From contig JAANOX010000001.1 in assembly GCA_020184695.1 (NCBI GenBank), forward strand, positions 1 to 32,628: a DNA stretch of 32,628 nucleotides, in the 5' to 3' direction. The DNA is from Histomonas meleagridis 2922-C6/04-290x (lineage: Eukaryota; Protista; Parabasalia). Made by a program: the position numbers and the translations under genes. Below the pieces are notes generated by a model. That model had not been told where the DNA came from, did not search any database, and was given only the letters and a program-made list of their open reading frames with translations. This document shows, in pieces, positions 1 to 32,628 of this stretch (positions are counted from its first letter, which is position 1; each line of letters starts with the position of its first letter).

Positions 1-28
1 AGTGCGTAGCACGAAGCTCACATAGCGC

Positions 29-44
29 TGTGTGTGTGTGTGTG
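29..44. repeat. (TG)8 microsatellite
   Basis: Eight perfect TG units read directly from the sequence. Confidence 0.9.
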
Positions 45-129
45 AAATCTCAAATGATTTTGGGATATTTTTTTTACCCTGGGCAAAAAAATATCCCGAA
101 TTAGCAACATTAGTTGGGTCTGTTCATGC

Positions 130-640
130 AGCTTATCATAAAGTCTTCACGGATAATGAAGAAAAATCAATTTAAGATTTTATCAAGACGAATTTTATTC
201 AACAAGATATACTATTACAAAATCAAGACTTTATTAATCTTGCATCCCAGATGTGATGTTTAGTCCAAACTTTGTATCTGATCTTAAAAAACGTAACAGG
301 CGTAGCAGCAGAAATTTTCATTAGATGTTTAGATGAAAACCGTGAGAAACCTGATCGAATCATAAACGGTGATGAAACACCATGGCATATACTGCCTTAT
401 TCCATAAAGACATGGGCAGATATTTAATCAGATGCTGTTAATATCATTGTTCTTGATTCATAAAAAACTATGATCTTTGTGATGGCCTCAGTTATATTTG
501 CAGGCATCAAGCTTCCATTGTTTCGTATAGCTAAAGCAACGCCTAACTTGGTCCAAATAACACAGATTGGTGACATTTCATACCACATGTCATCCCATAA
601 CTCATCAGGATTGATGAAACAAAACAATTTCGAAACATAT
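130..640 (+). pseudogene. Degenerate pogo/Tigger-like (CENP-B/DDE_1) transposase remnant
   Basis: Manual translation through stops gives HKVFTDNEEKSI*DFIKTNF...SPNFVSDLKKRN...RIINGDETPWHILPYSIKTWAD...VMASVIFAGIKLPLFRIAKA...QIGD...HNSSGLM. The DET-W first-Asp motif and the G-KLPLF-IAK and S-G-W/LM blocks are typical of DDE_1 transposases. There are several in-frame stops and frameshifts. Confidence 0.75.
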
Positions 641-984
641 GAAAATTCTTCTCAATGCAATGCTTGAGAACACAATAGCCCTGATACAATAAGTAAATCT
701 TGGTCAATTTACTAAATTTGACTTCAATAAACATTTTTGATTTAATTTTCATCCATGAATGTGTTGAAAACAATATGCTGTGAAAGAGGGTTTTTTTATT
801 AATGAATTTTGGCTTTTTCAAGTTTTTATATATCTGATATCTGATAATATAATTTTGAAAAAAAAAATTATTCTAAATTTGTCAATAAAACATATTTTCG
901 ATTTGCTTTGGGAGCTCATGGAGACTGGCCACTAATTATATATGTAGCGAGAGATATATGAGAAAATTATACATTTTTATTGTT

Positions 985-1227
985 TTGCCGCATCCTATAT
1001 AATATCCGTTAATACTATTTGTTACAAGACTACCATTAATAGTTAAATCATTATTAATAATATTATGAGTATGATTTTTCAAAGCATAATCATCAATAGA
1101 ATAACCATTAATAGTATTTACTAACAAACGATTTATATTAACATCATTCTTTTTTTGATCTATTTTTACAAATTCTTTTTTACAAATCCATTACATTGTT
1201 AATTTTGCTAAACATTTGATTTAAATA
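985..1227 (-). pseudogene. Orphan fragment of a Maverick fibre-like gene (paralogue of ~18340-18625)
   Basis: YLNQMFSKINNVMDL*KEFVKIDQKKNDVNINRLLVNTINGYSIDDYALKNHTHNIINNDLTING aligns by eye to YLKQMFSDIDKVLTLYKEFVKINEDNNTVNISNLLIDTINGYSTEDFAL...HTHNIFNNDITVNG in ORF 18153..18899. Nucleotide similarity is also visible. Confidence 0.85.
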
Positions 1228-1680
1228 ATATATATTGGAAATAAATAATATATAAAACACAAAAAATTTGTTTATAAACCAATTTTATAGGAAGATATAT
1301 TTTTTTTAATTTTAAGTGTCAAATCTCTATATAAGAGTTTTTGTTATATAAAGATTTAAAAATATCCTTTGCTATTATTCTTAATCTCTGTCAAATACTT
1401 ATATCGAATTATGAGCATAAGAATAAGAGATAAATTTGTTTGATCTAATTTCAAACGACCGTTTAGAGAATAGGACACATTTCATATAAAATAATAATAA
1501 CTTTTTTTCGATTGGGTTGTGTAAAAGTGGCTTTTGTTTGCATATATGCAATAAGGTCTTCAAAAACTAATATTTAGACAATGTCTTGTAATATTTAATT
1601 TAGTTTTGTGTCTCGTTTTTTTCATATACAAGTAATGACCATTGTTATTTTATTTTCATACTAATGAGAAGATTTCTTTC

Positions 1681-3025
1681 ATGTTTTATATTTTTACAAT
1701 TCAAGCATTTGAAATATTTGATAATAAAACAAAAACACTTACATTAAAAACACAAGGAGATTTTGAAAGTGCAAAAAAATATGAAGAAGAAACTTTATTT
1801 TTAATTATAGAAGGTGGAATTACTACAATACCAAATGATGCATTTAAAGATTGGAGTAATCTAGCATCTGTTAAAATTGGTAACTCAGTAACTGTGATTG
1901 GCAAGCAAGCATTTTGTTATTGCAAAAGTTTATCAAATGTTACTTTTGGTGAAAATGTTACCACAATTTCAGATGGTGGATTTTATCGATGTACTAAATT
2001 ATCCATAGTTATTTTTAATGAAAATTTAATTGAAATCAGTTCGAACTCATTTCATCAATGTTCATCACTAAAAAGTATTAATTTATCAAATTCTGTAACT
2101 ACTATTGGCTGGTATGCATTTTCTCATTGTGAGAAACTTTCACGAATTATTTTGGGAGAAAATTTAACTATAATTGAAAATTATGCATTTAATACTTGCA
2201 AAAATTTATCAGAGGTTGTTTTTAATGAAAAATTGACCCAAATTGGGAGAAATTCATTTTTTATTGTATTTCGCTTGAAAGAATTAAATTACCAAATTCA
2301 CTTTATATAATTTATGATGATTGTTTCTCTCAATGCATTAAATTATCAAATGTAATTTTTGGAAATAAATTAACAAAAATTGGTTATAGAGCATTTGAAT
2401 ATTGTTATTCTCTTAAAAATATCGAATTACCAAGTTCATTAACTACTATCAATTCAGATACCTTTAATAGATGTTATAATTTATCAGTTGTTATTATAGG
2501 TGAAAATGTTGTTTCAATTGAGTCACAAGCATTTTACAATTGTACATCTCTAACTTGTCTTTATTATTATGGCCACTCAGAACCTAAAGTTAGCAATAAT
2601 GCATTTGATAATTGTCCTGTCAAATGTGTGATGACATTGGATTCATATAATTCAACAAAATTTGGGAAATTTAATGTATCAAAAGGAACAACAATCGAAA
2701 ATTGTAATCCATGGCCAACACATACATTTATACAATCAAACTCTTCTACACAATCGAATACATTTACACAATCAAATTCATTTACACAATCGAATGTGTT
2801 TACAACAGCAAATACATCTTCTGTAACATATACAAATTCTAATATATATTCTAATTCAATCACGAACTCAAATATTACATCAAATTCATTTCCATTAAGA
2901 TCTACTTCAAAAACTGTTACACTTGCTTTTGGTGCAAGTATTATTTCTTTATTATTCTTAATTTTATTTTAATAATCATTCATAATATTTTTAGATATCG
3001 AAGAAGAAAAAGACAACAACAGTAA
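1681..3025 (+). CDS. BspA-like (TpLRR) leucine-rich-repeat surface protein with S/T-rich stalk and C-terminal TM; two apparent 1-nt frameshifts
   Basis: Repeats of the form TIGxxAFxxCxxLxxVxFxEN run through 1642..2310 and continue stop-free in the -1 frame from ~2262 to 2972, including a TQSNTFTQSN stalk and a hydrophobic segment. Adding one T at the T6 run (2257-2262) and one at the T4 run (2967-2970) yields one ORF ending LIIIHNIFRYRRRKRQQQ* (TM plus basic stop-transfer). The ATG at 1681 is the likely start, but this is uncertain. Confidence 0.85.
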
Positions 3026-3635
3026 ATGATATCATCAAATTGATGTAATGCAACCTTTAAAATAAAATGAAGAGTTCTCTAAAACATAAATAAATGGAAG
3101 CATTACTTAAATCTTTTTAAAAATTATTAATATAAGGATTATGTGTGTTAAGAAAAAAAAATCAATGATATAAATTTTATATACCCTGTTTCGGTTGAAT
3201 ATCACTGTTATAATTTGCCAACGGTGAGTTCGACAGACGTATTTTTGGCTAATGATAATCGAGCTTTTTATCAATCTTGGAAATTAGTGTTGCAACAAAA
3301 TTATTTATTTTTTCTTTGCTAATATTGTTTTTGTGTTTAAATTCTTATAACAATAACAGCAGTCAATATCATTTCTATAACATAAAATAAATGGAATTAC
3401 ATAAATTTTTTTTTAAAATTTATGAAATTATCTCTTTATAAATAACTTAAATCTTTTTATTGAGAAAATTTAATTATCTCTTTATACAATCAGGAATATT
3501 TTATTGTTCCAGAATCAAATAATGTTCATATCTTTAAATTTTTTTCGTATTCAATTTTTTTAATATCAATATGAACTGTTGCACTTCTGATATTATTAAT
3601 TCTAATAATGATAATATTGTTGACCAAGTTCTTAA

Positions 3636-3762
3636 GCGGTAGGTATATAATGCGGTCGGCACGAGACCAGTAGCCCCTAGGGGCCCCTGGGATCGTGCCG
3701 ACCTCAGTATTTTCTGATGGGGTCTCCGGAGACCCCACCATCAGTTCGCTCCGCTCGCTACT
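3636..3762. other. GC-rich island with two strong hairpins
   Basis: An 11-bp stem GGTCGGCACGA (3654-3664)/TCGTGCCGACC (3693-3703) encloses CCAG/CTGG and GCCCC-TA-GGGGC stems. A perfect 18-bp palindrome GGGGTCTCCGGAGACCCC (3719-3736) is extended by CTGAT/ATCAG. Function unknown. Confidence 0.8.
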
Positions 3763-3887
3763 AAAATCACGATGATTTTTGTGAACCATACAATTCGTTT
3801 GAATAATTGGGGTGACTTAAATAATACCCAATACATACACACTTTTGGACGGTTATCGACTCAATATTTGACTTTTTGAACTGTTGT

Positions 3888-4020
3888 ATAATTACAACAA
3901 GAAAAAAATCAAAAATTTTGGCTTATCGTAAATCCAGGGCAAAAAAGTGCCAAACTTTTTGAATGGATTATATCCACTTTTTCATAACTAACCGTACCGA
4001 TATAGGGCAAAAAAGTGACA
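3888..4020 (+). repeat. Left copy of a degraded long inverted repeat (candidate TIR)
   Basis: CAGGGCAAAAAAGTGCCAA (3935-3953) is the exact reverse complement of 10084-10102. ATCGTAAATCCAGGGCAAAA (3925-3944) matches the reverse complement of 10149-10168 at 18/20. The core AGGGCAAAAAAGTG recurs at 4004 and 4266. Confidence 0.6.
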
Positions 4021-4659
4021 GCAATAATTTTCCATTCGATTTTCTAATTCTGAATCGAATTGCCTTCACAAATAATGAATACCCATTGAATAATTTTGAT
4101 TGTAAAATATATTTGAATGCATTCAAATAATTTTATGTGTTAATACAATTTCTCGATGTAAAGTGTCAAAATATTTATGTCATCGTCAGATGTCATTTTG
4201 CTTTGAGTATTCATGAATGAAAACTATTTTTCCATTTTTATCAAATTTTCAATGGTCGTGATCCCAGGGCAAAAAAGTGTCATCCGAATCAATAGTAATG
4301 AATATTTTCTATTTGTATTCATATGCCAACGAATTGAATATTGTCTTTTGATTAAGAATTTTGCACTTTTATACTGCAATTTGATAAAGCAGTATTAATT
4401 GATTTTTAAAAATAAATTATTTTGATAATTTATGTGAATCTATATAATAGAGTTTGCTGTTTATGTTGTTGAGGTTATGTAGAGTTCCATAAAACAAAAT
4501 TAATGTTCACTAAGTTCTATTTTTTATGAGAATATTTTGTCATGGTGAAACATTGCACACTTCAAATTTTTCCATATCCCAAAACTCGAACGTTTTATGG
4601 TATCTCTCAAAGCGTTGATTCACATTGGCTCAAACAAAAACACTCAAGTTTATATTAAT

Positions 4660-5134
4660 CTATACAATCATATTCATATTCAATCGTCCTCGTCCGCTTT
4701 CGCCATATCTCCGATGCTTCCACTGATCTCTTCGACAAGCTTTGTACTCGACGTCGAGTGTGTCTTTGAATTCCATTTTTGCCAATGACTCTTTCTTTTC
4801 CTTATTGCTCTGCACCAAGAAGACAACGATGCCGGCAACGATAGCCACAGCCGACTCGCAGACAATACCAGTCAAAGCTGGCGCCGTGATGCCGCCAGCG
4901 GATGGAGGGGAGGCCTGGAACACGACGGTAAAGAGTTGCGAAGAATACGCAACGACTCTGTGATCATAGAAGACGAGCTCACTTCGAACGTTTGTAAGTG
5001 ACGAGGTGACGACGGGAGGAGAAAGCGAATTTGTGTGCATGGCACATAGAGTTAGCGTGTACGTGAGCGACAGTGAATGCGTTAATGAAAGTGAGCGACA
5101 AGGTGGCGTCGCTTCGAAGCGATTCTATAAATGC
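4660..5134 (-). pseudogene. Frameshifted C-terminal fragment of a single-pass membrane protein (S/T stalk, TM, tail)
   Basis: ESLRSDAT / LTHSLSLTYTLTLCAMHTNSLS...ALTGIVCESAVAIVAGIVVFLVQSNKEKK. It is a paralogue of 5472..6055 and shares the 15-mer CTTCGAAGCGATTCT (5112-5126 and 5967-5981). No ectodomain is present. Confidence 0.65.
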
Positions 5135-5471
5135 TTTTCTTTTGTGTTACTCCATATTCAAAATTTCTTTGGATGTAGAAACTGTATTCCCCACATTACG
5201 TATTAAGTAAAATGTATGAGAGAAGAGGGATTTTAATCACGAGTCAGAATTAAATATAGATGGAACTCGTTCTCAAAAATATCAATGGTTATTAAAAAAT
5301 GTGAAAACTTCACGGTTTAAATCTAAACTTTATTATGTTATTCAAAACTCGCCCACACAATTGTGCTTCATATCAATTCAATATCAAACAGGAATCTAAA
5401 TAACAAAAAAATAAAATAAAATCAACTAATAATAATAAAAATAGTAATGAGTTTATATAATGAAATGAAAA

Positions 5472-6055
5472 TTATATTTGATTGACGAATTTGTCTTCTT
5501 TGAAATCATCTGCAAATGAATCTTCTACGATGCTTGTGCTTGTCATCCCAATTGTGAAGGTGATCCCAGTTTCGGAAATATTTTCTTCAGAATTGGTTAA
5601 ATCTTGTTCTTGTTCTTGATCGCTCCTCATTTGTTTATTGTTCCGAAAACGAATCAATACAACGGCAAGCAGAGAGACTATGATGGCAACAGCGACGCAA
5701 ACCGAAGTGATAATTATCGCATTGTTGTCGCTCGCTTGTGACTCATTTGGATATACGACAGTGAAGAAATTTGTGTAGTAGCTGTAGCACGAAGAATACA
5801 CAACGACTGTGTGCTCGTGGTAGACAACCTCCGTCTGGATGTGAGTGAGCGACGTGCCAACAGCGGAAAGCGAAAATGAATTTGTTTGTGTATCACATAT
5901 AGTTATTGTATGCGTGACTGACAGCGAATACGTCAATGTGAATGTATAGATGATATAGTTGCATCACTTCGAAGCGATTCTGTGAATGTGTCTGATAGTA
6001 TATATGTATTTGATTCTATGAATGTGTTTGATTCTGCGAATGTGAGAGTTGGCAT
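5472..6055 (-). pseudogene. C-terminal part of a single-pass membrane protein (S/T stalk, TM, acidic tail), one frameshift near 5950
   Basis: MPTLTFAESNTFIESNTYILSDTFTESLRSDAT, then after a frameshift YTFTLTYSLSVTH...AIIITSVCVAVAIIVSLLAVVLIRFRNNK...EDSFADDFKEDKFVNQI*. Confidence 0.7.
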
Positions 6056-6967
6056 TGCTATTCTCGAGTTTCTAGAGAATTGAGTTGTTTAAGTTTGATC
6101 ACTGATCAAAAAGAAAGAAAAGAACTATAAAAAGCAAATAAAATCAATTCACACTCATGAATCGCAATCAATTGCTATAGTCAGTCAAAAAATTCATGAA
6201 AAACAAATATTGGAATGAATTTATCCAAATAAAAGTTGTGATTGTGCATTGATATTTTTTATTGCAAGTTCATCTAAATGTTTTCTTAAACCCCTATTTC
6301 AGCTTGAAAATTTTGAAATTTATAAAATAACACTCAAAATAACAGTTTATGTTATGCTTATTGTTGCTCAAGCTTAACTTCTCGAAAAATTGACAATATC
6401 ATTAAAACAATTACTATTATGTATTTTATGAGCGTTTTGAGATTAAAATAAATTAATATTAATGCAAGAAAATATTACTGAAATTAGAAATTATTGCAAT
6501 ATTCATGAGGTTTCCATTATTAGTTTAACATTATGAAGAGATGTCGTGATTGTCGAAACCAAATGCATAGATTTTCTAGATCAAAATTAAATATTATTAT
6601 ATTTGCTTAGTTATGTTGTTTTATTAATTCGAATATTATAAATCTTAATACACAACATTATTCAATGGAGTATTGTATTGAAAATATATTCTATAAATGA
6701 TAACAAAAAACGTATGATATCTCTGTTTCTTATGTTGATCCATTAAAATATATTGTGAATATAAGAAATTTATATAATTTTTTAATTTTATTCATTTGAT
6801 GTAATTTTTCATTTGTTTTTATTTTTCTCTTTTCCTTGTTCATTTCTTATACGATCTTTCATTCATTAATCTATCATTTTTTATGTGTATTTTCACTTAA
6901 TTTCATTTTTATAGCAATACTATCTATCTTCATTTTTTTTGTTTATTTTTTATTATTCTTTTCGCTT

Positions 6968-7520
6968 TTTCATCATTCTTTTCTCATTTTATTTATCATC
7001 TTTTTTGCTTATCTTGTATCATTCTTTCTCTTTACTTTCGTAATTCTTTTTGTTTATCTTTCATCATTCTTTTTGTTTATCATTCAGCATTCTTTGCGTT
7101 TATCTTTCATAAATCTTTTTGTTTATCTTTTGCTCATTTATTTTGTTTATCTTTCAGCATTCTTTTCTTTTTACTTTCATCATTCTTTGGGTTTATCTTT
7201 CATTATTCTTTTCTATTTACTTTCATTATTCTTTTTGTTTATCATTCAGCATTCTTTGAATTTATCTTTCATCATTCTTTTTGTTTATCTTTCATCATTC
7301 TTTCTGCTTTTCTTTCAGCATTCTTTTCTCTTTACTTTCATCATTCTTTGAGTTTATCTTTCATTATTCTTTGCGTTTATCTTTTATCATTCTTCTCTCT
7401 TTACTTTTGTTATTCTTTTTGTTTATCTTTCAGCATCCTTTTTGTTTATCTTTCAGCATCCTTTTTGTTTATCATTTAGCATTCTTTTTGTTTATCTTTC
7501 ATCATTCTTTTCTTTTTATT
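6968..7520. repeat. 23-bp minisatellite, about 24 diverged copies
   Basis: Consensus TTTCATCATTCTTTTTGTTTATC, with a recurring variant ending TTCTCTTTAC. It ends about 40 bp from the MULE transposase stop codon. Confidence 0.9.
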
Positions 7521-7558
7521 ATTATTTCCCACTGCTTTATATAAGTCTAATTCTCTTA

Positions 7559-9406
7559 TTATAGTTTACATGTTGCCGAGTTATGTCCTTCTTTCCCACA
7601 TTTATGGCATCGATATGTTCTTTTTGTTTTATGTGCACCGCATTTTTTTTGGTGATCAACAAATAAAGATTGTTTTGTGATTGGTCGACCTCTCTGTGCA
7701 ATAAATTCAGGCGATCCTGTGGAACATGTTTTTAAATTGTTAAATCCTATGAAAAGATCGTCAAATAATTTTCGTATTTCTGGATTTCTATTTGCCTCTG
7801 CTGCTATTGGAGATACCATATCCATAAGATTTGTATACTTATACATATTATAATTATTATTTACTGCAACTTGCACGGTTTGAATTTCTGTTTCTTCTGT
7901 TTCATCAAAATGCTGTGTAAAATAAATGTCTGGAATATCTTCTTCTTTGACCAAAGGAAATAGACCAGCTTTATACCTATTAAACAATATGTGGCAACAA
8001 GGTAAACCAAATTCTGTTTTAACTTTACAATTACAATCTTCAAAATTAATACTATTTGATAATGGAGAAATCTGTACATATACTTTTATAATATTATTCA
8101 TTTTTTCATATTCAGTATTTAAAATATTAGAACATAAATTACCAAGTTGCTTACCGTGATATAAATCTAAATTGATTTGAATTCTCTTTGTTGCAATATT
8201 TTTTTTAATAAGCATTTCTGCATGTAATAAAAATGCATCAATGATATTTTTTAATGTAACAATTTTATGATCTATCCAATTTTTAATTGTAGAAAAATTT
8301 CCTTCTGCTAAATTCGAAGTATAATGATTTCTTAGTCTATAATGAGCTAATATCTCCGGATCATAATACTTAAGATGTTTCAATAATAACTGCAAATGAG
8401 GTTTTTCTTTCGTATTTTTTTGGATTTCATTATTAATCAGTGAAACGAAATCTGATGCTTTCATTTCTCCATGAAATGATTTTATTAGCGTTTGATATAT
8501 TACTGAATTAACACCACAATGATCTGATACATTTCTCAATATATGAACTCTACAAAATACAATCTTTGAAGTTTTAAAAACATATTTAATTGCTTTTCTT
8601 TGAGATTCCAGTCGATCACATATAAATATTCTAGAATTAATATATTCAAAAAGAATAATTAAAAAATCAACAAAATCATTGAATGTTTTCCCCAATAAAA
8701 TACCTAAAGCAATCATTTGAGCTTTGTCATTCTCGTCGTAGCAATAACATAAAATTATTGGATACCTGTACTCATTAGTACACATAGTATCGTCCATCAC
8801 ACAGATATCTTGTGCATAGGGTTTGGATATAATGGAGCTATGAATTAAAGTTAAACCATGGAATTTATCATCTTTTTTTTTGAAATGTCACAATATACTT
8901 CTTACTCCATTCTTGAGATTCCGTTTCAAGTTGTTCGATTTCATTTATAAATGTTTTTGCTAAAGCATTTCTTGAATAGTTGTATAGTTGATTTGAAGAA
9001 ATTGATAAATTTAAATTTTTTCTAATAAAATATGGCGAAGCACCTTTAGAACGCAAATCAATAATTTCCTCTTTTTGTTTTGAAGTAAGAAGGCAAAAAA
9101 ACTTTCAACGTATCTCTTATTGATAGAGTGATTGTGAATCCATTCACCCGAACAATTACATAGGATTGAATCTCTGAACTTCACACTGAAGTGGCTTGGG
9201 CAATCCTTGAACCTGCACTTATAACAAACATATGATGTAATGTCTCTTTTTTTGGACTCAACAATTGAATATGGACATCGATGGATCGCCATTTGGTCTT
9301 TGATATCGATCTTGAAATCATCAAAAGCACTCATCCCAATTCTCCCTTTAATATAATCAATGAATTCAATGAGGGTGCTTTCTTTTATTTCCATTTCTAT
9401 CTGCAA
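7559..9406 (-). CDS. Mutator-family (MULE) transposase, ~610 aa, split by two homopolymer frameshifts
   Basis: N-terminal WRKY/FAR1-like CYKCRFKDC...HNH; DDE core DDTMCTN, ICDR, CRVH (CxxH), SNLAEG; SWIM finger CNC...GLPCCH; C-terminal CCHC knuckle CHKCGKEGHNSATC. The three ORFs join if one base is added to the A7 run at 9095-9101 and one is removed from the T9 run at 8873-8881. First ATG at 9394. Confidence 0.92.
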
Positions 9407-10083
9407 ATTTATAAATAAACGGTTTTGTCCGGACGGTTATGTTGTTTTCCAATTAGATTTAACCCGTAACAAATGTAAAACCAAGAGTAGGAAATCAACA
9501 AATGTGATCGATACTTCATTGAAACGCAGACCTTTATAAAATCTGTTTAACCAGTGAACTTAAGTGGAAAAAATGGAATAATTAAAAAAAAGAGATATCA
9601 ACAATTATTAGTTTGAAAAAACAAAAAAATGAGAGTTTTCGCTGGTTTTAAGGTCATTGTGTTCTAAAAAAATGTGTTGTTTGAGTTTGATTACTGATCA
9701 ATTATCAGAGAGATAGAATATTAGGACATAGAATGAAACAAACCATTTAACACTTGTGCTTCGAAATCAATAGTTGTGGTCGGATGGGATGTTGGTGGAC
9801 CTAAATTCAATATTCGAAAATGTCAAGACCATGACCAGTCCAAATGGCAAAATGTAGTAGTGATCATCTTCATATTGGCCCCCTTGAAAGGAAACACAAG
9901 ATCAATCTTTGCTTGAACAACTTTCAGGAAGATGCATTGAGGCTTTGGCTTAAATGAACTTTTGGCGCCACGTTTATTTTGACAAAATCACGCGCCTTCT
10001 GATATTTTGCCACTGCTAAGAAAAATTCAATGGCCCACAAACGCATTCAATTTTTTTCTGAGATGATTGAGAGTGTTTTTCGG

Positions 10084-10215
10084 TTGGCACTTTTTTGCCC
10101 TGCGCATTATCGTTTTTCTCTCAAAAGTATTCTAAATGCTTGTCATCATTTTGCTCTGCATTTACGATTTTTCAAAAATTCTAAAATTAAAAAATTCTTG
10201 AAAAAATGTAATTAT
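10084..10215 (-). repeat. Right copy of the degraded long inverted repeat (candidate TIR)
   Basis: Reverse-complement matches to 3935-3953 (19/19), 3925-3944 (18/20) and ATAATTACA at 3888-3896 (10207-10215). Confidence 0.6.
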
Positions 10216-10680
10216 TTATTTTAAAATAATAATATCAAAGACATAATATATATAAGTAGAAAATATATTTTATGGCATATAATGAAGAAAAAATAATTTT
10301 TGATGTAATTAATGCAGATTGAAAAAAGTAAAAAAATTTCAAAAAATAAATATCATAATCAAATTCTCCATATGTTAAAACATATGGTGGTATATTATTA
10401 TTATTAGAATATTCAATGTATATGATTTTATTTAAAAAATTTTTCTTTTTCATGATGCCATTTTTGAATGAGTATTCAAATTACTAGGAATTGTGATAAA
10501 ATATCACCTATTCAATTTATTTTTGGATACTTCCTATTTTTGTCAGGATAATTCTGATATAAAATATAAAATGTCAGATTAACAAAAAATAATACTTGAA
10601 TTTTGTAAGCAAATAATGATTTAATTTTAATTTCATATTAATAACTTTTGTTTATTTAACACACTCTATAAAATGAAACG

Positions 10681-11047
10681 TATAATATATAATGTAATGT
10701 ATAATATATAATGTAATGTATAATATATAATGTAATGTATAATATATAATGTAATGTATAATATATAATGTAATGTATAATATATAATGTAATGTATAAT
10801 ATATAATGTAATGTATAATATATAATGTAATGTATAATATATAATGTAATGTATAATATATAATGTAATGTATAATATATAATGTAATGTATAATATATA
10901 ATGTAATGTATAATATATAATGTAATGTATAATATATAATGTAATGTATAATATATAATGTAATGTATAATATATAATGTAATGTATAATGTATAATGTA
11001 ATGTATAATATATAATATATAATGTAACGTATAATGTATAATGTATA
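10681..11047. repeat. 19-bp AT-rich tandem repeat (TATAATATATAATGTAATG)
   Basis: 16 perfect copies at 10681-10984, followed by about 3 degenerate ones. Confidence 0.95.
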
Positions 11048-14028
11048 TTGACTATTTATATTATACATTACATCACATTATCGTGATTTTTTGAATTACA
11101 TTGAATAATTCCCATTCAAAATATTTTTGTGAGAAAATATTCTATCTCAAATTTGATTTCTATGTTTTACATTTTTTGACATGAAATTTTCTGGGAATTT
11201 ATAAAATGTCATCAAATAGATTTGTTTACAAATCAATCAACACATGTTCAAATGCAATCGATTTAGAATAATTGAAATGATACAAGAATAATTACCTTTC
11301 AAATGCTTGATCCTAACTCTTAACTAATTGCAAATCTGCTGCATCATTATGTGTATTTTGTGGTTCTCCTTTAGATATTCATAATCAATATTATACACTA
11401 ATATCAAAAGAATGATTTATGTATTTATTCGAAACATCAAAAGTTAATGAGGGTCAAATAAACATTCGAGTTGTACTCCAAACGGTCGCCACAGAAATAA
11501 TATTGTTTAGTTAATAAATCGATACACATTTATAATTTTAATCTGTAAACGAAAAAAATATTCATAATTATTAATGCTCTTTGATAAATATACAATTATT
11601 TTAATTTTAATTATTTTATGATAGATAATCAATTTCACTTTAAATTTAAGAGTTTAAAAATCTCTCTATCACATTTATTAGAATTATATGATATTTTTAA
11701 ATTTTTCATTAATTTTGATTAATATTCAGTTAATATAGAGTTCTATTCATTTTAAAATCATAAAATCTTGAAAATTGATTTTGGAATATAATAAACATGA
11801 ATTAACTATAAAATTCATTAATGAACATGAGTAGGTATATACAAACACATATGAATTTGGACTAACATAAGTAAACATGAAGAATCATGAGTGAATAAGC
11901 AACAAGATATAATAGATCAAATGAAATAACATCATTATTTGAATCCATTTGGAGAAATTTCTAATTCAAGACTGTATTAAGTTTATTCATACTAAGTGTT
12001 TTATTTATTGTTGTGAATTAAAAGAATATTTAGAATTGTTTACTATTATTCGAATGTAATACAACACGAAAAATCGCATGGTTTTAACATTAATGAACAT
12101 AATCGCAAAAGACTAGTTTTTACAAACAATTTGGGTAATACTAAAATTTTCTATGAGAAATAATATATTATTTCAAGATTATTTAAATATAAATATAAAA
12201 TAATAAGTATTATGCGAATCTCCTAGCTATTCTCTTCTATATTATAATATATATCACCCGACAAATAAACACATTCAACACTCATACCACATGCAAGGAG
12301 AAAACACATAATTAAAATGAATAAGCATAAATAAACTTAATTTGACAAAATAAAATATAGAATGGAAGATATTAATTTTGTTGATAAGCATGAAATAGCA
12401 TCAGTAAATATAGAATAAAAATGAATAAAGTTGAGATAACATAAAGAAAAAAAAAATAAGTTAACATAGGATAACATTGAAAAACACTTAATATACATGT
12501 TCATTAACAAATATAACATAGAATGAATTAAATTAATAAATGTGAGTAAATATTATTTTTAAAGATGTATATTATATTAATTCGTTCATTATAATAAATA
12601 ATGACTTCTACTTTAATTTAGTCTCTTATAATTTGAATAATGTAATTTTTCTAAATATTCTAAGTTATCATGATCTATCAATGAATTTGATATAATTAGA
12701 TAAATTAGTATGATACCTAATTTAAAAAAATCCTCTTTATTCACAAAATATAATGCATAAGAAATAGTAGTAACTTGAAATGTAATAAAAGTAATTGTAC
12801 TGATGAATTCGAAATAAAAGATATAAATGAGCGTAGATTGCATTTTATATAATAAATAGGTTTATCTAAGAATAATTTTTCTCAAATATAATATTTATGC
12901 TACAATTATAAAAATTGTAAATTACAATTATTTTTCGAATCAAGGTTCGATGAAATCACTCATTCGAATCTTCAGATAATGTTCAATTTATATGAATATA
13001 TACATATATATAAATATGTATAAGTACTCAAGAATCACGAAGGAGACTTTTAAGATCTACCATTTAAATGTATTTATGTTGAACTATTTTTTTTATTAAT
13101 AAATGATTTATTCATTAATATTAATTATAACTATAATTATAAAAATTAACTAATTGTAATTATATTGAAAAATGATCGAGAAATATATATTTTTCATCAA
13201 TTTTTCATTAAATCAATCAACATAATGATAATAACTTCATACACAAGTTTTCTTGGTAATTTTAAGAATATTATAAAATATGAATTCATGTACATATGGG
13301 ACTATGAATATGTTGAATTCCCGTGTTTTTGGTAAAATTTGAAAAAAAATTATTATCGATTTAAAATTATTTAAATTTTTTGTCATTAATAATCATAAAT
13401 TGCATTAGATTCAACTTACAAAAAATATTCAAACATTTTTTCTATATGGAATATATTATTTCATCATTTGTTGCATACAAAAATGAAAAATTTACAAGAT
13501 AATAATGTTATCGCTCAAAAATGTGTGTACCATGGTTCATAAAAATGTTAACTTTTTGAATCAATTAGTTTGGAATTAACGACAGAATTTTCTGTATTAA
13601 TATTAAATTATCATTCGATAATTGAATGAACATCATTTTTCGGAAAATTATTTTATTTTTTCTCAGAATTACAATATATTTGGTTTGCCAAAATTATGGT
13701 GAATAAATATGCATACATTATTAAACATGAAAAATGTGGTTGAAATCCGAAATCGATAAATTATTGAAATTGCATTATTTCGAAAAAATTCAATTTTGAA
13801 TATGTATAATAATATTTTATCGAGGTTCCGACATAGGTCAAGTTTATTGATGTGCTATATCAATGAATTAATTTGATTTTTAAAAATTGATATGATTAAT
13901 TTGACATCAAATTCATGTAAAAAATTGATGGAATTAAAGTATATTAGAGTTCATAACAATATATAATTGATTAAATGACAATTTTTTTTTTAAAATTTAA
14001 TCTAATTTTAAACGAAATTTCTGAAATT

Positions 14029-14211
14029 TCGAAAATGCCGAAATTTTCAACAAAAAATTTGAACGAAACGGAATCTAAACAATATAACAAAATATATTAT
14101 CAAATAAAGATAATATATACAGATTTTTAAAAAATTAAATCCTCGAAATGACGAAATTTGTAACAAAAAATTTACACAAATCAATATTCAAATAATATAA
14201 TAATATATTAT
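14029..14211 (+). repeat. Imperfect ~70-bp direct repeat pair
   Basis: TCGAAAATGCCGAAATTTTCAACAAAAAATTT...AATATATTAT (14029-14100) versus TCGAAATGACGAAATTTGTAACAAAAAATTT...AATATATTAT (14143-14211). Confidence 0.65.
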
Positions 14212-14281
14212 TTATATCTCTTTCCTCAATTATTCTGAAATGAAAAATTAAATGATAACAATCAAAGAAATGGATTTTTAC

Positions 14282-14509
14282 TTATTCCAACTCTTCTTCT
14301 CCTTCATCGCAATCAATTACTTTTGTAAACTTTGTGTCTGCAATTAATTGAACGGCGGCCCTAAACATTTGATTCTGATCGTGAATAACATTTTATCTCC
14401 ACATGAACTCTGATATATGTACATTGACTTTGTTTTCTGGAATTCATTCATATCTTTTATTGATTTTTCTAAGTTCTTATTAAAGTCTTTCTATCATTTG
14501 AGTGTGCCC
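14282..14509 (-). pseudogene. C-terminal remnant of a Merlin/IS1595 (ISXO2-like) transposase
   Basis: Manual translation GHTQMIERL**ELRKINKRYE*IPENKVNVHISEFMWR*NVIHDQ...ELE*. It matches the ISXO2 HTQxIExxW and EFxWR motifs and has four internal stops. Confidence 0.75.
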
Positions 14510-15147
14510 TTGAAAGCAAAATGTTATTAGTTCTCAATGAATTAAAGAACGTCGGAGAAGACAGACTTGCTAACTTCGATACATTAAAATCAATCATTAC
14601 TGATAAAACCATACGTATTAATGAGAAAAATCAACCAAGAAGAACTTCTGAAAACGTTGCTAATTTAATATTTATTACTAATAACAGTTATCCTATTAAA
14701 ATAGAATCAGGTGACAAAAGATATGTTGTATTATTATGTAACGGTAAGTATAAAAATAATCATATATTTTGGAGCAATATGTATAACAGTTTTATTACTG
14801 AGTTTTATAATCATTTATTAACATATTTTATGAACAGAGATATTAATGATTATAATTCTAGAATTATACCTATAACTGAAGCTAAACAAGATTTAATAGA
14901 AGCCTCTAGAAATTCTGTTGAACAATTTATATGTGATAATTATGATAAATTATGTGAGGGTTGGCTCTGTAGTGATGCATTATTTAATGAACCTTTTGAA
15001 ATTAAAATGAGATCTTTTCGACTTCAATCAAAAGATAAATGTAATAGAAAAAGAGTTCGTAGAGAAGGTGATTTATGTTATTGTTACTTTCTAAAGGATG
15101 AGTATAAAAATATATATCATCAAACAGAACATATTGATAATGATTAA
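14506..15147 (+). pseudogene. SF3 (D5-like) helicase, 5'-truncated
   Basis: Walker B LLVLNE, motif C NLIFITNN and arginine-finger region DKRY are present. Walker A is absent because the gene is cut at ~14506. Confidence 0.8.
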
Positions 15148-18100
15148 ATTTTAAAAACAGCTACTGTATTATTATCAATTATTGAAGTTATTTTTCCTAT
15201 AATCATACTGTTAATTTTTGTTGTTAATACAGCATCATCATCTAAAATACTACCGTCATATAAAATTATATCGCCAACAGAATATTTACTAGAATCATTA
15301 ACGTTAAAATAATAATCTCTGTGAGTTGCAAAATCAACAGTATCTTGATTAATACTTATATCTTGTTTTATAGTATCACCTATTTGAAAAATACTGTTAG
15401 CAATATGTTTATCAACACATATTCCTATAAATTCTTTATAAGAACCTGTACTTTTAACAGAAGGTATGCAATTAGTAGAATCTGTAGTAGAAGTGTATTT
15501 ATTAACATTATTTTCATTAACTAATTTATAAACATCACCTGTTATAAATACTGGTTTTCCGATAATAAAATTATCGATATTTTCATTTTCAGAAATAGGA
15601 CTGTTATGAGTTATTGTTTTATTCATTTGACCTCCTCCTGAACTGCTAATAATTGCTTTTCTATAAGTATCATTAGAATAATGCCAAAACCCTAATTCAT
15701 TTTGATAAGAAGTTATTCTCCAAGTATATGTTCCGGGGGCTGCTGTTGATTGATCATGATATACGAAATCTAAAAATCTACCTGTTCTTAATACAGCATT
15801 TTGATAAGGTACTATACCATTTGATTCATGAGTATGACTCGTTAATGCTATATTATTTAAGTTAATTCCGTTAACAGTATTACAATTTATATTACCGTTA
15901 CTGTTAAAAGTAATTGATCCAGAACCGTTTCTTTTAAACTCTAATGAATCAGTAGATGTTATTCTCCAAGAGTAATCACTGTTAAATTCATTATTATCAT
16001 GAAAATCTATATAACAACCTACTTCCATAACACCGTCTGATTTAATAGTAGCTATACAAGGCAATGTGTTTAAATAATTTCCTGCTGAAGAACCGTTATT
16101 CAAATAATAATTATTAATTTTACCGTTAACAGTTAAGTCGTTATTTATAGTATTATGAGTATGATTCATTAAAGAATATTTATCATAATGATTATGACTT
16201 GTTAAAAAGAAGTTATCAACAGGTATATTATTAATATATTTTACTTCTAAATTACCATATATTATTAAATCGTTGTTTATAGTGTTGTGAGTATGATTTA
16301 TTAATGAATATTCGTCGTCATGATTATGTGTTGTTAATGAGTATTCACTGTGATTATGAGAACTTGGCGGAAAAGTTGTTGGTTTATCAGTAATATCATT
16401 ATAACTATGAGTATGATTTATTAATGAATATTTATCGTCATGATTATGTGTTGTTAATGAAATATTATTAGTATCAATTCCATTAATACTATTACAACTA
16501 ATATTACCGTTTTTATATATACTTACGTAATTACCGTCACAAGTTTTAAATCTTAAACAAGTATCAATATTATCATCAGAACCTACGTAATGTTCTATTA
16601 CACTACAATCATCGCCATATGGTAATACACCTATTTCCATTCTGATAGAATTACCTGTCACTGCATTAGATCTATAAATAAATAATTTTTTATATATATT
16701 AGTATCATCTGGATATTTGCTGCAATCAATATTGATATTACGTTTTGATGTTAATATTCTGCAGGAAATATCATTATCTACTAATAAATCTTGTTCAACC
16801 TTTGTCCAAACGCCGTATTCATTATAAGAAATTCCTGTTAAAGCCTTATTTATATCAGTTAAATTATCATTAGTTAAATACTGATCATGAGTATATTTAT
16901 GTTAAATATATCATTACTAATAACGAATAATTCATCTAAATCAATGCCGTTAATATAATTACATTCTATATCACCGTTAACTTTTAAATTTTGATCAATA
17001 TTAGTATATATTTCACAGATATCCTCCTCTTCATTAATAATTGTTTCTAATAAATCTTTATGATAAGTAATTCCTGTATAATTATTTAAATCAGAGCTTA
17101 TTAAGTATTGATCATGAGTATGATTTATAAAACGTTTATATATCTGACAGTCAACTAATAACATACCTAATTCATTAGTTCTCTGTCCTTTAGAAACATC
17201 TTTATAATAATATTTTAAGTTCTTAAATATAGTATTCATTTCAGGAAACAGATTTATTAAATAGTTATATTCATTAAAATTATTATCGATATCAGTATCA
17301 TCAGGACCTTCTAAATCATCTAAATTTTCATCAGTTGATATATCATATTCATCAAATACAACGCTTCTTAATGTAGGTATAGGTATATAACCCCTGGCTC
17401 CTGTAAATACATTTTTTAATCTGCTAATTAACGACATAGCCCAAGAACTGTTTTTAATACTGTTATATACTTTACTTGCCAGTTCAGCAAATTCAGCTAA
17501 TGACATAGCAAAAGAAAAGGCATCTAATAAGTATTCTAGCCAGTTCTTCTTATATCCTTCACCATCTTCTCCAGGTGCTCCTGTTAATAATTCTTGTATC
17601 TCATCATCATCTATAATCATTTGTTTTGTTAAATAATATTCTGATGTTAATACTCCGTCAACATTAACTATACCATAAGTATGACCACTGTCTTCTAACA
17701 TAATACTATTACCGTTAGGAAAATTAATTAATATATTGTTTTCAGTAATTCCTTCATCGGTGATATTATCATAAGTTGATATATTAACGCCGTTTTCAAA
17801 TAATATTACATCAGAAATAGTTAAAATACCGTCTTCAATAAGTGCTATATTATTAGTATCAATTTCATTAATTTTACCGTTAACAATAAGATCTTGATTA
17901 ATTAATGTATATTTTTCATAAATATCCTCCTCTTCCTCCTCGTTAGTTTCAATAAGTGTTTCGTTATAATATATACCAGTTAATTTATTATTAATATTAT
18001 CTAAATTAGCACTTGTTAAATAATCACTGTGAACATGATCTATTAAAGCATATTTATCATCATGATTATGTGTTATTAAAGAAAAACTGTCAACAGATGT

Positions 18101-18899
18101 ATTATTTATAGAATTACATTGAATATTGCCGTTATTATTAAAACTAATTGTTTTACCGCCTATTTGCTTGAAAACTTAATGTATCAGTTATAGCTCTAAT
18201 CCGCCAAGTATTATCTTTATTATAATCATCTCTATAATGAAAATCAATGTATTCTCCTACTTCCATAACGCCGTCATTTTTAACAGTAGCTATACAAGGA
18301 ATTGTTATTGTTGAATTAGATCCTCCTCCAGCACTGTTTAGAATATAATAATTATTAATTTTACCGTTAACAGTAATATCATTATTAAATATATTATGAG
18401 TATGATCTATTAAAGAATATTTATCGTCATGATTATGATCTATTAAAGAATATTTATCATCATGATTATGATCTATTAAAGCAAAATCTTCTGTAGAATA
18501 GCCGTTAATAGTATCTATTAATAAATTGCTTATATTAACAGTATTATTATCTTCATTTATTTTAACAAATTCTTTATATAAAGTCAATACTTTATCAATA
18601 TCACTAAACATTTGTTTTAAATAAGCATTATTCATAATATTTGACCCTGTAATAATATCACTTACTAAAATATCATTTATGAGAACAAGGTTTCTAATAC
18701 TGTTATCTAAAGGATTAATTATTATATGATTTCTTCCGTAAGTAAATATAAATGATTTATCTATACTATTAATTGTTAATGAACATATACCGTTACTAAT
18801 AGTATCTGCTGTTTTACTGTGATTAGAATATACAACACTATTTTTATTTAATAATGATTTTACAACGTTTTCAATTCTGTCAATCCTATTATTTAACAT
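15144..18899 (-). CDS. ~1,250-aa fibre/tail-fibre-like virion protein (three track ORFs joined by two 1-nt frameshifts)
   Basis: After FQAN at ~18161 the shifted frame is open (GGKTISFNNNGNIQC...FPNGNSI) straight into ORF 16874..17701. Restoring one base at ~16895 gives NINHTHDQYL, which is open into ORF 15144..16661. The protein has 15 HxH repeats and PCIATxKxDGVMEVGxYIDFH modules. Confidence 0.75.
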
Positions 18900-18918
18900 A
18901 TTTTATTATAATTAAATA

Positions 18919-19744
18919 ATGTATAAAAATGAACGTCAAATGAGCACTAGCGTATCACAATTACCTGTTGAAGAAATATATACAAATTTTGATGTACAAG
19001 AAAATGAACAAAATATTGATAAATTAGATAAAGGTAAAGGTTATACTTTTCGTTTTCCACAGCGTTGGATTGAGTGTCCAAGTCAAAATAAAGTTATCAG
19101 TTTAAGACGTTTAAAAATAACACCTACAAGTCATACTATTATGTTAAAAATTTGGGCTAAAGGTCCGAGTCAATCAAGCGGTCTTACACGTAATGTTACT
19201 TTATATATTCAATCAAATAATACATTACGTGAAATATTATTTGATATGTGTAATCAATTTAATAACTTAGCAACAAATTATATATTATTATTCGATTTAG
19301 ATGAAAACAATACATTAAATATCTTTTGTAAATATAAATCTGATACACAAACAATAAATCAATGCAATTTTTGTTTTCAAGATGTCAAAAGCACTTCTAA
19401 TGAAAATCTAACAAATTTCTTAAAGTTTTTGAATCAAGATACTTCACAAACAAATATTGATAAATTAAACAAAATCTAATACAAGCTTGCAATTTGATAA
19501 TGTGTGGGACCGAGAATATATTGAATTTAATGCTTCATTTAGTGATAATAAACGCAGATTTATAGGTTTAAATAATGATTTTTATGATAAACCGACTGTA
19601 TTATTTAATCCTCCAACAGACGGTAATACTTTTAATATAACATTTTCAAACAGTAATAAAAAATTTATATATCCAAGATACTGTAAATTTATTATACAAT
19701 TAGTATTTATATATAATTATCGAAATGCAGTTACATTGAAATAA
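18919..19744 (+). CDS. Conserved Maverick protein (~275 aa), possible single jelly-roll minor capsid protein; frameshift at ~19473
   Basis: ORF 18919..19479 continues in the shifted frame as KSNTSLQFDNVWDREY... The termini are beta-rich. The function is inferred. Confidence 0.55.
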
Positions 19745-19771
19745 TTTGTTTTATATATTTATATGTTAAAG

Positions 19772-20910
19772 TTATATATTTTTAAAGTATTGCTTTTCAA
19801 TATTACTCATTATTTGAGGAGTATTTCCGCGTAAATAACTGACGGGTATTGTATCTTTATAAGGTTTATCTCCCGGTACTTTAAATAATACAGTATATTT
19901 ATTTTTATTCTTATCATAATTAAGTATTTTAATAATTTCACCGTTCCGTCTATTAGGTATTGTATTTGCAAACTTAGGTTTATGATGATAATTATCTACA
20001 ATAATTAATTGATATCTGGGTTTGGTTATAACAGTCCCGTCTTTAGCAATTAATGTATACATATTACCTTTGCGGTCATCAATTTTATACATTTCTCTGC
20101 TAATTTGATAACGTTTTTTATGAATACCGTCATTTCTAAATAATATATATCTTACATATAAACCTACAGGAATAATTAAATCTTTAATTTTTTGTTGTTT
20201 ATCAGCTAATTTTAAACACTTAAATATATACTCTTTTTCTAAGTCTTTATTATTAAACATTTCATTAGGAGTACAACCTATAGCAGAATGATAACTGTTA
20301 TTATAAGTATTTATAAATTTATTCATTCTTTTTGGACTTATATAAGTATATTTATCATCATGAGACTGATGTTTAGATTTCTCATTAGGAGTATTCATAT
20401 CACGTAATGTTCTAATAAATCTGTCAATAATACCTAAACTACTGTGATTTTTATCTGTAATAATATGCATACTGACATTATTATCTGTTAATAATTTTAC
20501 ATTATTTTTATCTAAAAAACCGGACTCTTCATCAGATGTTAATTTTACAGGATGATATTTATTAATAAATTGTTTTAATGTATAATTAATGTCTTTAGCA
20601 GATTTAGTATTTAAAGGATATACTACGACGTATCTGTTATTAGTACCTATAAATATATGCCAATATCTAGGATCATGTTTTCCGTTATCATACAATCAAC
20701 AAACCAAGTATTTGGTCTATTACTAAATATTTTTATCATATACGGTTTAATATCTTTTATTTTAATAAATTTATCCTTTAAACGTTGATTTACAATATAT
20801 TTAATTTTTTTACTTTTAACATTAAAATGTTTATTTTTGACATGTTTCTTTACATGATTATATGTTTTAAAATGAGTCTTATCTACAGTATCATTTATTG
20901 ATGTTTGCAT
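19772..20910 (-). CDS. Retroviral-like (Maverick) integrase with a chromodomain-like C-terminus; frameshift at ~20696
   Basis: WFVD(L)YD...HIFIGTNNRY, LTSDEESGF and HSSLGIIDRFIRTLRD are present, and the C-terminal IIKILNY...KYTVLFK resembles a chromo fold. One missing T (GAT TGT versus GAT TTG TAT) joins 20647..20910 to 19772..20695. Confidence 0.9.
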
Positions 20911-20949
20911 ATTATTTATTACATATAACAGTTATTTTTTGATAATAAA

Positions 20950-21384
20950 ATGGGATTAGGTAATATATTTGGAGGCATACGTAAATTAGTTCAAGGAGGC
21001 GGTAGATTATTTAAAAATATTATTGATAAAGGTAAACAAATTTGGGGTAAATTATCACCTATAATAAATAAAGGCGGTAAAATCATTAGTAAAATACCGG
21101 GAGCTATACAAACTATTAGAGATAAAAAACAGCAAATAACTGATAAAATTGATCAAATTGTGGATATGATTCCCGATAGTAAAACTAAAGATAAAATTAA
21201 AGGTGCTGTTGACAGAGGCAAACAAATATCTGATAGAATTATTAGCAGAGTTCAACATGTTAGTGATCAAGTACAACCTTATATAACTGCCGGTAAGAAT
21301 ATATACAATAAATTAAATCAAACAAAAACTAATATTCAACAACCAAATAATCAACTAAATATGTCAAATGCAAGATTGTTATAA
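20950..21384 (+). CDS. Basic amphipathic protein with Gly2, candidate membrane-penetration protein
   Basis: Intact 144-aa ORF starting MGLGNIFGGIRKLVQGGGRLFKNIIDKGKQIWGKL, with helical hydrophobic periodicity. Confidence 0.7.
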   Translation: MGLGNIFGGIRKLVQGGGRLFKNIIDKGKQIWGKLSPIINKGGKIISKIPGAIQTIRDKKQQITDKIDQIVDMIPDSKTKDKIKGAVDRGKQISDRIISRVQHVSDQVQPYITAGKNIYNKLNQTKTNIQQPNNQLNMSNARLL

Positions 21385-21416
21385 AAATAAATAATGTATG
21401 TTTTATTTTTACATAA

Positions 21417-22076
21417 ATGACTGAGACTGAGTTAGTTTTAGAAACACCTGCCAGCTCACAGCTGGTTGATATAAATGGCGCTGATAATACTTCTGACAGT
21501 ATTGATAACAATAACGCCGTTAATAATAATATTAACAACATAATTGTTGATAAAAAACCTATTAAAAACTTAACTTCTGAAGAGAAAAACATTATAATTA
21601 ATAATGCTAAAAATAACATTGACAACAAATATTATGACGTTATATTTTATAAGAACGGTAATACAAGAATAATATTAAAAAAAGATGTTAATAACACACC
21701 AAAAGATATTATTACTGACAATAAATCTGACAATAAATCATTAAAAAAGAAATCAATAACTAATTTATCAGACAATCAATTTTTGATTGAACATATAATC
21801 AAATTGAATTCACGTATCGATAAATTAAAGAATAAACAAAAAAGAATAAGTCACAAATATAAAAAAATGAAGTACGACATTTATGATAATATTGACGAAA
21901 ATGATAATATTAACGAAAATGATAATATTAACGAAACTAATGATCTCAATGAAAACAACAACGAAACTAATGAATTATATAATAATCAATATAATAACAA
22001 TAATAACAATAATAACAATAATAACAATAAATATGTTATTAAACAAAGGGGTTGGAGAAAGTTAGTATCTCATTAA
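21417..22076 (+). CDS. Hypothetical Maverick protein, Asn-rich with a coiled-coil segment
   Basis: Intact 219-aa ORF with blocks KNLTSEEKNIII...YYDVIFYKNGNTRII and QFLIEHII...LKNKQKRISHKYKKMKYDIYD, and a terminal RGWR. Confidence 0.7.
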   Translation: MTETELVLETPASSQLVDINGADNTSDSIDNNNAVNNNINNIIVDKKPIKNLTSEEKNIIINNAKNNIDNKYYDVIFYKNGNTRIILKKDVNNTPKDIITDNKSDNKSLKKKSITNLSDNQFLIEHIIKLNSRIDKLKNKQKRISHKYKKMKYDIYDNIDENDNINENDNINETNDLNENNNETNELYNNQYNNNNNNNNNNNNKYVIKQRGWRKLVSH

Positions 22077-22115
22077 TAAATGTATAATTGTTATGTTTAT
22101 TTTTATATAAATATT

Positions 22116-22586
22116 ATGCCCAAAAAATACCTCAAAAGATTAGGTAATAAGTCCAAAAAACCGAGAAAATCATTACGTAAAAAATTAGTAAAACATACTA
22201 AAAAATCATCAAATAATATTAATAGATCATCAAATAATATTAATAATTCTAATAACAACTCAGCCAGATCAAAAATAATGAATAATTTATCTCCTATGCC
22301 GATATCTATATCACAAACGCCTCCTAATATTAATTTAGATGCTGTACATAATATGAGAAATAATAATGATATTTTACAACAACAAATTAATGATATTAAA
22401 AATCAAAAAGAGTCTGAATTTGTACGTAAAAAATTATTAGATAAGCAAAAACAGGATATATTATCAGAAACTAAACGTCAGCAGCAATTATATGAAGATG
22501 GTGGTGTAATATCATAGATGAAGAACCAAATCATCGAGAGCAAAGAATGAAGTATATTGAAAATTCATTAATTAAATATCAAAACG
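22116..22586 (+). pseudogene. Lys-rich basic N-terminus plus coiled-coil viral protein, truncated by the retrotransposon
   Basis: MPKKYLKRLGNKSKKPRKSLRKKLVKHTKK. A shifted frame after ~22500 continues WCNIIDEEPNHREQRMKYIENSLIKYQNE until RT sequence starts. Confidence 0.6.
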
Positions 22587-24767
22587 AAAATTCCAGAATT
22601 ATGGAAAATATCAAGAACTATATTGTTATTTAAGAAGAATAATCCAGATGAAATCATCAATTGGAGACCAATCTCAATATCTCCAACTTTATACAGAATT
22701 ATGATGTGCCACTTTGCACGATGCATTCAAGATTTAAATGTTTCTTCGCCATTCATAAGTTCAGTACAAAAAGGTTTTAAAACCAATATCAATGGGATAA
22801 CTGAACACATTACGAATATAAATGAAATAATTGCACAATCAGTGAGGTCAAAAGATTCGATTTATATTACAACATTAGTTTTCGCCAAAGCCTTCGATTC
22901 AGTACCTCACAAGCTTATTACTTGGTCATTAAATCAATTAGGATTCCCGAATTATTGTATCAAATTAATAAAAGACTTATATACAGATACCAAAACAAGA
23001 ATAGAACTAAGAAATAAACCTTCAGATTGGATTAACATCAATAGAGGTGTCAGACAAGGTTGTCCTCTATCACCAACACTATTTAATTTATGTCTTGAAC
23101 CTTTAATTAAAGCAATACAAAATTATAATAAAAAAGATGGAGTAATTATAGAAGATCCAATGAGAGAAAATGAATTTTTCTTTTTTAATATTCAAGCTTA
23201 TGCAGATGATGTTATATTGATTTCTAATACACAAGATGGAATGCAAAATATGCTTAAAACAGTAGAAGAATTTTGTAAAATTTTTAAACTTAAAATAGCT
23301 TCACAAAAATGCAAAACTATATCTTATATAAATTTTAATAATAAAAGACCAACGTTGAATGAAAACTTTACTATTAATAATAAAGAAATACCAAATCATC
23401 CATTAATGGAATATATAGAATATTTAGGTGCACCAATAGCAATAATCGCAGTACAACATTCTCAAACTAAAATCAATAAAATTAAACAAGAAATCATACA
23501 AGTAATTAATTCTCCTTTAAAAGTTAATCAAATAATAGATGCAATTAAAAGAATAATTACTCCTCAATTAGATTTTGAAATGTTAAATGGTTTATGCTCT
23601 ATTAAAGAACTTAAAAAACTTGATGAATTTATTATAGGTTCAATAAATCAAATATTAAATACAAAAGGTTTACCAAAAGATTTATTTTATACACATTAAA
23701 GAAGGAGGTTTAAGTTATGTCATTTTGTAGAAAGAAATTATGTGTTCAATTAAAGAACATTTACAGGTTTATTATTATCAAAAGATATAAACATTAGGAA
23801 TTTTATTAGAATGACAATGTACAAAGAATTAGATTTCAGGAAAATTAAAGTCAATGAAAACTCACCTTATTTTGGAATTCCATTTGATGAAAAGGGTAAA
23901 ATCATACAAAATTCATATAGTAAAACAAATAGTACATTTTGTAGAGCAACAAAATCATTATATAACTTAAAAGTAGGTTCTAAGCCAAATTTAGAAGAAA
24001 ACAATCGTATTATTTATCAAATTAAAAACAAAGAAAATGAAGAAGAATAAGAAGAAACAGAAGAATGTATTAATGAAAAGATATCACAAAAATATCCAAA
24101 TAAAATGATACAGAAAGAAACATGCAGATAACCTTAAGAAGTTATTATTTTGAGCACATACTTTTGCACAATAGATAAATCAGCTGACTCAAATTTCTTT
24201 CTATCTGATTTTAGAGCACCAACAAGTAATAATATCATTAAATTCGCAATTCTAGCAAGATGTAATAATTTACCGACAAATGAAATCCTAAATAACAATA
24301 ATTTAAATATAAATTCTAAATGTAATAGATGTAACTTAAATCAAAATGATTCATTGATGCATAGAATTAATGATTGCATTAAAATTGAAAATATAACTAC
24401 TAAAAGACATAATGCAATAGTAGAAGAAATAATCATCAAAGAAAATAATTATAAAGGTAATAATATCATATTTAATGAAAACACAGGAGTAATTGATAGA
24501 AATCACAAAACAATCGGAACATTCAAGCCTGACATTTGGTATATAAATAACAATAGATTAACAATAATCGAAGTCAATTCCCCTTATGGTACAATTAGAA
24601 ATCTTGATGACAATCCAGAATCTACTTCAGTAATCAGAATAAAAAAAAAACAAAATAAATATAAAGAGAATAAAGAGTTATGCAAAAATAGACTTAATAT
24701 ATATAAGTCGACCTATATATCATCATTAATTCAACACAAGGTAATATACCAAACTACTAAAGAATAA
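22587..24767 (+). pseudogene. Reverse transcriptase - CCHC - RLE endonuclease ORF, disrupted
   Basis: KIPELWKISRTILLFKK, WRPISI, QKGF, LVFAKAFDSVPH (catalytic Asp changed to Val, GTT), RGVRQGCPLSP, YADD, YLG; then CNRC...H...C, RHNAIV and KPDIW...IIEV...KY. There are several stops and frameshifts. Confidence 0.9.
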
Positions 24768-25488
24768 AAAAGATTATTTTCAATGGAAATAAAAAGGTTG
24801 ATACATTTAGTTTTTATGTGTTATTGCAGCACTGTAAGAATCAATGTTGATATTCTATAAGATATACGAGAAAGACAAAAATAAAAAATAAGAATACTAA
24901 CTATAATATAAACATTAATTTAGAGAGAGAAGAAGAAGATTGTAATGTTATAGATGAAGATAATCATAATCCTGAAGAAGAAGATGAAGAAAAATCAGAA
25001 GAAGTACTATTCTCAGATTTTTTCTCTAATTCAGAACTCTTTAGATATGAACGAAGAAGAAAAAGTGAAGGATTTGTTATATTTACATCAGCAGAAAATA
25101 AGTATAACAAAAACCCGTAAAAAGGGAACAAAACAAAAATCTATAATAGAAGATCTGTATCATAATAGATAACAACAAAGCAAGGAAGAATGAAGATAAC
25201 TGGATGAAGATGTACTCAATATATAGAGGAAAAAGTATTGATGAATTACGTAAAACGTATGAGAGTTGAACACCCGTCTAGACTGTTACAATACGCGATT
25301 GATAAGAAGAAGAAAGCAGAAATTATTGAAGATTCTACTATTAGACAGAATAAGAAGATCGGAAAAGTGACACAAACTGTTAAAACGGTTTCGACCACCT
25401 CAGAGGTCAATCATAATATGGATCATAATAGTGGGATCAACCTACCATAATTTAAGACGGACGCGTCATTATACAATACATACTCATC
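22587..25488 (+). mobile_element. 5'-truncated non-LTR retrotransposon of the RLE type (R2/NeSL/CRE-like), nested in the Maverick
   Basis: RT, zinc-knuckle and restriction-like endonuclease coding sequence, followed by an acidic tail and a 3' region. The ends are approximate and no TSD was found. Confidence 0.85.
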
Positions 25489-25491
25489 CCT

Positions 25492-27030
25492 TTAGAAGAT
25501 TGGTATAACGCAGTAGATGATTGTTTAAAATTATCAGAAATTATACCCGGTAATTATGAATACACTACAGCAACCTCTTACGGCAATGTAGGTGATATTA
25601 ATGAAGGTGATACTACATATGTAGATATAGCTACTGATAGATTTAAAATTATTAGTTTAGACAATTCATATATTACTTTAAAACAAACTGTTAAAATAAC
25701 AGTTCCTGATCAAACAAATTTATTATTTAAAGAATATTATATTGGTTATAAGTGTTCATGTGATGCTATTGATCAATACAGAATTTATAGTAATACTGAT
25801 AAAATACAAGATATTCATAATGCTAGATATGAATGGTTTATGTTTTATAACAGTTTATCTGATGAAGCTAAGTCCGGTAATGATTGTTTTGCAACAATTG
25901 ATAAAATTAGAAATCATGATCCAATGGTACCGGGTGTTTATGTTGATTTATCAGCAATAAATGCTGCCAAGGAAATTACTGTCGAAATACCTTTACGTAT
26001 ACCTTTATCATACTTCTTATTATTATTTAATATGAGATATTATCCTAATTGGGCAGGTAAACTATCTATAGAATTAATGCCTTCTTATCAAAATTTAGTT
26101 ATAGCACCAATACCTAATTATGATAATATATTGTTAAAAAATGATGATAGCGATAATGATAAGAGAGAATATTATATTGATATTCGAGATATTATTAATA
26201 GCGGTGCCGTAGACTTAGGATTTCGTAATATAAATGAAACTGTATAAAATAATATCAAAGAAACTAATTCATCTGGATCATATACATATACTGAACAACA
26301 ACAACAATTTATATGTAATACTCAAGTAACAAAAGACATCAAAATTAAATTAGCAGAATATTTATTAAAAATGGATGTATTTAACGCATTAGCTGCTAAA
26401 TATATACAAGTTCCGTTATTATTTCCTATACATATATGTCAAGTAAGAGACTTCACACAAGAATATATAGGCGATAAATCATTAATAGATACCGCTGCTA
26501 CTATCGGAATTAGACATTGTGATACATTATTTACAGTATTTCGCGTAAATCAATATTCTAGAACATGTTTCTTAAATCCACATATTAGTTACAGATTTAA
26601 TATTGACGGCAAAATGTATCCCCGAGAAGACTACACAACTGTAGATGACGCTAAAAATATTAATATGTTATTGGACAGTGTTAATTTAAACGGAAGTTTA
26701 TTAAGCAGTCTTAATGAAGATTTAAAAACATCAATACAGCCATATTATTATAAAAATACTTATAATGCTTCTGGAGTAAAAACTACAACAAGAATTTGGC
26801 ACGGTAAAGATTTCCAAGGCGGTATTTCAACAACGGGTACTATACAAATAGAACTTCACGGAAATCGTGTAAATACAACTGATTATTTAGCTACAAGTCC
26901 AAATGCATCACCTGTAGGTATATATTTTGAAGATGCTATATTAAAAATACGTTCTGTAAAACCTGAAGGAAGGTCACAAATTGAAATTACTAATGCATCT
27001 GTAGAACAAGTTATTAACGGATTACGTTAA
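25492..27030 (+). pseudogene. Major capsid protein (double jelly-roll), N-terminus lost, one in-frame stop at 26245-26247
   Basis: The frame is open from 25492 (LEDWYNAVDD...IISLDNSYITLKQ...YYIGYK) and stays in frame across a single TAA into ORF 26371..27030 (RFNIDGKMYP...GGISTTGTIQIEL). It spans ~510 codons, is beta-rich and lies next to the penton and ATPase genes. No upstream ATG exists before the stop at 25453. Confidence 0.75.
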
Positions 27031-27068
27031 AAATATATATTATAAAAATAATATATATTATTAAATAT

Positions 27069-27875
27069 TTATTTTTGTTTGTCTATATTTTCATCAGATG
27101 CTGTTATAAGTAAATTACTGTTTTTAATATCTTCATCAATGTCTTCATCAGGTATTGGTCTTATAGATATTGTTATATACATAGGTGATAATAAATGAAC
27201 TTCTTGCATATTAGCATCTACTAATTTTAATTCTAAATGTGACAAATCACTGCTGTTAATCAATACTTCAAAATCAGCATTATTAACAATAATAGGATAA
27301 TTATTACTAAAAGAATTATCAATTCTGAGTATTATTTTTGATATATTGATGTTTTCATTTAAATTTCTATAACTACTTTTACCTAAATTACTTACTATAT
27401 ATAATACAGGTGTTGATAAATAATTCCCTACAGAATCACATAATATTTCATATTTATTCGTATCTTTATTTAAATAAGTTGATGTTAAAGGTAAATTTGT
27501 ATTATATAAACCTGTTAATTGTTTTATATTATAACTCATATCATTTACAGTAAATTCATTAGCACTACTAAATATTAATCTGCTTGTAGAATCAGTCTCA
27601 ACAATAACATTACTTTTTGTAATTAAACTTGTTAATAAACTCGCAAAAACTTGTATAATTTACATCAGTATACTGTGTGTTAAAAGTATATTTTGTATTA
27701 TTGATTATTATATAATCACCTCTTTTTCAATAACTACTATATTACAATGAGTTGTTAATGAAGTAATTATCATTTTAGCAAATCTTGTATGAGGTAATGG
27801 TAAATTAACATTAATTCTGTTATAATGATTAACATCATATGATGAAATCATATAATCAATTATTTCATTAAACAT
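27069..27875 (-). CDS. Minor capsid protein (penton-like), two compensating frameshifts at ~27722 and ~27650
   Basis: The ATG at 27875 gives MFNEIIDYMISS...GDYIIINNTKY...VFASLLTSL...MSYNIKQLTGLY...STPVLY...LVDANMQEVHLLSPMYITI (~268 aa). It is convergent with the major capsid gene. Confidence 0.65.
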
Positions 27876-27899
27876 TATATTTTAATTTTTATAAAAATA

Positions 27900-28052
27900 A
27901 TGATATTTGAATTATATATATGTATTATATCAACTATTTATGTAATCAATTCTGTAATAAATACATTTATAAAAATATATAATATTGATATTGATAATAA
28001 TGATGAAGAAGAAGAGATACCTGATAATATTAAGAAATCATTATATTGTTAA
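27900..28052 (+). CDS. 50-aa small membrane protein (not in ORF track)
   Basis: MIFELYICIISTIYVINSVINTFIKIYNIDIDNNDEEEEIPDNIKKSLYC*: hydrophobic N-terminus and acidic tail. It fills almost the whole gap between the penton and ATPase genes. Confidence 0.65.
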   Translation: MIFELYICIISTIYVINSVINTFIKIYNIDIDNNDEEEEIPDNIKKSLYC

Positions 28053-28055
28053 AGT

Positions 28056-28952
28056 TTATTTTTCAACATTAGCTAATGTAATAGTTATTTTTTTGGCTTT
28101 TATGTATATATTAAATCTACTGTGTTGATCTTTTATTTTTGAATACTCATTCCATAACTTATCTACGTCAAAACAACTTGCAGGTGATTCTTTAATCAAA
28201 TAATAAAAGTCTTCTTTAGAGATACCTGGAAATAATACTATATCAGATAAGGTTCTTTTCAAATCTTTTGGTATTGATTTTACTGTTTGTACACATACAA
28301 TAACATTAATATTGAAGTGTCTTAACTTTTTTAATAATTTCATTAAATCAGTTTCTTTATTTTTTAATAACACGTGATTTGCAAAATCATCTAATATTAA
28401 TAACATTCTGTGAGGATATGTTTTCCAATTGTAATAAGCTAATTTCAATGATATATATTTTAATATCTTTTCTTTTGAATTTAATTTATGTTTAAAAAAG
28501 ACTCTTTCTAATTCCTCATTAATTTCTTTAAAGTTACTGTTAATATATTTCATTATTGAGTTATATTTTAAAATACGCCTCATATATTTGTTTAAGAAAT
28601 CTAATAAATCGTTATCAGATATCGCTATAAGTTTACTGTTTTTAATTAATATTTTAAAAGAATTTACTGTTTCATCAAACTTGTTACTTGTAGAACATAT
28701 ACATATTAACTCATAAAAAGGTTCATTAAATAATACTTCTTGTTGAGCTACTAATTTTAAATAAGTATAACTTTTACCCGATCCCATAGGTGCAATAAAT
28801 GCACAAATACCGTTCTGAGAAAATGGATATTTTTCATGTATAGGTTTTATTAAAGCATTATCTAATAATACTTTGTTTTTGTTACTAATCTTATTAAAAT
28901 TGTTATCTATTTCTTTAAACTTTTTGTCAATAGATTCATATTTATGCTTCAT
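28056..28952 (-). CDS. A32/FtsK-HerA-type DNA packaging ATPase
   Basis: Walker A APMGSGKS, Walker B LLILDD and the downstream LRHFNINVIVCVQ motif. The ORF is intact (298 aa). Confidence 0.92.
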   Translation of the reverse strand: MKHKYESIDKKFKEIDNNFNKISNKNKVLLDNALIKPIHEKYPFSQNGICAFIAPMGSGKSYTYLKLVAQQEVLFNEPFYELICICSTSNKFDETVNSFKILIKNSKLIAISDNDLLDFLNKYMRRILKYNSIMKYINSNFKEINEELERVFFKHKLNSKEKILKYISLKLAYYNWKTYPHRMLLILDDFANHVLLKNKETDLMKLLKKLRHFNINVIVCVQTVKSIPKDLKRTLSDIVLFPGISKEDFYYLIKESPASCFDVDKLWNEYSKIKDQHSRFNIYIKAKKITITLANVEK

Positions 28953-29014
28953 TTTGTTAAAAATAAAAACACATCATATTTTTAATTGTTTTAATATTTT
29001 TTCCTCATATAAAT

Positions 29015-29485
29015 ATGGAATCATTTAAAAGTTATTTGTTAAGTGATTTTGAAAATCTTAATTACAAAGCCGTAGATATTAAATTTAAACACTCTGAGAA
29101 ACCAGGTATCGATAAAAAAACTAAAGAACCTTATATTCGTCACAGTATATTAGTAAATATGAAGTTTTATAATCAAAACCTCAAATTATTAAGTGCTGTT
29201 AACATTAAATTTATTAATGATAAATTAGCTCCTGTAAGTGCTAAAAAATTAAAAAACATATCACCAGATGAGCTCAATAATAAATTTATTGATGCTAAAC
29301 AACATATTGTAAGTGAAATATGTAATGACATACAAAATAAAATTGAACATTTAACGTCAAAAATAAATTCTATTAACAATTATTGTCAAACATCTAATAT
29401 CACATCTAATAAAACATCTAATAATGACCTCGAAAATGATGATATTATTAAACCCACAAAATCTAAGAAGAAATTTGATATGTAA
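29015..29485 (+). CDS. Hypothetical Maverick protein
   Basis: Intact 156-aa ORF with tight flanking spacers. No motif recognised. Confidence 0.65.
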   Translation: MESFKSYLLSDFENLNYKAVDIKFKHSEKPGIDKKTKEPYIRHSILVNMKFYNQNLKLLSAVNIKFINDKLAPVSAKKLKNISPDELNNKFIDAKQHIVSEICNDIQNKIEHLTSKINSINNYCQTSNITSNKTSNNDLENDDIIKPTKSKKKFDM

Positions 29486-29514
29486 AAATGAACAAAAATA
29501 AAATAATATTATTT

Positions 29515-31686
29515 TTATAAATTCATCAATGTTTTTATAGGATCTTCACTGTTAATACATATATTTTTATATTTGTTATTAACGTGATATATATATTCAT
29601 TATTAATATTTTTACCGATCCAATTATCAGCTGATTTAATATATATTTCCTTGAATATGTGTTCAATTTTAAACTGACCTAATTTATCACCAATATATCC
29701 TAAATCCAATAATTTGTTATAATCTTCTTTAGATATCAATAAAGAATCAACTTTAGAATAATATACATCAGATATTAAACTTTTAATATGATTCATTTTA
29801 TCATTAAAATTATTTAATACTGATCTTGCAAATTGTGGATAAGTAAAGTGTTCTCTATAAGGTTTTATTGTATATACATAATTATTGGTATCATATTTAA
29901 TAACGTAAGGAGCAAATTCTTCGATATATTTATCAACGCAGCTTTCGCTGCAACCAGCTTTGCTGGCATTAGTCTCTAATTTTTTATTAAAATTAGGAGG
30001 TTTTCTAATAGATGAACCCCAACAACTATTCATCATAAATTTCAATGTAGTAGATAATTTATTATTGTTATTATTTTTGGCATTCATTCTTAAATTATAT
30101 AATATTTCAATAAGTTCTTTTATTTTAGTATTTTGACCTTTAAAATTACAGTTATTATCAGGTTTACCTATAGGTATTGATGTTACAGATGACATATATG
30201 CACCGTTTAAATCTATATAATAATACTTTCCTGTTAAATGTATTTGTTTCCAGATGGTCTTAGGAAATATACATTCATTACGTATTTTATTTGAAATATC
30301 ACCTGATAACTCATATACATTATCAAAACAACCGTATTCATACATTATTTTTAACATTAAATCGCTGTATCTGTAATAAGCTTTAACATTAATTTTTAAA
30401 CCTAAATTATTAATAATATCTTGTAATTCATTTAACCTGTAGTTAACTTCATTATCATCAATATTATACCCAAATAATTTCTTACCGTGTTTCATTCTTT
30501 TAACAAAATCAGGTATATACTTCTTATCAGGTATATGTATTAATCTATAACTGTTATAAGATTTATTAATAGTTTTATAACTCCAACACAATTTATTATA
30601 AGCATTAATATCCATAGGTTTTAATAAATTGCATTGTTTCATAGTATTAATTATATAATATACAGATATAGGTTTAGAAGCATATTCTATTGTTTTATTT
30701 TTATCATAATTTTTAATACTGTCAATTGATATATTAACACTTTCGTTTAACATATAATGATTATCTATAATGATTAATTTTATAGTTTTATTATATTGTT
30801 TACCGTAATCTCTGTGAGTAAAACCTTTATTAGCCATATATCTGACATTAATATGTACTTTTAATAAATCTGATATATTATTTAATTCTGATAAAGGAAC
30901 TGTTCTAGTATTTATAAATGATCTTAACATATTAATTTCGTTATCTGTAAATAAATTGCTAGCAATAAATGATTGTATCAAACAAGATTCATTAATATTT
31001 TCATTGTTGACGTTATTGAAAATACCATATTTTGTAAGATCTATATCAGTAGTATTAATATAAGGGAAGAATCCTGGATTAACTCTTTTACCGTTCTTTA
31101 AATCTTTAAATTCAAACTTTATAGATTTAATATTTTTAAAGGTTTCTAATGCTAAAGTATTACTGTCACTAATATCATCTTTTTCATTAATTATATTATA
31201 TAAGAAATTAACTGTATTCATATTTCCGTGGTAATAAGATATATTATTATTATCGTCAATAATTGTCATTCTAATATCTTTATTTATCTTAGGACCTACT
31301 GATTTTATAGCATACATTAATGATTTTAACATAATATTGTTTTTATTAGAATTCACTGTATGAGTAAAGTCTTTCTGAACCATTAATTTCTTAATTAATT
31401 CTTTAGTTATATTGTTAATAGATTTATTATGTATCGGTTTATCTGCAGGTTCATCTTCGGATAAAGCTATATTATAATAATCATCAAAGTAATCATATTT
31501 ACTGCGTTTATTGTGTTTGATTTTATACTGTAGTTGATTAACTGATAAATGATCATATTTATTATTCATTTCATCATAAACTTTGTATTTGGTTTTAGTA
31601 TTTATATGTTCAAAATTATCTGGTAATGTATAACCGTAATTATTGAACAATTCTATTACTTGTTTTGTTGTTAGCTTTTTAGGCAT
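29515..31686 (-). CDS. Divergent, short family-B DNA polymerase-like protein
   Basis: Motif A YIDLNGAYMSSV, motif B KFMMNSCWG, motif C variant YYSKVDSLLI, then DKLGQFKIE, in the correct order. The ORF is intact (723 aa). Confidence 0.8.
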   Translation of the reverse strand: MPKKLTTKQVIELFNNYGYTLPDNFEHINTKTKYKVYDEMNNKYDHLSVNQLQYKIKHNKRSKYDYFDDYYNIALSEDEPADKPIHNKSINNITKELIKKLMVQKDFTHTVNSNKNNIMLKSLMYAIKSVGPKINKDIRMTIIDDNNNISYYHGNMNTVNFLYNIINEKDDISDSNTLALETFKNIKSIKFEFKDLKNGKRVNPGFFPYINTTDIDLTKYGIFNNVNNENINESCLIQSFIASNLFTDNEINMLRSFINTRTVPLSELNNISDLLKVHINVRYMANKGFTHRDYGKQYNKTIKLIIIDNHYMLNESVNISIDSIKNYDKNKTIEYASKPISVYYIINTMKQCNLLKPMDINAYNKLCWSYKTINKSYNSYRLIHIPDKKYIPDFVKRMKHGKKLFGYNIDDNEVNYRLNELQDIINNLGLKINVKAYYRYSDLMLKIMYEYGCFDNVYELSGDISNKIRNECIFPKTIWKQIHLTGKYYYIDLNGAYMSSVTSIPIGKPDNNCNFKGQNTKIKELIEILYNLRMNAKNNNNNKLSTTLKFMMNSCWGSSIRKPPNFNKKLETNASKAGCSESCVDKYIEEFAPYVIKYDTNNYVYTIKPYREHFTYPQFARSVLNNFNDKMNHIKSLISDVYYSKVDSLLISKEDYNKLLDLGYIGDKLGQFKIEHIFKEIYIKSADNWIGKNINNEYIYHVNNKYKNICINSEDPIKTLMNL

Positions 31687-31748
31687 ATATATTATATTAA
31701 AATAAAAATAAAATAAATTTTTATGAAAATTATATTTTTAAAGATTGT

Positions 31749-32035
31749 TTATATAGTAATTCCAGAAACAGATTTGACAAATTTGAGTGATATTTTACGT
31801 TTATCGATAAATTCTATAACATCTGGAAAACTATATTTTAAATTATATGTTTCACCATCTTTTTTAACATATATTTTACTAACATAATCATAAGTATTAC
31901 TTTTACAACAATATGTATCAGTATCAGCTTTTAACAGTTCAACTTCATTAGTATCACATAATAATTGCAATAATTTAATTAATTCATCTTCTTCAGCAAT
32001 TATATATTTATTAACAATTAACGTTTATTGCTCAT
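31749..32035 (-). CDS. Small conserved-looking Maverick protein (~95 aa) with a CC motif; frameshift near its start
   Basis: One added A after ATG AGC AAT AAA gives MSNKTLIVNKYIIAEEDELIKLLQLLCDTNEVELL...TYCCKS...YSFPDVIEFIDKRKISLKFV. Confidence 0.55.
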
Positions 32036-32628
32036 AATATCTAAACATAAACTAATGCTTGCATTAATAAATCTTTGGCGTGAATAATGTTTTGTAAAAA
32101 TTATTATTTAAATCATTAGCTGTTTCGACAGATCTGTTGTGAATAGTCATTATTATCGTTAACGTCTTGATATTTGCTCTATGATCGAGACTCATGAATA
32201 ATACAGGATTTCGGCATTACATTTCAGTTTTGATTGGGGCTGTTGATGTTGTATACTTTTGCTGACAAAATGCTTTTGAACAAGATATACCTTTGGAATG
32301 AGGGCTACTGACATATTTGCATTATATGTAAAAAATACTATTGTAATGGACTTGTTTGACTATATCAAAGAATAAAATCTAAAGTGTTTACTATAAAACA
32401 CAATTGCCTTATTGATTTAATCAATTTATATTGAGACTGAGTAATATATAAATATATTATAATTGCTACAATATTTAAAGTCTAAAAATTGGGTTTAATA
32501 TAATTTACAGTAATGTAAATATAAAATAAAATACCGTTAAAAATATGCCAGGACGGTATATATAGTATATGATCCTAACAAAAATGAAATAACTCTATGT
32601 GCTGCGAAGAAAAATATTAATTATAACA

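What the first reader, a model, noticed from the sequence alone, without database searches (positions are those of the whole stretch)
14506..32130. Near-complete endogenous Maverick-type virus with an unusually full virion gene set
Beyond the standard integrase, ATPase, MCP and penton, this element appears to encode a long fibre, a candidate second minor capsid protein, a membrane-lytic candidate, a basic core-protein candidate and a small membrane protein. It pairs an SF3 helicase with a reduced PolB. This reads as an entry-competent virus blueprint rather than a simple transposon. Mavericks are known in trichomonads, but I am not aware of these accessory ORFs being functionally assigned (not verified).
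Basis: partly seen in the sequence, partly recalled or inferred. Interest (0 to 1): 0.8.

Follow-up and report, generated by a model that had tools for sequence, protein, structure and literature searches.

The report
Decayed two-penton virus in poultry parasite
This is a broken, retrotransposon-interrupted copy of an integrated Maverick-type DNA virus, likely from the poultry parasite Histomonas; its relatives keep genes predicted to build a capsid with likely two vertex proteins, a likely fibre, a likely membrane-entry protein and an unusually shrunken polymerase, so the family likely makes particles although this copy likely cannot.

Summary
The element is real but this copy is decayed: 9 of 15 genes are broken, a retrotransposon interrupts it, and no termini are in the window. 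Its capsid gene is 99% identical to an annotated Histomonas meleagridis protein. An unbroken MCP homologue models as a double jelly-roll; the 'second minor capsid' homologue models confidently as a penton. The other penton candidate was not folded and rests on a language-model match. All accessory genes recur, in syntenic blocks, among 80 gut-metagenome loci. One call is wrong: the 'basic core protein' is the stump of a ~540-aa coiled-coil protein found in 80 of 80 loci. The membrane-lytic candidate has a conserved Gly2 and a basic amphipathic N-terminus, but no detectable homology to adenovirus protein VI. The PolB keeps vOTU and palm motifs, lacks the exonuclease and apparently TPR1, and is paired with an SF3 helicase, as in mavirus. 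Parabasalid Mavericks, fibres and membrane-active accessory genes are published; two pentons and TPR1 loss were not found in my searches. Particles and expression are untested. Verdict: new variant of a known kind, interest 0.5.

The parts
14485..15147 (+). SF3 (D5/P4-primase-type) helicase, C-terminal half only; the first ~225 residues including Walker A are missing
   Evidence: DUF5906 E 5.6e-12; PHROG DNA primase E 1e-9; 40% identical to residues 228-442 of a 462-aa helicase in L002; its stop codon overlaps the fibre stop
15144..18899 (-). Likely fibre, about 1250 codons, in three frames (breaks near 18160 and 16890); His-x-His repeats, conserved C-terminal domain
   Evidence: The three pieces map in order on one open frame in L010; C-terminal domain 58% identical to L007; PHROG tail protein E 8e-4; not folded
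18919..19744 (+). Second penton (single jelly-roll with inserted domain), split near 19470
   Evidence: 35% and 58% identical to an unbroken 268-aa ORF in L010; that homologue models at pLDDT 93.8 and hits mavirus, Sputnik and adenovirus pentons first; 289 homologues
19772..20910 (-). rve integrase with C-terminal Tudor/chromo-like part, split near 20690
   Evidence: rve E 2.9e-5, below the curated cut-off; 61% identical to L002 integrase; 67 of 80 loci
20950..21384 (+). 144-aa basic amphipathic protein with Gly2, likely membrane-active; full length
   Evidence: 72 of 80 loci; hydrophobic moment 0.71-0.78, net +11 to +12 in the first 60 aa, shuffle p 0.003-0.02
21417..22076 (+). Conserved 219-aa ORF, function unassigned; full length
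   Evidence: 35% identical to L007 ORF, E 8e-23; 75 of 80 loci
22116..22517 (+).
   Evidence: 45% identical over 78 aa to the N-terminus of a 550-aa ORF in L007, E 2e-10; alignment; 536-568-aa family present in 80 of 80 loci
22500..25490 (+). 5'-truncated, broken non-LTR retrotransposon (RT plus zinc-knuckle/endonuclease region); replaces most of the coiled-coil gene and the MCP start; limits approximate
   Evidence: RVT_1 E 4e-33, zf-RVT E 8e-4; 0 of 80 related loci
25492..27030 (+). Double jelly-roll major capsid protein; lacks its first 18 codons, has an internal stop at 26245-26247 and a 15-codon in-frame gap
   Evidence: 99% identical to annotated Histomonas protein P0001 over the first half; tblastn; P0001 model pTM 0.78, Foldseek E 1e-12, Z 16.8
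27069..27875 (-). Likely first penton, split near 27660-27710
   Evidence: 56% identical to 249-251-aa ORFs in relatives; ESM Atlas 0.98 to viral clusters, 0.97 to a cluster with DUF5901 on 14% of members; not folded
27900..28052 (+). 50-aa ORF with a hydrophobic N-terminal segment, likely a single-pass membrane protein; full length
   Evidence: 38% identical, E 6e-6, to a 49-aa ORF between ATPase and penton in 9 loci
28056..28952 (-). A32-type packaging ATPase; full length, Walker A and B present
   Evidence: Pox_A32 23.5 bits, above cut-off 22.8; 70% identical to relatives
29015..29485 (+). Conserved 156-aa ORF, function unassigned; full length
   Evidence: 35-38% identical in 13 of 80 loci
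29515..31686 (-). Reduced protein-primed-type PolB, 723 aa, open: N-terminal region, vOTU-like Cys/His, palm motifs A-C; no exonuclease, apparently no TPR1, short thumb
   Evidence: hhalign 99% to a full-length pPolB in L081; motif and spacing counts on 120 homologues; not folded
31749..32312 (-). Conserved ~190-aa ORF, broken
   Evidence: 33% over 190 aa; 49% over 83 aa
32350..32620 (+). Probable remnant of the conserved 104-128-aa ORF
   Evidence: Start and end motifs matched by eye only; not scored

Best explanation
The stretch is a decayed, retrotransposon-interrupted copy of a Maverick/polinton-like DNA virus integrated in a genome that is likely Histomonas meleagridis, and its family likely spreads between cells as icosahedral particles. 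Predicted working cycle of an unbroken member: double jelly-roll capsomers form the shell; two penton paralogues likely occupy the vertices; a long fibre likely binds the host surface; the A32 ATPase likely packages the DNA; after uptake the basic amphipathic Gly2 protein likely breaches the vacuole membrane; the rve integrase likely inserts the genome; an exonuclease-less PolB likely copies it with the SF3 helicase unwinding ahead. The ~540-aa coiled-coil protein with a basic N-terminus is likely an internal scaffold or tape-measure protein. Shown: gene set, synteny, breaks, motif losses. Predicted by modelling: MCP and second-penton folds. Inferred: fibre, first penton, membrane lysis, scaffold, polymerase activity, particles.
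For: MCP homologue: AlphaFold2 pTM 0.78; Foldseek top rows Sputnik, iridovirus, mavirus MCPs at E about 1e-12; VIA-align first 15 rows all double jelly-roll viral capsid or scaffold proteins, best Z 16.8, rmsd 4.5, 325 aligned. Second penton homologue: pLDDT 93.8; 6 of 6 Foldseek rows at E<=0.001 are mavirus penton, next Sputnik and adenovirus; BFVD rows include named minor capsid proteins. Accessory genes conserved at 33-70% identity in 80 loci, mostly as open frames in the loci read in full. Helicase directly followed by the PolB start in L002. Family is multicopy: 4 and 8 named Histomonas proteins in two MCP clusters; at the MCP stop 122,615 of 124,703 summed depth in run X1 reads otherwise. 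Mavirus precedent for exonuclease-less pPolB plus SF3 helicase (10.1101/2024.03.18.585575, passages). Fibre found in particles of a cultured polinton-like virus (10.1101/2022.07.28.501842, passages).
Against: No particle or expression data. This copy has 9 of 15 genes broken and no termini. No maturation protease was found among the ORFs scanned. The first penton, fibre, PolB and coiled-coil protein were not folded; profile comparisons of the first penton found nothing. Second-penton structural scores are modest over the whole chain (TM 0.25-0.29, VIA Z 6.0-8.6). The amphipathic ORF matches no Pfam family above cut-off and no adenovirus chain. PolB motif C reads YSK[TV]DS and the KxY motif is lost in the homologues, so activity is uncertain. 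The helicase was seen in only 3 of 80 loci, and L010/L056 go from the upstream ORF straight to PolB. The 80 loci were chosen by MCP and come from few families, so they are not independent.
Confidence: 0.75

Rival explanations
1. The family is helper-dependent: a virophage-like parasite that forms particles but replicates only when a large DNA virus of parabasalids co-infects. Compatible with most of the best explanation.
For: Replication module (exonuclease-less pPolB, SF3 helicase, rve integrase) resembles mavirus; egoviruses are inferred to infect Parabasalia and to have given KilA to their polintons (10.1101/2024.03.23.586382, passages).
Against: No KilA family hit among the window ORFs or the 19 relative ORFs scanned; MCP is only 9% identical to mavirus MCP and scores as well on iridovirus and PBCV-1; no helper-type promoter was tested.
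Confidence: 0.3
2. The family now spreads only inside genomes as a transposon; capsid and entry genes are relics.
For: This copy is heavily broken; a second decayed fibre fragment lies at 1030-1250.
Against: Capsid, both penton candidates and accessory genes stay open and 33-70% identical between Histomonas and gut loci; the second-penton family has 289 representatives at 50% clustering.
Confidence: 0.15
3. The reduced PolB is not the replicase: it only primes or scaffolds, and a host polymerase elongates behind the SF3 helicase.
For: Exonuclease patterns absent; motif A to B only 59 aa against 137 in a full pPolB; motif C first Asp replaced by Lys in 120 of 120; KxY lost. Similar losses were read as inactivation in Tlr1-like helicase fusions (PMC5499653, passages).
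Against: The motif A Asp and the second motif C Asp are kept in 120 of 120; the later paper predicts such palm domains to be active.
Confidence: 0.3
4. One reading: this copy is a near-complete, entry-competent genome with a small basic core protein.
For: Nearly all family genes have a trace here.
Against: 9 of 15 genes broken, retrotransposon insertion with loss of about 1.3 kb, no termini, core ORF is a stump.
Confidence: 0.04

Closest known systems
Parabasalid Mavericks/polintons (TvMav; Metamonada 'MMN' MCP group of PMC10120064)
   Same: Parabasalid host, multicopy, integrase + PolB + ATPase + divergent double jelly-roll MCP; T. vaginalis elements are reported to carry fibres with phage-tail repeats (PMC12220804).
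   Different: T. vaginalis PolB is reported to cluster with polB1-type enzymes, whereas this PolB misses Pfam DNA_pol_B_2 and lacks the exonuclease; no KilA hit here; two penton candidates. Direct clustering with T. vaginalis MCP was not tested.
Mavirus (Cafeteria virophage)
   Same: Exonuclease-less TP-vOTU-palm pPolB plus separate SF3 helicase; its penton is the best structural match of penton 2; rve integrase (recalled).
   Different: MCP 9% identical; no maturation protease found; mavirus pPolB keeps TPR1, here the TPR1 interval is missing; long fibre and second penton.
Adintoviruses / MELD viruses (PMC8502044)
   Same: Accessory genes annotated as fibre, tape measure, protein-VI-like and membrane-active peptides.
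   Different: No PLA2, gasdermin or adenain family hit here; no sequence link was shown.
Gezel-14T (PgVV), cultured polinton-like virus
   Same: MCP, penton, A32 and a fibre-like protein, the last found in particles.
   Different: Uses TVpol and a tyrosine recombinase, and a lipase as the proposed entry enzyme.

Membership tests
Maverick/Polinton (Polintoviricetes) | Protein-primed family B polymerase | tested here: met
   hhalign 99% to a Pfam-positive pPolB; strongly reduced, no Pfam hit itself
Maverick/Polinton (Polintoviricetes) | rve integrase | tested here: met
   rve E 2.9e-5, below curated cut-off; conserved in 67 of 80 loci
Maverick/Polinton (Polintoviricetes) | Double jelly-roll MCP | tested here: met
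   on the unbroken homologue P0001
Maverick/Polinton (Polintoviricetes) | Single jelly-roll penton | tested here: met
   penton 2 homologue; penton 1 only by Atlas features
Maverick/Polinton (Polintoviricetes) | A32 packaging ATPase | tested here: met
   Pox_A32 above cut-off
Maverick/Polinton (Polintoviricetes) | Adenain-like maturation protease | tested here: inconclusive
   none among scanned ORFs, but both ends of the element are missing and several ORFs are unassigned
Maverick/Polinton (Polintoviricetes) | Terminal inverted repeats and 6-bp target duplication | tested here: inconclusive
   none in the window or in 3 of 80 loci examined; left end truncated, right end beyond the window
Maverick/Polinton (Polintoviricetes) | MCP falls in the Maverick-Polinton MCP clade | not testable with these tools
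   reference profiles not held; trichomonad polintons are reported unplaced (10.64898/2026.06.19.733378)
Metamonada (MMN) MCP group | Parabasalid host | tested here: met
   99% identity to a named Histomonas meleagridis protein; BspA-like and MULE genes in the flank
Metamonada (MMN) MCP group | MCP clusters with the T. vaginalis MCP | not tested
   no Trichomonas name among the best 120 of 252 hits listed; the rest were not seen
Mavirus-type virophages | Exonuclease-less pPolB with separate SF3 helicase | tested here: met
   definition
Mavirus-type virophages | Virophage-type MCP | tested here: inconclusive
   fold hits shared among virophage, iridovirus and PBCV-1 MCPs at 8-12% identity
Mavirus-type virophages | Dependence on a giant virus | not testable with these tools
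   needs culture work
Adenovirus protein VI | Detectable sequence homology | tested here: not met
   no adenovirus chain at E<=10 in PDB sequences; no such Pfam hit
Adenovirus protein VI | N-terminal basic amphipathic helix | tested here: met
   three homologues
Adenovirus VII/X-type core protein | Short stand-alone basic protein | tested here: not met
   relatives are 536-568 aa; the window ORF ends at the retrotransposon

The most novel reading that the evidence does not exclude
An unclassified lineage of gut-protist DNA viruses (Histomonas and a human-gut parabasalid) that still circulates as particles, builds its vertices from two different pentons, enters through a myristoylated amphipathic protein, and replicates with a pPolB stripped of both exonuclease and TPR1, implying a priming mechanism unlike that of described protein-primed polymerases.
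Probability: 0.3. Interest if true: 0.75.

Novelty: new variant of a known kind. Interest (0 to 1): 0.5.

Why it matters
Trichomonad polintons fill up to about 40% of a host genome (PMC12289875) yet were still unplaced in a 2026 classification, and no Maverick virion has been seen. A defined virion parts list for a parabasalid lineage gives concrete targets for proteomics and electron microscopy in a culturable host. The minimal PolB is a direct test of what a protein-primed polymerase needs. Relatives are frequent in human-gut assemblies (one MCP cluster has 899 members), so the lineage may be a common, overlooked part of gut eukaryotic viromes.

Tried and rejected
No own genome is held, so other copies and termini could not be read. 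Word-based search with the first half of penton 2 found nothing; the HMMER search with an unbroken homologue did. Sequence-profile searches of PDB gave nothing useful for MCP, either penton candidate or PolB, NCBIfam nothing for the structural genes. hhalign of penton 1 against penton 2 and against the penton-like ORF of L081: no match (the penton 1 alignment has 4 rows). IMG/VR scans: 4 of 5 found no relative, one gave two distant PolB loci. Complex prediction of penton 2 (3 copies) with the fibre N-terminus: no answer. Expression: no RNA holder listed; two runs guessed to be RNA gave 24 short low-depth contigs each, over element and flank alike; uninformative. ESM Atlas on the amphipathic ORF: best 0.90 unnamed, second 0.89 a Parabasalia cluster, a lead only. 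Earlier-finding look-ups returned nothing. A planned count of genes per locus corrected for contig length, a hydrophobicity score for the 50-aa ORF and a scored test of the right-end remnant were lost with the script machine. Rejected: stand-alone core protein; integrase as an IS481EU transposon (weak IS481 hit, 22.5 bits against cut-off 224; gene is syntenic within the viral block).
Full report
1. What is in the window. ORF lists, the sequence and family scans show, from 14485 to the window's end: helicase half (+), fibre (-), penton 2 (+), integrase (-), amphipathic ORF (+), ORF219 (+), coiled-coil stump (+), a non-LTR retrotransposon (+), MCP (+), penton 1 (-), 50-aa membrane ORF (+), A32 ATPase (-), ORF156 (+), PolB (-), a ~190-aa ORF (-) and a probable last remnant (+). 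The left flank holds a BspA-like LRR gene and a MULE transposase. No terminal inverted repeat was found. No whole genome is held.

2. Host. The first half of the MCP is 99% identical to a protein annotated in Histomonas meleagridis; a second Histomonas family is 74% identical. The two clusters hold 4 of 5 and 8 of 14 members named Histomonas. The host is therefore inferred to be this parabasalid, and the element multicopy. DNA contigs of two runs of one study cover the laid stretch with summed depth far above the flank contig (about 550); the tool warns that this is no copy number and the runs may be the assembly's source.

3. State of this copy. Against relatives, 6 of 15 genes are full length and 9 are broken. 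The helicase lacks its first ~225 residues with Walker A. The fibre lies in three frames that map in order on one open frame of L010. Penton 2, integrase and penton 1 are each split. The MCP lacks 18 N-terminal codons, has one internal stop and a 15-codon gap. A 5'-truncated retrotransposon (RVT_1 E 4e-33; in 0 of 80 relatives) sits where about 410 codons of the coiled-coil gene and the MCP start should be. At two breaks most depth reads otherwise (MCP stop: 122,615 of 124,703 in X1; fibre break near 18160: 14,421 of 15,278), so these breaks are confined to few copies or are errors of this assembly.

4. Conservation. An MCP alignment gave 121 related stretches in metagenome contigs, of which the best 80 were kept; those with a descriptive name are human-gut assemblies. 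With window pieces as queries: integrase 67, amphipathic ORF 72, ORF219 68, right-end ORF 65, PolB 59, ORF156 13, ATPase 10, penton 1 4-5, penton 2 3, fibre pieces 1-6, helicase 3, all of 80; the basic ORF and the 50-aa ORF 0. With unbroken relatives as queries the coiled-coil family is in 80 of 80 loci and hits the window's basic ORF (45% over 78 aa, E 2e-10), and the 49-aa ORF is in 9 loci and hits the window (38%, E 6e-6). Low counts for genes far from the MCP likely reflect short contigs; the corrected count was lost. Two blocks are kept: integrase-amphipathic-ORF219-coiled coil-MCP, and PolB-ORF156-ATPase-membrane ORF-penton 1, with penton 2 head to head with the fibre; their order differs between families. 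The loci represent few families (2-5 non-redundant types for most genes). Their host is likely a human-gut parabasalid such as Dientamoeba; that is inference from recalled taxonomy and was not tested.

5. Capsid folds. P0001 with 38 rows models at pLDDT 72.6, pTM 0.78 and matches Sputnik, iridovirus, mavirus and PBCV-1 MCPs (Foldseek E 1e-12; Z 16.8, rmsd 4.5, 325 aligned). The unbroken penton 2 of L010 has 289 homologues (76 rows aligned), models at pLDDT 93.8, and its best hits are mavirus penton (6 of 6 rows at E<=0.001), then Sputnik and adenovirus; the first seven VIA rows are chains of viral capsid entries (Z 8.6-6.0), and BFVD lists named minor capsid proteins. Whole-chain TM scores are low (0.25-0.29), in keeping with a jelly-roll and an inserted domain that match separately. 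Profile comparisons were blank. Two pentons is thus likely, not shown. L056 carries two tandem penton 2 paralogues.

6. Accessory genes. Fibre: long, His-x-His repeats, weak PHROG tail hit (E 8e-4), conserved N- and C-terminal domains and a variable middle; role inferred. Amphipathic ORF: starts Met-Gly in all types printed, net +11 to +12 in 60 residues, hydrophobic moment 0.71-0.78, above shuffles (p 0.003-0.02); no homology to adenovirus protein VI; myristoylation and lysis are inferred. The 'core protein' is the start of a 536-568-aa protein rich in Lys, Glu and Gln directly upstream of the MCP; its coiled-coil nature is judged from composition, and scaffold or tape measure is my inference. 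The 50-aa ORF is real and conserved; membrane role judged from its sequence.

7. Replication. The PolB has no Pfam hit but aligns at 99% probability with a full pPolB in L081. In the 120 best of 300 homologues: Cys and His of a vOTU-like domain are kept in the commonest patterns (117 and 113 of 120 shown), the motif A Asp in 120 of 120, motif C as YSK[TV]DS in 120 of 120, KxY lost. In the 74 of 120 with all anchors matched, His to motif A spans 181-227 aa (397 in L081), A to B 59 (137), C to end 81-87 (155). Exonuclease I/II patterns were found in none of those with both anchors. That TPR1 lies between motifs A and B is recalled; its loss rests on spacing against one comparator and on the gap, not on a model. 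Helicase and fibre stops overlap in the window and L002 has helicase directly before PolB, so the pairing is real; L010 and L056 lack a helicase at that place.

8. Literature, with what I saw. PMC10120064 (passages): Metamonada MCP group from five parabasalids. 10.64898/2026.06.19.733378 (parts 1-2 of 5): trichomonad polintons unplaced; no Maverick virions seen. PMC12220804 (passages and section 11): fibres common in polinton-like viruses, also in T. vaginalis. PMC8502044 (passages): fibre, tape measure, VI-like and membrane-active genes annotated in MELD viruses and adintoviruses. 10.1101/2024.03.18.585575 (passages): mavirus pPolB lacks most of the exonuclease and pairs with an SF3 helicase; all modelled pPolBs keep TPR1 and TPR2. 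PMC5499653 (passages), 10.1101/2022.07.28.501842, 10.1101/2024.03.23.586382, PMC12289875 (supplements closed), 10.64898/2026.10.13.758929, PMC10045372: passages only. Searches for Histomonas with Maverick or polinton and Dientamoeba with Maverick returned 2, 1 and 3 papers, none on such elements by title, listing or passages; 'second minor capsid' and 'multiple minor capsid' had no occurrence in the 9 papers listed. The library lacks most subscription papers, so this is weak evidence of novelty.

9. Verdict. The class and most accessory categories are known. What seems new is the combination in a Histomonas/gut lineage: likely two pentons, a conserved coiled-coil protein, and a PolB without exonuclease and apparently without TPR1. 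New variant of a known kind; interest 0.5.

Noticed in passing
window 1030-1250: Decayed fragment about 70-80% identical to the 5' part of the fibre gene: a second, older remnant of the family.
   Followed up: partly
window 1681-2972 (+): BspA-like leucine-rich-repeat surface protein gene, in more than one frame.
   Followed up: partly
window 7559-9394 (-): Split MULE transposase with SWIM and zinc-knuckle motifs, next to a 23-bp tandem array at 6921-7519.
   Followed up: partly
window 10667-11016: 19-bp AT-rich tandem array, 18 copies, 98% matches.
   Followed up: no
window 15144-15147: Stop codons of helicase (+) and fibre (-) overlap in a TTAA palindrome.
   Followed up: yes
L056 1-1977 and 15193-16892: An inverted second coiled-coil gene plus MCP start, and two tandem penton 2 paralogues, in one contig; nested copies or misassembly.
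   Followed up: partly
L076 1-7300: Large phage-like genes (terminase- and portal-like by eye) joined directly to the ORF219-coiled coil-MCP block; probably a chimeric contig.
   Followed up: no
L081: A compact polinton-like virus in IMG/VR with a full-length pPolB whose N-terminal region resembles that of the reduced PolB.
   Followed up: partly
window 19772-20695 (-): The integrase has Asp where the third catalytic residue is usually Glu (IIDRFIRT), also in relatives; position judged from recalled motifs.
   Followed up: no

What the first reader, a model, noticed from the sequence alone, without database searches (positions are those of the whole stretch)
15144..18899. Hidden ~1,250-aa bacteriophage-tail-fibre-like protein in a eukaryotic Maverick
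Seen in sequence: three track ORFs are one gene with two 1-nt lesions. It contains 15 HxH repeats (including HTHSYNDITDKPTTFPPSSHNH), two PCIATxKxDGVMEVGxYIDFH...WRI modules plus a third degenerate one (~15720-15820), repeated NNDLTVNG units, and a ~160-aa C-terminal domain after an SSSGGG linker (15144-15626). Established: HxH motifs in trimeric fibres such as the T4 gp37 needle coordinate metal ions. Inference: the DGVMEVG-YIDFH and ITDKPTTFPP units resemble bacterial phage fibre repeats, and the C-terminal domain (FIGIC...VGDII...IIGKI) may be a phi29-type intramolecular chaperone. This would be a phage-derived, modular receptor-binding fibre on a protist polintovirus.
Basis: partly seen in the sequence, partly recalled or inferred. 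Interest (0 to 1): 0.85.

Follow-up and report, generated by a model that had tools for sequence, protein, structure and literature searches.

The report
Broken Maverick fibre with unusual chaperone
This is a frameshift-broken copy of a long gene that is intact in related virus-like transposons (Mavericks) of gut protists; it likely encodes a three-stranded attachment fibre built from phage-like repeats, ending in a predicted folding-helper domain that carries a histidine where the phage version has its cutting glutamate.

Summary
Confirmed. The three minus-strand ORFs (18899-15144) are one gene of about 1,250 codons with two frameshifts. Relatives of about 900-1,230 aa match the pieces in order, and 16 of 18 Maverick loci holding both ends keep one ORF. 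There are 14 in-frame HxH motifs (1.4 expected). The repeats and three knob-like modules resemble phage tail-fibre parts, and the distal 331 aa are predicted to form a trimer (0.86; best control 0.00). The 160-aa C-terminal domain folds confidently as a beta-tulip domain. It matches phi29 gp12 D4 (Z 8.1, tied with capsid cement proteins) and ends proteins with many unrelated front parts, so it likely acts as a gp12-type folding chaperone. It is not Peptidase_G2 by sequence: His (123/125) with an upstream Thr (122/125) replaces the DFAE glutamate. Whether it self-cleaves is untested. Phage-like fibres on polinton-like viruses, including Trichomonas ones, are published, and a gp12-D4-like domain is known in PBCV-1 Vp260. 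Direct phage origin is not shown: neither end domain has a phage sequence match. New here are the Thr/His chaperone family and, in relatives, fibre tips shared with a non-Maverick, probably large-virus, family. This copy is a pseudogene. New variant of a known kind.

The parts
15144..18899 (-). Fibre pseudogene, about 1,250 codons, two frameshifts
18510..18899 (-). N-terminal domain (~130 aa), 62-63% identical to the gut-metagenome family; likely capsid anchor (inferred)
   Evidence: no phage match
18360..18480 (-). First HxH run (3 motifs) and an NNDITVNG unit
18156..18317 (-). Knob-like module 1 (GVMEVG-x-YIDFH...WRI)
18153..18175 (-). First frameshift, absent from most other copies in three of four runs
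17096..17758 (-). Optional ~220-aa insert between two copies of a repeat unit; helical and amphipathic with a three-triplet Gly-X-Y stretch; function unexplained
   Evidence: pLDDT 43.7, unreliable
16877..16905 (-). Second frameshift (position approximate)
   Evidence: not bridged
16150..16460 (-). Main HxH run (7 motifs) with the ITDKPTTFPPSSH phage-tail-type repeat
15867..16079 (-). Knob-like module 2; 48% over 46 aa to Cellulophaga phage phi38:1 gp085
15642..15839 (-). Degenerate module 3
15144..15626 (-). C-terminal beta-tulip domain, gp12-D4-like; predicted trimerising chaperone
15606..15617 (-). Conserved T-x-x-H motif at the position of gp12 D692-E695
15318..15320 (-). Arg where 125 of 126 aligned sequences have Gly: likely decay of this copy
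18919..19744 (+). Divergent neighbour, split here, one 288-aa frame in L032; beside the fibre gene in all 18 loci that hold both fibre ends; possibly penton-like (untested)
19772..20931 (-). Integrase-like gene (read from sequence; no Pfam hit for the part scanned)
25456..27030 (+). Probable major capsid gene, interrupted by a stop; one 542-547 aa frame in L003 and L004
28056..28952 (-). A32-like packaging ATPase
   Evidence: PF04665, E 4.4e-5
29515..31686 (-). Protein-primed polymerase-like ORF; 31-32% to an L019 ORF region that hits PF03175

Best explanation
This is a frameshifted copy of a conserved Maverick gene that likely encodes a long homotrimeric virion attachment fibre whose C-terminal beta-tulip domain likely acts as a gp12-type intramolecular folding chaperone. 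Shown: one gene, intact in relatives, inside Maverick gene clusters; mosaic of HxH repeats, phage-type repeats and knob-like modules; a swappable C-terminal domain with a near-invariant T-x-x-H. Predicted: beta-tulip fold and trimer. Inferred mechanism: three C-terminal domains meet first and set the register; the shaft zips from there, each HxH triplet binding one metal ion on the axis; the conserved N-terminal domain anchors the fibre on the capsid; the variable modules bind the protist surface. I commit (about 40%) to release of the chaperone by self-cleavage just before the conserved Thr, with the His as base in place of gp12 Glu695; otherwise it stays on as a trimerisation cap. The copy in the window makes no full-length fibre. 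The host is likely a parabasalid.
For: One ORF in relatives; 16 of 18 loci with both ends; 54 family proteins of 898-1,234 aa with 5-16 HxH. Maverick context: all 18 loci with N-domain, insert and C-domain carry at least one other gene of the window's element. Fold: AlphaFold2 pLDDT 93.7; phi29 gp12 C-terminal fragment 3gqh Z 8.1, rmsd 3.6 A, 103 aligned, model 4-160 on chain 692-854; BFVD best rows Tetraselmis virus 1, Pyramimonas orientalis virus and Colwellia phage 9A tail protein, E 2-3e-5, TM 0.55-0.64. Position: 137 of 145 representatives end within 5 residues of the C-terminus, the other 8 within 30, behind varied front parts (HxH rods, BNR-type repeats, YadA repeats). Trimer: three copies of 15147-16139 scored 0.86 against a best control of 0.00; contacts agree at least 73%, pLDDT at least 74; the mark was reached by 21 of 30 solved same-chain pairs and 0 of 23 single chains. 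Motif: Thr 122/125, His 123/125; 3gqh begins at D692 and the full-length 3suc chain has Gln for Glu695. Phage-like parts: PHROG tail families E 8e-6 to 5e-4; Bxb1 gp4 and R2 pyocin fibre, weak, E 0.02-0.7; module to PHROG 22284 tail fibre in 5 of 8 members and to phi38:1 gp085. HxH-iron sites in T4 gp37 and pyocin fibres: PMC6116203, PMC6957217 (passages). Host: BspA-type LRR and MULE genes in the window; a Histomonas meleagridis homologue (P0090).
Against: Z 8.1 is tied with capsid cement proteins (8.1, 8.0, 8.0, 7.8) and lies at the level the tool calls a possibly common arrangement; Foldseek ranks 3gqh only 33rd, E 0.17. No sequence or profile similarity to gp12 D4. The Thr-to-D692 register rests on the first aligned pair only; the His-to-E695 pairing assumes no gap. 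The trimer pass may come from likeness to solved fibre trimers, the calibration used two copies, and only 331 of ~1,250 residues were folded. No Pfam hit for any piece. No virion, expression, metal or cleavage data. The middle insert is unexplained.
Confidence: 0.72

Rival explanations
1. The C-terminal domain is a retained capsid-binding base, like phage cement proteins or the phi29 head-fibre base, so the fibre is anchored by its C-terminus and the N-terminus points outward.
For: Cement proteins tie with gp12 D4 (Z 8.1-7.1) and the gp8.5 base scores 4.8-4.9; they lead the Foldseek list; weak PF22758 cement hit on P0088, E 0.0025; the catalytic Glu is missing.
Against: The same near-identical domain ends fibres of Mavericks and of a non-Maverick family and also occurs in genes among cellular genes (L067, L068), which is hard to square with one capsid partner. 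The cement matches are proteins of tailed-phage and herpesvirus capsids. The PBCV-1 fibre P22, resolved next to its capsomer as a beta-helix (PMC9617893, passages), has a weak gp12-D4 match near its C-terminus (E 6e-6).
Confidence: 0.12
2. The domain is an uncleaved trimerisation cap or receptor-binding head: chaperone-like in origin, but the T-x-x-H is structural or binds metal and nothing is cut.
For: His replaces Glu; a second conserved His (120 of 126) and a Cys (123 of 126) exist; His178-180 of the folded fragment lie in the predicted interface.
Against: The Thr sits exactly at the first residue of the cleaved gp12 fragment; the head is more conserved than the modules before it, unlike typical variable binding heads (inference).
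Confidence: 0.35
3. The three ORFs are separate genes, or are joined by programmed frameshifting.
For: Two of 18 loci (L013, L034) also lack a single frame; about half of the X3 depth agrees with the window at the first break.
Against: 16 of 18 loci and dozens of proteins are single frames; three of four runs mostly lack the first shift; other genes of this element are broken too.
Confidence: 0.03
4. The gene was taken recently and whole from a bacteriophage.
For: Phage fibres such as phi38:1 gp085 carry the same HTH repeats and module.
Against: No phage match for either end domain; none in IMG/VR scans; the 6 prokaryote-genome loci are short MAG contigs, 3 with Maverick genes; no phage place covers 80% of piece C. 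Only short modules are shared and direction was not tested.
Confidence: 0.05

Closest known systems
phi29 gp12 D4 auto-chaperone (Peptidase_G2, PF11962; PDB 3gqh, 3suc); Carin-1 Dpo31 D4
   Same: Predicted beta-tulip fold (Z 8.1), C-terminal position, about 160 aa, trimer, fused to unrelated front parts. D4 is described as tandem beta-tulips directing trimer assembly (bioRxiv 10.1101/216911) and as lost from Dpo31 (PMC13317679); passages seen.
   Different: No sequence similarity; T-x-x-H instead of D-F-A-E; passenger is an HxH/knob rod, not a beta-helix; cleavage and ATP binding untested.
Phage-like fibres of polinton-like viruses (PMC12220804; Gezel-14T Ltf, bioRxiv 10.1101/2022.07.28.501842)
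   Same: Long modular proteins with phage-tail repeats on a Maverick/PLV; Ltf is found in virions; T. vaginalis PLV fibres carry collagen plus PTR repeats (passages seen).
   Different: Those end mostly in the S74 chaperone, which that paper reports absent from parabasalid PLVs; this family ends in a gp12-D4-like domain and has a unique middle insert.
PBCV-1 fibre P22/Vp260 (A122/123R)
   Same: Trimeric fibre of a eukaryotic DNA virus with a gp12-D4-related C-terminus (bioRxiv 10.1101/216911; PMC9617893, passages).
   Different: Beta-helix shaft; its domain still matches gp12 by sequence, this one does not.
T4 gp37 needle, R-pyocin and Bxb1 gp4 fibres
   Same: HxH motifs and the DKP-x-x-F-P-P-S-x-H-x-H type repeat.
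   Different: Matches are short and weak (E 0.02-0.7); different ends; metal binding not shown here.
Phage capsid cement proteins (FCWL1, HFTV1, XM1, Pam3, E217)
   Same: Same beta-tulip fold, tied Z scores.
   Different: Stand-alone capsid proteins; here the domain ends a long fibre.

Membership tests
Peptidase_G2 / gp12 D4 chaperone (PF11962) | Match to the Pfam profile | tested here: not met
   No hit at E 10 while the gp12 control scores 3.6e-84; hhalign probability under 1%
Peptidase_G2 / gp12 D4 chaperone (PF11962) | Beta-tulip fold of D4 | tested here: met
   Predicted model pLDDT 93.7; Z 8.1, rmsd 3.6 A, 103 aligned; tied with cement proteins
Peptidase_G2 / gp12 D4 chaperone (PF11962) | C-terminal position on exchangeable passengers | tested here: met
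   137 of 145 within 5 aa of the end; varied passengers
Peptidase_G2 / gp12 D4 chaperone (PF11962) | Glutamate at the E695 position | tested here: not met
   His in 123 of 125; register. The catalytic role of E695 is recalled and fits the Gln in full-length 3suc; the original paper was not held
Peptidase_G2 / gp12 D4 chaperone (PF11962) | Homotrimer | tested here: met
   Prediction only: 0.86 vs best control 0.00; may reflect likeness to solved trimers
Peptidase_G2 / gp12 D4 chaperone (PF11962) | Self-cleavage after folding; ATP binding | not testable with these tools
   Needs expression
Peptidase_S74 chaperone (PF13884) | Pfam match | tested here: not met
HxH metal-binding phage fibres / PTR (PF12789) | Repeated HxH motifs | tested here: met
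   14 vs 1.4 expected, maximum 6 in 5,000 shuffles
HxH metal-binding phage fibres / PTR (PF12789) | PF12789 match | tested here: not met
   No hit for window pieces; 2 of 67 C-domain relatives scanned hit it, one above cut-off
HxH metal-binding phage fibres / PTR (PF12789) | Axial metal bound by six His | not testable with these tools
   No metal was modelled or measured
Maverick/Polinton element | A32-like ATPase and protein-primed polymerase | tested here: met
   PF04665 above cut-off; polymerase only through an L019 relative with PF03175
Maverick/Polinton element | Retroviral-type integrase and double jelly-roll capsid | tested here: inconclusive
   No Pfam hits; assigned by reading the sequence and by conserved neighbours; not folded
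Maverick/Polinton element | Terminal inverted repeats | tested here: inconclusive
   No long inverted pair inside the window; the element may run past the window end

The most novel reading that the evidence does not exclude
Mavericks and large DNA viruses of gut protists share and swap a family of fibre tips whose beta-tulip chaperone cuts itself off with a Thr/His pair, a third self-cleavage chemistry beside Ser/Lys (S74, recalled) and Glu (gp12 D4); parabasalid Mavericks therefore still make infectious, host-targeted particles and change host range by tip exchange.
Probability: 0.3. Interest if true: 0.72.

Novelty: new variant of a known kind. Interest (0 to 1): 0.48.

Why it matters
Parabasalid Mavericks fill up to about 40% of the T. 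vaginalis genome and are handled as transposons (PMC12289875, passages). An intact, conserved, module-shuffling fibre gene argues that they form or recently formed infectious particles, and names the protein to look for. The domain fills a stated gap (no S74 chaperone in parabasalid PLV fibres, PMC12220804), defines a family with no Pfam model (211 clusters at 50% identity), and makes a simple biochemical test possible: does a Thr/His pair replace the gp12 glutamate? The general idea of phage-like fibres on such viruses is already in print, which limits the surprise.

Tried and rejected
No whole genome was held, so module numbers among the host's own copies could not be counted; contig joints that skip modules or the middle insert (table 5) have short sides and are only hints. 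No RNA holder was listed; that says nothing on expression. Pfam found nothing on any piece. Profile comparison with gp12 D4 failed. The middle insert folded at pLDDT 43.7 and was not fold-searched; a search of 238-758 aa proteins found only P0255. A tree of 23 C-domains was unresolved (6 of 20 inner branches starred; L042 and L064 left out because the motif pattern missed them), so no origin is claimed; no module tree against phage proteins was built. IMG/VR scans found no relative; a scan with the module alignment could not run. The module profile found only one weak PDB row (9b45, E 0.12). The ESM Atlas gave no answer. An S74-type structure is not among the 50 rows, which does not exclude it. 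Literature: searches listed no description of this domain family; only the top rows were listed (for example 20 of 971, and the 20 of 299 were noise), so absence from print is weakly tested. PMC11161782, 10.64898/2026.10.13.758929 and 10.64898/2026.06.19.733378 had no 'fiber' passage; 10.1101/2022.02.22.481544 gave nothing on gp12. Supplements were not read; Fig. S6 and tables of PMC12220804 may show parabasalid fibre architectures. Two look-ups of earlier scan findings returned nothing.
Full report
Observation. The minus strand holds three stop-to-stop pieces, A (18899-18156), B (18175-16877) and C (16901-15147); A and C share a frame and the span is 1,251 codons. A search of longer proteins with C returned 11 hits, five of them 1,126-1,159 aa; these match A at 52%, B at about 35% and C at about 36%, in order. 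A third lineage, P0255, crosses from A to B to C-type repeats in one frame. Of 69 metagenome loci found with the C-terminal domain, 18 also hold the N-terminal domain and the insert, and 16 of these 18 keep one frame. In four public runs (at most two samples, one study, possibly the source) most depth lacks the first frameshift: 21,352 of 22,209, 15,869 of 15,869 and 409 of 409, but only 281.5 of 591.1 in X3. The second break is not bridged by a listed contig. HxH occurs 14 times in frame against 1.4 expected.

Context. The window carries an A32-like ATPase (PF04665), a DUF5906 helicase-like fragment, a reverse transcriptase insertion, a MULE transposase and BspA-type LRR genes. Relatives of the ATPase, the integrase-like, capsid-like and polymerase-like ORFs flank the fibre gene in the metagenome loci; one such polymerase hits PF03175. 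The capsid-like gene and the gene beside the fibre are split here but whole in relatives, and the C-domain has Arg where 125 of 126 sequences have Gly. This element is decayed. A parabasalid host is inferred from gene content and from a Histomonas meleagridis homologue (P0090). The run X1 laid 5,516 contigs on the region, 537 of them under 90% alike, which points to a large, diverged family; depth is no copy number.

Shaft. The ITDKPTTFPP repeat hits PHROG tail families (E 8e-6 to 0.04) and, weakly, Bxb1 gp4 and the R2 pyocin fibre. The module hits PHROG 22284, a tail fibre, in 5 of 8 aligned members and 77 phage records at E up to 10, best 4e-6 for Cellulophaga phage phi38:1 gp085. That protein has HTH repeats, one such module (43 bits) and an S74 chaperone. 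HxH triplets bind iron on the axis of T4 gp37 and pyocin fibres (PMC6116203, PMC6957217; passages). Among 54 intact family members HxH number runs from 5 to 16, and P0012, P0039, P0088 and P0117 have both ends without the middle insert, so the gene is modular. The insert is amphipathic and conserved in three lineages but folded poorly (pLDDT 43.7) and is unexplained. Three copies of the last 331 residues scored 0.86 against a best control of 0.00, with contact agreement of at least 73% and pLDDT of at least 74; the mark was reached by 21 of 30 solved same-chain pairs and 0 of 23 single chains, the calibration used two copies, my alignment was not used, and the pass may come from likeness to solved trimers.

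C-terminal domain. It has 211 relatives at E 0.001 among 50%-identity representatives. Of the 145 new ones listed, 137 end within five residues of the C-terminus, behind very different front parts. The model is confident (pLDDT 93.7). Against 48,161 chains the top row is the phi29 gp12 C-terminal fragment (Z 8.1, rmsd 3.6 A, 103 aligned), tied with capsid cement proteins; Foldseek puts the cement proteins first and gp12 33rd, none significant. Both groups share the beta-tulip fold, and gp12 D4 is a tandem tulip that directs trimer assembly (bioRxiv 10.1101/216911, passages). Among predicted viral structures the best rows are Tetraselmis virus 1, Pyramimonas orientalis virus and a Colwellia phage tail protein. 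Position on the chain, not the Z score, favours the chaperone reading. By sequence it is not Peptidase_G2. The structural alignment starts with the conserved Thr on D692, the first residue of the cleaved gp12 fragment; gp12 reads S691-D-F-A-E695 and the full-length crystal form carries Gln at 695. The family has Thr (122 of 125) and His (123 of 125) at the D692 and, if ungapped, E695 positions (126 of the 145 representatives plus the window were kept after dropping partial matches, 125 rows filled at these columns). The catalytic role of E695 is recalled; the paper was not held. I infer either a Thr/His self-cleavage or an uncleaved cap.

Origin. Neither end domain matches any of 50,697 phage records; IMG/VR scans were empty; six loci in prokaryote genomes are short MAG contigs, three with Maverick genes. 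The domain also occurs in other Maverick families (L002, L019), in very AT-rich contigs that look like large viruses (L054-L064, L069; inferred), and among cellular genes (L067, L068). The tree did not resolve. So the parts list is phage-like, but direct capture from a phage is not shown.

Tip sharing in relatives. A 663-aa family shares its last 225 residues at 97% with the Maverick fibre P0048. One exact 20-residue word before the C-domain is in 12 of 17 members of that family and 22 of 54 Maverick fibres. L038, 99% identical to that family over 498 nt, carries a P-loop ATPase and a divergent NifS-like gene and none of the window's Maverick genes. A large DNA virus is inferred; egoviruses are reported to infect parabasalids and to have given KilA to their polintons (bioRxiv 10.1101/2024.03.23.586382, passages). 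Against this: some contigs of this set are visibly chimeric with bacterial genes (P0044, L030, L031, L041).

What is known. Phage-like fibres are described across polinton-like viruses, including collagen-PTR proteins in T. vaginalis PLVs, with S74 reported absent from parabasalids (PMC12220804, passages; supplements not seen). Gezel-14T Ltf is in virions (bioRxiv 10.1101/2022.07.28.501842, passages). PBCV-1 Vp260/P22 is a trimeric fibre with gp12-D4 homology. D4 of Dpo31 is cut off like that of gp12 (PMC13317679, passages; PMC4690869, passages). My searches (top rows only) listed no account of this T-x-x-H family.

Verdict. A real, broken copy of a conserved Maverick fibre gene. It works, most likely, like a gp12-chaperoned trimeric fibre, but is not a member of Peptidase_G2 or S74. 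New variant of a known kind; interest 0.48.

Noticed in passing
L031, L037, L038; proteins P0037, P0060, P0067, P0070-P0083 vs P0048: A 663-aa fibre family, in L038 beside a P-loop ATPase and a NifS-like gene, shares near-identical distal segments with Maverick fibres (97% over 225 aa); possible tip exchange between a Maverick and a large DNA virus. Chimeric contigs are a caveat.
   Followed up: partly
L067:7955-10507, L068:7958-10507: 850-aa gene with BNR-like repeats, one knob module and the C-terminal domain (T-x-x-H kept) among cellular genes (SMC, NatB subunit, Sin3): possible host capture of a viral fibre.
   Followed up: partly
window 996-1178 (-): Short remnant of a second fibre gene copy, 45% to piece A over 83 columns.
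   Followed up: partly
window 20950-21384 (+): 144-aa basic protein with a strongly amphipathic N-terminus (moment 0.62), conserved in 6 loci; resembles a membrane-lytic entry protein such as adenovirus protein VI (recalled, untested).
   Followed up: no
window 22572-24764 (+): Broken non-LTR reverse transcriptase inserted inside the Maverick (RVT_1, E 5.6e-29).
   Followed up: no
window 27069-27659 (-) and 18919-19744 (+): Two ORFs that read like penton (minor capsid) genes, both conserved in related loci; not tested by fold.
   Followed up: no
window 10553-11133 and 6927-7617: Tandem arrays with 19-nt and 23-nt periods; the first may lie near the element's left end.
   Followed up: no
L072, L073, L076: Maverick contigs filed inside bacterial MAGs in the prokaryote genome collection, probably mis-binned.
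   Followed up: partly
L054-L064, L069: Very AT-rich contigs (14-23% GC, L056 excepted) with long fibre-like ORFs, up to 2,247 aa, ending in the same domain; probably large viruses of gut protists.
   Followed up: no
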